Positions 1 through 64,000 of a stretch of 64,000 nt of DNA are shown here, one piece after another. The stretch comes from Clostridiales bacterium (lineage in GTDB: Bacteria; Bacillota; Dehalobacteriia; UBA4068), in contig JAXGOI010000001.1 in the NCBI GenBank assembly GCA_040767605.1, positions 1,124,607 to 1,188,606 of the forward strand, in the 5' to 3' direction. The notes under the pieces were generated by a model that saw nothing but the letters and a program-made list of their open reading frames with translations, did no database searches and was not told the DNA's origin. How positions within the stretch are numbered: position 1 is the stretch's first letter; each line of letters begins with the position of its first letter. The position numbers and the translations under genes are program-made.

Positions 1-2
1 AT

Positions 3-1172
3 ATGCAAACTACCGTAAGCCGGGAAGGCGCAGTGGACCGCTATCAGCTTGCCGCCTCGGAACGCAATATAAGCCTGCTTTTGGTTCGCTTTTTACCCCA
101 TGCCTCTTTAGAGGAAAATGCAGGGTTTTTTAAAGAAATTAATGTTGCTCTGTGGCAGAAGGGCATTATTCAGACAAAACCTTTAAAATTCGGCTTTTTA
201 GAGGCGGGGCGGCTGCCGTTATTAATTATTGCCCTGGGGGTTTTGGCAGGGGCATGGCTTTTGGCAAGAAGCTTCCGTTTGCCCTTATTTTGGGCAAATA
301 TAATGGCTGCTTTAGGTTTTATTGTGGCAGCCGGCCTTTTATTTACCGGCAGGGCGGCGCTTTTTCAAAAGATATTCCCCCTCCTTTCGGTACTGGTTTT
401 CCCTACCCTGGCAATAATTAATTTTATGCCCAGAGCCGGGCTTAAGCCGGGGCAGGCAGTTTTAAGGCTTTTATTAACAACAGCTTTTTCCCTCATAGGG
501 GCCTTATTAATGGTGGGCCTTTTGGCGGACGGCAATTATATGCTTAGCCTTAAAATATTCAGCGGGGTTAAGCTGGCCCATTTAATACCCATACTTTTAG
601 TGGGGGCTTGGTTTCTCTTTTTAAGGGAGGATGAAAACCCGCTTAAAAAAACCTCCCAAACCCTAAACTACCCTCTTACCAATAAATACCTGCTTATATT
701 TGCCGTAATTGCCGGGGTTTTAGGAATATACCTTTTGCGTACCGGTAATGACAGTATGCCCTTGCCCCAATGGGAAAGAGCCTTCAGGGCTTTAATTAAT
801 AAAATTATGTATGTACGGCCAAGAACAAAGGAATTCCTCATCGGCCACCCCATTATGCTTTTACTCTTTTATTTGGGCTATAAAGATAAGTTTTTGCCCT
901 TGCTGCTTTTAGGTACAATCGGGCAGGTATCTTTAGTAAATACCTTTGCCCATATTCATACCCCTTTAATAATCTCAGCCCTGCGTACGGTAAACGGCCT
1001 AATTTTAGGATTTTGCGCCGGATTAATTTTGATTATTATGCTTGGCCTCTCTGTTAGGGCTATAAAAAAATATTGGCCCCCGGCCCAGGAAGGACTTAGT
1101 AAAAAGGGCTTTAGTAAAGAAGGATTCAATAAAGAGGCCCTTAATAAAGCAGGCCTTAAAAAAGAGGGTTAA
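3..1172 (+). CDS. polytopic membrane protein, C-terminal part (5' end cut by window edge); lysine-rich repetitive C-terminal tail
   Basis: ORF open to the window start; multiple hydrophobic helices; sits directly upstream of csaB as membrane proteins often do in SLH/SCWP clusters; family not verifiable by eye. Confidence 0.5.
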   Translation: MQTTVSREGAVDRYQLAASERNISLLLVRFLPHASLEENAGFFKEINVALWQKGIIQTKPLKFGFLEAGRLPLLIIALGVLAGAWLLARSFRLPLFWANIMAALGFIVAAGLLFTGRAALFQKIFPLLSVLVFPTLAIINFMPRAGLKPGQAVLRLLLTTAFSLIGALLMVGLLADGNYMLSLKIFSGVKLAHLIPILLVGAWFLFLREDENPLKKTSQTLNYPLTNKYLLIFAVIAGVLGIYLLRTGNDSMPLPQWERAFRALINKIMYVRPRTKEFLIGHPIMLLLFYLGYKDKFLPLLLLGTIGQVSLVNTFAHIHTPLIISALRTVNGLILGFCAGLILIIMLGLSVRAIKKYWPPAQEGLSKKGFSKEGFNKEALNKAGLKKEG

Positions 1173-1204
1173 AGAAAAAAGCAGAGGTAAAAAGTAGAGA
1201 TAAT

Positions 1205-2341
1205 ATGAAAAACATTCTTCTTACCGGTTATTACGGTTTTGCAAATACCGGAGATGAAGCCGTGCTTCAGGAAATTATTAAAAGGCTGCGGCAGGCTATT
1301 CCCGGCGTAAATATTACGGTGCTTTCCAATTCCCCGAAGGAAACCGCCGCAGCCTATAATGTAAATTCCCTAAACCGCTGGAAAATACTCCGGTTTTGGA
1401 AGGCTTTGCGCCGCCATGATTTACTGGTTTTAGGCGGCGGAAGCCTTTTGCAGGATATTACAGGGAGTAAAAGCCTGTATTATTATTTGGGGCAAATATT
1501 TTTGGCAAGGCTTGCCGGGAGGAAAGTCTTTCTCTATGCTCAGGGCATAGGGCCGATAATTAAAAGTAAAAACCGCTCTTTAGCGGCGCGGATTTTAAAA
1601 AGCTGCGTTTGTATAACCGTAAGGGATGAAAAATCCCAAAGTTTTTTAAGGCAATTAGGGATAAAAGAAGAAAAGCTTTTTTTAACGGCAGACCCTGTTT
1701 TGGCCGTTGAGGATGAGGATATGCCTCCTCCCCTTCCTGTTGGAAAAAAGCTGGGCATTTCTTTAAGGCCCTGGCCCGGGCTGGATACGGCGGCCTATGC
1801 CAAAGCCCTTGATGCTTTGGCCTTCTCCGGCTGGAAAATAGTTTTTTTACCCTTTCAGGAGCCGGCCGATAGAGAAATCTCCCAAAAAATTGCCGGCCAA
1901 ATGCAAGAGCCCTATTATTTGGGGGGAGAATTATTCTCAGCCAATAAAATGTTTTCAGCCATCGGCTGTATGCAGGGGATAATCGGTATGCGCCTTCATT
2001 CTATAATAATGGCGGCGGCGGCCGGAGTGCCTTTTGCGGCAATCAGCTATGACCCAAAAATTAAAGCCTTTTGCCAAAGTTTGGGCTTTGAGCCTGCCGG
2101 GGAGTGCCAAAATATTTCCCCTGAGGAAATTATTAGCGCAGTTGCAGCCCTGGATGAAAACAGGGAAGAATTTATTAAAAATTTAAAAAGTAAAAAAGCC
2201 TTATGGCAAAGGCTTTCTCTGGCCAATAGCATTATGGTTAGGGAATATGCCTTCGGCGCCAAAAGCTTTAGCCTGAAAAGGGCTTTGGAGGCCGTTGCAA
2301 AACAGGAAAGCCAAAGGCCCGGCGGAATGAAGCGGAATTAA
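1205..2341 (+). CDS. csaB: polysaccharide pyruvyl transferase CsaB
   Basis: N-terminus MKNILLTGYYGFANTGDEAVL and overall length typical of CsaB; followed by murJ and tagO as in secondary cell wall polymer clusters. Confidence 0.8.
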   Translation: MKNILLTGYYGFANTGDEAVLQEIIKRLRQAIPGVNITVLSNSPKETAAAYNVNSLNRWKILRFWKALRRHDLLVLGGGSLLQDITGSKSLYYYLGQIFLARLAGRKVFLYAQGIGPIIKSKNRSLAARILKSCVCITVRDEKSQSFLRQLGIKEEKLFLTADPVLAVEDEDMPPPLPVGKKLGISLRPWPGLDTAAYAKALDALAFSGWKIVFLPFQEPADREISQKIAGQMQEPYYLGGELFSANKMFSAIGCMQGIIGMRLHSIIMAAAAGVPFAAISYDPKIKAFCQSLGFEPAGECQNISPEEIISAVAALDENREEFIKNLKSKKALWQRLSLANSIMVREYAFGAKSFSLKRALEAVAKQESQRPGGMKRN

Positions 2342-2360
2342 CCTTTAGGAGGAGCTTAAT

Positions 2361-3914
2361 ATGCCCCCCAGCATAGCAAGGTCGGCAGGGATAATTCTAA
2401 TTATAAATATGGCGGTAAAAATTCTGGGCTTTTTAAGGGAAACTTTTATTGCCCGAGGTTTTGGCGCCACCTGGCTGACGGATTCCTATTTAGTGGCCTA
2501 TACCCTGCCTTATTTTTTACAGGCTATACTAGGCTATGCCCTGGTAACGGTGGTGGTGCCGGTTTTAACCAAATACCGTCTGGAAGAAGACAGCGCCCAA
2601 GCCTCTCTGGTGGGGAGCTCTTTAATTAATTTAATGTCAATTCTTCTGGCGGGGCTTACAATTATCGGCATTATTATTGCGCCGGGGCTGGTGTTTATTA
2701 CGGCCCCCGGGCTTCCCCCCGAGGCGGCGGCTTTAAGTGTTAAGCTGGCCCGGATAATGTTCCCCTCCGTGGTATTTATGGGCGTCGGCATGGTAATTAC
2801 AGGGATTTTAAATTCCGGCTTCCGTTTCGGCTGGGCCGCCTTTGCCCCCGGATGCTCTAATTTAATTATTATTTTGGGGGTGGTCTTTTTCCCCGGGGCA
2901 GGTATTACCGGGCTGGCCTACGCTACCCTTATAAGCTTTTTGGGCCTGCTTTTAATACAGCTCCCCTCTTTAAAGAAAAGCGGCTTTAAATATACTTTGG
3001 TTTGCGATTTTCGCCACCCTGCGGTAAGGGGTGTTCTCAGGGATATCTTACCCATAGTTTTAGGGGTTGCGGTTAATCAAATTTATTTTGCCTTAAACCG
3101 TGTTTTTGCCTCCGGCCTGGCGGAGGGGAGTATTTCGGCTCTTAATTATGCCAGTAAGCTTATGAACCTCCCGGTAGGGATTTTTGTGGCGGCGGTAGCC
3201 TCTGCAATTTACCCTTCCCTTTCCGCCCGGGCTTTAGAAAAAGACGCCGGGCTCCTGGCGGAAACCATGGAAAAGGGCTTAGGGTTAGTGGCTCTGGTGG
3301 CAATCCCCTCGGCGGTGGGTTTAATAGTTTTAAGAAACCCAATAGTTGCCCTGCTTTTTGAAAGGGGCGCCTTTGATGCCCAAGCCACTCAAATAACGGC
3401 CTATGCCCTGTTATTCTTTTGCCTGGGGCTGGTGCCGGTAGCTTTAAACATGGTGCTTACCCGGGCTTATTATGCCTTGGGGGATGTTCGTACCCCGGTT
3501 ATGGTCGGGCTTTTATCTATTATAGCCAATATTATCGCAAGCCTTTTGTTTTTAAAGCCTTTGGGCCATGGAGGGCTGGCTTTGGCTAATTCTCTGGCCG
3601 CCCTTATAAATACGGTTATTTTATATTTAGGGCTGGGGAAAAAGATCCCCGGGCTTATTACCGCCGGTTTTGGGAAGGCCCTTTTAAAAATGCTTTCAGC
3701 CTCTCTTATTATGGCTCTTTGCCTTTATGCTTTTTTGCCCCTTTTAAAAGCCCTTGGGGGCTATGGCTCCGCCTGGCTGGCTTTGCGTATCGGGGTTTTG
3801 GTAGCCCTGGGGGCCGCCGCGTATTTATTGGCGGCATTCTTCTTAAAAGTTAAAGAAATAAAAGAGCTTTTAACCCTGATTAAGCATAAAATTCTTCACT
3901 CCCCCGGAAAGTAG
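2361..3914 (+). CDS. murJ: lipid II flippase MurJ/MviN
   Basis: 517 aa polytopic protein with MurJ-like N-terminal region (ILGFLRETFIARGFGAT...DSYLVAYTLP); SD AGGAGG upstream. Confidence 0.85.
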   Translation: MPPSIARSAGIILIINMAVKILGFLRETFIARGFGATWLTDSYLVAYTLPYFLQAILGYALVTVVVPVLTKYRLEEDSAQASLVGSSLINLMSILLAGLTIIGIIIAPGLVFITAPGLPPEAAALSVKLARIMFPSVVFMGVGMVITGILNSGFRFGWAAFAPGCSNLIIILGVVFFPGAGITGLAYATLISFLGLLLIQLPSLKKSGFKYTLVCDFRHPAVRGVLRDILPIVLGVAVNQIYFALNRVFASGLAEGSISALNYASKLMNLPVGIFVAAVASAIYPSLSARALEKDAGLLAETMEKGLGLVALVAIPSAVGLIVLRNPIVALLFERGAFDAQATQITAYALLFFCLGLVPVALNMVLTRAYYALGDVRTPVMVGLLSIIANIIASLLFLKPLGHGGLALANSLAALINTVILYLGLGKKIPGLITAGFGKALLKMLSASLIMALCLYAFLPLLKALGGYGSAWLALRIGVLVALGAAAYLLAAFFLKVKEIKELLTLIKHKILHSPGK

Positions 3915-4133
3915 GGTAATTTATCCGGGGCTTGACAAATTAAGCCCATAGATGAGAAAATATTAAGCGAATTCCCCAAAAGGGCTTATCCTTTACCTTT
4001 ACACTAAGAAGGATATATCCCCGGGGCGAAGAAATATACTTGGAAGAATATAGCCTATTTGGCTTAGGCAGTTTTAAAAAGAGAGAATTCAAAGATATTC
4101 AAAGACAATTCAAAGGTATTCTAAGGAGGCCCC

Positions 4134-5183
4134 ATGGTTTTTTGGTTGCCTATAATCGGAGGTATGCTGGCGGCGCTTTTTACCACCCCTCTGGCTATAA
4201 AATTTGCCCGTAAATTCGGCGTTGTGGATTTACCCAATGCCCGCAAAGTTCATGAAAAGCCTATGCCCCGTATGGGAGGGATTGCCATATATGCCGGTTT
4301 TATGGTGGGGGCTTTATTGCTCGGCGTATATTCCAGGCAAATGTTTTCCCTGCTGCTTTCCGCCAGTATTGTTATGGGAATAGGCCTTTATGATGATATT
4401 CGGGGTATATCCCCAAAGGGCAAGTTTTTAGCCCAAATTGTAGCCGCCCTGGTTTTTGTTGAAAGCGGAGCTTTAGTTAAATTTATTACAAACCCTTTTA
4501 GCGGGGGGATGATTTCCCTCGGTGTATTTGCCATTCCCTTAACTGTATTGTGGCTTGTGGGGATGAGTAATGCTATTAACCTGGTAGACGGTTTAGACGG
4601 CCTTTCCTCCGGTATAAGTACCATTGCCGCTCTTACAATTTCTGTTGTTTGCTATGCCCGGGGGGATTTTCTCACAAGCGCTCTGGCCGCTATTTTAGCC
4701 GCCGCCGCTTTAGGTTTTTTGCGCTATAATTTTCACCCCGCAAAAACCTTTATGGGGGATTGCGGCTCCCTTTTCCTCGGTTTTATGCTGGGGGCTTTGG
4801 CTGTAATGGGCTTTTCAAAAGGGGCCACGCTAATTTCTATTTTCAGCCCTCTTTTAATTATGGGCATACCCCTTTGCGATACCGTATTTGCTATTTTGCG
4901 GCGGCTTTTTCAAAAGCGCCCGATTTTTCAGGCGGATAAAGGCCATTTGCATCATTGTCTTCTTTCTTATGGTCTTTCCCACAGTCAAACAGTTTTAGTT
5001 ATTTACGGGATAAGCCTTTTAATGGGAATTGCCGCGGTTTTACTGGCAGTGCTTACTACATCTCAGGCTATATTTATTTTAATTATTACTATGGTTTTAA
5101 TCTTTTTAGGAGCCGATAGAATCGGGGTTTTACGGGGCAGAAAAAAAGCGGCTATTCAAAAGCCGTCTAAAAGCAAGATATAG
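4134..5183 (+). CDS. tagO: glycosyltransferase family 4 (MraY/WecA/TagO family) undecaprenyl-phosphate GlcNAc-1-phosphate transferase
   Basis: motifs DDIRGISPK and NAINLVDGLDGL characteristic of the MraY/WecA family; about 11 TM segments. Confidence 0.8.
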   Translation: MVFWLPIIGGMLAALFTTPLAIKFARKFGVVDLPNARKVHEKPMPRMGGIAIYAGFMVGALLLGVYSRQMFSLLLSASIVMGIGLYDDIRGISPKGKFLAQIVAALVFVESGALVKFITNPFSGGMISLGVFAIPLTVLWLVGMSNAINLVDGLDGLSSGISTIAALTISVVCYARGDFLTSALAAILAAAALGFLRYNFHPAKTFMGDCGSLFLGFMLGALAVMGFSKGATLISIFSPLLIMGIPLCDTVFAILRRLFQKRPIFQADKGHLHHCLLSYGLSHSQTVLVIYGISLLMGIAAVLLAVLTTSQAIFILIITMVLIFLGADRIGVLRGRKKAAIQKPSKSKI

Positions 5184-5219
5184 GCCGGCGGTTTAGGCTA
5201 AATTAAAGGAGTGGGATTA

Positions 5220-5723
5220 ATGTCCAAAAACGGTATAGTTATTTTAATCATTGCGGCGCTGGTTTTTCTTGCGACAGGCTTTTTTCTGGGGCAGGCGGCC
5301 ACCGCTCTTATTAATACTCCCGGCTCAGAGGGGGACCCTTTAGTTTCTCAAAGCTATGTGGAAAAGCTGGTAGGGGAAAGAACAGCGGCTATTCAAACCC
5401 AGCTTGAAGAATTGCAGGGAGAAATTAATGAATTAAAAAGCGGGGCGGTAAATACCGCCGCCGGGGATAATAATACCCCGGAACCTCCCGATTCCGGCGG
5501 AGAAAGTACTCCCCCTGCTGTCAGCGGAGCCAAAAAGGTGGAAATTACCGCCAATAGCGTAAACCTCAGAGAAAAACCCAGTACATCCTCGGCAAAAGTA
5601 GGTTCCGCCTCCAAGGGGGATAAATTTAATTATTTAGGCAGCGAAGGGGATTGGTATCAGATTACCTTAAACGACGGCAGCACGGCTTGGGTGGCGTCCT
5701 TTTTGGCAAAGCTGCTGCAATAA
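5220..5723 (+). CDS. membrane-anchored bacterial SH3 domain protein
   Basis: N-terminal TM helix, low-complexity linker, C-terminal SH3b-like segment (GDKFNYLGSEGDWYQITLNDGSTAWV); ATG 5220 preferred over track start because of AAGGAG SD. Confidence 0.6.
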   Translation: MSKNGIVILIIAALVFLATGFFLGQAATALINTPGSEGDPLVSQSYVEKLVGERTAAIQTQLEELQGEINELKSGAVNTAAGDNNTPEPPDSGGESTPPAVSGAKKVEITANSVNLREKPSTSSAKVGSASKGDKFNYLGSEGDWYQITLNDGSTAWVASFLAKLLQ

Positions 5724-5756
5724 GTGTTATTTAAGAGTTTATTTTTAAGCGGATAT

Positions 5757-5793
5757 AATTAAAAGTATAACCTCCACCCGGTGGAGGTTATAC
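5757..5793. terminator. bidirectional Rho-independent terminator (about 16 bp perfect stem flanked by A and T runs)
   Basis: AAAAGTATAACCTCCACC-CGG-GTGGAGGTTATACTTTT read directly. Confidence 0.65.
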
Positions 5794-5920
5794 TTTTAGG
5801 CGGAATATTTGGGGTACATCAAAAGGGGGCGATGTTATTTCTAAAACCAGGGTAGACAGTTTACCTTTAAATTGGGAGGATACTTTACTTTCGGCAGAGC
5901 CCCGGCCCTGCCTGGAGCTT

Positions 5921-6541
5921 TTGCCCTTAATTGAAATGTCTTATAATATAGAAGCCCTCTCTCCTATGGCGGAATTATTAAAAACGGAGGATTTTGCCTT
6001 AAAATTCCGGGTTTTATTGGCCTTTAAACGGATTGAAAGAAGGGAGGCCTTCCCCCTCCTTTACCAATATATTAAAGAAGAAGAAAAAACCCATTGGCGT
6101 TTGGCCGCCCTTTGGGGGGCTGCAGCTTCCCCCCATCAAAAGCGCTGTGAGCTATTGGCGGAGTTTTTAAGGGATAATGATTTATTGTTTTTAAGGGGGT
6201 TGGTTTGGGCTTTGGGCAGCCTGGGTAAAAGCGCCCTTCCTTATTTGGAAGATTTCGCCTCAAGCCAAAGGAGATATAAGGTGCGGGAAGAGGTTTTGGC
6301 GGAAGCCCTGTTTTTAGGGGCGGAAAAGGATTTTAGCCGTTTGGAGAAGGCCTTCCCAAAAAACCCGGCCTTAAAGTGCTTTTGGCAAAGCCGCCTTCTG
6401 CCAAAAGAGCCCCTGCCCAAATACGGCATTTACCCCTATCCTGACTATTTATGGGATAAAGCCGAAAAAGAAGGCCTAAGTAAAAAAGAATTTCAACAAC
6501 TTCACTTTTGGTACCGCAAGCCCCGACATTTTACCAAATAG
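5921..6541 (+). CDS. hypothetical protein, HEAT/armadillo-like repeat
   Basis: helical repeat-like sequence (LLKTEDFALKFRVLLAFKRI...LRGLVWALGSLG); terminator hairpin at 6612-6646. Confidence 0.45.
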   Translation: MPLIEMSYNIEALSPMAELLKTEDFALKFRVLLAFKRIERREAFPLLYQYIKEEEKTHWRLAALWGAAASPHQKRCELLAEFLRDNDLLFLRGLVWALGSLGKSALPYLEDFASSQRRYKVREEVLAEALFLGAEKDFSRLEKAFPKNPALKCFWQSRLLPKEPLPKYGIYPYPDYLWDKAEKEGLSKKEFQQLHFWYRKPRHFTK

Positions 6542-6816
6542 CTAAAAAAAACCCCTTAAGTTAATTGCCAGATAGATAAAGACCGGCAGTTTTATTTAGA
6601 AGAAAGAACCTCTTAAAATAAGGGGTTCTTGTTTTTTTTAAGAGAAATATGGGCTAAAAAGCCTGTTTACTCTCGACTGCTTACGGCAATTTCTTAAAAA
6701 GCCTCATGCTATACTAAAAACAGTAAAAAGCTCCGGGCTTTTGCCGGGGCAGCGGTATTTTGCTTAAAGAGTTTATCCTGCGGGTTTTAAAAAGCTGTAA
6801 GGGAAAGGAAAAGAGT

Positions 6817-7017
6817 ATGCCTTATAAAGTCTGCCCGTCCTGTAATCAAACATCATATTCCGCCGGGGAAAGAGGTATTTGGTATTGCCCTTATTGCGGC
6901 GCGGATATGACATTTTGCAATAGCTGCATCCGCCCCAATAAAGCTGAAAATGCCAACCCCCTTCATGGTAATCCCCCGAATTATTTGCGGATAATCCAAG
7001 AGCCCCATAAGGATTAA
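6817..7017 (+). CDS. small zinc-ribbon protein
   Basis: CPSC...CPYC...CNSC cysteine pairs; start moved to MPYKV with GGAAAGGAAAAG SD; followed by a 10 bp GC-rich inverted repeat at 7031-7068. Confidence 0.45.
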   Translation: MPYKVCPSCNQTSYSAGERGIWYCPYCGADMTFCNSCIRPNKAENANPLHGNPPNYLRIIQEPHKD

Positions 7018-7164
7018 AATGATCCCTTTGTGCCCCGGGCGGCTTTGACTCCCCCAAAGACCGCCCGGGGCGCCTCTCTTAATTAAAAATTTTTCTATTT
7101 CAGGCAAAAGCAAAAGGCTGAGGGCATAGAATAGAAAAATCAGGGTTAAGGGGGCTTAAGCATT

Positions 7165-7554
7165 ATGGGGTTTTTTATCGCGGTTTTTTTGATTTTAGGC
7201 GCTTGGGCTGTATATTTTATATATAAAAGGCTGCCCCCTGTAAGGGAGCTGCCTGTTTTGTATGTAATTGTGGCAAAGGATACCCAAAATACGGAATGGC
7301 TGATTCGCTATATTTTCCGCCAAACAAAAAATTGGCGCTTGAAAATAGTTTGCCCCACCAAAGGGGAAGAAAGGGCTATTTTAGAAAGGCTTAACAGCCA
7401 GTATGGTTTTGAACTTTTAGATATTGCCCCGGCCGGCATGGAATTTAAATTAGAAATAAATAAAAAAAGCAAGCCTAAAGAATTAAAGAAAGAGCTGGGG
7501 CTTTTAAACGCAAAAATAAAAAGAAAGGGAAACCCTCTCCCGCGGAGAATATAA
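7165..7554 (+). CDS. hypothetical membrane-anchored protein
   Basis: single N-terminal TM helix, lysine-rich tail; no recognisable motif. Confidence 0.45.
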   Translation: MGFFIAVFLILGAWAVYFIYKRLPPVRELPVLYVIVAKDTQNTEWLIRYIFRQTKNWRLKIVCPTKGEERAILERLNSQYGFELLDIAPAGMEFKLEINKKSKPKELKKELGLLNAKIKRKGNPLPRRI

Positions 7555-7579
7555 AGAAAAAACCAAAGGGGGCCATAAA

Positions 7580-8311
7580 ATGAGGCTGGGGCATAAAATT
7601 TTATTTATCGGCCGCCAGGTATTCTTCCCGGTTAATTCCTGTCCGGTTTGTAATTGCCCTAATAATTCCCCCGGCCCCTGCGGGGAATGCCTGAAAAAAA
7701 TTAAAAATTTGCCCCGCTGTTCCTGCGGCTTTATTTTGCAAAACAGCTTAATTTGCCCTATTTGCGGGGAAGATAAAAAACTAAGGCCCTTGACCGGCGT
7801 TTTGCCCGGGCTTTTTTATGAGGGGAGCCTAAGGCAAAATATAATTAAGTTTAAATATGGGGGCAAAACTTATTTTGCCCGGCCCTTTGCCGCCCTTTTA
7901 GAGGCCTTAATAAGGGAGTTTTACCCCAAGCTGCAATTTGAGGCAATAGTACCGGTGCCCTTATCTTTTAAAAGAGAGAAAGAAAGAGGGTATAATCAGG
8001 CTGAGCTTTGCGCCGGGTTTTTAGGAAAAGCGCTGGATTTGCCCCATTTCCCTAAGGCTTTAGAGCGGGTAAAGGAAACCCCTCCTTTAGCCGGCCAAAC
8101 AAGGGAGCAAAGGCTTAAATATATGAAAAAGGCCTTTATAGCCGATGCCTCTCAGGTAAAGGGGAAGAGAATTCTTTTATTAGACGATATTTTTACCACC
8201 GGGGCAACAGCCTTCAGCTGCGGCGAGGCTCTTTTAAAAGCCGGCGCCAAAGAGGTTTTTGCCCTTACTTTAGCCTATACCCCGGCGGAGAATAATCAAT
8301 CCACAAGTTAA
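7580..8311 (+). CDS. comFC: ComF family protein (ComFC; double zinc ribbon plus phosphoribosyltransferase domain)
   Basis: N-terminal CxxC x4 zinc ribbons, C-terminal PRTase motif LLDDIFTTGAT; gene order comFC-hpf-secA-prfB as in Bacillus. Confidence 0.8.
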   Translation: MRLGHKILFIGRQVFFPVNSCPVCNCPNNSPGPCGECLKKIKNLPRCSCGFILQNSLICPICGEDKKLRPLTGVLPGLFYEGSLRQNIIKFKYGGKTYFARPFAALLEALIREFYPKLQFEAIVPVPLSFKREKERGYNQAELCAGFLGKALDLPHFPKALERVKETPPLAGQTREQRLKYMKKAFIADASQVKGKRILLLDDIFTTGATAFSCGEALLKAGAKEVFALTLAYTPAENNQSTS

Positions 8312-8548
8312 GCACAATAAATAGAGTTAATCCCCAAAAACATAAGGGTAAAACACAAATTATTAACAATATTATCCACATTTTCCACAGAAAAAGCGGC
8401 TAAAATTCTATTATGGCAACAGAGATTTTAATTAAACAAAAAGAGGAAAAACCTCTTTTTAGGGGAATTCTTTACAGTAGCAAGGCAAAACCTAAACAAA
8501 CTAAACCAAGCTAGACGCCGCTTTTGCGGTTGATAATATATGTAAGGG

Positions 8549-9088
8549 GTGAAGGTTATGAAGGTTAATGTAAAAGCAAGAAATTTGGAAGTAACTTTAG
8601 CTCTCCGTGAATATCTTGAAAAAAGGCTTGCCAAGTTTGAAAAGCTTGTAGGCGCCGAGGAAGCCCAGGCTACATTTTCCGTAATTAAGGACAGGCACCG
8701 TGTGGAGGTAACCATACCCTTAAACGGGCGGATTCTTCGGGGAGAAGAAGAAGGCTATGATATGTATTCTGCTATTGACAGTGTATCAGATAAATTAGAA
8801 AGCCAGGTTCAGCGTTATAAAACCCGCCTTTCCAAAAAGGGCCGGGGCATAACAAAAGATGCCCATCTTGCGGCATTGGTAAGCCAGCCTCATCCGGAAG
8901 AGGAGGATGAATTCCCCGTAAGGGTTAAGCGCTTCCCCTTAAAGCCCATGCCTGTGGAAGAGGCTATTATGCAAATGAACCTTTTAGGGCATAATTTTTT
9001 CCTCTTTTTAAATGCCGACGGGGAGCAAATGAATTTAGTTTATAAGCGCCGGGACGGAAGCTACGGCCTTTTGGCGCCGGAGGTTTAG
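8549..9088 (+). CDS. hpf: ribosome hibernation promoting factor, long form
   Basis: MKVNVKARNLEVT...LREYLEKRL N-terminal domain plus C-terminal dimerisation domain; 179 aa. Confidence 0.9.
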   Translation: MKVMKVNVKARNLEVTLALREYLEKRLAKFEKLVGAEEAQATFSVIKDRHRVEVTIPLNGRILRGEEEGYDMYSAIDSVSDKLESQVQRYKTRLSKKGRGITKDAHLAALVSQPHPEEEDEFPVRVKRFPLKPMPVEEAIMQMNLLGHNFFLFLNADGEQMNLVYKRRDGSYGLLAPEV

Positions 9089-9279
9089 CCTATTGCAATC
9101 CGGCAAATTATTAATGGCAAGGGGCAGTATTAAAAAAGGCTAATATAGGTATATGCGCCTCAAGGCCTAAACCTGCTGTTTTGTTCCGGCAGGATAATAA
9201 AGGCAAGGATATTATTGGAGGAATCCGCAGTTTGTGCTATAATGGCATTAGCAGTTTTAGAATTTGCAGGAGGTTTTAA

Positions 9280-9999
9280 ATGATTAATCAAAGAGAACAA
9301 GTCCTACGCAGTCAATATGAGGATGCCCTTGCCCAAATTGACAGCGTAATGGCTTCTAAAATTACCCTCAATGATGAGGGGGCTATTGCCGGAATAAATA
9401 TTCTTGCCACTGCGGATAGGCTTTCTGAGGATATACTTGAGGATGCGCTTCATGTTTTTCAAACAAAATTCGGCCTGGAAGCGGAGCCTCAATATATTAG
9501 TATTACCCAGGATGATTTAAGCAAGCAATGGGATGCTTATATCGGCAGCAATAAAATTATCCCGGTGGAGCCTCCCCTCAATGGGGCGCCTGCTGCTAAA
9601 CCCTTATTTCCCAGGTTCCGTTTATTATGTGTAAATACCGTTATAACCGGTCTGGAAATGGAGGTTTCGGTTCAAATAGGCTTTATGGGAGAAGTTTTTG
9701 AGGGTACCGTAAGAGGGCCAAAGACTTCCTCCGGAAGGCTGTTTATGGTAGCCGCCGCCACTATGCAGGCTGTCAGCAAGTTTTTAGGGGATAAAGCGGC
9801 TTTAATTGCAGAAGAAGTAGTAAAAACTAAAATGGCCCAGAGAGATTCTATTTTGGCCAGTGTAACCATGATTACCGAAAACGAAGAGGAAACCCTTTTA
9901 GGCTCGGTATTCGTTAAAGAAGACGAAAACGAGGCCGTAAGCAGAGCAGCTTTAGACGCTATTAACCGCAGAATTATGATGCTTGCCGGTAAGGACTGA
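9280..9999 (+). CDS. hypothetical protein (unrecognised family)
   Basis: good SD (GCAGGAGG), 239 aa, acidic; no motif recognised by eye. Confidence 0.55.
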   Translation: MINQREQVLRSQYEDALAQIDSVMASKITLNDEGAIAGINILATADRLSEDILEDALHVFQTKFGLEAEPQYISITQDDLSKQWDAYIGSNKIIPVEPPLNGAPAAKPLFPRFRLLCVNTVITGLEMEVSVQIGFMGEVFEGTVRGPKTSSGRLFMVAAATMQAVSKFLGDKAALIAEEVVKTKMAQRDSILASVTMITENEEETLLGSVFVKEDENEAVSRAALDAINRRIMMLAGKD

Positions 10000-10118
10000 T
10001 TTGTTTTTCCGAAGCTTTGGGGCTGTTTATACCCTTGGGTATGGCAGCCCCTTCTTTATAGCTTTGGTTTCTTTTTTGTGTTTTTAAATGTTTTTGCAGG
10101 AATGTACGGGGTTTTTTC

Positions 10119-12770
10119 ATGGGAGGTGTTTTTTTGTTAGGGTTTTTAGCTAAAATATTAGATGATAATGCCCGGGATATAAAAAAATACGGTAAAGTTG
10201 TAGATATTATCAACGGGCTGGAGGGGGAGATTTCCTCCCTGAGTGATGAGGGCTTAAAAAATAAAACCGCGGAATTTAAAAACAGGCTTGATAAGGGGGA
10301 AACCTTGGAGGATTTGCTGCCGGAGGCCTTTGCCGTAGTGCGGGAGGCCGGCAAAAGAGTTTTAAATATGCGCCATTTTGATGTTCAGCTTATAGGGGGC
10401 ATGGCGCTTTTTCATGGCAGAATTGCGGAAATGAAAACCGGGGAAGGTAAAACCCTGGTGGCAACGGCCCCTGCTTACCTTCAGGCTTTAACCGGCAAGG
10501 GTGTGCATATTATAACCGTTAACGATTATTTGGCAAGCAGAGACAGCCAGTGGATGGGGCGGGTTTATAAATTCCTTGGCTTAAGTGTCGGCCTGATTAT
10601 ACACGGCCTGGGGCCGGAAGAAAAAAGGCAGGCCTATGCTGCGGATATTACCTATGGCACCAATAATGAATTTGGCTTTGATTATTTAAGGGATAATATG
10701 GCGGTACACCCCAGCCATATGGTACAGAGGCCTTTAAATTACTGTATTGTAGACGAAGTGGACAGTATTCTTATTGATGAAGCCCGTACCCCTTTAATTA
10801 TTTCCGGCCCTTCCGATAAGCCTACACAGCTTTATTATCAGATTGCCAAAATAATTCCCCGGCTTAAAGACGAAACGGATTATACTGTGGATGAAAAAGT
10901 CCGCAGCGCCGCTTTAACGGAAGAGGGAGTGGCAAGAGTAGAAAAGGCTTTGGGGCTGGAAAACCTCTATGATGATAAAAATACCGAAATTTGCCACCAT
11001 GTTAATCAGGCCTTAAAGGCAAGCGCCTTATTCCGCCGGGATAGGGATTATGTAATAAAAGACGGCCAGGTTATTATTGTAGATGAATTTACCGGGCGTT
11101 TAATGTTCGGCCGCCGCTATAGCGAGGGCCTTCATCAGGCCATTGAGGCTAAAGAAAATGTTAAAATAGAAAGAGAAAGCCAAACCCTGGCTACAATTAC
11201 ATTCCAAAATTATTTTAGAATGTATAATAAACTGGCAGGTATGACGGGTACTGCCAAAACGGAGGAAGAGGAATTCCGTAAAATTTACGGTTTGGATGTT
11301 GTAGAAATACCGACTAATCTCCCAATGATAAGAAAAGATTTATCCGACCGGATTTACAGAACGGAAAAGGGAAAATATAATGCCGTGGTAGAAGAAATTG
11401 CTGCCCATAATAAAGAGGGGCGGCCGGTTTTGGTGGGCACGGTTTCCATAGAAAAATCCGAGCTTATTTCCCTCCTTTTAAAAAATAAGGGTATAGAGCA
11501 TCAGGTTTTAAATGCAAAATTTCATGAAAAAGAGGCGGAAATTGTTTCTCAAGCCGGCAGGCTTAACGCCGTAACTATTGCTACAAATATGGCAGGCCGG
11601 GGTACGGATATTATTTTAGGAGGCAATTATCAGCTTTTAGCCGAAAGGGAAATTGCCGCCCTTGAGGCTCAGTTTGAAGATGAAGAGCAAACTTTAAGCG
11701 GCGCCGAGCGGCAGAGAATTATAGACAGGCATACCGAAGCCTCTAAAAATGAGCATGAAAGAGTTGTGGAATTGGGCGGGCTGCATATTATCGGCACAGA
11801 GCGCCATGAAAGCCGCCGTATAGATAATCAGCTTAGGGGCCGGGCCGCCCGCCAGGGAGACCCCGGTTCTACCTGCTTTTATCTTTCCGCCGAGGATGAT
11901 TTAGTCCGGATTTTTGCCGGGGATTCCATGGCGGGGCTTTTAGATCGCTTTGGGGTGGATGATTCCATGCCTATAGATTCGGGTTTGGTTTCTAAAACCA
12001 TAGAAAACGCCCAGAAAAAGGTAGAGGCCCGCCATTTTGATATCCGTAAAGCCGTCTTAGACTATGATGATGTTATGAATACCCAAAGGGAAATTATTTA
12101 TAAGGAGCGCCGCCAGGCCCTTTATGGGGAAAACCTTCGGGAAAGTGTTTTAGGCATGCTGGAGGATGTTATCGGTCGAATTATCGCTAATTTTACCTCC
12201 GCGGGGCAATATACCGAGGATTGGGATATTCCGGCCCTGCTGGAAGAATTATCTCCCTATTTTGAAAAGAATTGCCCGGACGCTGAAGAAATCCGCTCTC
12301 TGGCAGCGGATGAGGTTGCACCCCTAATTATAGAAAGGCTGAAGGAAAACTACGCCCAAAGAGGGGAAAAGCTGGGGGAAGAAACCCTGTCCGAGCTTGA
12401 GAGAATAGTTATTTTAAAAGTTGTGGACAGCAAATGGATGGATCATCTTGATGCTATGGATCAATTGCGCCAGGGGATTGGCCTTAGGGCCTATGGCCAA
12501 AGGGACCCTCTGGTGGAATATAAATACGAGGCCTTTAATATTTTCCAGCAAATGACGGAAGATATTCAAAATGAGGTTGTCCGCCTTTGCCTCAGGGCAA
12601 ATTTGGTAGAGGCCCCGCAGGAAAGACGGGAAATGACGGAGAACAAGTACCAGGAAGAGACTAAAAAACCCATACGCAAAAGCCCGGAAAAGCAAATAGG
12701 CAGAAATGACCCCTGCCCCTGCGGCAGCGGAAAGAAATATAAAAAATGCTGCGGCAGAGAAGAAGAGTAA
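10119..12770 (+). CDS. secA: preprotein translocase ATPase SecA
   Basis: DEAD motor motifs ([30 protein letters not shown]), C-terminal zinc finger [14 protein letters not shown]; true start may be TTG at 10134 (MLGFLAKIL..., SD GGGAGGTG). Confidence 0.95.
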
Positions 12771-12821
12771 TAAAAGCGGCTTAAAGGCTTTAAAACCAGG
12801 CCTGAAAAAGAGGAGGCAGCC

Positions 12822-13947
12822 ATGGTAGAAGATTTACGCCCTCAAATAAGCGAATACCGCCGGCGGGTTGAAAACCTTAGGAGGTCCCTTTGACATAGAG
12901 GGTAAAGAGGCTAGAATAGCCGAAGCCCAAAAAGAAACCCTGGCGGAAGATTTTTGGCAGGATGCGGAAAAAGCCCGCCGCAAAATGGCCTTTATTAATG
13001 AGCAAAAAGAGGCCGTCAGCCGATATATGGCGCTTAACCAAAACCTTGAAGAAATTGAAGCCCTTTGGGAGCTGGCCTTTGAGGCCGATGACGAGGCCCT
13101 TTGGGCTGAGGGCAAGGGGCTGCTCCGTAATTTTAACAAGCAGCTGGAAAAGGCCGAGCTTGATATTTTATTAAGCGGAGAATATGATAATCATAATGTG
13201 ATTTTATCCCTCCATGCCGGGGCAGGGGGGGTTGAGGCCCAGGATTGGGTAGAAATGCTTTTAAGAATGTATACTCGCTATTGTGATAAAAAAGGCTATA
13301 AAACAGAATTAATAGATTTTCTCCCCGGGGAAGAGGCCGGCATAAAAAGCGCCTCTTTAGCTGTGGAGGGCTTAAATGCCTACGGCTATTTTAAATCGGA
13401 AAAAGGAGTGCACCGCCTGGTGAGAATATCCCCCTTCGATTCTGCAGGCAGGCGCCATACCTCATTTGCCTCCGTTGAGGTTTTGCCTCAGGTGGAGGAA
13501 AATAATGAGGTTGAAATTGATGAGGATGACCTCCGTATAGATACCTTCCGTTCCGGCGGCAAGGGGGGGCAGCATGTAAATAAGACGGATTCCGCCGTGA
13601 GAATTACCCATATTCCCACCGGCATAGTTGTTCAATGCCAAAATGAGCGCTCTCAGCTCTCCAATAAAGATAAAGCCATGAAAATGCTTTACGCCAAGCT
13701 TTTGGATTTAAAAATTCAAAAGAAGGAGGCCGAGCTTAACAGCATTCGGGGGGATACTCAGGAAATAGCCTGGGGCAGTCAAATCCGCTCTTATGTTTTT
13801 CAGCCCTACCGCCTGGTTAAAGACCATAGAACAAATTTTGAAGCCGGTAATGTGGATGCCGTTATGGATGGGGAAATTGAGGATTTTATTTCGGCTTATT
13901 TGCAAATGCAATCTTTAGGCAGAAACTCTTTAGAAAAAACTTTTTAG
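12822..13947 (+). CDS. prfB: peptide chain release factor 2, expressed via programmed +1 frameshift (join 12822..12890, 12892..13947)
   Basis: ORF0 ATG 12822 ends at in-frame TGA 12891-12893 inside CTT TGA C, preceded by AGGAGG; +1 frame continues DIEGKEARIAEAQKE...; SPF and GGQ motifs downstream. Confidence 0.9.
12879..12894 (+). promoter_or_regulatory. prfB recoding site: internal SD-like AGGAGG followed by CUU UGA C shifty stop
   Basis: sequence AGGAGGTCCCTTTGAC read directly. Confidence 0.85.
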
Positions 13948-14003
13948 AACAAACCTTATAAGCAGCAAAGCGATTTAATAAATAGCTTTAAAAGGATGCG
14001 TAT

Positions 14004-14924
14004 ATGCAAAAGGATAAACCTAAAGAAGAAGCAAATGCTTTAGAAAAAACCAAAGCCCCGGCAGAATTTAATAATTCAGAGGGAAATACACAAATAAAAG
14101 AGATTAAAACCTTTGCCAAGGCAGATTTTGACTCTGTTTTGCCAAAGGAATTTTCCTCCCGGAGCAGGAATGAGTACAGAAGTAAAATGCGTAAAAGAAG
14201 AACGGCTCTTCAATTTACAGTATTTTGCGGTTTTTTACTGGTGTTTTCTTATTTATGGGCCGGTATTTTTATGCCCTTAAGGGGCGAAGGCCAGGTGGCG
14301 GAGAGCTTTAAGCAGGGCCTTGAGGCCTCAACAGCTTCCGCTAAAATAAAGGCCGGGGCCCGGCAATTTTTTAAAGGCGGGGTAAATTCTTTAATTTTGA
14401 ATTTGGAATTCCCCCAGGCCTCCCCTTTAAATTTAAGGGCTTTGGAGGCCAAATGGCTTAATTCCTCCAATATTTTTAAAGAAATTAAAGCCGGCCGGGG
14501 AGGCGGGGAGGAAAACACCCCTCAAGAGCTTACACTTTTTTGGGATGAGGAGGCCCTTGGCGGCTATTTGGAAAAGGCTGTTTTAGCCGGTTTTGATTTT
14601 AGCGATTCCCCTGAGGTAAAAATAAAAAAAGATGCAATAATAATTAAGGGCGGCCTTGAGCTTTGGGGGGCAAAAAGAGTCCTTTCTATTGCCCTTTTGC
14701 CTCAGGTAATCGAGGGGGATTTAGTCTTTTCTCTTAAAGAGATTAAATCCGACGGAGGAATTCTTGACTCTTTTATTGAAGGAAAGCTTAGGGAAGGAAA
14801 GTTTGGGGAGAATTTTATTTTGCCTGTGGAAATCCCCAAGCTGGGTTGGAAGATAAACGCTGAAAGCCTTCAGCTTAATGAAGGTAAAATGGAGCTTAAG
14901 GCGGTTGCAAAAAACTTGCCTTAA
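14004..14924 (+). CDS. hypothetical membrane-anchored protein
   Basis: charged N-terminus, one TM helix (LQFTVFCGFLLVFSYLWAGIF), extracytoplasmic domain without recognised motif. Confidence 0.5.
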   Translation: MQKDKPKEEANALEKTKAPAEFNNSEGNTQIKEIKTFAKADFDSVLPKEFSSRSRNEYRSKMRKRRTALQFTVFCGFLLVFSYLWAGIFMPLRGEGQVAESFKQGLEASTASAKIKAGARQFFKGGVNSLILNLEFPQASPLNLRALEAKWLNSSNIFKEIKAGRGGGEENTPQELTLFWDEEALGGYLEKAVLAGFDFSDSPEVKIKKDAIIIKGGLELWGAKRVLSIALLPQVIEGDLVFSLKEIKSDGGILDSFIEGKLREGKFGENFILPVEIPKLGWKINAESLQLNEGKMELKAVAKNLP

Positions 14925-15006
14925 GGCTTAAAGGCCTTTTAAGGCTAAAATTGTTTTTAATTAAAACCGCCAAATAAGGGCGGAGAATAAAAATAAAGAG
15001 GTGTAT

Positions 15007-15816
15007 GGAATGTCTCAAAAAACTCAAGAAAAGGCATTGGAAATCCGTAGGCAAATTATAAAAATGCTTACCGCTGCCGGTTCCGGGCATCCAGGAGGCT
15101 CTCTTTCTGCCGCGGATATTATGGCGGTTTTATATTTTCAGGAGCTTAAGCTGGACCCTGAAAACCCCCACTGGAAAGAGAGGGACCGCTTTATACTTTC
15201 CAAAGGCCATGCCGCACCAGCCCTTTATGCCGCTTTGGCTTTAAAAGGTTATTGCGGCTTAGAAGAGCTGGCAAATCTGCGCCGTTTAGGCAGCCGCCTT
15301 CAGGGGCATCCGGATATGCGTAAATTCCCGGGGATAGAAATTTCCACCGGCTCTTTGGGCCAGGGGCTTTCCGCCGCCTGCGGTATGGCATTAGCCTCCC
15401 GCCTGGATAAGCTTAATAATACAGTTTTTGTTCTTATGGGGGACGGCGAGGTTCAAGAGGGGCAGGTTTGGGAGGCCGCCATGTTTGCCGCCCATTATAA
15501 GCTGGATAATCTTATTGCCTTTATTGACCATAACGGTTTGCAAATAGACGGCAATATTTGCGATGTTTTATCCCCCGAGCCCCTTCCTGAAAAATGGCTT
15601 AGCTTTAACTGGCATGTTCAGGTAATAGACGGCCATGACCATAATGAAATTACCCGGGCCATTGCAAATGCCCGCAGTGAAAAGGGCCGCCCCTCCATGA
15701 TAATTGCCAATACCGTTAAGGGTAAAGGGGTTAGCTTTATGGAGAACCAGGCCGGCTGGCATGGGAATGCCCCTAAAGAAGAACAATGCAGCCAGGCTCT
15801 GGCGGAATTGGTTTAA
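15007..15816 (+). CDS. transketolase, N-terminal (TPP-binding) subunit
   Basis: [32 protein letters not shown] motifs; split two-subunit transketolase. Confidence 0.9.
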
Positions 15817-15828
15817 GGAGGCTTAAAA

Positions 15829-16773
15829 ATGAAAAAGATTGCAACCCGTGAGGCCTATGGTAAGGCTCTTGCCGCCTTAGGGCGGATTAATTCGGATATA
15901 GTAGTTTTAGATGCAGACCTTTCAAAATCCACTAAAACGGCGGATTTTGCCCAGGAATTCCCTGAGCGCTTCTTTAATGCCGGTATTGCGGAGCAGAATA
16001 TGATGGGGGTTGCGGCAGGCCTTGCCGCCGCCGGTAAAATCCCCTTTGCCAGCACTTTTGCGGTTTTCGCCTCCGGCCGGGCTTTTGAGCAAATCCGTAA
16101 TAGTATTGCCTATACAGGGCTTGGGGTAAAAATAGCGGCTACCCATGCCGGTATAACAGTGGGAGAGGACGGCGGCTCTCACCAGGCCATTGAAGATATT
16201 GCCCTTATGCGCTCCCTCCCCGGGATGAAGGTGGTTGTTCCCTGTGATGCCGAGGAAACCGCCCAGGCCGTAAAGGCCCTGGCTGAAGATAACGGCCCGG
16301 CATATTTGCGCCTGGGGCGCCTGGGCACCCCGGAGATTAATGATAGCTCTTATAAATTTAAATTAGGCAAAGGGGTTTTATTGCGCAAGGGTACCGATGT
16401 GGTTATTTTTGCCTGCGGGATGATGGTTGCCCCGGCTCTTGAGGCTGCGGAGCTTTTAGCTCAGGAGAGTATACAGGTAGCTGTTGTTAATATTCATACC
16501 CTTAAGCCTTTGGATACTGAATTAATTAATGAGCTGGCCACTGCCTGCGGCGCCGCTATTACAGTAGAAGAGCATAGTATAATCGGCGGTTTGGGCAGCG
16601 CAGTTGCGGAAACCCTAGTGGAAAATACTCCTATCCCAATGATAAGAGTAGGAATAAGAGATACCTTCGGCCAATCGGGCAGCCCCGCCGTTTTACTGGA
16701 AAAATACGGCCTGACCCCTATTTATATTGCAGGCTGGGCCAAAAAGGCTATGGCCCGTAAATCCCATAAATAA
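15829..16773 (+). CDS. transketolase, C-terminal (pyrimidine-binding) subunit
   Basis: immediately follows the N-terminal subunit; AEQNMMGVAAGLA motif. Confidence 0.9.
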   Translation: MKKIATREAYGKALAALGRINSDIVVLDADLSKSTKTADFAQEFPERFFNAGIAEQNMMGVAAGLAAAGKIPFASTFAVFASGRAFEQIRNSIAYTGLGVKIAATHAGITVGEDGGSHQAIEDIALMRSLPGMKVVVPCDAEETAQAVKALAEDNGPAYLRLGRLGTPEINDSSYKFKLGKGVLLRKGTDVVIFACGMMVAPALEAAELLAQESIQVAVVNIHTLKPLDTELINELATACGAAITVEEHSIIGGLGSAVAETLVENTPIPMIRVGIRDTFGQSGSPAVLLEKYGLTPIYIAGWAKKAMARKSHK

Positions 16774-17226
16774 AGATAAAAATAACTGGTAAGTTCGGAA
16801 GTATAAATAAAAGCCTGGATAAAAATATAATTAAAAACTATAAACGAAATAAAGCCCTCAATAAGAAAATTTTATTGGGGGCTTTATTATTTTGCTTAAA
16901 ACTCAATGGCCTTAAAGCCCGCTAAATGACGAAATAAACATATAGAAGGGGAACAAAGGCCAAGAGAGAATAGTCCCAATAAAGAGGATTGTTTTAATAA
17001 AGAGCATGATTAGGATAAAGCCGGGCTTAATACAGACAAACACCCTTAAATTAAGGGCGGCCCCTATAAAAAAGCCTTTTTAAAGGAGCTTTTTTAATCG
17101 ATACGCTTTTTATTTATAAAGGGGAGAATACTTAAAGGGCTGTTAAAATATTCCAGATATGTTTTTGATTTAAAAAAGAGCAGGAAATAGGCATTTAGCT
17201 GTCGAAAAAGATATATTTATTACCCC

Positions 17227-17244
17227 GGTTAACTCAAGTTAACC
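17227..17244. promoter_or_regulatory. perfect 7 bp inverted repeat GGTTAAC-tcaa-GTTAACC about 24 nt upstream of ftsE start
   Basis: read directly; candidate operator or 5' UTR hairpin. Confidence 0.3.
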
Positions 17245-17267
17245 CGAAAAAACAAAGGGGAAATTTT

Positions 17268-17948
17268 ATGCTAATCCAAGCTGTAAATTTATGTAAATGT
17301 TATGCAAACGGCCTTGTGGCTTTAAAAGATATAAATTTAAATATCAGCAAAGGAGAATTTGTCTTTCTCACAGGGCAAAGCGGGGCCGGCAAAAGCACTC
17401 TTATCCGCCTGCTTTTTCGGGAGGAATTGCCCACTTCCGGGCAAATACTTATTGCCGGGCGCAGTATTGTAAGGCTTTCTCATGTGCAAACAGTTGCCCT
17501 GCGGCGCAATAGCGGGGTAATTTTTCAGGATTTCCGCCTTTTGGAAAATAATAATATTTTTGATAATGTGGCTCTCACCATGAAAGCCGTAGGGGCCCCT
17601 TGGCAGGAAATAAAAATAAGAGTGCCGGAGATTTTAGAAAGAGTAGGCCTAAAGGGGCGGGAGAAGGAAAGGGTTATTCATCTTTCCGGCGGCGAGCAGC
17701 AAAGAGTAGCCGTTGCCCGGGCCATAATTAATAAACCTATGATTGTTTATGCCGATGAGCCAACCGGGGATTTAGACCCCCAAACCTCCGCCGAGCTAAT
17801 GGAGCTTTTTATGGAAATAAATAAAGAGGGCACTACTATTATTATGGCTACCCATGATAAAGAAATTGTTAATGCCCATCGCTGCCGGGTTATTACTTTA
17901 TCCCGCGGGCAAATGCTAAGCGATACCGTGGGGGGGTGGGCATTATAA
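17268..17948 (+). CDS. ftsE: cell division ATP-binding protein FtsE
   Basis: Walker A GQSGAGKST, signature LSGGEQQRVAVARA, Walker B; followed by ftsX. Confidence 0.9.
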   Translation: MLIQAVNLCKCYANGLVALKDINLNISKGEFVFLTGQSGAGKSTLIRLLFREELPTSGQILIAGRSIVRLSHVQTVALRRNSGVIFQDFRLLENNNIFDNVALTMKAVGAPWQEIKIRVPEILERVGLKGREKERVIHLSGGEQQRVAVARAIINKPMIVYADEPTGDLDPQTSAELMELFMEINKEGTTIIMATHDKEIVNAHRCRVITLSRGQMLSDTVGGWAL

Positions 17949-18832
17949 AAGGCTCTTATTTCAGATATGTTTTTCCCCAGGCCCTTAAATCTTTAAGGAT
18001 TAATGGCTGGATGACTTTTGCGGCAATATTTACAATTGCAATTTCCCTTTTTTTATGCGTAATGTTTTGGCTTTTAATTATTAATTTAGATGCCAATGCC
18101 ACCGTTATAGAATCTGAGGTTGAAATTATCGGCTATATCAGCGATGATATCCCCGAGGGGGATTATTATTTAATTGAGAATGCCTTAAAAAGCCTTCCCG
18201 GCTGCGCCAGCGTTGGGTATATCAGTAAAGAAGAGGGCTTAAGGCGCCTGGCCCCCCGTTTTGGGGGGGAGGAGGAATTGCTTGCCTCCTTAGGCGGGGT
18301 TAACCCTTTGCCTAGCAGCTATTATATAAAAGCCCTTACCCCCGGGGATGTAGCCCCCTTAGCGAAAATGATGGAAGGGGTTGCCGGGATTACCAGTGTT
18401 CGCTATGGCCAGGGTACGGTGGATAAGCTTTTTGCCTTTACGGATATTGTTCGTAAGGCCGGCCTGGGCATTATGCTGCTTTTAGGCTTTGCCGCCATTA
18501 TGCTGGTAGCAATGACTATCCGGATAACGGTTTATGCCCGCCGTAAAGAAATTATGGTTATGAAATGGGTTGGGGCAACCAACTGGTTTATTCGCTGGCC
18601 CTTTTTATTGGAAGGGATTATTTTAGGGCTGGCAGGCTCAATAGCCGCCGTGGTTTTGGCCCTTGTTGCCTATAATAATGCATTTGCCTATATTGGGGGA
18701 ATAGTTCCCTTTTTAACCTTTTTAGAAACAGCCGCTATTTGCCGGGCTGTTGCCTTATATTCAATTATAGGCGGTATTTTAATGGGGGCTGTCGGCAGTA
18801 TTGTTTCTATGGCGAGGTTCCTTAATGTTTAA
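17936..18832 (+). CDS. ftsX: cell division permease-like protein FtsX
   Basis: overlaps ftsE stop, 4 TM helices with large extracellular loop. Confidence 0.85.
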   Translation: MGIIKGSYFRYVFPQALKSLRINGWMTFAAIFTIAISLFLCVMFWLLIINLDANATVIESEVEIIGYISDDIPEGDYYLIENALKSLPGCASVGYISKEEGLRRLAPRFGGEEELLASLGGVNPLPSSYYIKALTPGDVAPLAKMMEGVAGITSVRYGQGTVDKLFAFTDIVRKAGLGIMLLLGFAAIMLVAMTIRITVYARRKEIMVMKWVGATNWFIRWPFLLEGIILGLAGSIAAVVLALVAYNNAFAYIGGIVPFLTFLETAAICRAVALYSIIGGILMGAVGSIVSMARFLNV

Positions 18833-18847
18833 AGAAGGGGGCTTGGC

Positions 18848-20056
18848 ATGTTTAAACAGAATAAAATAGAAACGGGAAAAGAAGTAAAAAAGCAGGGCTT
18901 TAAACAAATAAAATGGCCTGTTTACATATTATTAGCAATTTCACTATGCCTTTTAGGCTCTTTTATGCTGCCGGAAAGAGGAATAGCCGCCGGAGACCCT
19001 TTGTCTGAATACAAAGCGGAGCAAAAGCGCCTGAAGGATGAAATGAATGCTCAGAAAAAGCTTATTGCCCAGCAGAATGCGGCAAAAAAAGATATTCAGG
19101 GAGAAATAAACGATTTGGATTTAGATATAGACCGCCTGGAAAAGGATATGGAAAGCGCCAATATTCAGCTGCAGGTTTTGCAAACCCAATTAGGGGAGAT
19201 AGAAAACCAATTAGATGATGCCCTCTCAAGGCTGGATAAGCGAACACTGCTCCTGCAAAACAGGGTTTTAGAGATTTATACCAATGGGGATGTAACCCTT
19301 TATGATGTTTTATTTGACAGCACCAATTACAGCGATTTTCTAATGCGTATTGATATGCTTGAGATTATTATTCAGCAGGATTTAGTTTTATTGGAAGAAA
19401 TTAAGGCGGATAAGGCTTTAATTGAGGAACAAAAAGCCTTAAAAGAAAAGCGCTTTAATGATTTGATTGAGTTAAGGCAGATAAAGGCTAATTCCATCAG
19501 CGAGCTCTCAGGCCTTCAAGGGCAAAAGGCGGAAAAGCTTGAGGCAATAGAAAAGGATAAAAAAGCCGCCGAGGCTGCTTTTGCGGCTATGGAGGCGGCC
19601 TCTAATGATATTGCCGCCCAAATCCGTAAAATTCAGGAGGCCTCAAAAGATAAAGGGGTTTTTAACGGAGTTTTTAAATGGCCGCTCCCCGGCCATTCTA
19701 GAATAACATCAGATTACGGTATGCGGTTTCATCCTACTTTAAAGCAGAATAAATTACATACCGGGGTTGATATCGGGGCCCCTAACGGAACCACTATTAT
19801 TGCGGCGGAAAGCGGCACGGTTATTTTTTCCGGCTGGAATAATGCCTATGGGCAAATGGTAATTATTGATCATGGCGGGGGTATTTCCAGCTTATATGCC
19901 CATATGTCTAAAATTGCGGTTTCCGACGGCAAGGCTGTATCCCAGGGGGCTACCGTGGGTTATGTGGGGAGCACCGGCTGGAGTACCGGTAATCATCTGC
20001 ATTTTGAAGTTAGGGTAAACGGCAGCCCCGTTAACCCCTGGACTTATTTAAAATAG
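18848..20056 (+). CDS. coiled-coil M23 family peptidoglycan endopeptidase (EnvC/PcsB-like, FtsEX-associated)
   Basis: signal anchor, long coiled coil, C-terminal M23 motifs (HTGVDIGAPNGT...GNHLHFEV). Confidence 0.85.
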   Translation: MFKQNKIETGKEVKKQGFKQIKWPVYILLAISLCLLGSFMLPERGIAAGDPLSEYKAEQKRLKDEMNAQKKLIAQQNAAKKDIQGEINDLDLDIDRLEKDMESANIQLQVLQTQLGEIENQLDDALSRLDKRTLLLQNRVLEIYTNGDVTLYDVLFDSTNYSDFLMRIDMLEIIIQQDLVLLEEIKADKALIEEQKALKEKRFNDLIELRQIKANSISELSGLQGQKAEKLEAIEKDKKAAEAAFAAMEAASNDIAAQIRKIQEASKDKGVFNGVFKWPLPGHSRITSDYGMRFHPTLKQNKLHTGVDIGAPNGTTIIAAESGTVIFSGWNNAYGQMVIIDHGGGISSLYAHMSKIAVSDGKAVSQGATVGYVGSTGWSTGNHLHFEVRVNGSPVNPWTYLK

Positions 20057-20188
20057 CTGCCCCTTAAAAGGCAGTTATTTATTAAGGCCCTCCCGGGCAG
20101 AATAGGATTATTGCTTAAAGAGTATTATTGATTAAATAGTATTTTTGGTTTAGATAGTATTTTGGGTTTAAATGGAAGAGGGGGAGAT

Positions 20189-21328
20189 ATGCAAAAAACC
20201 TTTAGCTTATTATCGCTTTTATTAATTATTTTGCTTATTCTTTTGCCCGGCTGCGTAAATCAGCAGTTGGGGGAGACTTTATCCGGCCCGGGCATAAATG
20301 CCCGGGAGGCGGCGATTGCCATAGATAATCTGATGAGCGATCTTTTAGGGGAAAATAAAGATAATTACGCCACTTATTTTACCCCGGAGGAATATGAAGA
20401 AATTTACGGTAAATATACCGGCAGCTTTGGGGGGGTAGGGGTATATTTAATCGCCCAGGAAGATGAGGGCTACCCCCTGATTGTTAATACCATGAAGGGC
20501 CGCCCCGCGGATTTATCCGGGGTGCAGCCCGGGGATATTCTTTTATCCATTGATGATGAAAGTACAGCCTTTTTAGATATTGATTTAGTTGCCCGCATGG
20601 TTAAGGGTGAGATCGGCACCATGGTTAAGCTGGAAGTTTACCGTCCAAATGACGGCACTACTCAGTTTATTTCCGTTTGCAGAGGCTTAATAGAAACAGA
20701 AAGCGTAAACGGCAAGATGCTTGCCGGTGAGAGTGGTATTTCATATATTGCGGTTTATGATTTTAATAATCATACCCCGGAGGAATTTGTTAAAATATTT
20801 AATCAGTTAAATAAGAATGACGCCGTAAAAGCCCTGGTTTTGGATTTAAGGAATAATGGGGGGGGCAGTGTGGAAGCCGCGGTAGATTTAGCCTCCTTTT
20901 TTGTGCCTAAGGGAGAAGTTATTTTTTGGCAGAAAAAGGCGGAGGGCATGGCAAATTACCGCTCCAGCTCAAATCAAACTTTAAAGCTGCCTTTAGTTTG
21001 CCTGCAAAACGGTTCCAGCGCCAGTGCTTCGGAAATGGTAATCGGGGCGATAAAAGACCACGGCTTAGGTGTAACCCTGGGGGAGACCAGCTTCGGCAAG
21101 GGTATAACCCAATTGATATACCCCTTAAAAAGCGGGGCGGCCCTGCGCTATACCGAAAGCAAGTATTTTACCCCCAATAAGTATGATCTTCATAATAAGG
21201 GCATAGAACCCCAAATTAAAATTGAAAACAAGGCGGATTTTTTCCCCGATGTAAGTAAGCCGGACCCTAAAAATGATGCCCAGCTGCAAAAAGCTGTGGA
21301 AATATTAATGGAGCAGCTTGATTCTTAA
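20189..21328 (+). CDS. ctpA: S41 family C-terminal processing peptidase
   Basis: PDZ segment (GVQPGDILLSIDD), S41 motifs (LDLRNNGGG, GSSASASEMV), terminator at 21354-21385. Confidence 0.85.
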   Translation: MQKTFSLLSLLLIILLILLPGCVNQQLGETLSGPGINAREAAIAIDNLMSDLLGENKDNYATYFTPEEYEEIYGKYTGSFGGVGVYLIAQEDEGYPLIVNTMKGRPADLSGVQPGDILLSIDDESTAFLDIDLVARMVKGEIGTMVKLEVYRPNDGTTQFISVCRGLIETESVNGKMLAGESGISYIAVYDFNNHTPEEFVKIFNQLNKNDAVKALVLDLRNNGGGSVEAAVDLASFFVPKGEVIFWQKKAEGMANYRSSSNQTLKLPLVCLQNGSSASASEMVIGAIKDHGLGVTLGETSFGKGITQLIYPLKSGAALRYTESKYFTPNKYDLHNKGIEPQIKIENKADFFPDVSKPDPKNDAQLQKAVEILMEQLDS

Positions 21329-21353
21329 AATATCTTTAAAATTAATTTTAGAT

Positions 21354-21385
21354 AAAAAAGAGCCGAAGTACGGCTCTTTTTTATT
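21354..21385 (+). terminator. Rho-independent terminator after ctpA
   Basis: AGAGCCGaagtaCGGCTCT followed by TTTTTTATT. Confidence 0.7.
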
Positions 21386-21677
21386 CCGGTTTTTTGGCGG
21401 GCAAAAAAACCCAATAATAGGCAAGAAGAATTTGCCGTGATTTAATCAGCAGAAAAATAAAAAATAAATCAATCAAAATAAGCCCGTTTTAACCCCCGGC
21501 GGTGCCAATTGGCCTGGCGGCTGAAAGAGAAATTTTACAGATTATTCTAATAGGAATAGTTCTTTGCCGATATGGACAAAAACCGGGTTTGGTGCTAAAA
21601 TAGTTAGGTATGAATATATTAGTCTTTACATATTAAAATGTATTATTTAGGCTAAATAACCATAAAGGAGCAGAACC

Positions 21678-23345
21678 ATGCTTATAACTGGCGGAGAGAT
21701 AGTAGTTAATGCTTTAAAGAAAGAGGGAGTGGATATAGTCTTCGGCTATCCGGGGGGCGCCGCATTACCCCTTTACGATGCCCTGTATAATTCCGGCATC
21801 AGCCATATTCTTACCCGGCATGAGCAGGGGGCTGTTCACGCTGCAGATGGCTATGCCCGCGCCAGCGGCAAAGTTGGGGTCTGTTTTTCCACCTCCGGGC
21901 CGGGGGCCACAAATTTAATAACCGGAATAGCCACCGCGTATATGGATTCTATCCCTCTTGTTTGTATTACCTGCCAGGTTGCTTCCAGCCTTTTAGGTAA
22001 GGATTCCTTTCAGGAGGCGGATGTTACCGGGATTACAACCCCCATTACAAAGCATAACTTTATGGTAAATGATAAGGATTCCCTATGCCAAATTATGGCG
22101 GAGGCTTTTTATATTGCCAAAAGCGGCCGCCCGGGGCCTGTTGTAATAGATATTCCCAAGGATATTTTTACCCAGCAAGCCTGGTATGATTACCCGGGCA
22201 AGGTAGCCCTAAAAGGGTATCGCCCTCAAATTACCGGCAATGCCGGGGATATTACCCTGGTTGCTAATGCTCTGGCCGCGGCTAAGCGCCCGCTGCTGTT
22301 TATTGGGGGCGGGGCTGTTACCGCCGGTATTGCTGAGGATGTGGAAAAATTGCTGGATAAAACAGGTATGCCCTTTATCAGCAGCCTTATGGGCTTGGCT
22401 GTTATGCCTAAAAACCATAAGCAGAATTTAGGAATGGTGGGTATGCACGGAACTTATGCCGCCAATATGGCGGTAACAAATTGCGATTTGCTTATTGCCT
22501 TAGGGGCCCGCTTTGATGACAGGGTTACGGGTATTGTAAGCAAATTTGCCCCCCTGGCAAAAATAGCTCATTTTGATGTTGACCCCTCTGAAATAAATAA
22601 AATAGTTAAAACCCGTTATAGGGTTTTGGGAGATTTGCGCTGGTCCGCCCCGCTTTTGGCTGAAATGGCCCAGGAGGCGAATAATGAAAACTGGCTTAAT
22701 CAAACCAAAGCCTGGATGAGCCAGCGCCCCCTAAAATATAAGGATGATTCCAAACTTCTTAAACCTCAGGCTGTTATCGAGGCCGTTAATTCCTATTTGG
22801 CGGATGATGCCATTATTGTAACGGATGTAGGGCAGCATCAGATGTGGGCCGCCCACTATTGTGATTTTAAAAGCCCCCGGGGTTTTCTTACCTCAGGCGG
22901 CTTAGGCACTATGGGCTATGGTTTGCCTGCCGCCATTGGGGCCGCTTTAAATAACCCCAAGCGGGAGGTTTGGTTCTTTACCGGGGACGGCAGCCTAATG
23001 ATGAATTGCCAGGAGATTATTACGGCTGTGGAATTGGAATTGCCCATAAAAGTTATTATTTTAAATAATCAGGGCTTAGGTATGGTACGCCAATGGCAAA
23101 GGCTTTTCTTTAATAATCGTTACAGCAACTCCAAGCATCAAAAACCGGCGGATTTTGTCCGGCTGGCGGAAGCCTTTGATGCCACAGGCATAAATGTAAC
23201 AGAAAAAGAAGATTTAAATCAGGCCCTCTCTAAGGCTAAAGCTTCTGCCACCCCCATATTCCTTAATGTTCGGGTAGAAGACGATGAGGATGTTCTGCCC
23301 ATGGTGGCGCCTAATGCGGCTTTAGACCAAATGATAGAAGAATAA
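21678..23345 (+). CDS. ilvB: acetolactate synthase large subunit
   Basis: TPP enzyme motifs (GYPGGA, GPGATN, GDGS...N), 555 aa. Confidence 0.9.
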   Translation: MLITGGEIVVNALKKEGVDIVFGYPGGAALPLYDALYNSGISHILTRHEQGAVHAADGYARASGKVGVCFSTSGPGATNLITGIATAYMDSIPLVCITCQVASSLLGKDSFQEADVTGITTPITKHNFMVNDKDSLCQIMAEAFYIAKSGRPGPVVIDIPKDIFTQQAWYDYPGKVALKGYRPQITGNAGDITLVANALAAAKRPLLFIGGGAVTAGIAEDVEKLLDKTGMPFISSLMGLAVMPKNHKQNLGMVGMHGTYAANMAVTNCDLLIALGARFDDRVTGIVSKFAPLAKIAHFDVDPSEINKIVKTRYRVLGDLRWSAPLLAEMAQEANNENWLNQTKAWMSQRPLKYKDDSKLLKPQAVIEAVNSYLADDAIIVTDVGQHQMWAAHYCDFKSPRGFLTSGGLGTMGYGLPAAIGAALNNPKREVWFFTGDGSLMMNCQEIITAVELELPIKVIILNNQGLGMVRQWQRLFFNNRYSNSKHQKPADFVRLAEAFDATGINVTEKEDLNQALSKAKASATPIFLNVRVEDDEDVLPMVAPNAALDQMIEE

Positions 23346-23395
23346 AGCCCAAATAAAATTATTCGCGGCTTAGGAGAGTAAAAAAGGAGGCTATT

Positions 23396-23902
23396 ATGAA
23401 GCAGAGTCTTTCCGTATTAGTAGAAAACCGCCCCGGGGTTTTAACCCATGTTTCGGCCCTTATTTCCCGCCGGGGCTATAATATTGAAACCATTGCGGCA
23501 TCTTCAACAGAGGTGCCGGACGTAACGAGAATTTCCCTGGTTATGGATGTCAGCTCTCATCAGGAGCTGGAGCAGATTCTTGCCCAGCTGGAGAAGTTAA
23601 TTCATGTAATTAAGGTTCTGGATTTATCTACAACCGATAAAATAGGCAGAGAAATGGCTTTAATAAAAGTCCGGGCTCAGGCGGAGGCCAGGGGGGATAT
23701 TACAAATGTTTGTGATATTTTCCGGGCTAAAATTGTAGATGTTCACCCCGAGACGGTGGTAATTGAGGTTACCGGGGAAAGCACTAAAATTGATGCCTTT
23801 TGTGACCTGATGGGAAAATACGGCATTGTGGAAATTATCCGTACCGGAGAAATTTTCCTTACCCGCTATTCCCATTCTGCCTTGGAAGGTATTTGTGATT
23901 AG
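23396..23902 (+). CDS. ilvN: acetolactate synthase small (regulatory) subunit
   Basis: ACT domain N-terminus LSVLVENRPGVLTHVSALISRRGYNIETI; 168 aa. Confidence 0.9.
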   Translation: MKQSLSVLVENRPGVLTHVSALISRRGYNIETIAASSTEVPDVTRISLVMDVSSHQELEQILAQLEKLIHVIKVLDLSTTDKIGREMALIKVRAQAEARGDITNVCDIFRAKIVDVHPETVVIEVTGESTKIDAFCDLMGKYGIVEIIRTGEIFLTRYSHSALEGICD

Positions 23903-23941
23903 TTTTAATTAAGGGTAATGTTACAGGCGGAGGCGCTAGGG

Positions 23942-24928
23942 ATGAAAATAGGTATACCAAAAGCATTGCTTTATTATTATTATTACCCCCTTTGGAAGGC
24001 TTTTTTTGAGGAATTAGGCCATGAGGTTATTGTATCCTCCACCACAAATAAGTTTTCTATAAACGAAGGGTCTAAAGTCAGCGTTCCCGAAATTTGCGTC
24101 CCCATCAAGGTTTATAACGGCCATGTGCTGGAGCTTTTAGATAAAGGGGTAGATTATATTTTTGCCCCCCGAATGGTAACGGTAGAGAAGGATAAAACTT
24201 TTTGCCCTAAATTTTTAGGCTTACCCGATATGCTTCGCTATACCTTCCCCAAAGAGGTAGGGCGCTTTATTTGCCCGAATATTTCCGGGGAGAGCGAGTG
24301 GCAGGCTAAGGCGGAGGATTTAAAAAAGGCGAATTTATTAAACCGTTACAGCCAGGTGGAATTAAGCAGAGCCTGGCAAAAAGGGGTGGAAATTTGGCGG
24401 CATTTCCGAAATATTTGCCGCCGGGGTTATAGAATAGACGAGGCCTTAAAGCTTTATTTAAGCCCTAAGCTCCCCCCGCTTAAGGAATGGACGGGTAAAA
24501 TTAATATCGGTCTTGTAGGCTATGTATATGATATTTATGATGAATTTGTAGGTATGGAAACCCCGAAGCGCCTCAGCGATATGGGGGCCAATGTATTTAC
24601 CTTTGAAATGCTTAAAAATAAAGATATTGATAAGCAAATAGCCCCTATGAAGAAGTCCCTGTTTTGGACATTCTCCAATAAGGCTTTCGGCGTCGGGCTG
24701 CATTTTTATTCGGACCCTAAAATTGACGGCATTATTCATTTAACGGCCTTTGGCTGCGGGCCGGATTCCCTCTCCGGCAAAATGATGGAGCTGGATTCTT
24801 CTATTTATGCCAAGCCTTTTTTAACCGTAAGGGTGGATGAGCAAAGCGGAGAAAATCATCTTCAAACAAGAATAGAAGCATTTGTGGATATGCTTCTGCA
24901 TAAAAAATATAAAGATTCTATTGCTTAA
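23942..24928 (+). CDS. acyl-CoA dehydratase activase-related protein (DUF2229-like, N-terminal-type module)
   Basis: characteristic N-terminus MKIGIPKALLYYYYYPLWKAFFEELG; 15-40 nt downstream of ilvN. Confidence 0.65.
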   Translation: MKIGIPKALLYYYYYPLWKAFFEELGHEVIVSSTTNKFSINEGSKVSVPEICVPIKVYNGHVLELLDKGVDYIFAPRMVTVEKDKTFCPKFLGLPDMLRYTFPKEVGRFICPNISGESEWQAKAEDLKKANLLNRYSQVELSRAWQKGVEIWRHFRNICRRGYRIDEALKLYLSPKLPPLKEWTGKINIGLVGYVYDIYDEFVGMETPKRLSDMGANVFTFEMLKNKDIDKQIAPMKKSLFWTFSNKAFGVGLHFYSDPKIDGIIHLTAFGCGPDSLSGKMMELDSSIYAKPFLTVRVDEQSGENHLQTRIEAFVDMLLHKKYKDSIA

Positions 24929-25012
24929 TTTGCCTGAATAAGCCTTAAATGGCCTTGCCTAAGGCTTATTCAGCGAATATATTTTACCCTAAACCCGGAT
25001 TTGAGGTGTATT

Positions 25013-26125
25013 ATGAAATTATCTTTCCCTTATATGGGCGAAGCAACAGTAGCCTATAAAAAACTTGCCACCATGCTGGGGCATGAGCTTATACCCCCCC
25101 CTAAGCCCACAAAAAAAACAATCGATTTGGGGGTAAAGTACGCCCCGGAATTTGCCTGTTTCCCTTTAAAGGTTCTTATGGGCACCTATTTGGAAGAAAT
25201 AGAAATGGGAGCGGAAACTATTATTTCCTCCGGCGGCCACGGCCCCTGCCGGGCCGGGTATTATGGGGAGGTACATAAAAAGATTTTGCAATCCCTGGGT
25301 TATGATAATATACGGGTTATAATTTTAGACAGTATTTGGGATGATACCTTGCGCTTTATCAGCGATGCCAAGCATATTAAAGGCAAAAATTCTATTTTTA
25401 GGCTGGGGCAGGTGCTGCGCCTGGTTTATAATTCCATTAAGCTTTTAGACAACACCGAGCAAAGGATTACCTCCTTAAGGGCCTATGAAAAACGCCCGAA
25501 TACGGTAAACAGAGCCTGGGAAGAGGCCCTAGACCTGATAGACAGGGTAGAATCCATGGCTCAGCTTTCTAAAACCGCCCAAGATATAGATGAAATAATC
25601 AAAGGGGTTGAAATTAACCCCGTAGCCGAGGAAGACCGCATCAGAATAGGGATTGTCGGCGAAATTTATGTGGTAATGGAAAGCTCGGTAAATATGGAAA
25701 TGGAGAAAAAGCTGGGAGAGCTTGGCTGCGAGGTTCGCCGTTCCCAGTACCTTTCAGACTGGATAGATTTTAACGCCATTCCCCATTTCATCAGCCGCCC
25801 CCATGAGCTTGAGGTGGAAAGATTGGGCAGAGAATATTTCCCTATCCCTATTGGCGGCCATGCCCAGGGCAATATGGGCTGGATTAAGCAATATCATCAA
25901 TGGGGCTATGACGGGGTTGTGCATTTGCTCCCCTTCGGCTGCCTTCCGGAATTAATGTCTCAAAGTATAATTCCGGCTATTTCCAAAGAATTAAATATCC
26001 CGATTATTTCCTTTGCCTTGGATGAACAAAGCGGCCTTGCCAATAATCTTACCAGGCTGGAAGCCTTTGTGGATTTGGTAAAGGCCCAAAAGCCCCAGAT
26101 TTCTCAAATTAAGAGGGCGGTGTAA
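25013..26125 (+). CDS. acyl-CoA dehydratase activase-related protein (DUF2229/HGD-D-like second module)
   Basis: FPYMG...YAPEFACFPLK...SGGHGPCRAGYYGE motifs typical of the second conserved module of YjiM-like proteins. Confidence 0.6.
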   Translation: MKLSFPYMGEATVAYKKLATMLGHELIPPPKPTKKTIDLGVKYAPEFACFPLKVLMGTYLEEIEMGAETIISSGGHGPCRAGYYGEVHKKILQSLGYDNIRVIILDSIWDDTLRFISDAKHIKGKNSIFRLGQVLRLVYNSIKLLDNTEQRITSLRAYEKRPNTVNRAWEEALDLIDRVESMAQLSKTAQDIDEIIKGVEINPVAEEDRIRIGIVGEIYVVMESSVNMEMEKKLGELGCEVRRSQYLSDWIDFNAIPHFISRPHELEVERLGREYFPIPIGGHAQGNMGWIKQYHQWGYDGVVHLLPFGCLPELMSQSIIPAISKELNIPIISFALDEQSGLANNLTRLEAFVDLVKAQKPQISQIKRAV

Positions 26126-26129
26126 ATAA

Positions 26130-27098
26130 GTGAAGAAAAAGACATTTATCGGCATAGATATCGGCTCTGTAAGCACAAATTTAGTGGTGTTGGATGAAAA
26201 CTTTGAGGTATTATTTTCCCGCTATGTTCGTACCAGCGGCCAGCCTGTGGAATCTGTTAAGGGCGCTTTAAGAGAATTAACTCAAGACCATATGGATATG
26301 GAAATCTGCGGTGTCGGCACCACAGGCAGCGGCCGTCAATTAGTCGGCCTTATGGTAGGGGCCGATGTGGTTAAAAATGAAATTACAGCCCATGCCACGG
26401 CAACAACCCATTTCTTCCCCGATGTAAATACAATTTTTGAAATCGGCGGGCAGGATTCTAAAATAATTATTATTAAAGACGGCATAGTGGTAGATTTTGC
26501 CATGAACAGCGTTTGCGCCGCCGGCACCGGCTCCTTTTTAGATCATCAGGCGGAAAGGCTGCAAATTCCCATTGAAAAGTTTGGCAAGCTTGCCCTTACC
26601 GCCCAAAGAGATGTAAGAATAGCCGGCCGCTGCACCGTTTTTGCGGAATCTGATATGATTGCCAAGCAGCAATACGGCTTTTCCAAGGCCGAAATTATTA
26701 AGGGCCTTTGCGGGGCCCTGGTAAGGAATTATATAACTAATTTAGGGCGAGGTAAAAATTTGCGGCCGCCCTTTGTTTTTCAGGGCGGGGTAGCGGCTAA
26801 TGAGGGGATTGTAGCCGCCTTTGAAAAGGAAATGGGCCATAAGGTTCTGGTTCCGGAGCATTATGGCATTATGGGGGCAATCGGGGTGGCTATTTTAGCC
26901 GCGGAGAATTATTATCAAACAAATAAGCCCAGCAGCTTCAGGGGCCTCGATATGGCGGATTTAGATTTTGTCTCCTCCAGCTTTGAATGCGAGGGCTGCT
27001 CCAATTGTTGTGAGGTTATACAGGTTTCTTTGGATAATAAAGTTGTGGCCTCTCTGCGGGATCGCTGCGGCAAATGGAGCGAGGCTTCAAACGGCTAG
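26130..27098 (+). CDS. BadF/BadG/BcrA/BcrD-type ATPase (CoA-substrate-specific enzyme activase), with extra C-terminal Cys cluster
   Basis: GIDIGSVSTNLVVLD actin-fold ATPase motif; C-terminal CEGCSNCC...C; GTG start. Confidence 0.8.
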   Translation: MKKKTFIGIDIGSVSTNLVVLDENFEVLFSRYVRTSGQPVESVKGALRELTQDHMDMEICGVGTTGSGRQLVGLMVGADVVKNEITAHATATTHFFPDVNTIFEIGGQDSKIIIIKDGIVVDFAMNSVCAAGTGSFLDHQAERLQIPIEKFGKLALTAQRDVRIAGRCTVFAESDMIAKQQYGFSKAEIIKGLCGALVRNYITNLGRGKNLRPPFVFQGGVAANEGIVAAFEKEMGHKVLVPEHYGIMGAIGVAILAAENYYQTNKPSSFRGLDMADLDFVSSSFECEGCSNCCEVIQVSLDNKVVASLRDRCGKWSEASNG

Positions 27099-27130
27099 TT
27101 TTTGCGCCCTTTGGGTAAAATAAAAACAAT

Positions 27131-27160
27131 AAAAAAAGCCCGGCATGCCCGGGCTTTTCT
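27131..27160. terminator. bidirectional terminator hairpin between convergent genes
   Basis: AAAAAAAGCCCGG-CATGC-CCGGGCTTTTCTATTTTG. Confidence 0.65.
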
Positions 27161-27199
27161 ATTTTGTGCTTGCTTAATTCTTTTAACTTAGCTTTGCTT

Positions 27200-27892
27200 T
27201 TAGCTGAAGAAACCCCCGGAGCCTATTTGGGGAACCCGGATTTGGGTTGCCTTTTCAACTCTGGTGCCGGCGCAGTCATTGCAATCCGCATCAGGGCGGG
27301 CTTTTTCCTCACAGGGCAGGGTAGTGGCAGGTAATGTACAGAGGCAATGCTCCTGAACAACGGTTTGGCGCAGGCAAATTCTGGCGCCGACTACAACACT
27401 GACTACTACATAATCCCGCTCCACATGGGTAATAATCGCCGAAAGTACTAAAATACGGCTATTTTGGGTATCCAGCACGGAATAGGGGGTGCATTTTAAG
27501 CCAACAGTATGGAGGGAGGTAAAAGTTTGGCTTATATAAGGGGGGTCACATTCGCATAGAGAAGCGCAGGGGTCTAAAAACTTAATGGGGTAACGGGTCA
27601 GTACGGTGGAAAGGCAGGTTCCGTTTAATTCTTCCCGGTTTACCTCAGTACTTGTAACATCGCCGTCAATTTGAATATCAAGCTGTCTGCCCAGCTTGAG
27701 GTTGGAAAGATCGCAGCATTGTGAAATGGGGACTATGATATCCTTTTGTACCTCCTCAAATTTGCAGCAGCTGTCTATAACCGTATTTATCAGCGCCTTA
27801 ATTAAAGAAGGGGGAACATCCATCCGGCACCCATTACCCACCCTGGAGTTTTGGGCTGCGGGGCTTACTTTGTTGTTGGGATAGCATTTCAT
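27200..27892 (-). CDS. cysteine-rich hypothetical protein (about 20 Cys, many CC/CxC pairs)
   Basis: start moved to MKCYPNN with SD GAGAGGTG; no recognised family. Confidence 0.5.
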   Translation of the reverse strand: MKCYPNNKVSPAAQNSRVGNGCRMDVPPSLIKALINTVIDSCCKFEEVQKDIIVPISQCCDLSNLKLGRQLDIQIDGDVTSTEVNREELNGTCLSTVLTRYPIKFLDPCASLCECDPPYISQTFTSLHTVGLKCTPYSVLDTQNSRILVLSAIITHVERDYVVVSVVVGARICLRQTVVQEHCLCTLPATTLPCEEKARPDADCNDCAGTRVEKATQIRVPQIGSGGFFS

Positions 27893-28102
27893 GGTAAGCA
27901 ACACCTCTCAAAATAGTTTTTCTATACTCAGTTTATGCCGCAAGGCCTTTGCTTGTTAATATTGTCCGGCAAGAAGGGGCTAAAATATAAAAAAAATAAA
28001 GTAACCTTAGGGCTATGTCTTTTATATACTAAATGTAATGGCAGGGTTTTTAATAAGCCGCTGCCATAAGCCGCTTACTAAAAGTAAGCGTTAATATAAA
28101 AA

Positions 28103-28140
28103 AGACGGCTCTGCCATAATAGCAAAGCCGTCTTTTTTAA
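28103..28140. terminator. terminator hairpin flanked by A and T runs
   Basis: AAAAAAGACGGCtctgccataatagcaaaGCCGTCTTTTTT. Confidence 0.6.
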
Positions 28141-28239
28141 TAATAAATTAATAAACTAAGAGTAATAGCCTAAAAAAACTAATTGCTAAAGGAGATAAAT
28201 ATAAAAACGGGAACAATAAATATGGGGTAAATGTCTTAT

Positions 28240-28989
28240 TTATGGTTTAGCACCGGCCGGGAGCTCCTTAAGGGTTTCGGCAACTTTGCCGATGGCCGAG
28301 GCTAAAAAGGGCTTATAATAGCTTTTTAAAGAAAGGCTTATTTCTAAAATCAAATCCGCCATGGCCGGAATATCCGGAGTGCCGCCTTTACGCTTAAGGG
28401 AGGCAGCCTGTTTTTGAGCTAAAGTTTCAGGGCTTACTTTGTGTAAGGCAAAAATATCGCCGGCGCGGCTAAAAACGGCAATAAAATTTTGCGAAGGTAT
28501 TTTTGTATAGGCCCGGAGTATATTACTAACCTCAACAGAGGCTGTTTTATCTTCCAAGGCGGCAAGTATTTCTAAATTTAAACCGGGGTTTTCTTCCAAA
28601 ACCAAAAGCTCCAGAGCCATTTCAATAAAATTGTGGGCCTTCCACCAGATTAAATTATCGGCAAGGCCTGTGGCCTTTTTTACTTTTGGCATCCAGGGTA
28701 CCCCTTGCTGAAAGCACCAGCCCTTTTCCCCTCCGGGCCAGTATTCATCGGCAAAAAAATCCATGCCGGGGGGCTTATTCCCATGGCAGATTATCCCTTT
28801 GGCCAAAGGCAGCCCTATAGGGGCGTTTTCCAAACACCAGGCGTAGAAATCCCCCCCCATTTCATGGGCGGCATCCCGGTTCATGCCGGCATTTATGGCC
28901 AAATCCGGAAAAATCCCCCCAAAAACCATAAAAGGGTGAATCTGGGAATGCAATAATTTATTGGCATAATGATGAACAATAGGGAACAT
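28240..28989 (-). CDS. hypothetical protein, possible metal-dependent hydrolase (His/Asp-rich N-terminal half)
   Basis: 249 aa; MFPIVHHYANKLLH...FPDLAINAG; family not recognised. Confidence 0.45.
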   Translation of the reverse strand: MFPIVHHYANKLLHSQIHPFMVFGGIFPDLAINAGMNRDAAHEMGGDFYAWCLENAPIGLPLAKGIICHGNKPPGMDFFADEYWPGGEKGWCFQQGVPWMPKVKKATGLADNLIWWKAHNFIEMALELLVLEENPGLNLEILAALEDKTASVEVSNILRAYTKIPSQNFIAVFSRAGDIFALHKVSPETLAQKQAASLKRKGGTPDIPAMADLILEISLSLKSYYKPFLASAIGKVAETLKELPAGAKP

Positions 28990-29154
28990 TTTAAACCTCC
29001 CGAAGAAAATAATAGCTATAAGCGGAAAAAAGCAGGGGCTGAATCAAACTGCTTTTCAAAACCGCCGCCATAGTTTATTATAAAGGTAATTAAGCTAAAA
29101 ATATACTTAAAAATAAAAGGAGAATAATAATAAATCTAAAACTAATAATAAAGG

Positions 29155-30195
29155 ATGATATTAATGGCGCAAAATACCGGGGGTAATAACCCGTTAAAGG
29201 GGGGCTCTTTTAAAGGGGGCCCTGTTAAAGAAAGGATAAAAATGCACAGTAAGGATACTTTAGGGCAAAATACTGCCCCGGGGGGCGGCGCCCCCGGCCA
29301 TTTAAAAAAGTCAGGGGGGCTTTTTTTAAATACCCCGTGGAATAAGCATATACTGTATATAGGCTTAATTACTTTAGCCAGCTTAATAGATGTTATTGCC
29401 TACATAATTTTTGTGCAGGCAAATACATTTTTGCCGGGGGGAATTTGGGGTATTGCCGCAATTTTCCGCTATTTTTGGGGGGGCATTCCCTTTGGGGTTT
29501 ATTTGCTTACCCTTAATACTCCCCTGCTTATTTGGGGCTGGAGACAAATGGATTTGCGCTTTGCCGTATACACCCTTTTTGCCATGATTCTCCAAAGTGT
29601 GCTTTTAATTGTTTTAGAGCCCTTTTTGCCGGTTTATCAAAGCAATCTTCTTTTGGCCTGTATTTTCGGGGGTGCTTTAACCGGCCTGGGGGCAGGGATT
29701 TTAGTCCGTTTTCATGCAAGCGGCGGCGGAATTGATATTGTAGGGCTGATTATGAAAAAGAAATACGATATAAGCGTGGGGGCGGTATCTTTTGGCGCCA
29801 ACGTGGTAATAGTCTCTATTGCGGCCCTGCTTTTTGGTGTGGAAAAAGCCATGTACACCATTGTTTTTCTTTTTATTGTTTCGGCGGTTTTTGATAAAGT
29901 TCTGGAGGGCTTTAATTCCAAGAGAAATGTTATGGTTATCAGCCTAAAAGGGGAGGAGCTGGCAAAACATTTTATGGAGGAGCTGGGCAGAGGGGTTACC
30001 CTTATTAAGGGAAGGGGCGGCTACAGCCATGAGGAAAAAGATGTGCTTATTTGTGTTGTAAGCCGTTTTGAGCTGATAGCATTGAAAGAAATAATTAAAA
30101 AAATAGACCCGGATGCCTTTGCCTTTATTAATGATGTCCATGATGTAATGGGTCTATTCCCCAGAAAAGGCAAAGAAGGCGGTTTTACTTTATAG
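29155..30195 (+). CDS. YitT family membrane protein (DUF161 plus C-terminal DUF2179) with Gly-rich N-terminal extension
   Basis: TM core HILYIGLITLASLIDVIAYIIFVQANTFLPGGIWGIAAI... typical of YitT; the true start may be downstream (MHSKD at about 29239). Confidence 0.7.
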   Translation: MILMAQNTGGNNPLKGGSFKGGPVKERIKMHSKDTLGQNTAPGGGAPGHLKKSGGLFLNTPWNKHILYIGLITLASLIDVIAYIIFVQANTFLPGGIWGIAAIFRYFWGGIPFGVYLLTLNTPLLIWGWRQMDLRFAVYTLFAMILQSVLLIVLEPFLPVYQSNLLLACIFGGALTGLGAGILVRFHASGGGIDIVGLIMKKKYDISVGAVSFGANVVIVSIAALLFGVEKAMYTIVFLFIVSAVFDKVLEGFNSKRNVMVISLKGEELAKHFMEELGRGVTLIKGRGGYSHEEKDVLICVVSRFELIALKEIIKKIDPDAFAFINDVHDVMGLFPRKGKEGGFTL

Positions 30196-30305
30196 CCTGT
30201 TATCAGATTTACGGGGCTTACTTTTTTATTTACTTCTTTTTTGAAGGAGGCATATCCTTTAAGCCTGAAGAAGAAAGTTCTGCCTGGCGGGGATGGTGTA
30301 AAAAA

Positions 30306-31598
30306 ATGAAAAGAGCGGTTGTTTTAGGCGGGGGCGGCTCCCGCGGGTCATATCAAATAGGTGTTTGGCAGGGAATAAGAGAATTAGAGCTGGAATATCA
30401 AATTGTTACGGGTACATCCGTCGGCGCCTTAAACGGCGCCTTAATGGTTCAGGGGGATTATGAGCGGGCCAAAGAAATTTGGAGCAGAATCAGCCTTAAG
30501 GATGTGCTGGATATTGATTTGACGGATTTGGATTTAAAAAAGAAAGACCACCGCAAACAGCTGTTTAATATTTTTTTTAAAGAAAAGGCCGAAAAATGGG
30601 GGGCGGATTTAAACGCTCTTTCTCATACTATGGATAATTATATCTCAGAGGAGGCCTTTTTTGCCTCCGGGGTGGATTTTGCCCTTATGACTGTAAAATA
30701 TCCCTCCTTTAAGCCGGTTCCTGTTTTTAAAGGGGATATACCCCCCGGTATGCTAAAAGATTATTTGCTGGCCTCCGCGGCTCTTTTCCCCGCTTTTCAG
30801 GCTCAAAAGGTAGGCAAGGATATTTATATTGACGGCGGCTATTATGATAATATGCCGGTTAACCTGGCCTTGGATATGGGGGCCCAAGAGGTTTTAGCGG
30901 TGGATCTCAGGGCCTTTGGTAAAATTCAAAGAGTTAAGAGGACTAAAGCGTTTATAAAATATATCCGACCCTATAATCCTTTGGGCACTCTGCTAAGCTT
31001 TAATGAAACCCTGGCAAAAAGGAATATGCGCCTGGGTTATCTGGATACCCTTAAGGCCCTGGGGCATTTAGAGGGTATCGGTTTCAGTTTTTACCTAGGG
31101 GAAAGTAAAAAAAATCCTCAGGAATTGGGGGAGGCCTTTAAAGAGGGCTTAAGGCTTTTAGATGATTCAAAAAAAACCCCTCTTTCCCGCCTTGCCGTAG
31201 CCAGAGTTTGCAAGCTTTTAGGGCTTAATAAGAATAAAGGTGATTATTTAGAGCTCCTGCCCTGGGGCGCTCAATATGCCGGGGAGATTTTTAATCTTGA
31301 AGATACTAAAATATATTTTTATCAGGAATATAATTACCGGCTTTTAGATTCTTATAAAGAATTTATAAAAAAATGGGAACAGCTTATGCCTGGGCCGGGA
31401 ATCTTTAATTCCGGAGAAATTAAGGACAAGCTGGCTCTTTTAGATAAAAGAGCTGTCAGCGCCTTTTTAGTTTGGTTAATTAATCAGGTGGATGAGGGTA
31501 AAATCCCCGCCTGGGATTTACAGGCCCTGGCCTTTGCCTTCGGCAAAGAAACGGCGGCGGCTTTATATATAAGGTGCCTGCTTTCTCTGGAGGTTTAA
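30306..31598 (+). CDS. patatin-like phospholipase family protein
   Basis: GGGSRGSYQIGV oxyanion motif and GTSVGA lipase serine motif. Confidence 0.85.
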   Translation: MKRAVVLGGGGSRGSYQIGVWQGIRELELEYQIVTGTSVGALNGALMVQGDYERAKEIWSRISLKDVLDIDLTDLDLKKKDHRKQLFNIFFKEKAEKWGADLNALSHTMDNYISEEAFFASGVDFALMTVKYPSFKPVPVFKGDIPPGMLKDYLLASAALFPAFQAQKVGKDIYIDGGYYDNMPVNLALDMGAQEVLAVDLRAFGKIQRVKRTKAFIKYIRPYNPLGTLLSFNETLAKRNMRLGYLDTLKALGHLEGIGFSFYLGESKKNPQELGEAFKEGLRLLDDSKKTPLSRLAVARVCKLLGLNKNKGDYLELLPWGAQYAGEIFNLEDTKIYFYQEYNYRLLDSYKEFIKKWEQLMPGPGIFNSGEIKDKLALLDKRAVSAFLVWLINQVDEGKIPAWDLQALAFAFGKETAAALYIRCLLSLEV

Positions 31599-31721
31599 AT
31601 TAAGGGTTTAATTTAAGCTAAGCCTGAAACATTGTTTTTAATTTGGGATAGATGTATAATAAAGTTTAAGTCTCTTAGGCTTTTAAGGCTTTTTAAAGCC
31701 GGTGTAAAAGGGGGATTCTTT

Positions 31722-33449
31722 TTGTTCGGTAAAATACTGAAATATGCCAAAAAGTATCGGTTCTATGCTGTTATGGTTCCGGTAACGATTATTTGTGAGG
31801 TTCTGCTGGAGATTCGCATCCCGATTTTAATGGCAAAAATTGTAGATATTGGAATAGAAAACCATGATATCTCCTATGTAATGAAAACAGGGGCAATGAT
31901 GATTGTTATTTCCCTGCTTTCCTTAATTTTCGGGGCTTTGGCCGCCCTTTGGAGCGCCAGAGCGGCAATGGGCTTCGGCAGCCAGTTAAGAAAGGCCTTA
32001 TTTGATAAAATTCAGGAGCTTTCTTTTGCTAATTTAGATAAATTCAGCAATTCCTCCTTGCTTATTCGCCTAACAACGGATGTTAATAATACCCAAAACG
32101 CTTTCGGCATGGTTTTACGCATTTTAGCCAGAAGCCCGGTTATGCTGGTTAGCGCAACCTTTATGGCATACCGGATTAATGCCGGCCTGGTTAAGATTTT
32201 TTTAATTGCCATTCCTTTTTTAGGCCTGTTTTTGGCCTTAATTGCTTATAGCGCCTACCCCCGTTTTATGACAATGCTTAAAAGATACGATGATATGAAC
32301 GGCTCGGTGCAGGAAAATTTAATTGCTATCAGGGTGGTAAAATCCTTTGTGCGGGCCGGTTATGAGAAGCTTAAATTCAAAGCCGCCAATAATGAATTGC
32401 TTAAGGCCTCAATAAAGGCGGAAAGAATTTTAATTTTATCTAACCCTCTTATGTTTTTAACCATGTATAGCTGCATTGTAGCAATACTTTGGTTTGGGGG
32501 GAATATGATTGTGGCCGGAACCATGCTCACCGGCGAGCTTATCAGCTTTGTGGCCTATGTAACTAATATTTTAATTTCACTCATGATGATTTCCATGGTT
32601 TTTATTATGATAATCCTTTCCCGGGCCTCCATAAGCCGTATTGTTCAGGTTTTGGAGGAAGAGCCCGATATTAATGACGATAATGCCGACGGCAGCCTTG
32701 AGGTGGCAGACGGCTCCATTATCTTTAAGGATGTATCCTTTAAATATGATACTCAGGCGGAAAGCTTTTTACTGGAAAAGATTAATCTTAAAATTAATTC
32801 CGGGGAAACCGTAGGAATAATCGGGGGTACCGGCTCCGCCAAAACCACTTTAGTTCAGCTTATTCCCCGTCTTTATGATGTTTTGGAGGGCCGGATATTG
32901 GTGGGAGGCAGAGATGTTCGGGAATATACCCTTTCGGCCCTGCGTAAGGATGTTGCCATGGTTTTGCAAAAGAATGTGCTTTTCTCCGGCACAATAGAGG
33001 ATAATCTCCGTTGGGGTAATCCTGCTGCCGGGGAAGATATTATTCGGCAGGCAGCCGAGGCCGCCTGCGCCCATGAATTTATAGAATCCTTCCCTGCCGG
33101 CTATCAGACTCAATTAGGCCAGGGAGGGGTAAATGTAAGCGGCGGGCAAAAACAGCGGCTTTCCATTGCCAGGGCCTTATTAAAAAAACCCAAAATAATA
33201 ATTTTAGATGACAGCACCAGCGCCGTTGATACCGTTACCGATGCCTCAATAAGAAAGCGCTTAAAAGAAGATTTAAAAGGCACCACAACCATAATTATTG
33301 CCCAAAGGATAAACTCCGTGGCGGATGCCGATAAAATTATTGTCATGGATGACGGCAAAATAGTTGATATAGGCAGCCATGAAGAGCTTTTGGCCGGTAA
33401 TGAAATATACAGGGAAATTTATCATTCCCAGCAAAAGGGGGTGGCTTAA
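31722..33449 (+). CDS. ABC transporter permease/ATP-binding protein (type I exporter half-transporter)
   Basis: 6 TM plus NBD (GGTGSAKTT, LSGGQKQRLSIARAL, IILDDSTSAVD); start set at TTG 31722 after AAAGGGGGA, track ORF begins earlier. Confidence 0.8.
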   Translation: MFGKILKYAKKYRFYAVMVPVTIICEVLLEIRIPILMAKIVDIGIENHDISYVMKTGAMMIVISLLSLIFGALAALWSARAAMGFGSQLRKALFDKIQELSFANLDKFSNSSLLIRLTTDVNNTQNAFGMVLRILARSPVMLVSATFMAYRINAGLVKIFLIAIPFLGLFLALIAYSAYPRFMTMLKRYDDMNGSVQENLIAIRVVKSFVRAGYEKLKFKAANNELLKASIKAERILILSNPLMFLTMYSCIVAILWFGGNMIVAGTMLTGELISFVAYVTNILISLMMISMVFIMIILSRASISRIVQVLEEEPDINDDNADGSLEVADGSIIFKDVSFKYDTQAESFLLEKINLKINSGETVGIIGGTGSAKTTLVQLIPRLYDVLEGRILVGGRDVREYTLSALRKDVAMVLQKNVLFSGTIEDNLRWGNPAAGEDIIRQAAEAACAHEFIESFPAGYQTQLGQGGVNVSGGQKQRLSIARALLKKPKIIILDDSTSAVDTVTDASIRKRLKEDLKGTTTIIIAQRINSVADADKIIVMDDGKIVDIGSHEELLAGNEIYREIYHSQQKGVA

Positions 33450-35354
33450 ATGGCAGGTCCCGGCGGGCCCCACAGAGGGGGTATAAAAACCCGGAAGCCT
33501 AAAAGCGCCGCCAAGGCATTTTTACGCCTTATAAAATATTTGCTGCCCTATAAATTTCAGCTTATAGCCGTGGTAATTTTAGTTTTTATCAGCGCAATTT
33601 CCGGCGTGGCAGGCTCCTATTTTATTAAGCCCCTTTTAAATGACCATATTGTGCCCTATATAGGCAAATCTCCTTCCCAGCTGGAAATGCAGCCCTTTAT
33701 AAGAATGATAGTTTTAATGGCTTCAATTTACCTTGCCGGGGTTTTGGCAACCTATGGTTACAGCCGCCTGATGGTAAATATAGCCAATAGAACTTTATTT
33801 GCCTTGCGCAATGATCTTTTCGGCAATATGCAGGATCTTTCTTTAAATTATTTTGATACCCATACCCATGGGGAATTAATGAGCCGTTATACCAATGATG
33901 TGGATACGGTAAGGGAGGCCTTAAGCCAGGGAATAACCCAGTTTATTTCCTCGGTTATTACAATTTTAGGGGCCTTTATAATGATGCTTGTTTTAAGCCC
34001 CATTCTTACCTCTCTTTTAATTGTAATGCTGATTTTAATGTTTATAATTGTGAAGGTTTTAGGGGGTAAAAGCGCCCATTATTACCGTAAGCAGCAAATG
34101 GCTATCGGAACCGTTAACGGCTATATAGAAGAAATGATTGAAGGGCAAAAGGTAATTAAGGTTTTCGGCAGGGAAGAAACTGTTAAAAAAGACTTTGGGG
34201 AATTAAATGAAACCCTGCGTAAGGCGGCAACCAGCGCCAACTCTTATGCCAATATTATTATGCCTATTATGGGTAATCTCTCTTATTTTAATTATGCTTT
34301 AACGGCGTCTGCCGGGGCTTTACTGGTTATAGCCGGCAGAATGGATATCGGCACCGTGGCTTCATTTTTACAGTACAGCCGTTCTTTTTCCATGCCCTTA
34401 GTTCAAATGTCTCAGCAATTTAATGCTGTTTTAGCTGCTTTGGCGGGGTCTGAGCGGATTTTTGAGATTATTGACCAAAAGCCGGAATATGATGAAGGCT
34501 ATATTAGCTTGGTAAATGCCGAAGAGGACCGGGATAAAACATTAAAAGAGTGTGATTGCCCCACGGGAATTTGGGCATGGAAGGAGCCTGTTGGGGGAGG
34601 CGGTTTTAAATATACCCGCCTTTTGGGGGAGGTTCGTTTTCATAATGTGGGTTTTGGCTACGAGAAAGATAAAAAGGTGCTTAAAAATGTTTCTCTCTAT
34701 GCCAAGCCCGGGCAGAAAATTGCCTTTGTAGGCTCAACAGGGGCCGGTAAAACTACAATAACCAATTTAATAAACCGCTTTTATGAGGTTGAAGAAGGGC
34801 AGATAACCTATGACGGCATAGATATACGCAAAATAAAAAAAGACGATTTGCGCCGTTCTTTAGGTATGGTTTTACAGGATACCCATCTTTTTTCCGGCAG
34901 CGTAAAAGAAAATATCCGTTACGGCAAGCTGGATGCCACGGAGGAGGAAATTATTTCCGCCGCTAAAATGGCTAATGCCCATGGTTTTATCGGCCATTTG
35001 CCCAAGGGTTATGATTCCCTCCTTAAAGGAGACGGCTCTAATTTAAGCCAAGGGCAAAGGCAGCTTTTAAATATTGCCAGAGCCGCTGTGGCAAACCCCC
35101 CGGTATTAATTTTGGATGAGGCCACAAGCTCCATTGATACCCGTACGGAGGCTCTGATAGATAAAGGGATGGATACCCTTATGGCCGGGCGCACCGTTTT
35201 TGTAATTGCCCACCGCCTTTCCACAGTCAGGAATGCGAATGCCATTATTGTACTGGAAAACGGTGAGATAATTGAAAGAGGAGACCATGACCAGCTTTTA
35301 GCCCAAAAGGGTAAATATTATCAGTTTTATACCGGCCAGTCTGAGCTGGCATAA
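33450..35354 (+). CDS. ABC transporter permease/ATP-binding protein (partner half-transporter)
   Basis: overlapping stop/start TAAATG; NBD motifs GSTGAGKTT, LSQGQRQLLNIARA, ILDEATSSID. Confidence 0.85.
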   Translation: MAGPGGPHRGGIKTRKPKSAAKAFLRLIKYLLPYKFQLIAVVILVFISAISGVAGSYFIKPLLNDHIVPYIGKSPSQLEMQPFIRMIVLMASIYLAGVLATYGYSRLMVNIANRTLFALRNDLFGNMQDLSLNYFDTHTHGELMSRYTNDVDTVREALSQGITQFISSVITILGAFIMMLVLSPILTSLLIVMLILMFIIVKVLGGKSAHYYRKQQMAIGTVNGYIEEMIEGQKVIKVFGREETVKKDFGELNETLRKAATSANSYANIIMPIMGNLSYFNYALTASAGALLVIAGRMDIGTVASFLQYSRSFSMPLVQMSQQFNAVLAALAGSERIFEIIDQKPEYDEGYISLVNAEEDRDKTLKECDCPTGIWAWKEPVGGGGFKYTRLLGEVRFHNVGFGYEKDKKVLKNVSLYAKPGQKIAFVGSTGAGKTTITNLINRFYEVEEGQITYDGIDIRKIKKDDLRRSLGMVLQDTHLFSGSVKENIRYGKLDATEEEIISAAKMANAHGFIGHLPKGYDSLLKGDGSNLSQGQRQLLNIARAAVANPPVLILDEATSSIDTRTEALIDKGMDTLMAGRTVFVIAHRLSTVRNANAIIVLENGEIIERGDHDQLLAQKGKYYQFYTGQSELA

Positions 35355-35427
35355 AAAAAGCGCCTAAAGGCGTCCTACCATAGGGATTGGTAATCCCTGA
35401 AAAACTCGGCATAGTCGTGTGATACGG

Positions 35428-36117
35428 CTATGCCGTTTTTTCGTGCGTTTTCGGAATCTCGACTGCGCCGATGCAGTTGTAGATAATCTGGATGCGCTGG
35501 GTACGGACGCCATCGACCTTTTCTGCCTTGTAGACGATGATTTTCTCAATGAACTCGCGGATTATCTCTCCGTCCAATTCCGTGAAATCCGTGTAGCCCT
35601 TGACCCGTGTGAGAAAGCGGTCGATGTTGAGCGCCCTCTCTTTTGTGGCGTCGAGCATGGCTTTGAGCACCGTGGCTCTCTCCACGAGGGCTTTCTGCTC
35701 AGCCTCGTAATCGGCGGACATCCGGCTGAAACGCTCCTCCGAGATTTTCTCCATCACATGGTCTTCGTAAAGACGCTGCATGATTTTGTCCAGCGCCGCT
35801 ATCCGCACCTGCCCTTGCTCGTATTCCTTCTGCGCAAGCCGCATATCCGCAGCGTGTTTTTTCTCGGAATCCCTTTGCACCAGCTCGACAAACTCGCGCT
35901 CGTGTTCGCTGGCAAAGGCAATGACCCGCTTCAAATCGTCCATCACCAGCTCCTCGATGACCACATTGCGTATCTGGTGGGAACTGCACAAGCCCTTCTT
36001 TTTACGGTATGTAGCGCAGACGAAATATTCCTTGTCGTGCGTCCAGCCGTTGGCTCTGACCTGATACAGCTTCGCGCCGCAGTCGGCGCAGTACATCATG
36101 CCGGAAAGAGCGCCCAT
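35428..36117 (-). pseudogene. large serine recombinase (TnpX/TndX-like), C-terminal fragment only: zinc beta-ribbon plus coiled-coil; catalytic resolvase domain missing
   Basis: LSGMMYCADCGAKLY...FVCATYRKKKGLCSSHQIRN zinc ribbon; same frame upstream hits a stop at 36196-36198 and no S/R catalytic motifs are encoded upstream. Confidence 0.75.
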
Positions 36118-36272
36118 TTGGCTAATGCCGCCGTGTAAGCTGCTGCGGCATTCTGTGGGAGTGCACAGAGGTGGTGTGCCGGGTCGTTTGCCATGTCACG
36201 CAGTTCCGGCGCAACAGTGGCGTTCTTCATGCTTTTCCAGAAAGCGTCGGTGATTTTTTCGTAAGTTAACAT
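36096..36272 (-). CDS. small ORF (58 aa) overlapping the recombinase fragment start
   Basis: AGGAGG SD then ATG at 36272; MLTYEKITDAFWKSMKN...; could be a frameshifted relic. Confidence 0.3.
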   Translation of the reverse strand: MLTYEKITDAFWKSMKNATVAPELRDMANDPAHHLCALPQNAAAAYTAALAKWALFPA

Positions 36273-36289
36273 TGTAATATCCTCCTAAT

Positions 36290-36577
36290 TTAATAACAGT
36301 TTTTGCAGGTGTAGACGGCCAGCGTGTGCCGGTCGAGGTGCGGCGCTATGGAGTCCATGACCGCACCGCAGTAGGGACAATGGATGGTGTACCTGAGATA
36401 ATCCGTCATGCTGTGGGGCTGCCTTGCATGGAGCCGGTATCGATTCGGGATGAATTCTTCAAGGTATAGGTCGTGATGGTCGTTGACGCAGCCATAATCG
36501 GTGTTGCCGAACATGGGCGTTTTGTCGGTGCCGTCCATAGTGGTGTCCACAAGCGGGTGGTACTTGATGTCCGTCAT
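36290..36577 (-). CDS. small zinc-ribbon protein (95 aa), island cargo
   Basis: AGGAGG SD; C-terminal CPYC...CKNC; start overlaps upstream stop (ATGA). Confidence 0.5.
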   Translation of the reverse strand: MTDIKYHPLVDTTMDGTDKTPMFGNTDYGCVNDHHDLYLEEFIPNRYRLHARQPHSMTDYLRYTIHCPYCGAVMDSIAPHLDRHTLAVYTCKNCY

Positions 36578-36861
36578 GCGCTTTTCCTCCTGAATTTGTC
36601 ATAACGGCGTTTAAGCAGAATGGCGCGAATACGGCTGATGTAGCCTCTGTCGATGCAGTCCTGCAGCATCTGGTCGATTGTGCCGTACCAGCAGCTCCCG
36701 CCGCGACAGCGCATATTGAGATATTTGTCCTTGCTCATGTCTCTGGGAACGAGCAGGACGGCGGCGTCCTCGTGCGACTGCGGCACGACAGCCAGCAGGT
36801 GGAAAGTGGCAAGGTTCATATCCATGCGCAGGTAGCGCTCCAGTCGTCTGTTCAGCTTCAT
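36574..36861 (-). CDS. small basic hypothetical protein (95 aa), island cargo
   Basis: start 4 nt after upstream stop; Cys/Arg-rich (MRCRGGSCWYGTIDQMLQDCIDRGY). Confidence 0.5.
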   Translation of the reverse strand: MKLNRRLERYLRMDMNLATFHLLAVVPQSHEDAAVLLVPRDMSKDKYLNMRCRGGSCWYGTIDQMLQDCIDRGYISRIRAILLKRRYDKFRRKSA

Positions 36862-36865
36862 GCGC

Positions 36866-37141
36866 TCACGCCTCCACGTCGGCAAGGGGATTGCCGGAGA
36901 GGTCAAAGAAGCGTCCCTTGCAGTACGCCATCGCCTCGTCATAGCTGCCGAACACAAGGCAGGAGCAGCCGTATTCGACCTTCCATATCGGGAAGTCCGG
37001 GTCGTTGTTCTGGGAGACAGCCACAGGCTGGCCCTTGCGATTCTGTAGCAGGAAGTGGCAGTCGTAGTGGCCGCGAGAGAACATTCCTCTGTCGTTGGCT
37101 GTGAAGCGCGGCTTCGCGCCGTAGGTTATCTTGCGTTTCAT
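36866..37141 (-). CDS. small hypothetical protein (91 aa), first gene of island operon
   Basis: SD GGAGGAAAACAAC then ATG at 37141; MKRKITYGAKPRF... Confidence 0.5.
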   Translation of the reverse strand: MKRKITYGAKPRFTANDRGMFSRGHYDCHFLLQNRKGQPVAVSQNNDPDFPIWKVEYGCSCLVFGSYDEAMAYCKGRFFDLSGNPLADVEA

Positions 37142-37168
37142 GTTGTTTTCCTCCATTTGTTTGATTTT

Positions 37169-37180
37169 GGGTATATACCC
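37169..37180. promoter_or_regulatory. perfect 12 bp palindrome GGGTATATACCC just upstream of island operon SD
   Basis: read directly; overlaps probable -10 region; candidate operator. Confidence 0.35.
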
Positions 37181-37780
37181 CGTTTGAATTCGCGTTTTTG
37201 TGTACGAAGCCCCACGCCGCTGTCCGAGATGAATAGCTGTGGAGATTCGACCTCCCCCTGATAAGTACCCCAAAAATTGGACAGCCATAGTTGTCCTTAT
37301 CCGCGTTTGCAAGAGCAACGAAGCAAAGGCTGTTTCATTCTCTAAGGCGCGTAACGAGCAGAATGGCACGCTCAGTTGCGGAAGCAAGAATCTTCACGAT
37401 ATTCTTGTTTTGTTCATCCCGGACTACCAGCCGAAAAAGCGGTACAAGGTTACGGGCGAATTTGATGCCGAAAACCGTGTGATGTACTACGATATGACCA
37501 CAGCGGAGGTGTCGGAGTTCCGCGCTGTCAAGGAGTAAAGTGCCGCCGTATCGGTGGTGCTATGCCGTCGGTGCGGCTTCCTTAGGGATTTTTCTGCACG
37601 CAAAAAAGCAGCCATGCAGGAGCGTAAATGCTCTTACATGGCTACTTTCTTGTTTGCGCCGCTTGAAGCTGTCACTCAAGTTTTTTTGTTAAATCCCTGT
37701 GTGAACGCTCCAAAAAGGCGCTTTTTTATTGGCGTAAATTTGGCTTTTACCCCTTAAAGTGTTACCGGCGAAGGGAATTC

Positions 37781-38428
37781 TTATTTTATAAGTTCCTCCC
37801 ATAATTCTTCCGGGCAGATTTCTTTTAAAAGCACTTGTTTATATTCGGTTTTATTTTTAAGGCCTTTTGGGGGGTAGTCCTCTTTATTAAGGGCTTTTAA
37901 AAGCCTTGGTTTTGCCCCGGCTTCCTCCTCTTCCAGTAAAAGGCGGATAAGCTCATCCTCCCCCTGGTTAACAATGGCGCTTCTTAAGGCCTTGGCCCTT
38001 GGGCTTTGGGGTATGCAATAATGGCTCCGGCAGACAAAGGGCCGGGCATTATGGTTTCTACAGCGCTTGCCTTCAAAATTCAAAAAAATACAGGCCCCGT
38101 TTCGGCGCTTAAGGGTAATATCCCCGCAGCCGTCGCTATTAATTTTAAGGCTGCCAAAGGCATTTACAGCCTCATGAAGGGGAAAGCCGCTCTCTTCTAA
38201 TAGCTTCAGGAGGGCCGGCATATCCATGGAGGTTAAAGGGGCTCTTTCATGGCAGCAGCCGTCGCAGCCAAGGCAGCTGTTAAGGTTTTCCGCCGCAAAG
38301 GCCTCCAGGGCATCTAAATAATCCTGGCAATTAGCCTTTGGGGAAAGGATTTTTATATCATAGCCGAGGCAGGGGAAGCCCCATTCATCCTCAAAGGCCA
38401 TGGGGAGTACGGCTATATTTTTATTCAC
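37781..38428 (-). CDS. YkgJ/UPF0153 family cysteine-cluster protein
   Basis: CLGCDGCC (CxxCxxCC) motif plus further conserved Cys; overlaps folD stop by 8 nt (co-transcribed). Confidence 0.7.
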   Translation of the reverse strand: MNKNIAVLPMAFEDEWGFPCLGYDIKILSPKANCQDYLDALEAFAAENLNSCLGCDGCCHERAPLTSMDMPALLKLLEESGFPLHEAVNAFGSLKINSDGCGDITLKRRNGACIFLNFEGKRCRNHNARPFVCRSHYCIPQSPRAKALRSAIVNQGEDELIRLLLEEEEAGAKPRLLKALNKEDYPPKGLKNKTEYKQVLLKEICPEELWEELIK

Positions 38429-39284
38429 AATTAATACTCCCGGCGCAGGCCTCTATGGTATGGCGGCAAAGTATTGCGGCGGTTACCGCACCAACGCCTC
38501 CGGGTACCGGGGTAATGGCCTCAACTATGGTTTTTGCCTCATTAAAATTAATATCCCCGCAAATAAAGCCGGGCTTATCAGGGTCTTCATTTATGCCTAC
38601 ATCAATCAGAGTTTGCCCGGGGCGGGTATATTCTTTGCCAATATAAGCGGGCCTGCCAATGGCCGCAATAAGAATATCCCCCTGACGGCAGACGGCAGGC
38701 AAATTCCGGCTTTGGGAATGGGCAATGGTTACCGTGGCGTTTTCTTTTAAAAGCAGCATGGAAAGGGGCCTCCCCACCACCTGAGAGCGGCCGATTATCA
38801 CTGCCCGGCTGCCTTTAACGGGTATGGAATAGTATTTAAGTATTTCTATTACAGCCCGGGCCGTACAGGGGGCAAAGCCCATTTCATCCCCGGCAAAAAT
38901 TGCCGCGCTGCTGGTTCTGGTGAGGCAATCAATATCTTTTTTAGGGTCAATAGCCTCCCTGGCGGCTTTTTCATCAAGCTCTTTAGGCAAAGGGCAAAAA
39001 AGCAATATGCCATGGATTTTAAGATCTTTTGAAAGGGCTGTGAGTTTTTTGCTTAAATCCTTAGTTTTAATCTCGGCGGGCAGGGTATGAATCTCACATT
39101 CCATGGCTATACGCTTAGCGCATCTTTCCAAAGTTTCCTGGTAAGATATATCGTCGGGGTTTTCCCCCACCCTTACCAAAGCCATGCGGGGTATAATTCC
39201 CCGGCCCTTAAGCTCTTTTATAAGCTCTGTATTTTCGGCCTCCAGGGCCGCGGCAACCTCTTTGCCGGATAGTATTTTTGCCAT
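38421..39284 (-). CDS. folD: bifunctional methylenetetrahydrofolate dehydrogenase/cyclohydrolase
   Basis: MAKILSGKEVAA...YQETLERCAK...GRSQVVGRPLSMLL...HSQSRNL motifs. Confidence 0.9.
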   Translation of the reverse strand: MAKILSGKEVAAALEAENTELIKELKGRGIIPRMALVRVGENPDDISYQETLERCAKRIAMECEIHTLPAEIKTKDLSKKLTALSKDLKIHGILLFCPLPKELDEKAAREAIDPKKDIDCLTRTSSAAIFAGDEMGFAPCTARAVIEILKYYSIPVKGSRAVIIGRSQVVGRPLSMLLLKENATVTIAHSQSRNLPAVCRQGDILIAAIGRPAYIGKEYTRPGQTLIDVGINEDPDKPGFICGDINFNEAKTIVEAITPVPGGVGAVTAAILCRHTIEACAGSINCE

Positions 39285-39430
39285 GGCATTTTCTCCTTTT
39301 TATACTGCCTAAGTAATTCTCTTATGCCGCTTAAAAATCCTTTGTGGGGTGTTATGGGTCAAAGAGAATAAAATGACGGAAAAACCCGCTTTTTAAGGGA
39401 ATAGCCCCAGCTTTAATAAAGGATAAAAAC

Positions 39431-39459
39431 TTGAAACAACCTATATATTGTGGTATAAT
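39431..39459 (+). promoter_or_regulatory. sigma-A type promoter upstream of gyrB (TTGAAA-17-TATAAT with TG extension)
   Basis: read directly. Confidence 0.5.
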
Positions 39460-39540
39460 AAATTAGTTTAAGGTATAGATTGACAAGATACGGATTAGCC
39501 TGATAAAAAAGCGTATATATTGGAAAGCGGAGGTAATTGA

Positions 39541-41463
<1,923 letters not shown>

Positions 41464-41498
41464 ACAGTTTTTCAAACCAAAGATGCGGAGGTTAAAGT

Positions 41499-43952
41499 AT
41501 GAATGAGTTTAGCCATGGTAAGATAATTCCCCGCAGTTTAGATAAGGAAATGCGGGAATCCTATATTGATTATGCCATGAGCGTTATTGTAGGCAGGGCC
41601 CTGCCCGATGTAAGGGACGGCTTTAAGCCGGTTCACCGCCGGATTTTATATTCCATGTTTGATCAGGGTATTACCCATGATAAACCCTTTAAAAAATCCG
41701 CCCGTATTGTGGGGGATGTTTTAGGTAAATACCACCCCCACGGAGATACCGCGGTTTATGATGCCCTTGTTCGTATGGCTCAGGATTTTTCTCTCCGCTA
41801 TACTTTGGTAGAGGGCCAGGGTAACTTTGGCTCCATAGATGGGGATTCCGCCGCTGCCATGCGTTATACCGAGGTGCGTTTGCGGAATTTAGCTTTGGAA
41901 ATGATGGCGGATATTAATAAGGATACCGTTGATTTTACAGATAACTATGACGGAAATGAAACCGAGCCGGTTGTTTTGCCCTCCCGTATTCCTAATTTGC
42001 TGGTAAACGGTTCGTCAGGTATCGCAGTTGGGATGGCCACAAATATCCCCCCCCATAATTTGGGAGAGGTTATTGACGGCATTATCTCTTTAATAGATAA
42101 CCCCGATATTACCTGCAAAGAATTAATTAAAGATATTCCCGGGCCGGATTTCCCCACGGCGGCCCTTATATTGGGGCGCCAGGGTATTAATCAAGCTTAT
42201 GAAACAGGCAGAGGCTCTGTAAAAATAAGGGCGCGCTGTGTTATTGAGAGTATGTCCAATGGCAAGCAGAGGATTATTGTAAGTGAATTGCCTTATCAGG
42301 TAAATAAGGCCTCTTTGATAGAAAAAATAGCGGATTTAGTTCGGGATAAAAAAGTTGAGGGTATTACAGATTTGCGGGATGAAAGCGATAAAGACGGCCT
42401 GCGTATTGTAATAGAGGTTAAAAAAGAGGCCAATGCCAGAGTAATTTTAAACCAGCTTTATAAGCATACATCCCTGCAAACCAGCTTTGGTATTATTATG
42501 CTGGCATTGGTTAACGGCATCCCCAAGGTTTTAACCCTAAAAGAAATTTTAGAAGAATATATTCTGCATCAAAAAGAAATAATTGTTCGCCGCAGCCGCT
42601 TTGATTTAAATAAAGCTCAGGAGAGGGCCCATATTGTAGAGGGCTTAAAAATTGCCCTGGATTTTATTGACGAGGTTGTGGCTACTATCCGCTCCGCCTC
42701 CTCCACCGAGGAGGCCAGAGAAAAGCTGATGGAGCGCTTCGGCCTTTCCCAACGCCAGGCCCAGGCTATTCTGGAAATGCGCCTGCGGGCTTTAACAGGC
42801 CTTGAAAGAGAAAAGCTGGAGGATGAGTACCGGGAATTAATTAAAACCATAGCTTATCTTACCGAGGTTTTAGCCAATGAAAAGCTGGTGCTTTATATTA
42901 TTAAAGAAGAATTAAAGAAAATTCAGGAAAAATACGCGGATACCCGCCGCACAATTATTACGGCGGATGACAGCGAGCTTTCCGACGAGGATTTAATTGC
43001 CGTAGAGGATATGGTTATAACTATAACCAATAACGGCTATATTAAGCGTTTAAATTCCAATACTTACCGGCAGCAGAAGCGGGGCGGCAGAGGAGTAACC
43101 GCCATGACGACCAAGCAGGAGGATTTTGTAGAGCAATTATTTATTGCCACCACCCACCATTATTTGCTGGTATTTACCAGCCGGGGCAAGGTTTACCGCC
43201 TAAAAGTTCATGAAATACCCGAGGCGGGGCGCCATGCCAAGGGTACGGCTATTGTTAATCTGATTTCTCTTCCCGGGGATGACAGCGTAACGGCGGTAAT
43301 CCCGGTTAGAGAATTTAATGATGAGCAATACCTCTTTATGTGTACCTGCGCCGGAATAGTTAAAAAGAGCCTCTTAAGCGAATATGACACCTCCAGAAGG
43401 GACGGGCTTATTGCCATTAATCTCGATGACGGGGATTCTCTTATCGGGGTTAAGCTTACCAACGGCAAGCAGGAAATTGTTATTTCCACCGCTCAGGGGG
43501 CGGCAATCCGCTTTAATGAAGAGGATGTCCGCTTTATGGGCCGGGCCACCCGGGGCGTAAGGGGAATTACCCTTAATAAAGGGGATTCTGTTGTAAGTAT
43601 TGATACGGCTCAGGAAATGGACGGGCTTTTAGTTTTAAGCGAAAACGGCTATGGCAAGCGCACCCTTATTTCCACCTTCCGTAAAACCAAACGGGGGGGC
43701 AAAGGTGTTTATGCCATGCGCTGTAATGAAAAAACAGGCAATCTCGCGGCTATTCAGGTAGTAAGGCCCGGGGATGAAATGATGATTATCTCCCGGGAGG
43801 GGATAATTATCCGCATTAATGCCGATGACATCTCCGAGCAGGGCCGTTATGCCTCAGGGGTAAGAGTTATTAAGCTTGGGGAGGGAGATTCCGTAGTGGC
43901 CATGGCAAGGGTTCTCTCTAAAGGCGAGGATGACGACGCCGAAGAGGATTAA
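41499..43952 (+). CDS. gyrA: DNA gyrase subunit A
   Basis: active-site region AAMRYTE, GyrA box QQKRGGRG in CTD (distinguishes from ParC), acidic tail. Confidence 0.9.
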
Positions 43953-44011
43953 ACTAAAAAAACAAACTAAATTATAAAAACCTAATACACGGCATATTAG
44001 CGATAAACAAT

Positions 44012-44044
44012 AAAAAGCCCCTGCTATAAAAGGGGCTTTTTTTT
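44012..44044 (+). terminator. Rho-independent terminator after gyrA
   Basis: AAAAAGCCCCTgctataaaAGGGGCTTTTTTTT. Confidence 0.7.
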
Positions 44045-44113
44045 ACTTCACTTGAAAATAAAACATAATAGGGGGATAAAATAAGAGATATTTTCCGGCG
44101 CATAAGGCAATTA

Positions 44114-44142
44114 TTGCAACTAAACATATATTATTGTATAAT
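44114..44142 (+). promoter_or_regulatory. strong consensus-like promoter TTGCAA-17-TATAAT (extended TG)
   Basis: read directly, about 175 nt upstream of the GGDEF gene. Confidence 0.45.
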
Positions 44143-44316
44143 AGCAGAGATCTATAAATAGATATACTTTTATTAATATTCCGTAAATATTAAAAGCGGA
44201 ATCTGAAATTTGTTGATTTAAGCCCGGGGTTTGGTGTTTTACGGCTTTTTATTCCCCTTCCCTTTTATGTGTTTCTTTAGCGGTTTCCCTTTGGGGCAGA
44301 GGTGGGATGGTAGATA

Positions 44317-45516
44317 ATGAAATCGGTATTATGCAATCTTAAATATTCCCTGGCGGGTGTTTTTAAAGAGTTTTTTGCAAAAGGAAAAGAAAGCCTTGAT
44401 TTAGATGAGGATTCAAAGCTTGAGGCCGAAATTGAAATAGCCTTAACTAATGTAAAAAGAATTATTCCTCTTGCAATCCTCCTTATTTTTGTTGAAATTG
44501 GCAACGGGCTGTTTTTTGCCTATAAATTATTCTTTAAGCCCAATATAGCGGTTTTTGTCGCCGCCAGTATTTATCTTTTGCTTTTAGCTATTGTATATGT
44601 TTTTTGGGGGGGCTATGCCCTTTCAAAATATAAAGAGGATGTTGGCCGCCTTAAGCTGGTTTACCGCAGCTTTTGGCTGCTTTTCTCTTTTGGGATTGTT
44701 TTAATTTCCGCTGTGGAAATTGCCTATGCCAGCATTTATAATAATTATATAATTTTTTTTGTTTTAATAAGCGTTGTGCCTCTTTTAACTATTAATGAGG
44801 TTGCAATGATTATTCTCCCCAACCTTATTATAGTTTTATCTCTGCTTTTTTATAATCAGGGCAGTATTAAGGTTACCGGGGAAATTGCCATAATAAATTT
44901 AGCGGCCATTGTTTTTTCTCAGGTTCTGCAAAAGAAATATTTTGAGATTATTGCCAGTAAAAAAAGATTAGAAACGGCAAATTCAAAACTGGAAACAATG
45001 GCGGAAACCGATGAATTAACCAATTTATTTAATCGCCGGGGTTTAGAAAATAAAATTAATGTGCTTTGGCCCTATTGTATAAGGAATAAAACAAATGTGG
45101 CCGCCATTATGCTGGATATTGATTATTTTAAAGGCATAAACGATACATATGGTCATGCCGTCGGCGACAGCTGCCTAAAAAGCATTGCCCGCTGCCTTAC
45201 CATGAGCGTAAGAAGAGTAACGGATGTTGTCGCCCGGGTGGGGGGAGAGGAATTTATTGTTTTCCTCTATGATGTTGATGCGGAAGAGGTGCTTAATTTA
45301 GCCTATAAAATCCGTAAAAATATAAATGCTCTGGAGCTTAAGGCCGCAAACCAGACTAATTCGGCCTATATAACGGTTTCCATGGGAATAAACACCATGG
45401 TGCCTACTATTTATAATAAGGCGGAGGAGCTTTATAAAAAAGCGGATGAGGCCCTTTACGAGGCTAAAAGCAGCGGAAGGGATTGCATGGTTTTTAACAG
45501 AAAGGTCTTTCGCTAA
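44317..45516 (+). CDS. membrane-bound diguanylate cyclase (GGDEF domain, GGEEF active site)
   Basis: multi-TM N-terminal half; RVGGEEFIVFL and upstream I-site-like context. Confidence 0.8.
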   Translation: MKSVLCNLKYSLAGVFKEFFAKGKESLDLDEDSKLEAEIEIALTNVKRIIPLAILLIFVEIGNGLFFAYKLFFKPNIAVFVAASIYLLLLAIVYVFWGGYALSKYKEDVGRLKLVYRSFWLLFSFGIVLISAVEIAYASIYNNYIIFFVLISVVPLLTINEVAMIILPNLIIVLSLLFYNQGSIKVTGEIAIINLAAIVFSQVLQKKYFEIIASKKRLETANSKLETMAETDELTNLFNRRGLENKINVLWPYCIRNKTNVAAIMLDIDYFKGINDTYGHAVGDSCLKSIARCLTMSVRRVTDVVARVGGEEFIVFLYDVDAEEVLNLAYKIRKNINALELKAANQTNSAYITVSMGINTMVPTIYNKAEELYKKADEALYEAKSSGRDCMVFNRKVFR

Positions 45517-45680
45517 GGGCTTTTGCAGATTAAGCAAAGGCTCTTTGTTTTTTATAAAAATAGTTTAGATAAAAGAAAGATATACTATAAAATATTATAG
45601 TGGAAAATTCTAAAGTTTTCCGCTATAATATTCTGGCTAAGTATTTTAATTTTTTAGAGAGTTTTTTAAGGAGGTCGGGA

Positions 45681-46463
45681 ATGGACACAGAAAAAAAATT
45701 AACGCTACATGGTTTTAATAACCTTACTAAAACCCTTAGCTTTAATATGTACGATATTTGCTATACAAAATCTGTTCAAGACAGAATTGCCTATATAGAG
45801 TACATTGATGAGCAGTATAATGCCGCCGCTTTAACCGAAAGGCTAAAAGAGGTTACAGAAATTATCGGGGCTAGAATTCTTAATATTGCAGTGCAGGATT
45901 ATGAACCCCAGGGCGCCAGTGTAACCATATTGGTTTGCGAAGCATGCGGCAGCTATATTGCCCCCCAGGGGGAAGCCAATCTTTCTGTGGCGGCTCATTT
46001 AGATAAAAGCCATATAACGGTTCATACCTATCCGGAATACCACCCCGACGGAGGGGTTTGCACATTCCGGGTAGATATTGATGTTTCTACCTGCGGGGAA
46101 ATTACCCCCCTAAAAGCTCTTAATTACCTTATTAACAGCTTTGAGGCGGATATTATGACTTTGGATTACCGGGTAAGAGGCTTTACCAGAGATATTGCCG
46201 GCAATAAGCTTTTTATTGACCACCCCCTAACCTCAATTCAAAATTATATTGATGAGGATATTAAAAAGAAATACCATTTTATTGATGTAAATGTATATCA
46301 GGATAATATTTTCCATACAAAATGCAAATTGAAGGATTGCGATTTGGATAATTACTTTTTTCACTTTTCTCAGGAGGATATTAGCGGCAGAGAGGTTAAA
46401 GAAATAACCGCAAAGCTGCAAAAGGAGATGGATGAAATTTTTTACGGGCGAAATATGTCCTGA
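45681..46463 (+). CDS. speD: S-adenosylmethionine decarboxylase proenzyme (E. coli SpeD type)
   Basis: [23 protein letters not shown]...[23 protein letters not shown] closely parallels E. coli SpeD; AGGAGG SD. Confidence 0.85.
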
Positions 46464-46519
46464 TTAAAATAATTGCCCGCTTTAAAGAGTTACGGGCACT
46501 ACGGGAGGAAGGCTAATTG

Positions 46520-47395
46520 ATGAACAGGGAAGTTTTTGACATTTGGTACTCGGAGTTTCACAGCCCTAAAGGAGATGTAAAGTTCTCCCTTAAGGTGGAT
46601 GAAGTTCTCTGGTCCGAGCAAAGTCCCTTTCAGAAAATTGTTTTTATGAAAAACAATACTTTTGGGACCTTCTTTACTCTGGATGGCTTCGTAATGATTA
46701 CCGAAAAAGATGAATTTATTTACCATGATATGATTTGCCACCCCGCCATGGCGGTAAACCCCAAAATTAAAAGGGTACTGATTATAGGGGGCGGCGATGG
46801 AGGAACAGCCCGGGAGATGGCAAAATACCCCCGGGTAGAGCAAATTGATTTAGTTGAAATTGATGAAAGAGTAGTCCGGCTTTGCCAGCGCTTTATCCCT
46901 CAAACCGCAAGAGTTCTGGGAGAAGACGGCAGAATAAATATGTTTTTTGAAGACGGCCTTAATTTTGTTAAAAATGCCCCGGCGGAATCTTATGATTTAA
47001 TTTTAGTGGATTCCACAGACCCCATAGGCCCCGGGGAAGGCCTTTTTACTTTGGATTTTTATGAAAATTGCCGCCGGCTTTTAAATTCGGAGGGCATACT
47101 TGTAAATCAGCATGAAAGCGCCTTCTACAGCGGGGATATTCAGGAAATGCAAAGGGCCCATGAAAAGCTTAATAAAATTTTCCCTATTGCCGGGGTGTAT
47201 GGGTTTAATGTTCCCTCTTATGCTTCGGGGAATTGGTATTTCGGCTTTGCCTCAAAAACTATGGACCCTTTAAAGCAGCATAAGGCTAAAGAGTGGGAAG
47301 CCCTGGGCATAAAGACCCGCTATTATAATAAGGATATTCATAAGGCTGCATTTGCTTTGCCTAATTATGTTCAGGATATACTTAAAGGGGAATAA
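46520..47395 (+). CDS. speE: spermidine synthase
   Basis: VLIIGGGDGGTAREMAKY...DLILVDSTDPIGPGEGLFT motifs. Confidence 0.9.
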   Translation: MNREVFDIWYSEFHSPKGDVKFSLKVDEVLWSEQSPFQKIVFMKNNTFGTFFTLDGFVMITEKDEFIYHDMICHPAMAVNPKIKRVLIIGGGDGGTAREMAKYPRVEQIDLVEIDERVVRLCQRFIPQTARVLGEDGRINMFFEDGLNFVKNAPAESYDLILVDSTDPIGPGEGLFTLDFYENCRRLLNSEGILVNQHESAFYSGDIQEMQRAHEKLNKIFPIAGVYGFNVPSYASGNWYFGFASKTMDPLKQHKAKEWEALGIKTRYYNKDIHKAAFALPNYVQDILKGE

Positions 47396-47677
47396 TTTTA
47401 ATTAATTTAACTTTTGTTTTTCTTTTAAATACTAAAATAAAAGACTAAAATAAAACGGAAAAAGCCCGGTTTTCTTTAAGCCCCGGCAAAAAAGAAGCCT
47501 TAGGTATTTTTAGTTGGAATACTGTTTGACATGATATATATTTTGCTATAAAATAACCATGTATGAATAAACAGATATAAATAAAATAAAGCGGCTAAAA
47601 AAGAGTGGATAAATCAGGGTGAATAAGGTGTAAAAAATAAAAATAAATTTTAAGCAACATAAACGGAGGTAAAAAGA

Positions 47678-48883
47678 ATGGCCAAGCAAAAATTTGAAAG
47701 AAAGAAGCCCCATGTAAACATCGGAACAATCGGACACGTAGACCATGGTAAAACAACCTTAACGGCAGCAATAACCCAGTGCTTGTCCACAATTGGCGGC
47801 GCAGTAGCCACCGCATATGATAAAATCGATGCCGCCCCGGAAGAGAAAGCCCGCGGTATCACAATTAACACATCCCATGTGGAATACGAAACAGAGAAGC
47901 GCCATTATGCCCATGTAGACTGCCCCGGCCACGCCGACTATGTAAAGAATATGATAACCGGTGCAGCCCAGATGGACGGAGCTATTTTAGTAGTAAGCGC
48001 CGCAGACGGCCCCATGCCCCAAACCCGGGAGCATATATTATTGGCCCGTCAGGTAGGCGTGCCCTATATAGTAGTTTTCATGAATAAGGCAGACCAGGTA
48101 GACGACCCTGAATTATTGGAATTGGTTGAAATGGAAATCCGTGAGCTCCTTTCGGAATATGAATTCCCCGGGGATGATATTCCTATTATAGCAGGTTCAG
48201 CCTTAAAAGCCGGCCAATGCGGCTGCGGCGGCCTGGATTGCCCCCATTGCGGGCCTATCTTTAAATTGATGGATGCGGTAGACAGCTATATCCCCACCCC
48301 GGAAAGAGCAGTGGATAAACCCTTCCTTATGCCTATTGAGGATGTTTTCACCATTACCGGCCGCGGCACTGTTGTAACAGGCCGTGTGGAAAGAGGCCAG
48401 GTAAAAGTAGGGGATCAGGTTCATATAGTAGGCTTACAGGATGAAAGCAAGCAAACCGTTGTAACTGGTGTAGAAATGTTCCGTAAGCTTTTGGATTATG
48501 CGGAAGCCGGAGATAATGTCGGCTGCCTGCTCCGGGGCGTTGAGCGTAAAGATGTAGAAAGAGGCCAGGTATTGGCCAAGCCCAATAGTATTCACCCCCA
48601 TACCAAATTTAAAGGTGAGGTTTATGTATTAACTAAAGAAGAGGGCGGGCGTCATACTCCCTTCTTTAATGGTTACCGTCCTCAGTTCTACTTCAGAACA
48701 ACAGATGTAACGGGTGTTGCAAACCTTCCCGAGGGTGTTGAAATGGTAATGCCCGGGGATAATATCCGTATGGATATAGAATTAATCAGCCCCATCGCTA
48801 TTGAAGAAGGCCTTCGCTTTGCTATCCGCGAAGGGGGCAAAACCGTCGGCGCCGGCGTTGTTACCGGGGTTGATGAGAAATAG
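47678..48883 (+). CDS. tuf: elongation factor Tu (with unusual Cys-rich insertion, see findings)
   Basis: [27 protein letters not shown] motifs; 401 aa. Confidence 0.95.
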
Positions 48884-48966
48884 GCTTTATAAAAGCTCTT
48901 TATTAGGCTAAAAACAAAACTCCAATAAAAAACCAGTAAAAAGCAAACCCTTATGTAAAAGGAAAA

Positions 48967-48990
48967 AAGGGCGGATTAATCCGCCCTTTT
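48967..48990 (+). terminator. Rho-independent terminator after tuf
   Basis: AAGGGCGGATTAATCCGCCCTTTT. Confidence 0.7.
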
Positions 48991-49139
48991 AGATATATTC
49001 CAGGTAAAGCAGGGGCTTTTTGCTTTAGGTTTTTAACTCGCTTTAAGGCAAGAATTTCTTGACAGACTGTAAAAAGTATGCTAACCTAATTAGGTGCCCC
49101 TTGCAAGGGGGGCTAATTTGCCCATGAGGAGGTGCCGGA

Positions 49140-49289
49140 ATGAGAGTAGCTGTTACCCTGGCTTGCACAGAGTGCAAAAGACGCAATTATATGAGCAGCA
49201 AAAATAAAAAAACAACTCCGGACAGAATTGAATTAAAAAAATACTGCAGCTTTTGCAAAAGTCAAACCCTCCACAAAGAAACTAAATAA
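49140..49289 (+). CDS. rpmG: 50S ribosomal protein L33 (49 aa; absent from ORF track because under 60 aa)
   Basis: [17 protein letters not shown]...[15 protein letters not shown] with four Cys zinc ribbon; SD GAGGAGGTG. Confidence 0.85.
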
Positions 49290-49364
49290 ACCGAATAAAT
49301 CAGGCAAAGCATAAATACTTATTTAGGCTTTGTGCAGCAATTAATTTTTAAGGATGTGAATGGC

Positions 49365-49592
49365 ATGGCTGCAGCAAAAGCTATGGATCCTAATAAAAAA
49401 GGCAAGACTGTCGCAAAAGTTAAAGGCTTTTTTAAAGGCGCCTGGATTGAGTTAAAAAAAGTTCACTGGCCTGCAAAAAAGCAAATAGCCGTATATACCG
49501 GTGTTGTAATAGCCACGGTATTTGCAGCGTCTATTGTTATTTCTGTGGTAGACAGTATTTTATCCTTCCTGCTGGGTTTTCTTTTAAAATAA
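49365..49592 (+). CDS. secE: preprotein translocase subunit SecE
   Basis: short basic N-terminus and single TM helix; position between rpmG and nusG; start at internal ATG (MAAAKA). Confidence 0.8.
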   Translation: MAAAKAMDPNKKGKTVAKVKGFFKGAWIELKKVHWPAKKQIAVYTGVVIATVFAASIVISVVDSILSFLLGFLLK

Positions 49593-49662
49593 GCGGGCTC
49601 TGTTTTGTTTTGCCGTTTTTGTTTGTAAAGGAGGCGGGGCAGTTAATCTGCCCTAAACAATA

Positions 49663-50217
49663 ATGGAAACCACCGAAAAAAAAGAATTAAGCAAAGAGCT
49701 TCACTGGTATGTTATTCATACCTATGCGGGCTATGAAAACAAAGTTAAGGCCAATCTGGAAAAACGGGTAGAATCCATGAATATGGAGGATTCTATTTTC
49801 CGGGTAATTGTACCTATGGAAAACGAGGTGCAAATTAAAAACGGCAAAAGGAAGGTTACTCCCCGTAAGGTGTATCCCGGGTATGTTCTGGTAGAAATGC
49901 AGCTTACCGATACCTCATGGTATGTTGTGCGCAATACTCCCGGTGTTACCGGTTTTGTAGGCACAGGCGCCAAGCCGGTGCCCTTATACCCCCATGAAGC
50001 CGAGCAGATATTAGAGCAAATGGGCTATATGGAAAATCATTTTAAAGTCAATTTCAAGGCGGGGGATAATGTACGCATTATCGACCAGCCTTTTGAGGAT
50101 TTTATAGGTCGGGTGGAAGAGGTTTGCCCAGAGCGGGGCAAGCTTAAGGTTGCGGTTTCCATGTTCGGCCGGGAAACTTTAGTAGAGCTGGATTTTTCTA
50201 AAGTAGAAGAATTATAA
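49663..50217 (+). CDS. nusG: transcription termination/antitermination factor NusG
   Basis: NGN domain (WYVIHTYAGYENKV) and KOW; canonical position. Confidence 0.9.
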   Translation: METTEKKELSKELHWYVIHTYAGYENKVKANLEKRVESMNMEDSIFRVIVPMENEVQIKNGKRKVTPRKVYPGYVLVEMQLTDTSWYVVRNTPGVTGFVGTGAKPVPLYPHEAEQILEQMGYMENHFKVNFKAGDNVRIIDQPFEDFIGRVEEVCPERGKLKVAVSMFGRETLVELDFSKVEEL

Positions 50218-50301
50218 TCGCCCTTTGAGCAGGTTTGGCCTGCTTTTTGTGGGAGGGGAGCCATCCCCGCTGAACCACATTTTAGCTAAGGAGGTGTCCA
50301 A

Positions 50302-50727
50302 ATGGCAAAAAAAGTTGTTGCAATAGTTAAGCTGCAAGTTCCCGCTGGCAAAGCGAATCCTGCGCCTCCCGTAGGTTCCGCCCTCGGCCCCCATGGTATA
50401 AATATTATGGGTTTTTGTAAGGAATTTAATGAAAAAACAGCTAATCAGGCCGGGTTGATTATACCCGCTGTTATTACTGTTTACGAAGACCGTTCCTTTA
50501 CCTTCGTTTTAAAAACCCCCCCTGCCGCGGTATTGCTTTTAAAAGCCGCCGGTATTCCAAAGGGTTCCGGCGAGCCCAACCGCAATAAAGTTGCTAAGGT
50601 TTCCAAAAGCAGCGTTCGGGAAATTGCCGAGCTTAAAATGGTTGACCTAAATGCTTCCTCCGTTGAAGCGGCAATGAAGATGGTGGAAGGTACCGCCAGA
50701 AGTATGGGTATAGTAATTACTGAATAA
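50302..50727 (+). CDS. rplK: 50S ribosomal protein L11
   Basis: [34 protein letters not shown]. Confidence 0.95.
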
Positions 50728-50793
50728 AAAAGGTATGTTTTAAAGTTAGTGGGAGGAAGATTGCTTCCGGAGAACCACAAGGAGGTTTTAATT

Positions 50794-51492
50794 ATGCCAA
50801 AGCATGGCAAAAAGTATAATGAAGCTGCAAAGGCCTTTGACAGCGGCACTTATTTTGAGCCGGAGGAGGCCATTGCTTTAGTAAAAAGTAATGCCAAGGC
50901 TAAATTTGACGAAACCGTTGAATTGGCTGTGCGCTTGAATCTTGACCCCCGCCAGGCGGATCAGCAAATCCGCGGCGCGGTTGTTTTGCCTAACGGTACC
51001 GGTGTAAGCCGCACCGTTTTAGTCTTCGCCAAAGGGGATAAAGCCAAGGAAGCCCAGGATGCCGGGGCAGATTTTGTCGGCGAAGATGATATGATAGAAA
51101 AAATCAAAGGCGGCTGGTTCGGCTTTGATGTAGCCGTTGCCACCCCGGATATGATGGGCCTGGTTGGCCGTTTAGGTAAGGTTTTAGGCCCCAAGGGCTT
51201 AATGCCCAACCCCAAAACCGGCACGGTAACCATGGATGTAACAAAGGCCATTGCCGATATTAAAGCCGGTAAAGTTGAATACCGCCTGGATAAGGCGGCT
51301 AATGTTCATTGCCGGATTGGCAAAGCATCCTTTGAAACCGAAAAATTACTAGAAAACTACAAAACTATTTTAGATATTTTGCTTAAAGCTAGGCCCGCGG
51401 CGGCCAAAGGGCAGTATATTAAAAATATTACCCTTTCTTCCACCATGGGCCCCGGGGTTAAAATTAACCCTGTTAAACCCTTGGGTAAATAG
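50794..51492 (+). CDS. rplA: 50S ribosomal protein L1
   Basis: MPKHGKKY... with SD GGAGGT; track ORF starts upstream at a non-ATG codon. Confidence 0.95.
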
Positions 51493-51677
51493 TTTTATTT
51501 AAATTTAATTATATAATTTGCCAAAGACAGCCGGTTCAATTTGAGTAAAGGGTTTTCCCGCCGGCCCAGGCAGAGCTTAATATACCCGGGTTTGCCCGTT
51601 TTTTTGGTATATTTATGCCCCTGCCTGTGCGGGGGCTTTTATTTTAGCTGTTTTGGATATTGAGAGGAGGTGCAATA
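51493..51677 (+). promoter_or_regulatory. probable L10 (rplJL) leader / autoregulatory mRNA element
   Basis: 185 nt structured, GC-rich-hairpin-containing untranslated region between rplA and rplJ, the conserved location of the L10-L12 binding leader; not folded here. Confidence 0.4.
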
Positions 51678-52220
51678 GTGGAAGCAAAAACCAATAAATC
51701 TCAGGATATTAAAAAAGCCAAAAAGGTCGTTGAGCTTAATGAATACTTTAATAATCATGAGGCGGTTATTTTAACGGATTACAGAGGGGTTACCGTTGCT
51801 CAGGATACTCAATTAAGAGCTAAAATGCGGGGTATAGGCGCAACTTATTTAGTTGCTAAAAATACTCTTATTAAAAGAGCTTATGACCATATTAATGAAG
51901 GGATGCTGGATGAATATTTATCCGGTCCCACGGCAATAGCCTTTTCTAATGACCCTGTAGAGTTGGCAAAAGCATTTAATGCCTTTATTAAAGAGAATAA
52001 AAAGCTTTCTTTAAAGGTTGGGGTATTAAATAATAAGCTTGTTAATGCAGAGGGTATTGATAAACTTGCCAAGCTCCCTCCCAAAGAGGTTCTTTTAGCC
52101 AGGGTTGCCGGGGCTTTTCAGGCTCCCATGGTTGGTTTTGCCAGCGTTTCCGCGGGTTTACTCCGTCAATTAGTTACCGTTACCGATAGAGTTAGAGAAC
52201 AAAAAGAACAAGAAGCTTAA
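51678..52220 (+). CDS. rplJ: 50S ribosomal protein L10
   Basis: VILTDYRGVTVAQDTQLRAKMR core; GTG start chosen after GAGGAGG SD (the track's TTG at 51660 is an alternative). Confidence 0.85.
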   Translation: MEAKTNKSQDIKKAKKVVELNEYFNNHEAVILTDYRGVTVAQDTQLRAKMRGIGATYLVAKNTLIKRAYDHINEGMLDEYLSGPTAIAFSNDPVELAKAFNAFIKENKKLSLKVGVLNNKLVNAEGIDKLAKLPPKEVLLARVAGAFQAPMVGFASVSAGLLRQLVTVTDRVREQKEQEA

Positions 52221-52289
52221 GTTTGATTAAAAATGGATAAACAAATAATTTAAAGGCAAATATGGATTAGCAAATAAGGAGGAAATAAA

Positions 52290-52670
52290 ATGTCTAAAGT
52301 TAATGAAGTATTGGAAATAGTCAAAGGGATGACTGTTTTGGAATTATCTGAATTAGTAAAAGCTTTTGAAGAAGAATTCGGGGTAAGCGCCGCCGCTCCC
52401 GTAGCCGCCGTTGCCGCTGCTCCGGCCGCCGCTGCCGATGCCGCCCCCGCTGAAGAGAAAACCGAATTTACCGTTATGCTTACCGGTTTTGGGGATAAAA
52501 AGGTTAATGTTATTAAAATTGTCCGGGAAATTACCGGCCTTGGCTTAAAAGATGCTAAAGATTTAGTGGAAGGCGCTCCCTGCCCTGTTAAAGAAAATAT
52601 CAGCAAGGAAGATGCCGAAGCCATTAAGGCTAAATTAGAAGAAGGCGGCGCCTCTGTAGAAATTAAATAG
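52290..52670 (+). CDS. rplL: 50S ribosomal protein L7/L12
   Basis: Ala-rich hinge and C-terminal domain ([22 protein letters not shown]). Confidence 0.95.
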
Positions 52671-52682
52671 GTATATATTTTA

Positions 52683-52708
52683 AGCCCCCTAATTAGGGGG
52701 CTTTTTTT
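52683..52708 (+). terminator. Rho-independent terminator after rplL
   Basis: AGCCCCCTAATTAGGGGGCTTTTTTT. Confidence 0.75.
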
Positions 52709-52802
52709 ATTTGCCCCGGGCAAAGGCAAAAAACTGGTAATTAAGCTTAATTTGTATTATCATAGTATGGTATTGATTTATTTTAATAATTTGGAGGTAA
52801 AA

Positions 52803-53996
52803 ATGAGCTATAATTTAAGATTGGTTCTGGCCGCGGAAGGCAATTGCCCCATAGGGCAAATGCGGGCTGTGGGGGCGGATATTCAAGGCGCCGATTACAT
52901 GGCGGATAAAGCTCGTTTTTATATTTTACGGGGAGACGGGCTTTTAAACCCCGCCGCTCTCATTTTAAAGCAGGAGGCTTTATCCAAAGGGGCCGAGGCG
53001 GTTATTCACCGCCTGGTAATTGTGAATAAAATTGAAAAAAGCGGTTTTTTGCTTATGGGTACCGAAAGGCAATTAAGGCAAATTGGAGAAAAGCTCTCCC
53101 GGCAGGCCTTCGGCCTGCAAAAGCTGGCCCTGGAAATAGAAGAGGCCTTAAATAATATCTTAATAAAAGAATGGGAAATCCCCTGTACCCCTAAGCCTCT
53201 AAAATTGGGAGGCAAAACATTAATAATGGGTATTGTTAATATTACCCCGGATTCTTTCAGCGACGGGGGGGAGTTTTTTAATACTCAAAAGGCCATAGAC
53301 CATGCCCTGGCTTTAGAGGCCGCCGGTGCGGATATTATTGATATTGGCGGGGCCTCAAGCCGCCCGGGGTTTACCCCCGTTCCCCTTCAGGAAGAAATCT
53401 CAAGGGTGCTCCCGGTAATAGAGGGGCTTCTTTTAGGTAAAATTAAGGTACCAATTTCTATAGACAGCGATAAACCCCCGGTGGTAACAGAGGCTCTTAA
53501 AGCCGGGGCGGCTATTATTAACGATATAAGAGGCCTGCAAGGGGCTGGGGAAATGGCCCAAGTGGCCTCCCGCACCAAGGCGCCTTTAATTATTATGCAT
53601 CAGGGTTATAATAAGGCCGACGGCCCGGGGGAAATTTGCGCTTATTTTCGCCGCAGCCTGGAAATAGCCCAGGAGGCCGGAATAGATAAGGAACAGATAA
53701 TTCTTGACCCCGGCCTGGGCTTTGGCAAGGATACTTTAGATAATCTGGAAATAATCCGTAATTTAGAGGCCTTTAAAGTTTTAGGCAGGCCTTTGTTAAT
53801 GGGCGGCTCTAATAAGCGCTTTGTGGGGGATATTACCGGCCTCCCTCTGGGTAGGCGGCTAAGCGGCAATTTAGGCTGGGTGGGAGCATCTATTCAAAAG
53901 GGCGCCGCTATAATCAGAGTTCATGAGGTTGAAGAAACCCGCCGTTTTACAGCCATGGCGGATGCCATAAAAGGAGCGCCTGCCTATGAGGAATAA
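52803..53996 (+). CDS. folP: dihydropteroate synthase with about 150 aa N-terminal extension of unknown function
   Basis: C-terminal two thirds carry DHPS motifs (IMGIVNITPDSFSDGG, DIGGASSRPG, NDI...GL); N-terminal portion unrecognised. Confidence 0.8.
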   Translation: MSYNLRLVLAAEGNCPIGQMRAVGADIQGADYMADKARFYILRGDGLLNPAALILKQEALSKGAEAVIHRLVIVNKIEKSGFLLMGTERQLRQIGEKLSRQAFGLQKLALEIEEALNNILIKEWEIPCTPKPLKLGGKTLIMGIVNITPDSFSDGGEFFNTQKAIDHALALEAAGADIIDIGGASSRPGFTPVPLQEEISRVLPVIEGLLLGKIKVPISIDSDKPPVVTEALKAGAAIINDIRGLQGAGEMAQVASRTKAPLIIMHQGYNKADGPGEICAYFRRSLEIAQEAGIDKEQIILDPGLGFGKDTLDNLEIIRNLEAFKVLGRPLLMGGSNKRFVGDITGLPLGRRLSGNLGWVGASIQKGAAIIRVHEVEETRRFTAMADAIKGAPAYEE

Positions 53997-54366
53997 TAAA
54001 AATTACGATAAAATAATTTTAAATAATTGGGAATTTTGGGCCTGCCACGGCGTATATGAGGAAGAGAAGAAAAATAAGCAGAAATTTAAAATAGATATTA
54101 CTCTTTATTTAGACCTTGCCCCGGCGGCAAAAAGCGATGATATTAAGGATACCGTAGATTATGCCCTGCTCTATGGCGAAGTTAAAGAACTGGTAGAGGG
54201 TAATAGCTATAATCTTTTGGAATGCCTTGCCGCTGCCGTTGCCGGGCTTGCTTTAAAGCGGCCCCTGGTAAAAATGGTAAAAGTGGGGTTAGAAAAACCC
54301 TGCGCCCGCCGGGGGGGAGATATTTTCTCTTCAAAAGTAGAAATAAAAAGAGGCCGCATAAATTAG
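53986..54366 (+). CDS. folB: dihydroneopterin aldolase
   Basis: WEFWACHGVYEEEK...YALLYGEVKELVEGNSYNLLE; overlaps folP stop. Confidence 0.85.
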   Translation: MRNNKNYDKIILNNWEFWACHGVYEEEKKNKQKFKIDITLYLDLAPAAKSDDIKDTVDYALLYGEVKELVEGNSYNLLECLAAAVAGLALKRPLVKMVKVGLEKPCARRGGDIFSSKVEIKRGRIN

Positions 54367-54392
54367 GCAAAAAATAAAGCGGCGGGGGTTTT

Positions 54393-54890
54393 ATGGCAAA
54401 AATAAGCTATTTGGGGCTAGGCTGTAATTTAGGGCAATGCAAAGCCCAAATGATAAAAGCAAAAGAGCTTTTGGCAAATACCCCGGGGATAATTATAAAA
54501 GCCAAATCCTCTTTATACGAAACGGAGCCCTGGGGCCTTAAAAACCAGCCCAATTATTATAATGGGGTATTAAAAATAGCTACTACTCTTAAGCCTCTTT
54601 TATTGCTTTCAGCCTGTTGGGAGGCGGAAAATGCTCTGGGGCGGCAGAGGGAAATAAAATGGGGCCCCCGAACCATGGATATAGATATATTGCTCTATGC
54701 CTCAGAAGAATTAGATTTACCCCGGCTGAAAATACCCCACCCCTATATGACGGAAAGGCTTTTTGTGCTGAAGCCCCTGCTGGAAATCTCCCCAGATTTA
54801 CTTATACCCGGTAAAGGCCCGGCGGCGGATTATTTAAAAAACCTTCCTAATCAGGGCCTTAAACTGGCATTTGCCCCGGAGGAATGGTAA
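54393..54890 (+). CDS. folK: 2-amino-4-hydroxy-6-hydroxymethyldihydropteridine pyrophosphokinase
   Basis: LGLGCNLG...LYETEPWG...GPRTMDIDILLY motifs. Confidence 0.85.
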   Translation: MAKISYLGLGCNLGQCKAQMIKAKELLANTPGIIIKAKSSLYETEPWGLKNQPNYYNGVLKIATTLKPLLLLSACWEAENALGRQREIKWGPRTMDIDILLYASEELDLPRLKIPHPYMTERLFVLKPLLEISPDLLIPGKGPAADYLKNLPNQGLKLAFAPEEW

Positions 54891-55004
54891 AAAAGTTTAA
54901 AAGAGTTAAAAAGGGTTAAAAAATTTTATTCGGCAGTAAATAAAGTAAGGCAAATACAGCAAATTGTCCTAAAAGCAATAAACCTGCCTAAGGAGGCAAT
55001 AATT

Positions 55005-55847
55005 ATGAAAATAATAAATTCTCCCCAAAAAATCCAGGAGATAGCCGGGCTTTGGCGGGCTGATAATTTGCAAATTGGTTTGGTGCCCACTATGGGAAAT
55101 CTCCATGAGGGGCATCTTTCTTTAATTAGGGCGGCGGTTGAGGATTGCGATATTACGGTATTAAGCATTTTTGTTAACCCGGCTCAATTCGGGCCCAGTG
55201 AGGATTATGCCGCCTACCCCCGGAGCTTGGCAAGGGATATTCGCCTGGCTTATGAAGCCGGTGCGGATTGTATTTTTGCCCCAAGCCCTAAGGATATGTA
55301 CCCAAAGGATTTTTCCTGCTATGTTGTGCCGGAAAACCTAAGCCATAAGCTTTGCGGTAAAAGCCGCCCGGGGCATTTTAAGGGGGTTTGCACCGTTGTT
55401 TTAAAGCTTTTTAATTTGATAAGGCCTCATTATGCCTATTTTGGGCAAAAGGATGCCCAGCAATATATAATTCTCAGGCAAATGGTAAAAGATTTTAACC
55501 TGAATTTAAAATTATGCCGCCTGCCTATTATACGGGAAGAGGACGGACTGGCAAAAAGCTCCCGCAACGCCTATTTAAGCTCTGAAGAAAGACGGGAGGC
55601 GGCGATTATTTACAGAGCCTTGAAGGAAGGGCAAAGGCTGTATGAAGCAGGGGAGAATTCCGCCTTAAAACTCAAAAAGCAGATGGCGGATATAATTAAG
55701 GAGGCCCCCGGGGCAAATATAGATTATATTGAAATTGTGGATGCCAATACTCTAAATTCCCTAAACACCCTTAAAAAGCCCTTTATGCTTGGGGCGGCGG
55801 TGTATTTCGGTAAAACAAGGCTTATAGATAATATTATTTTAGATTAG
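55005..55847 (+). CDS. panC: pantoate--beta-alanine ligase
   Basis: VPTMGNLHEGHLSLIR HIGH-type motif, 280 aa. Confidence 0.9.
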   Translation: MKIINSPQKIQEIAGLWRADNLQIGLVPTMGNLHEGHLSLIRAAVEDCDITVLSIFVNPAQFGPSEDYAAYPRSLARDIRLAYEAGADCIFAPSPKDMYPKDFSCYVVPENLSHKLCGKSRPGHFKGVCTVVLKLFNLIRPHYAYFGQKDAQQYIILRQMVKDFNLNLKLCRLPIIREEDGLAKSSRNAYLSSEERREAAIIYRALKEGQRLYEAGENSALKLKKQMADIIKEAPGANIDYIEIVDANTLNSLNTLKKPFMLGAAVYFGKTRLIDNIILD

Positions 55848-55903
55848 TTTTAATAATATTCCCCGGCGCTAATTGCCAAGGGAGAAATCCGGCAGGTGGT
55901 AAA

Positions 55904-56923
55904 ATGAGGGACTATGAAACCCCTAAGGGCTTAAACGGTTATTTAGAAGAGGGCAGGCTGTTTTTTATTATTAACCCAATGGCCGCCAATGGTAAGGCCG
56001 GCAAATGGTGGCAAAAAACCAGCGCCGATTTAAAGGCAAAAGGCCTGAGCTTTAAGGAAGCCTTTACAAAGGGGGCTAATCAGGCTCAAGGCCAGGTTAA
56101 GGCGGCGATTCTTGAAGGCAGCCGCCTTATTATCGCCGTAGGGGGAGACGGCCTTGTTAATGAGGTTTTAAACGGGGTTTTAGATGAAAAGGGAAACCTT
56201 TTGGCCCCGGATTTAATTTTTGGCTTTTGGCCGGTGGGTACGGGCTGCGATTTTGCCCGGAGCATTTTTAAAAGCAGAAAAGATGAGGATTTATACGGCC
56301 TTCTTATAAACGGAATTGTAAAAAGGGTGGATATTGGCCTTGTAAACTGCACCCTGGGGAAAAAAAGGGTTAAACGGTTTTTTCTTAATTCTTCCGATGC
56401 GGGATTAGGGGCTTATACCTGCCATTTTGTTAACAGCGCCACTAAATTTGCCGGCGGCCGCCTTTCTTTTATGTGGGCGGCCCTAAAGGGTGTAGTCAGC
56501 TATAAATATCAGGATATAGAGGTGGAATATGAAAATAATCTCCGGCAGGGCAAATTTTTAATGATTTTTTGCAATAATAGCCGCTATGCCGGGGGAGGCA
56601 TGAAAATCACCCCCCGGGCCATTTTAGATGACTGCTTTTTTGATTTGCTTATAGTTCGTAAAATGCCTAAGCTAAAAATTTTATTTTATTTTTTCAGTAT
56701 TTATAAAGGCCGCCATATAAACCTTAAAGAGGCTACATATATTAAGGCAAAAAATGTAAAAATTAAAGGCGCCCCCCTTTATGTGGAAACAGACGGCGAA
56801 ACCCCGGGTAAAACCCCGGCGGAATTTAGCCTGCTGCCTAAGGCTTTGCCTCTTCTTTTGCCCAAAAATTATAATCGGGATTTATTTTGCGAAAGTTTTA
56901 TTGACAATTTGGATAAGCTTTAA
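55904..56923 (+). CDS. diacylglycerol kinase family lipid kinase (YegS/BmrU-like)
   Basis: FFIINPMAANGKA...IIAVGGDGLVNEVLNG catalytic-domain motifs. Confidence 0.8.
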   Translation: MRDYETPKGLNGYLEEGRLFFIINPMAANGKAGKWWQKTSADLKAKGLSFKEAFTKGANQAQGQVKAAILEGSRLIIAVGGDGLVNEVLNGVLDEKGNLLAPDLIFGFWPVGTGCDFARSIFKSRKDEDLYGLLINGIVKRVDIGLVNCTLGKKRVKRFFLNSSDAGLGAYTCHFVNSATKFAGGRLSFMWAALKGVVSYKYQDIEVEYENNLRQGKFLMIFCNNSRYAGGGMKITPRAILDDCFFDLLIVRKMPKLKILFYFFSIYKGRHINLKEATYIKAKNVKIKGAPLYVETDGETPGKTPAEFSLLPKALPLLLPKNYNRDLFCESFIDNLDKL

Positions 56924-57010
56924 TATACTGTGGGTATATCTTATTAACATAGTAAGGAATGCGTTTTGGGCCGGTTATGATTTAGGCTGATTATGAAACG
57001 GAGGATTAAA

Positions 57011-57436
57011 ATGCATATTTCCACCAAAGGCAGATACGGCTTAAGGGCTTTACTGGATCTTGCCGTAAATTCTCAAGGGGGGCCTATTGCCTTATCCGCA
57101 ATAGCGAAGCGCCAGCAGATTTCCGAAGGCTATTTAGAACAAATTATGATGCCCATGAGAAAGCATGGGCTGGTAAAAAGCATAAGGGGAGCTAAAGGCG
57201 GCTACCTTTTGGCCCGCCCCCCCCATGAAATAATGGCCGGAGAGGTTTTTGAGATTTTAGAGGGGGATTTGCTCCTTTCGGATTGCATAGGCAAAAATAA
57301 GCGCCCCTGCTCTTTTGAGGAAAGCTGTTCCGCCCGTATACTTTGGAAGGAAATTGAAGACAGTATAAATAAAATTCTCTTTTCTTATTCTCTGGAAGAT
57401 TTATTGCAAAGCGGCTCTAAAAATAAACCGGAATAA
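57011..57436 (+). CDS. Rrf2 family transcriptional regulator (IscR/CymR-like)
   Basis: MHISTKGRYGLRALLDLA N-terminal wHTH; three Cys (CIG...C..EESC) possible cluster ligands; precedes nifS. Confidence 0.8.
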   Translation: MHISTKGRYGLRALLDLAVNSQGGPIALSAIAKRQQISEGYLEQIMMPMRKHGLVKSIRGAKGGYLLARPPHEIMAGEVFEILEGDLLLSDCIGKNKRPCSFEESCSARILWKEIEDSINKILFSYSLEDLLQSGSKNKPE

Positions 57437-57466
57437 ATATTCTCTAAAAGTCAAGGAGATGGTTTT

Positions 57467-58621
57467 TTGCAGCGCGTATATTTGGATAATGCCGCCACCA
57501 CACCCCTTTTCCCTCAGGTGGCGGAAAAAATGGCGGATTATTTAACCCATAATTTTGGTAATCCCTCCAGCCTTCACAGCTTCGGCCGGGAGGTTAGGGC
57601 AGATATGGACAAAGCCCGCAATCAGGCGGCGGAGCTTATAAATGCCAAGGAGGGGGAAATATTTTTTACCTCCGGCGGTACGGAGGCGGATAATTTAGCA
57701 ATTTTAGGCACGGCCCAATATAAGGGCAAGGGGCATATTATTACCTCAAAGGTGGAGCATCACGCGGTTTTACATGCCTGTGAGGCCTTAGATGAAAAAA
57801 ATTATGCTATCACCTATTTGCCGGTGGATGAATATGGAATGGTTAAACCGGATACGCTTAAAGCCGCCCTGCGGCCGGATACAATTTTAGTTTCCATAAT
57901 GCAGGGGAATAATGAAATGGGAACCATAAACCCCATAAAAGAGCTGGCGGCTATTGCTAAAGAGGGCGGGGCTTTATTCCATACGGATGCGGTGCAAAGC
58001 GTTGGCAAAATTCCGGTGGATGTTGAAGATTTAGGTGTAGATTTACTGGTTTATTCCGGCCATAAAATAAATGGCCCCAAAGGCATAGGTGTTCTTTATA
58101 AGCGCAGGGGTGTGGTTTTAAAAAGGCTCTTTTACGGCGGCGGGCAGGAGAAGAAGCTCCGCCCCGGTACGGAAAACCTCCCCGGCATAGTAGGCCTGGG
58201 GCTGGCCGCCCAATTAACCCGGGAAAATATGGCCGCCCTGAATAAAGAATGGCTTGAATTAAGAGATTATTTTATTAAAGAGGCTCTGGCAAAAATTCCT
58301 CATCTGCGTTTAAACGGCCACCCTAAAGAGCGTTTGCCCCATAATATAAACCTCAGTTTTAATTATATTGAGGGGGAGGCCCTTTTACTCCATTTAGATT
58401 TAAACGGTATTGCCTGCTCCGCCGGGTCTGCCTGCTCTTCGGCCTCTTTAGAGCCTTCCCATGTTTTAAAGGCTATGGGGCTGGCCCCGGAATGGAGCCA
58501 AAGTTCCCTGCGTTTTTCTCTGGGGCTGGGGAATACCAGGGAGGAAATTGATTATACCATTAAGGTGCTGGCGGAAAAAGTAGCACTTTTGCGTTCTCAT
58601 TCCCCTTTTTATAAAGGCTGA
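57467..58621 (+). CDS. cysteine desulfurase (NifS/IscS family)
   Basis: PLP lysine context SGHK, active-site region SAGSACSS; TTG start after AAGGAG. Confidence 0.85.
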   Translation: MQRVYLDNAATTPLFPQVAEKMADYLTHNFGNPSSLHSFGREVRADMDKARNQAAELINAKEGEIFFTSGGTEADNLAILGTAQYKGKGHIITSKVEHHAVLHACEALDEKNYAITYLPVDEYGMVKPDTLKAALRPDTILVSIMQGNNEMGTINPIKELAAIAKEGGALFHTDAVQSVGKIPVDVEDLGVDLLVYSGHKINGPKGIGVLYKRRGVVLKRLFYGGGQEKKLRPGTENLPGIVGLGLAAQLTRENMAALNKEWLELRDYFIKEALAKIPHLRLNGHPKERLPHNINLSFNYIEGEALLLHLDLNGIACSAGSACSSASLEPSHVLKAMGLAPEWSQSSLRFSLGLGNTREEIDYTIKVLAEKVALLRSHSPFYKG

Positions 58622-58632
58622 GTTTTTACTTT

Positions 58633-58659
58633 AAGCGCGGTTTCCCCGCGCTTTTTTTA
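58633..58659 (+). terminator. Rho-independent terminator after cysteine desulfurase
   Basis: AAGCGCGGtttccCCGCGCTTTTTTTATT. Confidence 0.7.
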
Positions 58660-58744
58660 TTGCCCCTATATTGCAAAAGGGGCAATGCGCAAAAGTGGCA
58701 AAAAACCTCCTTTGGCATAATATGGCAGAAAAAGGAGGGATTTT

Positions 58745-58939
58745 ATGAAATTTTTAGGCCTGCTTGTTCTTTTTTACTTAATTGCGGCCTTAATATTACA
58801 AAGCTGGCAAACGGCCTTTTTAGTGCTTTTGGGGATGGTTTTTTTAGGGGTTTTAATTGCTCTTTTAGTTTACAGCTGGCAGTATATGAAAGAAAAGGAT
58901 AATCTGAAAGAAAAAGAAAAATGGGATGAAAGCCCCTGA
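58745..58939 (+). CDS. small two-TM membrane protein (64 aa)
   Basis: AGGAGGG SD; two hydrophobic helices then charged tail. Confidence 0.4.
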   Translation: MKFLGLLVLFYLIAALILQSWQTAFLVLLGMVFLGVLIALLVYSWQYMKEKDNLKEKEKWDESP

Positions 58940-59081
58940 GCCGGGGCTTTTTCTTATATAGGCTGTTTTATGAGGATAATATAAGAAGGGCAGGAATAAA
59001 CCAAAAAAATGTAGAAGTATTAAAAAATTAAGCCTTAAAAGTATAGCGGAATAATAATCGGGGGGTTCCCCCGCCTATAGA

Positions 59082-60548
59082 TTGGTTGTGATACCTGTGC
59101 AGGAAGAAAATAAAAATCTGTTTACCGGGGAGGCTGTCAATAAGCCAAATTCCCCAAAACCTAAAAGCAGGAAACTTATTTTTGCTTTACTCCCTGTGTT
59201 TTTCCTGGTTTTGCCGATTATCTCCAATGCTTTTGCCGCCGGCCCCCCTCAGGAGGGGGTAATTTCTTCTCAGAGTGTACATATTAAACCTCTGCCGGCT
59301 CTGCCAAAGGTTGCCATCTGCGATTATTTTATTAAAAACGCCTTAATTGTAGACGGTAGCGGAGAGCTGCCCTATGAAGGGAATTTAGCCGTCCGGGGGG
59401 ATACCATTGTAGATGTAGGGCAATGCCTCCCCTCCCCCAAGGCAAAAATTATTGATGCCCAGGGTAAAATTGTTGCCCCCGGTTTTATTGATATTCATAC
59501 CCATACCGACGATTATTGGCCTCAAAAGGGTAATGGGGCCATGGTTTTAGCCCAGGGTATTACCACCCATATTGTGGGTAATTGCGGAACCTCTACCGGG
59601 AATGTCTCCCGGTATTTAGAAAGCGCGGATAATGCCGCCATTAATGTGGGAACATTTTTAGGCTATAAGGCCCTGAGAAGGGGAATAATACCCGATAACC
59701 GGGAGGTTACCCCGGAGGTATTATCCAAAATGGAGGAACAACTGGCAGCTGCTCTGGATAACGGCGCTATGGGGCTTTCTTTGGGTCTTTCATATTACCC
59801 TCAAAATAAGGCCGGCTATAATGAGCTTTTAGCTCTGGCAAAAGTTGTAAAAAGCCGGAATGCCCTACTTGCCGTGCATATTAGGGATGAATATGACGGA
59901 GTTATCCCCTCGGTGGAGGAATTAATAAGGCTTGCCAAAGAAAGCGGGGCCCGCACCCAGTACAGCCATATTAAAGCGGCGGGAGAAAAAAACTGGCCTA
60001 AGCTGGATAGGGTAATGGAATTATTTGATAAGGCTGTTTTTGACGGGCTGGATATTAAGGGAGATGTATATATTTATCCCTATTCCAGCTGGGATATAGG
60101 CTCAAGCCGGGATTCCCTCTCGGTTAAAAATATTAAAAAAATCCTTTCCAACCCCAATGTGGCAATCGGCAGCGATTCCGGCCTGAATAAAAACGGGAAT
60201 GCCATACATCCCAGAGCTTACGGCAATGCCATTGCCTTCCTCTGCCTTTATGTAAGGGATGAGCCCCTTTTATGCCTTGAGGAAGCGGTTATGAAAATGA
60301 CATCCCTGCCGGCGGCAATTATGAATATTGAAGGCAGAGGCCTTTTGGCAAAGGGAATGAAGGCGGATATTGCCGTATTTAATTTAAAAGATTTAAAAGA
60401 AAACGGCAAGAGGAATGACCCAAACCGGATTGCCCAGGGAATGAGCTATGTTTTTGTTAACGGTAAGCCGGTTATAGATGAGGGGAAGTTTACAAATATT
60501 TTAAACGGCAGGAACTTAAGGCTTAAGGGCTCTTATACCAATAAATAA
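59082..60548 (+). CDS. amidohydrolase family protein, N-acyl-D-amino-acid deacylase (D-aminoacylase)-like, with signal anchor
   Basis: GFIDIHTHTD metal-binding HxH motif, length about 480 aa, N-terminal hydrophobic segment. Confidence 0.7.
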   Translation: MVVIPVQEENKNLFTGEAVNKPNSPKPKSRKLIFALLPVFFLVLPIISNAFAAGPPQEGVISSQSVHIKPLPALPKVAICDYFIKNALIVDGSGELPYEGNLAVRGDTIVDVGQCLPSPKAKIIDAQGKIVAPGFIDIHTHTDDYWPQKGNGAMVLAQGITTHIVGNCGTSTGNVSRYLESADNAAINVGTFLGYKALRRGIIPDNREVTPEVLSKMEEQLAAALDNGAMGLSLGLSYYPQNKAGYNELLALAKVVKSRNALLAVHIRDEYDGVIPSVEELIRLAKESGARTQYSHIKAAGEKNWPKLDRVMELFDKAVFDGLDIKGDVYIYPYSSWDIGSSRDSLSVKNIKKILSNPNVAIGSDSGLNKNGNAIHPRAYGNAIAFLCLYVRDEPLLCLEEAVMKMTSLPAAIMNIEGRGLLAKGMKADIAVFNLKDLKENGKRNDPNRIAQGMSYVFVNGKPVIDEGKFTNILNGRNLRLKGSYTNK

Positions 60549-60648
60549 AAGCCCTGCGGAATTAAGCCATACCTAAACTAAAGGCATAAAGGGATTTGCT
60601 TTTAAGGAAAATTATAAATTAAGGGCAATTATAAGAGGGGGCAAAATA

Positions 60649-61113
60649 ATGTGGGCTGCTAATTTAAAAAAAGAAGAATGCCAGATTCTTGAAAAAGTAT
60701 TAAGGCAGGGGCAATATATGCAAATTGCTTTAAGCTATCAGGGAGAGCCTCACTTAATTGCCATGAATTATGCCTGGGAGGGGCAACGCATTTACCTCCA
60801 TGGGGCCAATAGGGGGCGCAAAAGCCTGATATTTAATAAAACTGTTAAAGTTGTATTTCAGGTTGTGGAAGGGGCGGAGATTATCCCCGGGGAAGAGGCC
60901 TGCAGTATTTCCGCCCGTTTTTACAGCGTAGAGGGCAGAGGTACTCTTTTTACGGCAAGCCCTGAAGAAAAGATTAAGGCCCTGGATTGTTTTACCCGTA
61001 AGTATGCCTCTAAAGAAAATTGTGTTTATTCCCAAAAAATACTGGATGCCACTACGGTTTGGGTTATAAGCATAAGCAGCCTAAGCGGCAAAATTAAAGG
61101 CTATTCCCTTTAA
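60649..61113 (+). CDS. pyridoxamine 5'-phosphate oxidase-like FMN-binding split-barrel protein
   Basis: size and pattern (IALSYQGEPHLIAMNYAW...IYLHGA) resemble the PNPOx-like family; weak. Confidence 0.5.
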   Translation: MWAANLKKEECQILEKVLRQGQYMQIALSYQGEPHLIAMNYAWEGQRIYLHGANRGRKSLIFNKTVKVVFQVVEGAEIIPGEEACSISARFYSVEGRGTLFTASPEEKIKALDCFTRKYASKENCVYSQKILDATTVWVISISSLSGKIKGYSL

Positions 61114-61196
61114 TTTATAGGCCTGCCTTGCCAGGCACAAATAAAAACAGATTGAAATATTATGGCATAACTGACTTATAATAGGGAGGTTATGCC

Positions 61197-61628
61197 ATGT
61201 TTATTCCCGAGCAGCAGCAGTATGAGGATTATGAAACTATCCGCCTGCTTAAAGAGGCCATGGCGGCTGAAAAAATGGCCGCCAGAGACTATGAATTATT
61301 AATTGCCGCCACTGAAAATCAGGAGGGGGGAATCTGGCTGGGGCATATTCTCAATGTTGAAAAGCGCCATTTTTTGCTTTTAGAGGATATTTATCAGGAT
61401 TTAACCGGGGAGAATTACCCCATAAAAAATTCCCCCGCCAGTATGCCCCGGGAATACCCCGAAATGCTTAAAACCTCTATTTGCGATGAGCTGGAGGCGG
61501 TGGCTTTTTATGAAAAACTGGCCCCCCGCCTTTTATGCCTTCGCCATAAGGAAATTATTTGGAGAATTTTAAATGATGAAAAGGAGCATGCCAGAACCCT
61601 GGCGGGGATATACAGCCAATGGCATTAA
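61197..61628 (+). CDS. ferritin-like/rubrerythrin-like domain protein
   Basis: paired E..H helices (EKMAARDYELL, LNVEKRHF, ELEAVAFYEKL, NDEKEHARTL). Confidence 0.5.
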   Translation: MFIPEQQQYEDYETIRLLKEAMAAEKMAARDYELLIAATENQEGGIWLGHILNVEKRHFLLLEDIYQDLTGENYPIKNSPASMPREYPEMLKTSICDELEAVAFYEKLAPRLLCLRHKEIIWRILNDEKEHARTLAGIYSQWH

Positions 61629-61732
61629 GGTTTAAAATAAAGGCTTAATAATTAAATTTAATAAGCTGTATTTAAAAGGCGGCCAAGCCGCCTCTTATTT
61701 TTGGAAATAATCAAAGATTTATTTGAATGTTC

Positions 61733-61760
61733 TTGACAACGCTGGTTAAATCTTTATAAT
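61733..61760 (+). promoter_or_regulatory. promoter TTGACA-16-TATAAT upstream of arsR-type regulator / P-type ATPase operon
   Basis: read directly; flanked by AT-rich imperfect inverted repeats (possible ArsR/SmtB operator). Confidence 0.45.
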
Positions 61761-61822
61761 AATAATCAAAGAGAGCTTTGAGTGTTACTTATTTTAATTA
61801 TTTGTTTTTATTGGGAGGAAAT

Positions 61823-62275
61823 ATGAATATAAAAGATTTTCAGAATAAAAAGGTAAAAAAGGGGGTAAAAAGGCAAATAGAGGCCTCCGTAACAAGTAAG
61901 GCCAAAGCGCCTCTTTGTGCGGTTTTTGAGCCTCACCCTAAAAATGTGGCCAGAGGCCGGGAGGTGGCTGAAGGAATTAGCGGCCTGGAGAATTTTTTTA
62001 AGGCCTTAAGCGATGCCACCAGGCTTAAAATTCTTTTTGCCCTTTATGATGCCGGAGAATTATGCGTTTGCGATTTAGGAGAAATAGCCGGGGTAAGCCT
62101 GGCAAGCGCCTCTCATCATATTAGGCTGCTTTTTCAGGCGGGGCTTGTCCGTTATGAAAAGCGGGGGAAATTCGTTTATTATGCTCTGGATGACAGCCAT
62201 GTTTTTACCCTGCTGGAGCAGGCCTTAGTACATTGCCGCCATAAGGAGGGAGAAAATTGTGGAAGCAAACTATAA
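61823..62275 (+). CDS. ArsR/SmtB family metal-sensing transcriptional repressor (CadC-like)
   Basis: LSDATRLKILFALYDAGELCVCDLGEIAGVSLASASHHIRLL wHTH with metal-site Cys; start at ATG after GGGAGG. Confidence 0.8.
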   Translation: MNIKDFQNKKVKKGVKRQIEASVTSKAKAPLCAVFEPHPKNVARGREVAEGISGLENFFKALSDATRLKILFALYDAGELCVCDLGEIAGVSLASASHHIRLLFQAGLVRYEKRGKFVYYALDDSHVFTLLEQALVHCRHKEGENCGSKL

Positions 62276-64000
62276 AATTAAAGGGCTGGATTGCCCCAGC
62301 TGCGCCCGGGAATTTGAGCTGGAATTGGCTGCCCTCCCCGGTATAGAGGAAGTCAGAATTAATTATTTTTCATCCTCTTTATTTTTAAAGGGAGATTTAG
62401 ATAGAGATTTACTTAATAAAACCGCGGCCCTCCATGGCCTAAGCCTTACTCCGGAGGATGAAATAAAAGGAGAAGCCCGGGAATACCGGGCCGAAAAAGA
62501 TCTTTTAAGTAAAACCAGAATTTATTTAGAGGTAGGGGCTTCTCTGCTCCTGCTTATAATCTATTTGGTATGCTCTTATTTGGGATATAATTGCCCCTGG
62601 CTTTTGCCCTTTGCCGCCCTTTTGGGAGGGGGCCGGAATTTTATCCGGGGAATCCGAAATTTAATGAGTTTAAAATTTAATACAGATGTTCTCATGTCTT
62701 TGGCGGTTATCGGCGCCTTTGCCATAGACCAGTGGCAGGAGGGCGCTTTAGTGGCCTTTCTTTTTGGGGTATCGGAAATTTTAGAAAGCTATACGGCCTC
62801 CAGAGCTAAAAAGAGTATCAGTAAGCTTATTGATGCCAAGCCCGAGACGGCCATTATTATAGGGGAGGGAAAAGAGGAAAAAATCCCCGCCGCTGAGGTT
62901 TTACCCGGGCAGCGCCTTTTACTGAAAGCCGGGGAGAAAGTTCCCGTAGACGCTTTGGTAATAAAGGGGAATTCCTTTATAGAGCAGGCCGCCATTACCG
63001 GTGAGCATTTACCGAGGGAAGTGGCCCCGGGGGATATGCTTTATTCGGGGAGCCTTAATCAGCAGGGGGTATTGGAAATTGAAGCCCTACAAAGGGCTAA
63101 AGACAGCACAATGAGTAAAATAATCCGCCTGGTGGAAGAGGCCCAGGGAAGGCGGGGCAACTTTCAGGGTATGGTAGAGCGTTTTGCCAAGTATTATACT
63201 CCGGGGGTTTTATTTTTGGCTGTTTTTATCTCGCTCTTTTTCCCCCTTGTAACGGGGGGGGAATGGTCCGCCTGGATATACAGGGGCTTAACTCTTTTGG
63301 TTATTTCCTGCCCCTGCGCTTTGGTTATTACGGCCCCCATTGTTTTGGTTTCCGCCATAAGCAATGGCGCCAGGCGGGGTATACTTATTAAGGGAGGCAG
63401 TTATCTGGAAAGGCTGGCGGGAATAAAAATTGCCGCCTTTGATAAAACCGGAACCCTCTCTCAGGGCCGGCCTCAGCTTTGGGCCGTTAAAACCTGGGGT
63501 ATAAGCGAAGAAAATGCTCTGAATTTAGCCGCAGCTTTAGGCAAGGTATCTAATCATCCCCTTAACCTTGCCCTTATAAACGAAGTGAAAAACAATAAAG
63601 TTAAAAAGGCTGAAGATAAAGAGCCTGAATTTAAAAAGAACGAAGTTGAAAATAATGAAATTCCAAATAGCGGAATTTTAAATATTGAAATCCAAAAGAA
63701 TAAAGCCGAAAACAATAAAACCGCGATGGAATCTAAAGAAGATTTAATTTTTGAGGATTTGGAGAATATCCCCGGCCGGGGAATACAGGGCCGCCAAGGG
63801 GGGGATTTATGGTTTTTAGGCAATAAAAAGCTTTTTAATAATATCCCCGAAAATATTGCCGGAGAATGGCAGGCCTGGGAGGATAAGGGCAATACGGTTT
63901 CCGCCCTGGGGAATAAAGAGAAAATAAGGGCTTTATTTGCCTTTAGAGATAATCCCAGGCCGGAGGCCGCCCCTGCTTTGGTGCGCCTTCGCCTGTTGGG
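62259..64000 (+). CDS. heavy-metal (Cd/Zn-type) translocating P-type ATPase, 3' end beyond window
   Basis: N-terminal CPSC metal-binding domain, CPC in TM6 (ISCPCALV), DKTGT phosphorylation motif; GTG start after GGAGGG; not in ORF track because open-ended. Confidence 0.85.
   Translation, partial: MEANYKIKGLDCPSCAREFELELAALPGIEEVRINYFSSSLFLKGDLDRDLLNKTAALHGLSLTPEDEIKGEAREYRAEKDLLSKTRIYLEVGASLLLLIIYLVCSYLGYNCPWLLPFAALLGGGRNFIRGIRNLMSLKFNTDVLMSLAVIGAFAIDQWQEGALVAFLFGVSEILESYTASRAKKSISKLIDAKPETAIIIGEGKEEKIPAAEVLPGQRLLLKAGEKVPVDALVIKGNSFIEQAAITGEHLPREVAPGDMLYSGSLNQQGVLEIEALQRAKDSTMSKIIRLVEEAQGRRGNFQGMVERFAKYYTPGVLFLAVFISLFFPLVTGGEWSAWIYRGLTLLVISCPCALVITAPIVLVSAISNGARRGILIKGGSYLERLAGIKIAAFDKTGTLSQGRPQLWAVKTWGISEENALNLAAALGKVSNHPLNLALINEVKNNKVKKAEDKEPEFKKNEVENNEIPNSGILNIEIQKNKAENNKTAMESKEDLIFEDLENIPGRGIQGRQGGDLWFLGNKKLFNNIPENIAGEWQAWEDKGNTVSALGNKEKIRALFAFRDNPRPEAAPALVRLRLL

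Follow-up and report, generated by a model that had tools for sequence, protein, structure and literature searches.

We analysed a stretch of 64,000 nucleotides from a Clostridiales bacterium (the window), in which the acetolactate synthase genes ilvB and ilvN are followed by three genes, called here A, B and ACT. An earlier note on this DNA had described ilvBN followed by two DUF2229 genes and an activase gene, and this arrangement and its positions were confirmed. The five genes lie head to tail and are flanked by two intrinsic terminators. The features of the region are as follows.

21351..21385, + strand: intrinsic terminator, 15-bp stem then T-run; closes the upstream ftsEX / M23 peptidase / S41 peptidase unit
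21573..21601, + strand: putative sigma-70-type promoter for the five genes (17 nt between TGGACA and TAAAAT, the latter with an extended TG)
21678..23345, + strand: ilvB, biosynthetic acetolactate synthase large subunit, 555 aa (TIGR00118 and three TPP-enzyme Pfam domains)
23396..23902, + strand: ilvN, acetolactate synthase small regulatory subunit, 168 aa (NF008864, TIGR00119, ACT_AHAS_ss and ALS_ss_C domains)
23903..23941, + strand: ilvN-A junction, 39 nt, free of terminators; ribosome-binding site GGAGG at 23929-23933
23942..24928, + strand: subunit A, 328 aa, DUF2229 catalytic subunit, Red1 counterpart of PlsA/Ger-type proteins
24934..24973, + strand: A-B spacer hairpin, perfect 14-bp stem, then a weak U-rich tail
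25013..26125, + strand: subunit B, 370 aa, paralogue of A, Red2 counterpart (PlsR-like)
26130..27098, + strand: ACT, an activase of 322 aa from the HgdC / HadI / BcrAD family (ATP-driven electron transfer), bearing a Cys4 tail at its C-terminus
26988..27068, + strand: Cys4 mini-domain of ACT, C287-x2-C290-x3-C294-x18-C313
27134..27158, + strand: intrinsic terminator, G+C-rich bidirectional hairpin, stem of 10 to 12 bp with 6 G-C pairs, T-runs on both strands

The HMM matches identified both subunits of IlvBN, at the equivalog level, as a biosynthetic acetolactate synthase: IlvB scored 768 bits against TIGR00118 (equivalog cut-off of 538), and IlvN scored 175 bits against TIGR00119 (cut-off of 57) and 195 bits against NF008864 (cut-off of 119). 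The terminator at 21351..21385 is the 5' boundary of the five-gene transcription unit and the terminator at 27134..27158 closes it, the next gene being convergent on the latter; no terminator-like site of above-chance strength was found between the two. Among the promoter-like sites of the region, the one at 21573..21601 scored highest (10 of 12 positions matched, a consensus match only), and the total count of sigma-70-like sites across the region was not above chance. Another sigma-70-like site (9 of 12 matches), located inside ilvN at 23763-23790, may be an internal promoter.

The distance between ilvN and A is 15 nt when the first in-frame ATG (23918) is taken as the start of A and 39 nt with the database-called start (ATG 23942), in agreement with the spacing given previously. 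Folding of the 39-nt junction was no better than that of shuffled sequence (RNA fold z of -0.56), and the junctions of the close relatives L082 to L085 (-4 to 43 nt, with a 4-nt overlap of the ilvN and A reading frames in L084) are also unstructured and free of terminators. Co-transcription with ilvBN, as proposed in the earlier note, thus appears likely here, and the five genes most likely form one transcript from the ilvBN promoter in this genome. A and B are separated by 84 nt (to the ATG at 25013), and B and ACT by 4 nt. The hairpin of the A-B spacer (MFE of -29.8 kcal/mol, z of -3.47, single copy in the window) is possibly a partial terminator or an element of mRNA processing or stability, and it might break the transcript; the length of this spacer in relatives ranges from 30 to 363 nt.

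Subunits A, B and ACT

The domain assignments of the earlier note were correct: PF09989 (DUF2229) matched A with 169.5 bits and B with 46.3 bits (gathering threshold of 29.4), and PF01869 matched ACT with 169.6 bits over the whole model. The scores of A and B against PF06050 (HGD-D), 24.4 and 24.3 bits, respectively, were both below the gathering threshold of 28.4. A and B have the fold of BCR/HAD catalytic subunits (HadBC / BzdNO). At the sequence level, the similarity of A to HadC is confined to the last ~60 residues, the top PDB sequence-profile match of A is DCCP (E of 8e-4, C-terminal region), and no BCR/HAD chain was matched by B. Three cysteines are invariant in each subunit (C52, C88 and C272 of A; C49, C79 and C310 of B), C272 of A being aligned with a cysteine of DCCP and of HadC, and we infer that each subunit would hold an Fe-S cluster via its three cysteines. 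No HgdAB-type partner had been recognised near the activase; A and B, with their BCR/HAD fold and three invariant cysteines each, are that partner.

ACT scored 189 bits against TIGR00241 (cut-off of 125), and its PDB matches were MbdQ (4e-39), HgdC (1e-35), HadI (1e-34) and DCCP-R (1e-27). Residues C129 and C168 are invariant in 76/76 orthologues; from their alignment position, they appear equivalent to Cys127 and Cys166 of HgdC (1HUX), which bridge a [4Fe-4S] cluster in the activase dimer. The four cysteines of the mini-domain, C287, C290, C294 and C313, are likewise invariant in 76/76 orthologues. The C-terminal cysteine cluster claimed previously is therefore present, but not as CxxCxxCC: the conserved form is C-x2-C-x3-C-x18-C, and C293, the second cysteine of the 'CC', is not conserved among the 76 orthologues. 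The predicted ligand of this mini-domain is a metal or an Fe-S cluster. The same motif was found at residues 608-633 of a fused protein of 1412 aa, P0123, and was absent from E. coli YjiL. Judged from the motif, the mini-domain is homologous to the Act2-Red1 linker of fused PlsA/Ger-like proteins.

Comparison with known systems

E. faecalis, among others, encodes PlsA in a single gene, and Ger is a glycerol ester reductase of T. maritima and D. alkenivorans. [quoted passage not shown] In P0123, two BcrAD_BadFG domains are followed by DUF2229 and then HGD-D, which is the architecture given for Ger and PlsA in PMC13159169.

Comparison of the three subunits with P0123 showed that A matched Red1 with 68.6 bits (24% identity) and Red2 with about 19 bits, that B matched Red2 with 52.4 bits (20% identity) and Red1 with 26.6 bits, and that the best alignment of ACT was with Act2 (31% identity), extending into the common CxxCxxxC motif. 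With P0123 as the identity reference, A, B and ACT are collinear with Red1, with Red2 and with Act2 and its Cys4 linker, respectively, at 20-31% identity to the fused protein. A-B-ACT shares with PlsA/Ger its building blocks (an activase of the BcrAD_BadFG type and two 'reduction' modules of the DUF2229 type with C-termini resembling HGD-D), the Cys4 motif after the activase domain, anaerobic hosts and, in some cases, a TetR-family gene upstream. Its modules are nevertheless encoded by three genes, arranged Red1, Red2, Act, whereas the fused order is Act1-Act2-Red1(-Red2). In the 'BBD' core, conserved in all alkyl-ether producers, a tandem of two activase domains precedes the reduction domain in one fused protein (PMC13159169), whereas A-B-ACT has a single activase domain, encoded by its own gene after A and B.

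In Pseudobacteroides, the A-B-ACT cluster adjoins a fused PlsA/Ger-like gene; split and fused forms are thus neighbours in one genome (L035). Because of this coexistence and of the 20-31% identity to the fused form, A-B-ACT would be a distinct paralogue of the latter.

A pair of paralogous Fe-S subunits forming a heterodimer, served by a homodimeric ATP-dependent activator, is also found in HgdAB/HgdC, HadBC/HadI and FldBC/FldI. Unlike the 2-hydroxyacyl-CoA dehydratases, however, A and B match PF06050 only below threshold, the HadC similarity is C-terminal and seen in A only, and ACT has an extra Cys4 tail compared with their activators. The usual companions of the Hgd, Had and Fld systems are a CoA-transferase, a CoA-ligase and a 2-hydroxyacid dehydrogenase; none of these was among the recurrent families within four genes on each side of 80 A-B-ACT loci, nor among ten window genes near the cluster (Pfam scan). 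The class I benzoyl-CoA reductases (BzdNOPQ, MbdONQP, BcrABCD) include the best sequence match of ACT, MbdQ, but they have a heterodimer of two different activase-type subunits, whereas ACT is a single gene and A-B-ACT has no aromatic-degradation genes nearby.

The likeness to E. coli YjiL/YjiM put forward in the earlier note was not borne out. YjiL is 32% identical to ACT and YjiM belongs to the same superfamily, but the alignment of YjiM to A and B covers only 60 to 64 C-terminal residues (E of 0.002-0.004), a single YjiM gene stands in place of an A/B pair in E. coli, and YjiL has no Cys4 tail. DCCP is a homodimer with six cysteines for its double-cubane cluster. The DCCP/DCCP-R system of C. 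hydrogenoformans (PDB 6ENO, 7YYL) resembles A-B-ACT through the top PDB match of A and the match of ACT to DCCP-R, but the sequence match to DCCP is C-terminal only, A and B are a heteromeric pair with three invariant cysteines each, and DCCP-R (243 aa) is without a Cys4 tail.

Distribution and linkage to ilvBN

Complete A-B-ACT was found in 77/80 genome loci, the remaining 3/80 being truncated at contig ends; these loci span Bacillota, Halanaerobiales, Thermotogota and Calditrichales. In 57 of 72 loci, the gene before A was divergent or lay 150 nt or more away, and A-B-ACT is a conserved unit that usually forms its own operon. Its neighbourhood is highly variable, no recurrent flanking gene family being present in more than 14 loci. 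A scan of species-representative genomes gave a relative of A at no fewer than 570 places among the 600 matches listed, with anaerobes as the hosts of all relatives among these matches, and the A family comprises 781 clusters at 50% identity (E <= 1e-30). The split three-gene form, presented before as unusual, is common in anaerobes. Fusions of A and B of about 700-770 aa were among the top matches.

Of the ten closest genomes, nine have the ilvBN genes upstream of A (the window, L082, L083, L084, L085/L006, L003, L004, L005 and L007), and the adjacency is kept there despite changing outer flanks. The ilvBN genes are not adjacent in L002 or in any more distant locus, and about 70 other genomes with A-B-ACT have no ilv gene within 10 kb, which argues against the earlier hint at branched-chain or 2-hydroxyacid metabolism. 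The earlier note had taken a terminator or independent promoter between ilvN and the cluster as counting against its reading. No terminator lies there in the window; in L003, L005 and L007, ilvN is followed by a terminator (hairpin and U-run; z of -3.65, -4.03 and -3.53, respectively), and these three loci have the common motif GCAGGAGTT-N12-GTCGAA upstream of A. A similar sigma-H-like motif was found upstream of A in 10/76 loci versus 1/76 on the opposite strand, and A would have its own sigma-H-like promoter in L003, L005 and L007. In L005 and L007, ilvBN is grouped with panB-panE.

Since ilvBN lies upstream of A only in the closest genomes, has its own terminator in three of them, and A appears to have its own promoter there, the linkage is most likely a lineage-specific operon fusion and not the sign of a shared pathway. 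The fusion would have occurred through loss of an ancestral terminator and promoter spacer. The retained adjacency could reflect selection for co-regulation, and its persistence next to changing outer flanks makes a functional tie between ilvBN and A-B-ACT possible. Limited to one small lineage, the ilvBN link probably tells little about the function of A-B-ACT.

Function of the A-B-ACT system

We consider it fairly probable that A, B and ACT are a complete three-subunit radical enzyme of the BCR/HAD (benzoyl-CoA reductase / 2-hydroxyacyl-CoA dehydratase) superfamily, joined to ilvBN by a lineage-specific fusion. It would belong to the DUF2229 branch, in which PlsA/PlsR and Ger, the ether-lipid enzymes that it most resembles, are the characterised members. 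The gene identities, the folds, the invariant cysteines, the collinearity with the fused form and the conservation of synteny are results of this analysis, whereas cluster binding, ATP-driven electron transfer, co-transcription and the substrate class are inferred. By homology, the ACT homodimer would carry a bridging [4Fe-4S] cluster via C129 and C168 and, by hydrolysing ATP, would deliver a low-potential electron to the A/B clusters; the A/B heterodimer would then turn an ester or thioester carbonyl into a ketyl radical. The Cys4 tail, as the equivalent of the Act2-Red1 linker, probably docks ACT on A/B or bears a further metal site.

The ketyl-radical chemistry of the superfamily removes a hydroxyl adjacent to a carbonyl, as in HgdAB and HadBC. 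Such an elimination would suit a scheme in which the five genes serve one pathway, with A-B-ACT using a branched-chain or 2-hydroxy/2-oxo-acid intermediate derived from, or competing with, acetolactate; its reaction might be the radical dehydration of a 2-hydroxyacyl thioester or of an alpha-hydroxy carbonyl compound. The tight terminator-free spacing in the window and four close relatives, the frame overlap in L084 and the adjacency kept by all but one of the ten closest genomes, though their outer flanks differ, are in line with it. We nevertheless judge this scheme quite improbable, given the genomes with A-B-ACT and no nearby ilv gene, the terminator after ilvN and separate promoter motif before A in three of the adjacency genomes, the association of ilvBN with panB-panE, the lack of the three companion gene types in the scanned neighbourhoods and the sub-threshold PF06050 scores of A and B. 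Moreover, the substrates of characterised DUF2229 enzymes are lipid esters and not acyl-CoA (PMC13159169). An ATP-dependent reductase of small non-lipid, non-CoA substrates, similar to DCCP and with an uninformative gene context, would be consistent with the variable neighbourhood of the cluster, the presence of DCCP among the best sequence and fold matches of A and B, and the match of ACT to DCCP-R; it is hardly likely, because the A/B pair has three invariant cysteines in each subunit, as in HadBC and BzdNO and unlike the DCCP homodimer, and because the full-length relation is to DUF2229 proteins, whereas the DCCP match covers only the last ~60 residues.

Alternatively, A-B-ACT could itself be a split orthologue of PlsA/PlsR (or Ger), converting the sn-1 acyl ester of phospholipids to a vinyl or alkyl ether redundantly with the fused form. 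Its domain content and collinearity are those expected, its hosts are anaerobic throughout among the matches listed, and other states of fission or fusion exist, as shown by CPE1194/1195 of C. perfringens (PMC12838417) and by the A-B fusions. A TetR-family gene is directly upstream of the cluster in 7 loci, as reported for E. faecalis plsA (PMC9702350), and the cluster adjoins the fused gene in Pseudobacteroides. This identity is unlikely, however, as verified PlsA proteins have 41-55% mutual identity (PMC12838417) versus 20-31% between A-B-ACT and the fused protein, the fused family is highly conserved (75% identity between Pseudobacteroides and Lachnospiraceae), A-B-ACT has one activase domain and not two, and the two forms side by side in L035 point to different jobs. 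Extra PlsA homologues without an activation domain, whose role is described as unclear, have been reported in Bacillota (2026 paper, PMC13274423).

For a three-subunit radical enzyme of the DUF2229 branch, as we favour, the substrate may, by analogy with PlsA and Ger, be a membrane glycerolipid, attacked at an acyl ester; to this tentative proposal we give clearly less than an even chance. As the A-B-ACT family appears to be a separate paralogue, it would act at a different step or on a different substrate than PlsA/Ger.

Composition and limits of the five-gene block

The ORF map and HMM scans showed that ilvB, ilvN, two DUF2229 genes (A and B) and an activase gene (ACT) are five co-directional genes. 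An earlier note had described ilvBN followed by a split activase/DUF2229 cluster; the ORF map and the Pfam and NCBIfam scans confirmed this arrangement and its domain assignments.

Features of the block in the window
21351-21385, intrinsic terminator, one outer limit of the block
21573-21601, top promoter-like site of the block
21678-23345, ilvB (TIGR00118, 768 bits against a cut-off of 538)
23396-23902, ilvN
23942-24928, A, full DUF2229 domain (PF09989, 169.5 bits); start ATG 23942 in public gene calls, behind GGAGG
25013-26125, B, weaker but still significant DUF2229 match (46.3 bits against a threshold of 29.4); public-database start ATG 25013
26130-27098, ACT, BcrAD_BadFG activase (PF01869, 169.6 bits; TIGR00241, 189 bits)
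27134-27158, intrinsic terminator, other outer limit of the block

Both A and B fell under the Pfam threshold for HGD-D (PF06050; 24 bits versus 28.4). With starts at ATG 23942 and ATG 25013, the gaps are 39 nt between ilvN and A, 84 nt between A and B and 4 nt between B and ACT. The ilvN-A junction folded no better than shuffled sequence (z -0.56) and holds no terminator, and an Rfam search of 21300-27300 returned no known RNA family, no T-box and no riboswitch. Given the outer terminators, the promoter-like site, the unstructured junction and this Rfam result, read-through from ilvBN into A-B-ACT is the simplest reading, and co-transcription in this genome, as the note had proposed, is plausible. 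Rfam also gave no match upstream of A in seven relatives. No CodY box was found near ilvB, and the six matches across the window are fewer than expected by chance. Neither ilvC nor ilvD was found elsewhere in the window among the 20 ORFs scanned.

The A-B spacer of the window contains a perfect 14-bp hairpin (24934-24973, z -3.5); an origin as a repeat element was rejected, no second copy being present in the window. This spacer is about 20 nt in most genomes and is unusually variable in the sub-lineage of the window, where L082 carries a G+C-rich, highly structured insert of 363 nt (2791-3152). The insert of L002 (10551-10882) has 333 nt and a long inverted array, in which four copies of TTAGGAG form one side and about twelve CTCCTCA-type heptamers the other.

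A, B and ACT as a probable radical-enzyme system

A and B are paralogous to each other (hhalign probability 99.7%), and each has exactly three invariant cysteines (C52, C88 and C272 in A; C49, C79 and C310 in B), of which C272 of A aligned with one cysteine of DCCP and of HadC. Sequence comparison of A with the PDB was marginal, only the last ~60 residues resembling solved proteins (DCCP, HadC), and B matched no related chain, so that structure prediction was needed for both. ACT matched the solved activators MbdQ, HgdC, HadI and DCCP-R at 1e-27 to 4e-39, and its C129 and C168, invariant in 76 of 76 orthologues, are what we take to be the counterparts of the two HgdC ligands of the dimer-bridging cluster. 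The paralogy, the invariant cysteines and the activator matches thus describe a complete activase-plus-heterodimer system of the radical-enzyme type found in the benzoyl-CoA reductase/2-hydroxyacyl-CoA dehydratase (BCR/HAD) superfamily. The statement that no HgdAB-type partner lies nearby was a misreading, since A and B are the catalytic partner rather than accessories of the activase. By homology, the ACT dimer would spend ATP to supply the Fe-S clusters of A and B with a low-potential electron, and these would then form a ketyl radical from a carbonyl.

The C-terminal tail of ACT carries four cysteines (C287-x2-C290-x3-C294-x18-C313) kept without exception across the 76 orthologues. The extra CxxCxxCC cluster reported earlier therefore exists, but one C of its CC pair is replaced in most genomes: C293, taken then as part of the motif, is usually N. 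P0123, the 1412-aa fused protein of locus L035, has this motif too, after its second activase domain (Act2; C608, C611, C615 ... C633); E. coli YjiL lacks it. The Cys4 element is therefore a hallmark of activases paired with DUF2229 proteins and is not peculiar to this ACT gene.

The fused giants, once described as being of unknown substrate, are now PlsA/PlsR and Ger (PMC9702350, PMC12838417, PMC13159169). Plasmalogens are made by PlsA/PlsR of C. perfringens and by the single-gene PlsA of E. faecalis, L. cremoris and B. longum (PMC9702350, PMC12838417), and Ger of T. maritima and D. alkenivorans, of architecture BBDHDDH, converts glycerol esters to alkyl ethers (PMC13159169). In Pseudobacteroides cellulosolvens (L035 10001-17579), P0123, which has the PlsA/Ger architecture, is encoded 212 nt 3' of A-B-ACT on the same strand, so that split and fused forms coexist side by side. 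Comparison with P0123 showed that ACT aligned best with Act2 (31% identity), that A was closer to Red1 (24% identity, 68.6 bits) than to Red2 (about 19 bits), and that B was closer to Red2 (20% identity, 52.4 bits) than to Red1 (26.6 bits). The A/B duplication therefore took place before split and fused forms diverged; the two are the same parts in different packaging. Fusions of A with B, of 690-770 aa, account for about 11 of the best 150 family representatives. The fused family itself is very conserved (75% identity between Pseudobacteroides and Lachnospiraceae); because of this, of the low identity to P0123 and of the coexistence in one genome, we treated A-B-ACT as a separate paralogous family and set aside its identification as PlsA/PlsR itself. 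The similarity of E. coli YjiM to A and B is confined to the last 60 residues.

Additional PlsA-like homologues of Bacillota, 'without activation domain', are described as being of unclear role (PMC13274423). The ~330-aa DUF2229 proteins of this kind are plausibly these homologues, and our loci suggest that the latter may come with an activase gene of their own.

Distribution of the module and its link to ilvBN

The scan covered one genome per species, and the synteny figures come from the best 80 of at least 600 places. A relative of A is encoded at 570 of the 600 places listed, and A, B and ACT are all present in the same order at 77 of the best 80 loci, the other three ending at contig edges. 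The hosts, all anaerobes, are Bacillota (Alkaliphilus, Natronincola, Lutispora, Tepidibacillus, Thermoanaerobacter, Roseburia and others), Halanaerobiales, Thermotogota and one Calditrichales genome. Either a divergently transcribed gene or a gap of 150 nt or more lies in front of A at 57 of 72 loci. The neighbourhood had no functional theme: flanking genes were mixed (ABC ATPase, MocR-type regulator, HD-domain protein, BioY, Fur-like, sigma factor, argG/argH, TetR and others), and no flanking family occurred in more than 14 of the best 80 loci. A-B-ACT is a split form, found widely, of an enzyme kind already known; its operon fusion with ilvBN is most likely specific to one lineage.

One locus has a second A'-B' pair (L021 17338-20523, minus strand), 33-34% identical to A/B, which lacks an adjacent activase gene and adjoins two chromate-transporter (ChrA) half-genes; a single activase may serve more than one catalytic pair.

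Among the best 80 loci, ilvB-ilvN was found 5' of A in the closest relatives only.

Identity of A to that of the window, and ilvN-A spacing
L082: 76%; gap of 43 nt
L083: 73%; gap of 20 nt; upstream ftsEX-M23-S41 context as in the window
L084: 66%; 4-nt overlap of ilvN and A
L085 (the same contig as L006): 65%; gap of 35 nt
L004: 57%; gap of about 40-60 nt
L003, L005, L007: 57-59%; gap of 190-450 nt

L002, whose A is 67% identical to that of the window, has no ilvBN at the cluster. A hairpin-plus-U-run terminator follows ilvN in L003 (z -3.65), L005 (z -4.03) and L007 (z -3.53); those of L003 and L005 were missed by a simple terminator scan, as A-tracts pair with the U-run, and were confirmed by folding. 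The same three loci share a motif upstream of A, GCAGGAGTT-N12-GTCGAA(T/G).

Sites of the shared motif
L003 9759-9785
L005 9814-9840
L007 about 9905-9931

This motif fits what we take to be the sigma-H consensus, RnAGGAwWW-N11-12-RnnGAAT. The pattern RnAGGwWW, 10-13 nt, RnnGAAT was present 5' of A in 10 of 76 loci, versus 1 of 76 on the opposite strand; such motifs also lie 117-231 nt 5' of A in L016, L021, L023, L032, L036, L037, L047 and L069, and hosts with a comparable motif include Alkaliphilus and Natronincola. Judged from the motif, this hints that A may be expressed in transition/stationary phase or early sporulation. A terminator and a putative independent promoter between ilvN and the cluster are present in L003, L005 and L007, while the strict pattern was not found in the window. 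There, a degenerate look-alike (GGAAGGTAT, 11-12 nt, TTTAATT) overlapping the end of ilvN was not called as a promoter because it is without the critical G of GAAT.

The most economical history of this linkage is that ilvBN and A-B-ACT would have been adjacent but independent units in the ancestor of a Peptococcaceae/Desulfitobacteriaceae-like group, a later collapse of the spacer in the sub-lineage of the window giving the five-gene operon. The general link to branched-chain metabolism hinted at in the note was not borne out across loci and, on present evidence, the fusion gives no indication of a new branch of branched-chain amino-acid metabolism; it is a local curiosity that could give a regulatory handle.

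In L005 (5358-9562) and L007 (5729-9833), ilvB-ilvN is preceded by panB-panE (ketopantoate hydroxymethyltransferase and ketopantoate reductase), which suggests a tie of this ilvBN copy to the supply of pantothenate precursors in these two relatives. In L084, ilvB (5798-7467) consists of four short ORFs, either as a pseudogene or through frameshift errors of a long-read assembly; the remaining genes (ilvN, A, B and ACT) are intact.

Candidate substrates and neighbouring genes

The best candidate for the substrate of A-B-ACT, though in itself less likely than not, is a glycerolipid ester. The sole characterised DUF2229 enzymes use lipid esters, every host is anaerobic, and in L035 the module adjoins the fused PlsA/Ger-like gene. 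Moreover, seven loci (L041, L042, L044, L048, L067, L069 and L072) have a co-directional TetR-family gene (TetR_N with an AefR-like C-terminal domain) directly 5' of A, and a TetR/AcrR gene is likewise reported directly upstream of plsA in E. faecalis (PMC9702350). However, identity to the fused form is low, and the fused form coexists with the split one. An ilv-related small acid or thioester seems to us quite improbable. A functional tie to ilvBN is kept alive by the sole observation that adjacency persisted while the outer flanks changed.

A 'yet-unknown enzyme' has been invoked for steps towards branched ether and membrane-spanning lipids beyond PlsA and Ger in Bacillota (PMC13274423). That A-B-ACT could be this enzyme, a third radical enzyme of anaerobes for ester/ether lipids that in this lineage came under the control of the ilvBN promoter, is unlikely; if true, lipid remodelling would be co-regulated, via that promoter, with the supply of branched-chain fatty-acid primers. 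A connection of the DUF2229 branch of BCR/HAD enzymes with bacterial ether lipids (plasmalogens, alkyl ethers and precursors of the brGDGT palaeoclimate markers) has been made only lately. The ~330-aa DUF2229 proteins of this kind are not orphan pieces but part of a conserved, self-sufficient three-gene module, with a dedicated single-domain activase bearing the Cys4 element of the fused enzymes. Widespread in anaerobic Bacillota, Halanaerobiales and Thermotogota, it offers a defined three-gene target for heterologous expression, and its value for ether-lipid biochemistry somewhat outweighs the ilvBN angle.

Several other features were observed in the window and its relatives.

27200-27904, minus strand, cysteine-rich gene converging on the cluster, no Pfam/NCBIfam match; its L006 equivalent is 29% identical (tblastn)
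28240-28989, minus strand, second convergent gene, no Pfam/NCBIfam match
30306-31598, patatin-like phospholipase gene, 3.2 kb 3' of the cluster, also in L082
35419-37540, region of 52% G+C against about 44% elsewhere, with overlapping ORFs on both strands
35428-36117, minus strand, 229-aa ORF resembling the C-terminal part (zinc ribbon and coiled coil) of a large serine recombinase
51503-51651, ribosomal protein L10 leader (RF00557, 57.5 bits), 5' of the L10 - L7/L12 genes
55904-56923, YegS/DAGK-type lipid kinase gene

L082 (237 and 250 aa) and L085 (224 aa) have genes of similar size, also with no Pfam match, at the corresponding convergent position. The patatin-like and YegS/DAGK-type genes are lipid-related and conserved no further than the closest relatives, and the region at 35419-37540 is probably what is left of an integrated mobile element. 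Formimonas warabiya (L003) has a tandem pair of c-di-GMP-I riboswitch aptamers, each scoring 75 bits, just 3' of the cluster (14940-15181, minus strand) and 5' of a gene for an HD-domain protein.

Follow-up and report, generated by a model that had tools for sequence, protein, structure and literature searches.

A mobile element that inserted into the loop of a shared terminator hairpin and was later gutted by two deletions is very probably the best explanation for a 2350-nt island (35366-37715) in the window, as we call the whole 64-kb stretch of DNA analysed here. At the level of sequence, alignment with related loci and an inverted-repeat search establish both halves of this account: the ends of the element are bordered by the halves of one perfect palindrome between an ABC exporter gene pair and ykgJ-folD, and two later internal deletions emptied it. 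Because both attachment ends and the exactly split target are kept, the insertion can be rebuilt with single-base precision. The first-pass annotation had described the decayed edge of a mobile element, and that reading is supported and refined. This is a decayed element of the ordinary kind, but it is a whole element collapsed by two internal deletions, with both attachment ends present, rather than an edge.

Composition of the island and its host site

The island has a GC content of 53.5% compared with 44.0% for the rest of the window (z = 5.1), and no other 2350-nt segment of the 64 kb exceeds 48.3%. In 400-nt steps, GC lies between 0.52 and 0.585 across 35400-37600 and at ~0.39-0.47 in most of the sequence on either side. 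Tetranucleotide usage, measured as strand-symmetric distance from the window background, is also extreme (z = 18.4), and GC3 is 0.64-0.79 in the island ORFs versus 0.44-0.51 in ABC1, ABC2, ykgJ, folD and gyrB. These measurements bear out the jump to higher GC seen in the first-pass annotation, whose limits (35355-37760) were near the true junctions but 11 nt off at 35366 and 45 nt off at 37715. The closest relatives of the island genes are annotated as from Oscillospiraceae/Oscillibacter, which are higher-GC Clostridia. Together with the composition, they establish from sequence comparison a higher-GC clostridial lineage as the source of the element, in agreement with the earlier proposal of foreign DNA from a higher-GC Firmicute.

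The two host arms, AAAAAAGCGCCT and AGGCGCTTTTTT, are complementary at 12 of 12 positions and flank the island exactly. Rejoined between the ABC exporter pair and ykgJ-folD, they form one putative bidirectional intrinsic terminator with an 11-12 bp perfect stem and A6/T6 flanks (-18.3 kcal/mol, z = -2.8). An A-run precedes the stem and a T-run follows it, and the predicted terminator is therefore bidirectional. The two present host-island junctions show no such gain in folding over shuffled sequence (z = 0.17 and 0.05). The stop codon of the ABC exporter ends with the first A of AAAAAAGCGCCT (0 nt spacing), and AGGCGCTTTTTT begins ~53 nt from the stop codon of the ykgJ-like gene. A perfect hairpin split between the two operons supports the suggested insertion in the convergent-terminator gap. 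An empty site was not found among relatives, which share gyrB-folD-ykgJ but not the adjacent ABC pair (closest ykgJ 54% identical), and the pre-insertion state is thus reconstructed, not observed. Both host-element junctions and the deletion 1 junction are reproduced at 100% identity in independent assemblies from five sequencing runs.

Both ends of the island match the conserved ends of an element family of which intact or almost intact copies occur in metagenomic and IMG/VR contigs (related loci carry L numbers). On the recombinase side, the terminal motif ...AATCCCTATG.TAGGAC.CCTTT recurs in L004, L005, L038, L043, L045 and L063 with different host DNA beyond each. At the other end, the host DNA beyond the P arm likewise differs each time in L046-L049 and L052-L060. 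The P arm and the 35366-35400 end together make an imperfect inverted repeat, and the rebuilt attP is an imperfect palindrome (folding z = -4.6 versus shuffles).

A hairpin lies just inside each end. The one at 35401-35441 has 13 pairs, a loop of 3 and a TTTTTT tail in a terminator scan of the + strand, its arms CGGCATAGCCG / CGACTATGCCG are kept in all relatives, and it takes in the 3' end of the recombinase gene (..GAA AAA ACG GCA TAG, encoding EKTA and the stop). The 37596-37657 inverted repeat has 28-nt arms that are 79% complementary. It is kept in L046/L048, where both strands of the stem have changed (AGCC..GGCT versus GACC..GGTC, as read directly from the sequences), and it is probably a bidirectional terminator that insulates this end of the element.

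Table 1. Features of the island and its flanks (window coordinates).
Feature	Position	Strand	Remarks
ABC exporter pair	ends 35354	+	left flank
Host hairpin half, B arm, AAAAAAGCGCCT	35354..35365	.	perfectly complementary to 37716-37727
Recombinase-side end, P' arm, AAAGGCGTCCTACCATAGGGATTGGTAATCCCTGAAAAAC (+ strand)	35366..35400	-	similarity to L004, L005-L010 stops exactly at 35366
Putative bidirectional terminator hairpin	35401..35441	.	overlaps last codons and stop of recombinase
DUF4368 large serine recombinase 3' fragment, 229 aa	35428..36117	-	Pfam PF13408 and PF14287 only
Major capsid gene stub, 58-aa ORF	36096..36272	-	first ~52 codons capsid, then out of frame
Deletion 1 junction	36118..36130	-	capsid codon ~52 joined to recombinase codon ~329
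Zinc-ribbon (CxxC...CxxC) ORF, 95 aa, intact	36290..36577	-	family core gene
95-aa ORFan (MKLNRRLERYL...)	36574..36861	-	between 91-aa and zinc-ribbon genes
91-aa ORF, intact	36866..37141	-	best conserved of the family's small core genes
Conserved ~100-nt non-coding segment	37156..37258	-	follows primase-helicase gene in intact elements
Deletion 2 junction and ~35 nt filler	37259..37296	.	filler has small hairpin and T-run
137-aa gene 3' fragment, last ~82 codons	37290..37538	+	first ~55 residues missing versus homologues
Second hairpin, downstream of 137-aa gene	37596..37657	.	A-run, long stem, T-rich tail
Other end, P arm, CGCTTGAAGCTGTCACTCAAGTTTTTTTGTTAAATCCCTGTGTGAACGCTCCAAAA	37658..37715	+	near-identical in L046-L049, L052-L060
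Host hairpin half, B' arm, AGGCGCTTTTTT	37716..37727	.	perfect complement of 35354-35365
CxxCxxCC (ykgJ-like) gene	37781-38428	-	right flank
folD	38421-39284	-	right flank

Gene remnants and the two internal deletions

The 229-aa ORF corresponds to residues 329/332-560, the C-terminal 41%, of an intact 560-aa recombinase. It retains the zinc ribbon (Zn_ribbon_recom, PF13408, 3.5e-15, residues 4-63), a putative coiled-coil region and DUF4368 (PF14287, 9.8e-24, residues 155-220), and it is collinear with residues 329-560 of the L043 protein at 80% aa identity. That 560-aa copy continues upstream into Recombinase and Resolvase domains with a YCRLSRDD motif that includes Ser34. The L004 gene, 97% identical at the nucleotide level, continues with PF07508 directly upstream of where similarity to the window ends, and the N-terminal part of the L038 recombinase carries a Resolvase domain (9.5e-24). 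Neither Resolvase (PF00239) nor Recombinase (PF07508) is matched in the 229-aa ORF, and the 64-kb window has no other recombinase similarity. The earlier identification of a truncated TnpX/TndX-like large serine recombinase without its catalytic domain is therefore correct, and since no catalytic domain is left the relic cannot excise alone. No Shine-Dalgarno sequence precedes the ATG of the ORF, as read from the sequence. Further decayed copies of the same recombinase lineage are found in L005-L010 and L039-L042.

Deletion 1 occurred at a GC(C/G)AAA (GCNAAA) microhomology. Across the junction (/), the window reads ..GCATTAGCCAAA/TGGGCGCTC, the L038 capsid gene ..GCATTAGCGAAA/GAAAAC and the L004 recombinase gene ..GGGCGAAA/TGGGCGCTC. 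This event took away the greater part of the capsid gene together with tnpW and recombinase codons 1 to ~328. Because this deletion fuses capsid to recombinase, the 58-aa ORF is a capsid stub, with 64% aa identity to residues 14-69 of the 317-aa L038 Phage_capsid protein (PF05065, 1.7e-65). Deletion 2 removed the primase-helicase, HTH, cargo and 407-aa recombinase genes and ~55 codons at the start of the 137-aa gene, whose homologues (n = 108) nearly all measure 135-142 aa. Similarity to the intergenic segment of intact elements stops at 37258, and similarity to the 137-aa gene begins at 37290-37299. About 17% of the parent element remains.

Besides the recombinase fragment, the island has four minus-strand ORFs (58, 95, 95/127 and 91/173 aa) and a plus-strand gene fragment at about 37290-37538. 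The first-pass annotation had placed the recombinase and four small ORFs all on the minus strand; five minus-strand ORFs do exist, but it did not include the plus-strand fragment, and it counted the capsid stub among the small genes. What survives is three small ORFs and the conserved ~100-nt non-coding segment.

The 95-aa zinc-ribbon ORF occupies the family's place between the 91-aa and capsid genes and is preceded by a good Shine-Dalgarno sequence. It has 56-59% aa identity to a 98-aa ORF in L038 and L043-L046 and 43% to its counterpart in MT838964.1, belongs to no family in Pfam, PHROG, NCBIfam or PADLOC, and gives a poor single-sequence structure model (pLDDT 52). The 95-aa ORFan is absent from all related loci and has no relative in IMG/VR or the phage collection. 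Its GC3 (0.74) is like that of the rest of the island, and a 1-nt deletion interrupts it in the L012 contig from another sample; it may be an extra small gene or a non-gene. The ~100-nt segment is 91-94% identical to L038 and L043-L047, versus 72-83% for adjacent coding sequence. It holds a long imperfect hairpin that RNAalifold also predicts, with no compensatory changes, and it matches no Rfam family and no tRNA.

The parent family and its insertion targets

The parent architecture can be read from L038, L043-L047 and MT838964.1. Its left arm carries the 137-aa protein, a 407-aa serine recombinase, restriction-modification cargo and an HTH gene, and its right arm carries primase-helicase, the 91-aa protein, the zinc-ribbon protein, one major-capsid gene, TnpW and the 560-aa DUF4368 recombinase. 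The size of ~13-14 kb is pieced together from overlapping loci (L046 plus L043/L038), within which the full core from primase to recombinase takes up about 6 kb. The metagenome search for a full-length parent that had been proposed earlier thus recovers near-intact relatives but none from end to end. The 137-aa gene is the last before the element end, after the 407-aa Resolvase+Recombinase gene, in L046-L049, L052-L054 and L057-L058, and the TnpW gene adjoins the recombinase gene in L038 (PF14202, 3.9e-13). Relatives are filed as viral in IMG/VR and GenBank, and the parent capsid shares 38-48% identity with the major head proteins of phages of gut Clostridia.

The three classes offered by the first-pass annotation, ICE, IME and prophage, narrow accordingly. 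An ICE is rejected, with no conjugation or type IV secretion genes and no relaxase among the called genes or Pfam matches of L038, L043-L047 and the window. A prophage is likewise rejected, as the parent has one major-capsid gene only, without complete head, tail, packaging and lysis modules. As to an IME, the parent has an integrase, and no relaxase domain is found in the loci examined, none of which is a complete element. With primase, a single capsid gene, TnpW and a serine recombinase, the parent is by its predicted gene content satellite-like or IME-like.

A GC cluster with a T-run stands beside the element in 16 of 21 distinct flanks (11 at the recombinase-side end, 10 at the other), compared with the 4.6% expected for 22-mers drawn at random from the same loci (P ~7e-18; the motif, a GC cluster and T4 inside 22 nt, was set post hoc, once the flanks had been inspected). 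Related recombinases occur at several unrelated sites. These sequence comparisons strongly support the view that the family habitually inserts beside terminator-like sequence. One flank of each of the other insertions was examined, and by analogy with the window we infer that these flanks are halves of complete terminator hairpins.

Alternatives, present state and related systems

Several other readings deserve weighing against a gutted insertion. Native DNA of odd local composition, its recombinase-like ORF a domesticated host gene, might be entertained given that host GC varies along the window (0.39-0.53), with folD/ykgJ as high as 0.51, but this is already contradicted and has next to no probability. 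Tetranucleotide usage and GC3 set the island well apart from the host genes, each of its parts has relatives within elements bordered by unrelated host genes, a perfect hairpin is split around it, and Peptococcaceae-like relatives have gyrB-folD-ykgJ with none of the island genes within 8 kb beside ykgJ. The join across 37259-37296 could instead be an assembly artefact or a minority variant of a genome with a longer, possibly intact element, as all five independent Logan contigs end within 37233-37283 and none fully crosses deletion 2. This is distinctly improbable: contigs from the two sides, which overlap by no more than 25 nt, share the junction-specific filler 37259-37283, both are 100% identical to the window, and the filler is not at that position in intact relatives. 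The population may be polymorphic at the deletion 2 junction. Whatever the status of deletion 2, the recombinase is truncated, as four independent contigs span deletion 1. A functional stand-alone 229-aa product, such as one that inhibits incoming related recombinases in a dominant-negative way, would explain the many database relatives of about 225-235 aa: 41 of the best 120 matches measure 222-237 aa, all but one of these 41 begin with Met just before the zinc ribbon, and some short forms sit within long contigs. Yet intact proteins have no Met at 269-328 and then Met329/332/338/339, and any break within these 60 Met-free codons therefore yields the same called start. In the window, the microhomology deletion has placed a capsid stub upstream, no Shine-Dalgarno sequence precedes the ATG, L005 and L039 are pseudogenes broken in different ways, and full-length relatives (470-560 aa) are common in an exhaustive search. 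The window and L004 differ by 19 synonymous and 2 non-synonymous codon changes, but a low non-synonymous rate can predate truncation, and such a function is highly improbable.

A further reading, on the whole unlikely, is a maintained non-autonomous mini-element that intact relatives would excise in trans, and perhaps also replicate or package, and whose small proteins would still act, for example on a helper phage. In its favour, both attachment ends match intact elements almost base for base, and the relic keeps the ~100-nt segment and three small genes. The 91-aa and zinc-ribbon ORFs are intact with Shine-Dalgarno sequences, in a module conserved to 43-52% aa identity, and contigs from five runs break at deletion 2, which suggests that sequences related to it are present in these communities. 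Against it, the deletion junctions are unique to this lineage, with no other locus joining the 91-aa to the 137-aa gene or capsid to recombinase. Identical proteins are confined to a single set of related samples, where their chromosomal context is always this one, one contig has a frameshift in the 95-aa ORFan, and no second copy or circular junction is seen.

Under the preferred account of insertion and decay, the 560-aa DUF4368 recombinase would have recombined the imperfectly palindromic attP with the A-rich loop of the terminator as attB, probably with crossover at an AA dinucleotide; deletions 1 and 2 came later. Insertion would have destroyed the host terminator, and the hairpins inside each end probably now terminate the ABC and ykgJ transcripts. 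The relic appears to be locked in place; as both attachment ends are intact, it could be remobilised only with recombinase supplied in trans by a related element. Functional cargo had been thought possibly retained, but the restriction-modification cargo of intact relatives is gone. The three small ORFs remain after the conserved segment, with good ribosome-binding sites, and may still be expressed.

The fragment shares its Zn_ribbon_recom and DUF4368 domains with TndX/TnpX-like elements (Tn5397, Tn4451/Tn4453), and its own intact relatives have the order Resolvase-Recombinase-zinc ribbon-DUF4368 with a neighbouring tnpW; this domain set and the adjacent TnpW suggest a relationship to TndX/TnpX themselves. 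The targets of Tn4451/Tn5397 are GA-centred and resemble the element joint, whereas the flanks of the parent resemble intrinsic terminator halves. Unlike these elements, the parent has a primase-helicase and a phage major-capsid gene, and no relaxase or conjugation gene in the loci examined. DUF4368 occurs in 63% of the multi-targeting clade of large serine recombinases versus 0.73% of site-specific ones (Durrant et al. 2022, PMC10083194), and this clade uses many different chromosomal sites, as do close relatives of the window recombinase. Phage satellites (PICI, cfPICI, PLE and P4-like; de Sousa et al. 2023, PMC10085698) are likewise small and integrative, with integrase, primase-helicase, an HTH regulator, defence-type cargo (here restriction-modification) and a capsid-related gene, and a PLE with a large serine recombinase is known (PMC6002521). 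The parent has one structural gene, and because no portal, protease, terminase (including terS) or head-tail adaptor gene is seen in the loci examined, it falls outside the definition of capsid-forming PICI. The window relic differs from satellites in keeping only 52 capsid codons.

Bacterial group IIC introns home to rho-independent terminator stem-loops, 'safe' intergenic sites of which each genome has many copies. Their target class resembles that of the parent family, but they move by ribozyme/reverse-transcriptase retrohoming rather than conservative serine recombination and differ in size and gene content. Ordinary decayed prophage and integrative remnants show the same internal deletions, pseudogenised integrase, compositional contrast and convergent-gene location; they differ from the window relic, which keeps both attachment ends and an exactly split target.

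An annotation of this region should record a defective integrated element whose recombinase is a pseudogene, whose capsid gene is a stub and whose 137-aa gene is truncated, in place of hypothetical proteins. The database excess of ~230-aa 'DUF4368 domain-containing proteins' reflects gene-calling on broken recombinase genes rather than a new family. An undescribed satellite-like family, whose members would carry primase-helicase, two or three very small conserved proteins, one major-capsid gene without portal or terminase, TnpW and a DUF4368 recombinase, with a dispersed terminator-loop attB, replacement bidirectional terminators inside the ends and a non-autonomous window copy mobilisable in trans is, with all parts taken jointly, a tentative proposal that falls somewhat short of an even chance. 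The parent family, with its capsid gene and its association with terminators, is a by-product of modest interest. If true, the terminator preference would give a simple rule for predicting where one group of multi-targeting recombinases inserts; multi-targeting recombinases attract interest as tools for genome engineering. Satellites are poorly charted in anaerobic Clostridia, and an element with primase-helicase and a lone capsid gene but no packaging machinery would be a candidate minimal phage satellite there.

Boundaries and insertion site of the island

The island at 35366-37715 (2350 nt) has a GC content of 53.5% versus 44.0% in the rest of the window (z = 5.1), and windows of the same size elsewhere reach at most 48.3%. 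In 400-nt windows, GC is 0.52-0.585 over approximately 35400-37600 versus about 0.39-0.47 in most flanking DNA and up to 0.51 in folD/ykgJ. The tetranucleotide distance between the island and the window background is also large (z = 18.4), and GC at third codon positions is 0.64-0.79 in island ORFs versus 0.44-0.51 in five host genes. These values bear out the first-pass annotation, which had described a foreign island of higher GC at 35355-37760; an island is present there, and its limits are refined by the positions where similarity to relatives ends. Four further minus-strand ORFs follow the 229-aa recombinase fragment, as that annotation had described. The small ORFs have no family in Pfam, PHROGs, NCBIfam or PADLOC, and a single-sequence structure model of the zinc-ribbon ORF was of unusably poor quality. 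The recombinase fragment has no match among PDB sequences, and no second recombinase is encoded elsewhere within the 64 kb. The island has no megablast match among PLSDB plasmids or INPHARED phages, and neither Rfam at permissive thresholds nor ARAGORN matched within it.

Both ends of the element can be placed by comparison with related contigs (L-numbers). The recombinase in JGI contig L004 is 99% identical in protein and 97% identical in DNA to the window fragment, and similarity extends from just 5' of the window ATG to 62 nt past the stop codon before ending abruptly at 35366. The similarity of more distant copies (L005-L010) ends at the identical base. On the other side, a plus-strand ORF fragment (~37290-37538) comes from a protein family with members of 135-142 aa. 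Approximately 180 nt 3' of this 137-aa gene are conserved up to ...AAATCCCTGTGTGAACGCTCCAAA, which corresponds to window position 37715, and total divergence follows (L046, L048, L052-L060). A metagenome scan for this end found nine loci, and an exact scan of IMG/VR found none.

The host DNA just outside the junctions, AAAAAAGCGCCT and AGGCGCTTTTTT, was identified by a repeat finder as a 12-nt inverted repeat with 100% complementarity and arms 2350 nt apart. If these arms are rejoined via an A-rich loop, they pair perfectly into a hairpin bordered by an A-run and a T-run (-18.3 kcal/mol). Neither present-day junction folds better than shuffled sequence does, and joining the two element ends produces an imperfect palindrome (z = -4.6), the typical look of attP in serine integrases. 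Together, the complementary host arms, rebuilt hairpin, non-folding junctions and attP-like ends point to a single bidirectional intrinsic terminator, predicted from folding, that the insertion would have split. The rebuilt terminator shares its first base with the end of the ABC exporter stop codon and lies ~53 nt beyond the stop codon of the ykgJ-like gene. The proposed insertion into a convergent-terminator gap is thereby upheld, and the predicted target becomes the loop of the shared terminator. The empty site would have been GCTGGCATAAAAAAAGCGCCT-A(3-4)-AGGCGCTTTTTTATTGGCG, with the ABC and ykgJ stop codons ~80 nt from each other, and the circular junction of the excised element would be GTGTGAACGCTCC-A(3-5)-GGCGTCCTACCATAGGGATT. 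Exact-protein look-ups returned only the identical occupied site and no empty one, and 24 Peptococcaceae-like genomes with gyrB-folD-ykgJ are uninformative on this point because in none does the ABC pair adjoin ykgJ. The alternative that the island is native DNA is contradicted by its composition, its relatives and the split hairpin.

Features of the island, its flanks and the intact parent element
Feature	Position	Strand or orientation	Remarks
ABC exporter gene pair (flank)	ends 35354	plus	
Host repeat arm AAAAAAGCGCCT	35354-35365		
Element-borne hairpin, recombinase end	35401-35441		overlaps conserved C-terminal EKTA* codons; A/T-rich flanks
Recombinase fragment ORF, 229 aa	35428-36117	minus	only Zn_ribbon_recom and DUF4368 matched
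Conserved non-coding segment	37156-37258	minus-strand sense	L038 5046-5149, also L043-L047; between primase-helicase and 91-aa genes
Element-borne hairpin, other end	37596-37657		stem differs from L046 on both sides, pairing kept; A/T-rich flanks
Host repeat arm AGGCGCTTTTTT	37716-37727		
CxxCxxCC (ykgJ-like) gene and folD (other flank)		minus	
Parent right arm 1: 765-aa primase-helicase			NrS-1 polymerase HBD, D5_N and Pox_D5 domains
Parent right arm 2: 91-aa protein			
Parent right arm 3: ~98-aa zinc-ribbon proteins			one or two
Parent right arm 4: 317-aa major capsid protein			PF05065, 1.7e-65; PHROG 'major head protein'
Parent right arm 5: TnpW			
Parent right arm 6: 560-aa large serine recombinase			Resolvase, Recombinase, zinc ribbon, DUF4368; YCRLSRDD with Ser34; intact for example in IMGVR_UViG_3300050186_000007
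Parent left arm 1: HTH_26 regulator		opposite to right arm	
Parent left arm 2: restriction-modification genes		opposite to right arm	MTase and ResIII in L046; MmeI-like in L038
Parent left arm 3: 407-aa Resolvase+Recombinase protein		opposite to right arm	
Parent left arm 4: 137-aa protein		opposite to right arm	

The parent element and its internal deletions

The intact architecture was read from L038, from the IMG/VR contigs L043-L045, from L046/L047, and more distantly from GenBank record MT838964.1. Pieced together from L046 and L043/L038, the parent is roughly 13-14 kb, with a complete copy in no single contig, and ~17% of it is left in the window. Its capsid protein shares 38-48% identity with major head proteins from gut Clostridia phages. 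The loci of parent-family relatives showed no genes for a portal, terminase, protease, tail, relaxase or conjugation. The earlier suggestion of a decayed ICE or prophage edge is not retained: the parent combines a primase, a capsid protein and a serine recombinase without conjugation or packaging genes, and the relic keeps both ends, its losses being two mapped internal deletions.

Family members have already been deposited as phage sequences. MT838964.1 is an unannotated 4712-bp record from a human faecal sample, labelled 'UNVERIFIED: Bacteriophage sp.', and it has the primase, 91-aa, zinc-ribbon (two copies) and capsid module at only 24-52% amino acid identity; gene order is therefore kept over wide divergence. 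At left ends (L046-L049, L052-L060), the 137-aa gene always occurs with the 407-aa protein, which has no zinc ribbon. In L048, the module of MTase, ResIII, 407-aa recombinase, 137-aa gene and element end is linked to a different recombinase gene set, which raises the possibility that the left arm is exchanged as a module of its own or belongs to a multi-recombinase system.

The first deletion fuses capsid codon ~52 to recombinase codon ~329. With a slash marking the junction, the window reads ..GCATTAGCCAAA/TGGGCGCTC, the L038 capsid gene ..GCATTAGCGAAA/GAAAAC and the L004 recombinase gene ..GGGCGAAA/TGGGCGCTC, and the microhomology is 4-6 nt. The 58-aa ORF, one of the four small ORFs noted at first, is thus a capsid stub that continues out of frame beyond the junction. 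The 229-aa ORF corresponds to the final 41% of the recombinase, confirming that it is a truncated large serine recombinase, and it has no Shine-Dalgarno sequence 5' of its ATG. The second deletion lies between 37258, the end of the conserved non-coding segment found after the primase gene in intact elements, and ~37290-37299, where similarity to the 137-aa gene begins, with ~35 nt of filler at the junction.

The 91-aa ORF, the 95-aa zinc-ribbon ORF, a relative-less 95-aa ORF and the non-coding segment of ~100 nt survive intact. The relative-less ORF has no counterpart in IMG/VR or phage records. In the metagenome contig L012 (~415-701, equivalent to window 36574-36861), a 1-nt deletion splits it into 41-aa and 54-aa ORFs, which is either a sequencing error or a sign of absent selection. 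The non-coding segment is 91-94% identical across elements versus 72-83% in neighbouring genes, and a long imperfect hairpin without compensatory changes is predicted for it. Candidate roles are a replication origin or priming site, a packaging site and a leader RNA. A tRNA-like att remnant was rejected on the grounds that the segment has no tRNA or Rfam match and its predicted hairpin lacks covariation. A further decayed element of this type sits in another host context, beside glycine reductase and plsX genes, in ENA, JGI and Logan contigs (L039-L042, ~6690-8740). There, an HTH_26 gene and an N-terminal primase fragment almost abut the final third of the recombinase. This internal collapse was independent of the one in the window, and here too the recombinase-side end was kept.

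Alternative readings of the relic

Lengths of 222-237 aa in 41 of the 120 closest database matches favor a functional stand-alone product for the 229-aa C-terminal protein. We reject this reading, however, because intact proteins are Met-free at 269-328 and then carry Met329/332/338/339, and any break there therefore yields an identical called start. In addition, an exhaustive search found many full-length relatives, and the copies in L005 and L039 are broken in different ways. The L038 scaffold gap, the frameshifts in L005/L039 and the Met-free stretch likewise led us to discard short zinc-ribbon/DUF4368 proteins as a genuine family. About a third of the closest matches (P0003-P0120) are 222-237-aa ORFs that begin at the same Met residues before the zinc ribbon, an excess that fits gene-calling on broken genes rather than a short-protein family. 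In L038, the best intact relative, a run of N (~7935-7945) occupies the linker from the recombinase domain to the zinc ribbon, the same region as the window deletion and many database truncations. This gap may represent assembly branching at a module boundary.

It is possible that the relic is a maintained mini-element with working small genes, but its deletion junctions are exclusive to this lineage, and its exact proteins were found only here, in a single sample group. A mis-join could also mimic the second deletion, as all five Logan contigs stop within 37233-37283. Against this, contigs on both sides carry the junction-specific filler in a form identical to the window, and the first deletion is independently spanned regardless. 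These contigs (L001, L012, L013, L050, L051) come from five sequencing runs and all break at most 50 nt from the junction, on both sides, which suggests a branch in the assembly graph, for example because these communities also contain related or longer elements, or because the junction is polymorphic. The relic is an ordinary decayed mobile element.

Targeting, present function and known systems

Judged by sequence, the fragment is a homologue of the large serine recombinases in the DUF4368/TndX-like clade, to which the recombinase was assigned by domain content. Lacking both the catalytic and the recombinase domain, it does not qualify as a functional enzyme. The DUF4368 clade is described as 'multi-targeting', with TndX-like transposases among its members (Durrant et al., PMC10083194). 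Among 21 distinct host flanks beside family ends (11 recombinase-side, 10 from the opposite end), 16 have a GC cluster followed by at least 4 T no more than 22 nt from the junction, versus 4.6% of random 22-mers from the same loci (binomial P ~7e-18); the motif is post hoc, defined after inspection, and the effect is large. One family insertion lies just downstream of a tRNA-Pro gene (L066 104-180, ARAGORN), and two other flanks (L048; L057/L058) run into what appear by eye to be 3' ends of tRNA genes cut by the contig end. Post-tRNA terminators would fit among the targets. For these insertions outside the window one flank each was compared, and to regard them as halves of complete hairpins is to extrapolate from the window. 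The recombinase may recognize terminator-like palindromes, with crossover in the A-rich loop.

The element-borne hairpins near the two ends probably stand in for the destroyed host terminator and shield the element against read-through. A C-terminal ..EKTA* is near-universal in relatives' recombinases (L004, L005, L038, L039, L043, L062-L071) and its codons coincide with the A-run and first stem arm of the bidirectional hairpin (35428-35441; GAA AAA ACG GCA TAG CCG). Since these codons lie inside a terminator hairpin, the conserved terminus may reflect constraint at the nucleic-acid level. The relic cannot excise because it has no catalytic domain. Because both attachment ends are intact, a relative could conceivably mobilize it in trans, although nothing supports this.

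The parent's recombinase and TnpW recall Tn4451/Tn5397-type elements, but the parent does not fit their definition, its loci showing no relaxase or conjugation genes. Its size, primase, regulator, defence cargo and capsid-related gene are reminiscent of phage satellites, but no packaging set was seen in these loci, and it does not fit that definition either. Group IIC introns target terminators by an unrelated mechanism. In the literature searched, there is no direct precedent for elements with a capsid gene and TnpW and no report of terminator targeting by serine recombinases, the latter being weak evidence of novelty. Overall, the first-pass observation and reading are supported, and the boundaries, ends, deletions, target and parent sharpen them. 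Only two features of the parent family might be worth more work, its preference for terminator-like sites and its lone capsid gene.

Follow-up and report, generated by a model that had tools for sequence, protein, structure and literature searches.

We consider, with a probability of roughly 60%, that the small open reading frames found between positions 37141 and 36096 of the window (the 64,000-nucleotide stretch of Clostridiales bacterium DNA analyzed here) belong to a dead remnant of a phage satellite family, apparently undescribed, which is minimal, of the cos type, and encodes its own capsid protein. The island which carries them (about 35366–37715) is a deletion remnant of an approximately 7.3-kb integrative element, an intact copy of which, L001, is 94–95% identical to the copy in the window. 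The latter is dead because it lacks replication genes, a capsid gene and an active recombinase. It keeps only a conserved noncoding site of approximately 92 nucleotides, ORFs 1–3, 52 capsid codons and the C-terminus of the recombinase.

The four ORFs follow one another head-to-tail on the minus strand, each behind a Shine-Dalgarno sequence (GGAGG or AGGAGG). ORF1 (37141–36866; 91 aa) is separated by four nucleotides (GCGC) from ORF2 (36861–36574; 95 aa), which in turn overlaps ORF3 (36577–36290; 95 aa) at an ATGA junction. After a gap of 17 nucleotides follows ORF4 (36272–36096; 58 aa), which shares a 22-nucleotide overlap with the ATG of a recombinase fragment (36117–35428, minus strand). The ORFs are translationally coupled. 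A preliminary description of this DNA had reported the head-to-tail arrangement with its strong Shine-Dalgarno sequences, 4-nucleotide gap and ATGA overlap, the location on a mobile-element island beside a serine-recombinase fragment, and the lack of any recognizable protein family. Each of these points was borne out, the last by scans of ORFs 1–4 against Pfam, NCBIfam, PHROGs and PADLOC in which nothing rose above noise; PDB profile searches with ORFs 1–3 likewise returned no match. The same description spoke of four proteins, and this requires correction: ORF4 is not a gene but a pseudogene chimera produced by a deletion, composed of capsid codons 1–52 and six out-of-frame codons.

No sigma-70-like promoter was discovered upstream of ORF1 on the minus strand in a promoter scan of the window, and ORFs 1–3 are most likely recent passengers here, intact so far, which possess no dedicated promoter. 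Their dN/dS ratios are low. We rejected this as a gauge of present function, upon which it is silent because the capsid and recombinase stubs give equal values.

The history of the deletion can be read from the comparison with L001. In blastn alignments window positions 37258–36117 correspond to L001 9319–10461, and 36122–35351 to L001 12530–13303, which places the deletion junction at 36117–36122 (AAA, or an imperfect 6-nucleotide microhomology). Relative to the intact element 2,068 bp were lost, comprising capsid codons 53–304, tnpW and the first 325 or so codons of the recombinase gene. In an alignment the N-terminus of ORF4 matches the first 52 residues of the L001 capsid protein (304 aa); these lie mostly ahead of the PF05065 domain (residues 37–301), so that a full domain is not present. 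Its tail (WALFPA) is an out-of-frame reading of L001 12416–12556. The recombinase fragment codes for the last 229 aa of a large serine recombinase resembling TnpX and is, at the nucleotide level, 95% identical to the 3' portion of the L001 gene for the 556-aa recombinase. While it retains the zinc ribbon [PF13408, 3.5e-15], the coiled coil and DUF4368 [PF14287, 9.8e-24], the resolvase and recombinase catalytic domains disappeared with the deleted N-terminal part. At the other side homology ends at 37258–37259, coincident with the 5' edge of the 92-nucleotide site, beyond which the primase-helicase and regulator arm of the intact element is absent.

The island is also distinguished by its G+C content (0.52–0.58 versus about 0.40–0.47 in the flanks) and is bracketed by a perfect 12-nucleotide inverted repeat. 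The left arm (AGGCGCTTTTTT; 37716–37727) probably forms the left-hand boundary of the island, which spans 2.35 kb. Sequence homologous to L001 starts just inside the right arm (35354–35365), which probably represents one half of a bidirectional terminator of the host (attB) that the insertion divided in two. Within the island a small 5'-truncated ORF on the plus strand (37290–37538), unrelated to L001, has as its homolog a small ORF close to the left end of Streptococcus prophages of the φm46.1/φ1207.3 type (33–35% identity; tblastn, 2e-8 to 1e-6). A plasmid collection yielded matches to the recombinase part only.

Intact elements measure about 7–8 kb, and their architecture recurs in independent contigs: an HTH regulator, a D5/NrS-1-type primase-helicase, the 92-nucleotide site, ORF1, in some cases ORF2, ORF3, the capsid gene, TnpW and the TnpX-like recombinase. 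Cultured carriers of intact copies include Blautia sp. Marseille-P3087 and Neglectibacter timonensis SN17. Among 32 related loci with sufficient flanking sequence ORF1 is followed by ORF3 in 31, and the capsid gene comes next in 30; ORF2 was found in six, always between the other two. The preliminary description had taken a lack of conservation in related elements as grounds for abandoning its reading, and had advised a search for co-occurrence of the genes with serine recombinases. Three of the ORFs are in fact conserved in related elements, but a serine recombinase with TnpW is present at only 12 of the 23 loci counted for this pair, and ORF1 and ORF3 track the capsid gene instead. In the Blautia clade a Tn916-type Xis and tyrosine integrase stand in place of the serine recombinase. 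ORF1 and ORF3 are thus near-obligate neighbors of the capsid gene in at least 30 diverged elements, in which the integration module is swapped between clades. This compact gene order is found at ORF1 identities of 37–96%, in many families of Clostridia and beyond.

Two properties of the intact relatives are those of satellites. They possess their own replication initiator, a 781-aa primase-helicase with NrS-1 HBD, D5_N and Pox_D5 domains [phrog_1829, 1e-168], which is absent from the window copy. They also have their own regulators and integrase, either the HTH protein and 556-aa serine recombinase or the Tn916-type Xis and Int. The capsid gene is the sole morphogenesis gene of the 7.3-kb L001 element, in which all other genes are accounted for. 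Neither ORF1 nor ORF3 was found in 50,697 phage records, with the exception of one 4.7-kb “Bacteriophage sp.” scaffold from human faecal samples; this scaffold is a member of the element family and provides the one hint of helper-dependent packaging and transfer.

The 304-aa capsid protein of L001 is a member of the HK97 family [PF05065, 2e-64], with 37–39% identity across the mature region to capsid proteins of Ca. Heliusvirales phages. Its closest solved relative is the capsid protein of RcGTA [6tb9, 7e-29]. Based upon its alignment to residues 93–396 only of the 404-aa Heliusvirales protein, the N-terminal 92 aa of which form a charged helical segment, the element protein lacks the N-terminal delta (scaffolding) domain. 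It therefore shares the PF05065 fold with the delta-domain capsids of Heliusvirales and RcGTA but dispenses with this segment of approximately 90 aa; of its gene the window, as stated, holds 52 codons.

A second connection to these phages is the conserved noncoding site (37165–37259, minus strand), which lies directly upstream of ORF1. It is 75–82% identical to the intergenic region between the HNH and terS genes of Ca. Heliusvirales phages and of Streptococcus phage Javan630; the phage gene downstream of the site was identified as terS [phrog_83, 3e-36]. With nhmmer it was located in nearly all related elements, at three positions and in both orientations. From its place in the phages we suggest that it is a putative cos-like packaging site. 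In some loci there is a second, partial and inverted copy, a point which speaks against this suggestion. A structured RNA, leader or tRNA-like sequence was considered and rejected: there were no Rfam or ARAGORN matches, RNAalifold predicted 0 pairs among 25 sequences, and the site can face either way with respect to the genes.

The small proteins themselves give fewer clues. ORF1 is predicted to adopt an alpha/beta fold (helix, four strands, helix). The preliminary description attributed paired CxxC motifs to two of the ORFs, which holds for ORF3 only. The cysteines of ORF1 are scattered, only C28 and C74 being invariant, and it has no CxxC; it is not a zinc protein. ORF2 contains CRGGSC (Cx4C), the second cysteine of which is unconserved and is tyrosine in homologs, and thus no zinc ribbon either; its homologs form five clusters. 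ORF3, by comparison, ends in a four-cysteine zinc ribbon (CPYC...CKNC), with C67, C70, C91 and C94 invariant among eight homologs. The remainder of ORF3 is a beta-rich N-terminal part, and its AF2 model displays C-terminal beta hairpins. In relatives it is frequently duplicated, the paralog being 102–124 aa in length. We ruled out that ORF3 is an HNH endonuclease, since just 20 residues separate its CxxC pairs and the histidines between them are unconserved. An exhaustive profile search with ORF1 revealed no informative domain fusion; the long matches were WD40 or Ig repeat proteins, or read-through and chimeric ORFs. The structure search on predicted models which had been advised earlier was carried out for ORF1 and ORF3, and a significant neighbor was found for neither. 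Because of this, it is synteny which suggests that these two proteins may function in capsid assembly.

Taken as a minimal satellite with its own capsid gene, the element would replicate by means of its primase-helicase while a cos phage of the Heliusvirales type grows in the same cell. The HNH/TerS/TerL terminase of this helper would cut and package the element at the common cos-like site, and the DNA would enter small heads for which the element itself supplies the delta-less capsid protein. The alpha/beta protein ORF1 and the beta-rich, zinc-ribbon protein ORF3 would be satellite-specific factors of the capsid module, most likely assembly or size-determining partners which replace the delta domain or form a bridge to the portal and protease of the helper. 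In its fullest form, this proposal is that ORF1, ORF3, the delta-less capsid and the 92-nucleotide site define a new family of minimal, “capsid-only” 7–8 kb satellites of Ca. Heliusvirales, a phage order very widespread in the gut, in which ORF1 and ORF3 represent new folds that serve as scaffolds and size-setters, or as portal and protease couplers, in small heads; we offer this tentatively, and the odds are against so specific a version. Both proteins are predicted to be globular and beta-rich; known scaffolding proteins and delta domains are helical, which counts against an assembly role.

It is also conceivable, though unlikely, that the element mainly blocks phage. The delta-less capsid protein would then act as a dominant-negative “poison,” ORF1 and ORF3 would inhibit head or terminase proteins of the helper, and the trio in the window might have been kept as a phage-resistance module. 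This reading is modeled upon SaPI Ppi and PtiA or the factors of PLE.

Less probable still is action at the level of DNA. ORF1, with a possible WGR-like fold, and the zinc ribbon of ORF3 might bind nucleic acid at the cos-like site or the origin, and so substitute for TerS or HNH specificity or regulate replication or late genes. The matches concerned are, however, insignificant and generic for zinc ribbons. Furthermore, the position of the cos-like site with respect to ORF1 and ORF3 differs from clade to clade, while the capsid gene remains their neighbor; and as the site of the helper is already in the element, no new specificity factor is needed.

We regard it as very improbable that no satellite is involved, and that one is dealing with recurrent prophage decay or with a small integrative element which forms a capsid-like compartment or a GTA-like particle and has no helper. 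RcGTA does provide the nearest solved capsid relative, and the helper is a putative one. Nevertheless, random decay would not yield the same compact gene order across so wide a range of ORF1 identities, the elements have no terminase or portal gene for autonomous packaging, and the site is common to the element and the HNH|terS junctions of phages.

Equally hard to credit is the original proposal of an autonomous four-gene cargo module (toxin-antitoxin, anti-defense or regulator) on a recombinase-bearing island. In its favor were the small size and tight coupling of genes situated on a mobile element, and a weak PHROG match (E 0.21) between ORF1 and an antitoxin family. It is largely refuted in that ORF4 is a stub of the capsid gene, ORF1 and ORF3 belong to the core and are tied to the capsid gene and not to the recombinase, the unit as a whole is a deletion remnant, and neither a recognizable toxin-antitoxin or anti-phage defense domain (PADLOC, Pfam, NCBIfam) nor a cargo-like distribution was found. 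In annotation ORF4 and the recombinase ORF should be treated as pseudogene pieces, and no toxin-antitoxin or defense function should be inferred here.

If the elements are indeed satellites, their nearest counterparts are the cf-PICIs (EcCIEDL933), which are likewise small and integrative and carry a replication module and an HK97-type capsid protein of their own. Cf-PICIs exploit HNH-dependent cos phages, and their capsids have clearly diverged from phage homologs; they are about 15 kb in size and encode capsid, protease, portal, head-tail connectors, HNH, TerS and TerL (10.1101/2022.09.08.507074). Unlike these, the element has, within approximately 7.3 kb, a delta-less capsid protein only, accompanied by two or three small proteins; the full head and packaging set of a cf-PICI is absent from L001. 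Cos-type SaPIs (SaPIbov5) and satellite P4 carry the cos of the helper and depend on its terminase (10.1101/2022.09.08.507074), and the element similarly has a copy of the phage HNH|terS intergenic sequence, with putative cos activity. Whereas those satellites remodel the helper capsid with scaffold-like proteins (Ccm, Sid), the present elements come with a capsid protein of their own. ORF1 and ORF3 displayed no similarity in sequence or fold to Sid, Psu, CpmA/B or Ccm with the tools used. The integration module is the same as in mobilizable transposons of the Tn4451/Tn4453 type (TnpX and TnpW): a gene of the TnpW family comes ahead of one for a large serine recombinase that bears DUF4368 at its C-terminus. 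The element differs in having no Mob/oriT, TnpV/Y or resistance genes. This module does not define the family, because sister clades swap in the Tn916-type Xis/Int.

We encountered no account of such an element type in the literature searched (TnpW with capsid, Lachnospiraceae satellites, Heliusvirales satellites, and cos ends of the φ1207.3 type). Should the satellite reading be correct, these elements would bridge the gap between satellites which steal every head protein (SaPI, P4, PLE) and those which encode a whole head (cf-PICI), since the satellite's own contribution would be limited to a capsid protein without a scaffold and two tiny partners. They would also be the first satellite system tied to Ca. 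Heliusvirales, a phage lineage which is widespread in the human gut (PMC11283538).

The four small ORFs lie head-to-tail on the minus strand with short gaps or overlaps, as the preliminary description had it, and each follows a strong GGAGG-type ribosome-binding site. ORF1 (37141–36866, 91 aa) and ORF2 (36861–36574, 95 aa) are separated by 4 nt, ORF2 and ORF3 (36577–36290, 95 aa) share an ATGA overlap, and 17 nt separate ORF3 from ORF4 (36272–36096, 58 aa). ORF4 in turn runs 22 nt into a 229-aa reading frame (36117–35428, minus strand) that comprises what remains of a large serine recombinase, its C-terminal portion with zinc ribbon, coiled coil and DUF4368. The island on which they reside has a G+C content of 0.52–0.58 versus approximately 0.40–0.47 in the flanking ABC-transporter genes. 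Scans of Pfam, NCBIfam, PHROGs and PADLOC gave no matches for any of the four ORFs; neither a tRNA gene nor an Rfam family was found at the locus, nor was a sigma-70-like promoter found ahead of ORF1 in the window. The CxxC...CxxC arrangement ascribed earlier to two of the proteins occurs in ORF3 only, and the count of four proteins must be reduced, ORF4 being capsid codons 1–52 followed by six out-of-frame codons of the recombinase gene (“WALFPA”).

The origin of this stub is evident from MAG contig L001 [GCA_964597515.1], in which ORF3 is 98% identical and the element is intact. There a divergent HTH_26 regulator is followed by genes for a 781-aa primase-helicase (NrS-1 HBD, D5_N, Pox_D5), proteins of 91, 95 and 95 aa, a 304-aa Phage_capsid protein [PF05065, 2e-64], TnpW and a 556-aa large serine recombinase. 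Type I-C cas genes (cas3, cas7, cas8c-like, cas5d) lie directly to its left (L001 94–5921). Blastn aligned the window with this contig in two collinear blocks, 37258–36117 with 9319–10461 (94.4% identity) and 36122–35351 with 12530–13303 (95.5%), and therefore 2,068 bp have been lost from the window copy. The deletion, with AAA/an imperfect 6-nt microhomology at its junction, took capsid codons 53–304, tnpW and approximately 325 N-terminal recombinase codons. Since homology to L001 ends at 37258, the primase gene and regulator are missing too. The window copy is incapable of replication, recombination or capsid production. The same remnant is present in three Logan assemblies. For ORFs 1–3, dN/dS relative to L001 is 0.05–0.14, and the remains of the capsid and recombinase genes score just as low; decay is thus recent, and that ORFs 1–3 are intact is no evidence of retained function.

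The whole 2.35-kb island is flanked by a perfect 12-nt inverted repeat (35354–35365 and 37716–37727; AAAAAAGCGCCT/AGGCGCTTTTTT) which probably marks the insertion site. Its arms resemble what the insertion would leave of a bidirectional terminator lying between a pair of convergent host genes, one half on each side, and such a terminator could have served the TnpX-like recombinase as attB. Within the right end of the element, and conserved in L001, is a strong hairpin with a 13-bp stem followed by a T run (35407–35435), which overlaps the stop of the recombinase fragment. The 0.46 kb at 37259–37715 holds a truncated plus-strand small ORF (37290–37538) with relatives, 33–35% identical, in Streptococcus phages: ORF2 of phi-m46.1, and counterparts in phi1207.3, phiNJ3 and others like them. 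The phi-m46.1 record, the single one inspected, places the homolog near the prophage left end beside mef(A).

Among 5.8 billion proteins, homologs of ORF1, ORF2 and ORF3 form only 12, 5 and 7 clusters, respectively. An ORF1 profile run against one genome per GTDB species recovered 28 loci, mostly in Clostridia MAGs (Lachnospiraceae, Acutalibacteraceae, Oscillospiraceae, Ruminococcaceae), with two isolates, Blautia sp. Marseille-P3087 and Neglectibacter timonensis SN17, and outliers in Anaerolineaceae and Pyramidobacter MAGs. A further 5 loci came from IMG/VR. Reference proteins were mapped onto the loci by tblastn. Where at least 1.9 kb lay downstream of ORF1, ORF3 was present in 31/32 loci, the capsid gene in 30, a second ORF3 paralog (102–124 aa) in 15 and ORF2 in 6. 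TnpW and the serine recombinase occurred in 12 of the 23 loci with enough flank, and the Blautia clade has instead two Tn916-Xis-like genes and a Tn916-type tyrosine integrase. The constant core therefore consists of the replication gene, ORF1, ORF3 and the capsid gene, the integration module being exchangeable. ORF1 and ORF3 were absent from 50,697 phage records with the sole exception of MT838964.1 (1–4712), a 4.7-kb sequence from human faecal samples deposited as “UNVERIFIED: Bacteriophage sp.” It carries primase, ORF1, ORF3, ORF3 paralog, capsid and Xis-like genes and is a member of the present family, no phage. A lone ORF1 homolog (69% identity) in Candidatus Cryosericum and related MAGs (L016/L026, ~9247–10288) keeps the cos-like element described below and a primase fragment in a conserved housekeeping neighborhood, between smpB...rdgB and tig-clpP-clpX; it is a further decayed remnant, in a distant phylum.

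Two features independently connect this element with Ca. Heliusvirales and with related temperate phages of Streptococcus and Erysipelothrix: its capsid protein and a non-coding site. The best phage relatives of the capsid protein are those of Heliusvirales (37–39% identity over nearly the full length), and among solved structures it comes nearest to the RcGTA capsid protein. The 304-aa protein (L001 10306–11220) aligns with residues 93–396 of its 404-aa counterpart in Ruminococcus phage NatCom_28274 (L057 6725–7939). The N-terminal 92 residues of that phage protein make up a helical, charged segment of the kind typically seen as HK97 delta/scaffolding domain. As the alignment begins beyond this segment, the element protein is delta-less.

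The second feature is a non-coding stretch of ~92 nt upstream of ORF1 (37165–37259, minus strand; further copies at L001 9316–9408, L009 4000–4093, L010 3997–4087 and L011 4021–4112), 75–82% identical to intergenic sequence of Ca. Heliusvirales, Streptococcus and Erysipelothrix phages. In three phages examined it falls between the HNH-endonuclease gene and a small-terminase match (phrog_83, 3e-36 to 3e-30), which is the classical cos position in HNH-dependent cos phages. Nhmmer found it in nearly all related loci, in one of three places: ahead of ORF1, in the interval from ORF3 to the capsid gene, or beyond the capsid gene in inverted orientation. RNAalifold gave no consensus pairing across 25 copies. 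Because it shows neither orientation dependence nor RNA structure, a DNA site is favored over a leader or promoter, and from its position this site is probably cos or a sequence recognized by terminase. The remnant's left breakpoint, from deletion or rearrangement (37258/37259), falls exactly on its 5′ edge; speculatively, this would fit a break at cos, arising through terminase cleavage in situ or as the end of a packaged linear molecule, that was then joined illegitimately. Several elements carry inverted partial second copies of about 60–70 nt just downstream of the capsid gene (L029 ~12037–12093, L037 ~11894–11965, L040 ~11901–11972, L043 ~9254–9314, L047 ~12145–12209), so that the ORF1-ORF3-capsid module is bracketed by inverted copies. 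These may be scars of recombination or mark a cassette that can be inverted or exchanged.

ORF1 is strongly conserved (mean column identity 65%) and is modeled as a helix, four strands and a helix (pLDDT 81); the ORF3 model (pLDDT 85) has a beta-rich domain and, C-terminal to it, a four-Cys ribbon. BFVD yielded no match for ORF3, and PDB-sequence profile searches with ORFs 1–3 were negative. An exhaustive ORF1 profile search gave 199 representatives; those belonging to the family are mostly 80–100 aa long, and no informative domain fusion appeared. Since these searches were uninformative, the function of ORF1 and ORF3 rests on context: their genes lie immediately upstream of the capsid gene, where phages put scaffold or protease genes, and the accompanying capsid protein is one without a built-in scaffold.

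From the anatomy, deletions and synteny of the element, the site it shares with phages and the delta-less state of its capsid protein, we infer that the family is a satellite of the cos type that depends on Heliusvirales-like phages as helpers. The helper HNH, TerS and TerL would cut and package a satellite genome of ~7.5 kb into small heads assembled from the capsid protein that the satellite itself encodes, and ORF1 and ORF3 would act as assembly, size-setting or hijacking factors. Alternatively, the element might serve in interference or defence, the capsid protein being a poison subunit and the small proteins inhibitors; or the small proteins might bind DNA at cos or the origin. Further rivals are the toxin-antitoxin or anti-defence cargo first proposed and, lastly, an element of non-satellite origin.

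As a satellite, the family would work most nearly in the mode of the cf-PICIs and cos-SaPIs/P4. It departs from the definition of a cf-PICI in having no protease, portal, connector, HNH or terminase genes (for the definition, and a discussion of cos in HNH-dependent cos phages, see 10.1101/2022.09.08.507074). One clade resembles Tn4451 in its integration module (TnpX-type recombinase and TnpW), another Tn916. A literature search of limited reach found no account of such capsid-only elements. The family is thus apparently an undescribed form of phage satellite of which the window locus is a degraded example, ordinary in itself, that points to a testable satellite-helper system in gut Clostridia.
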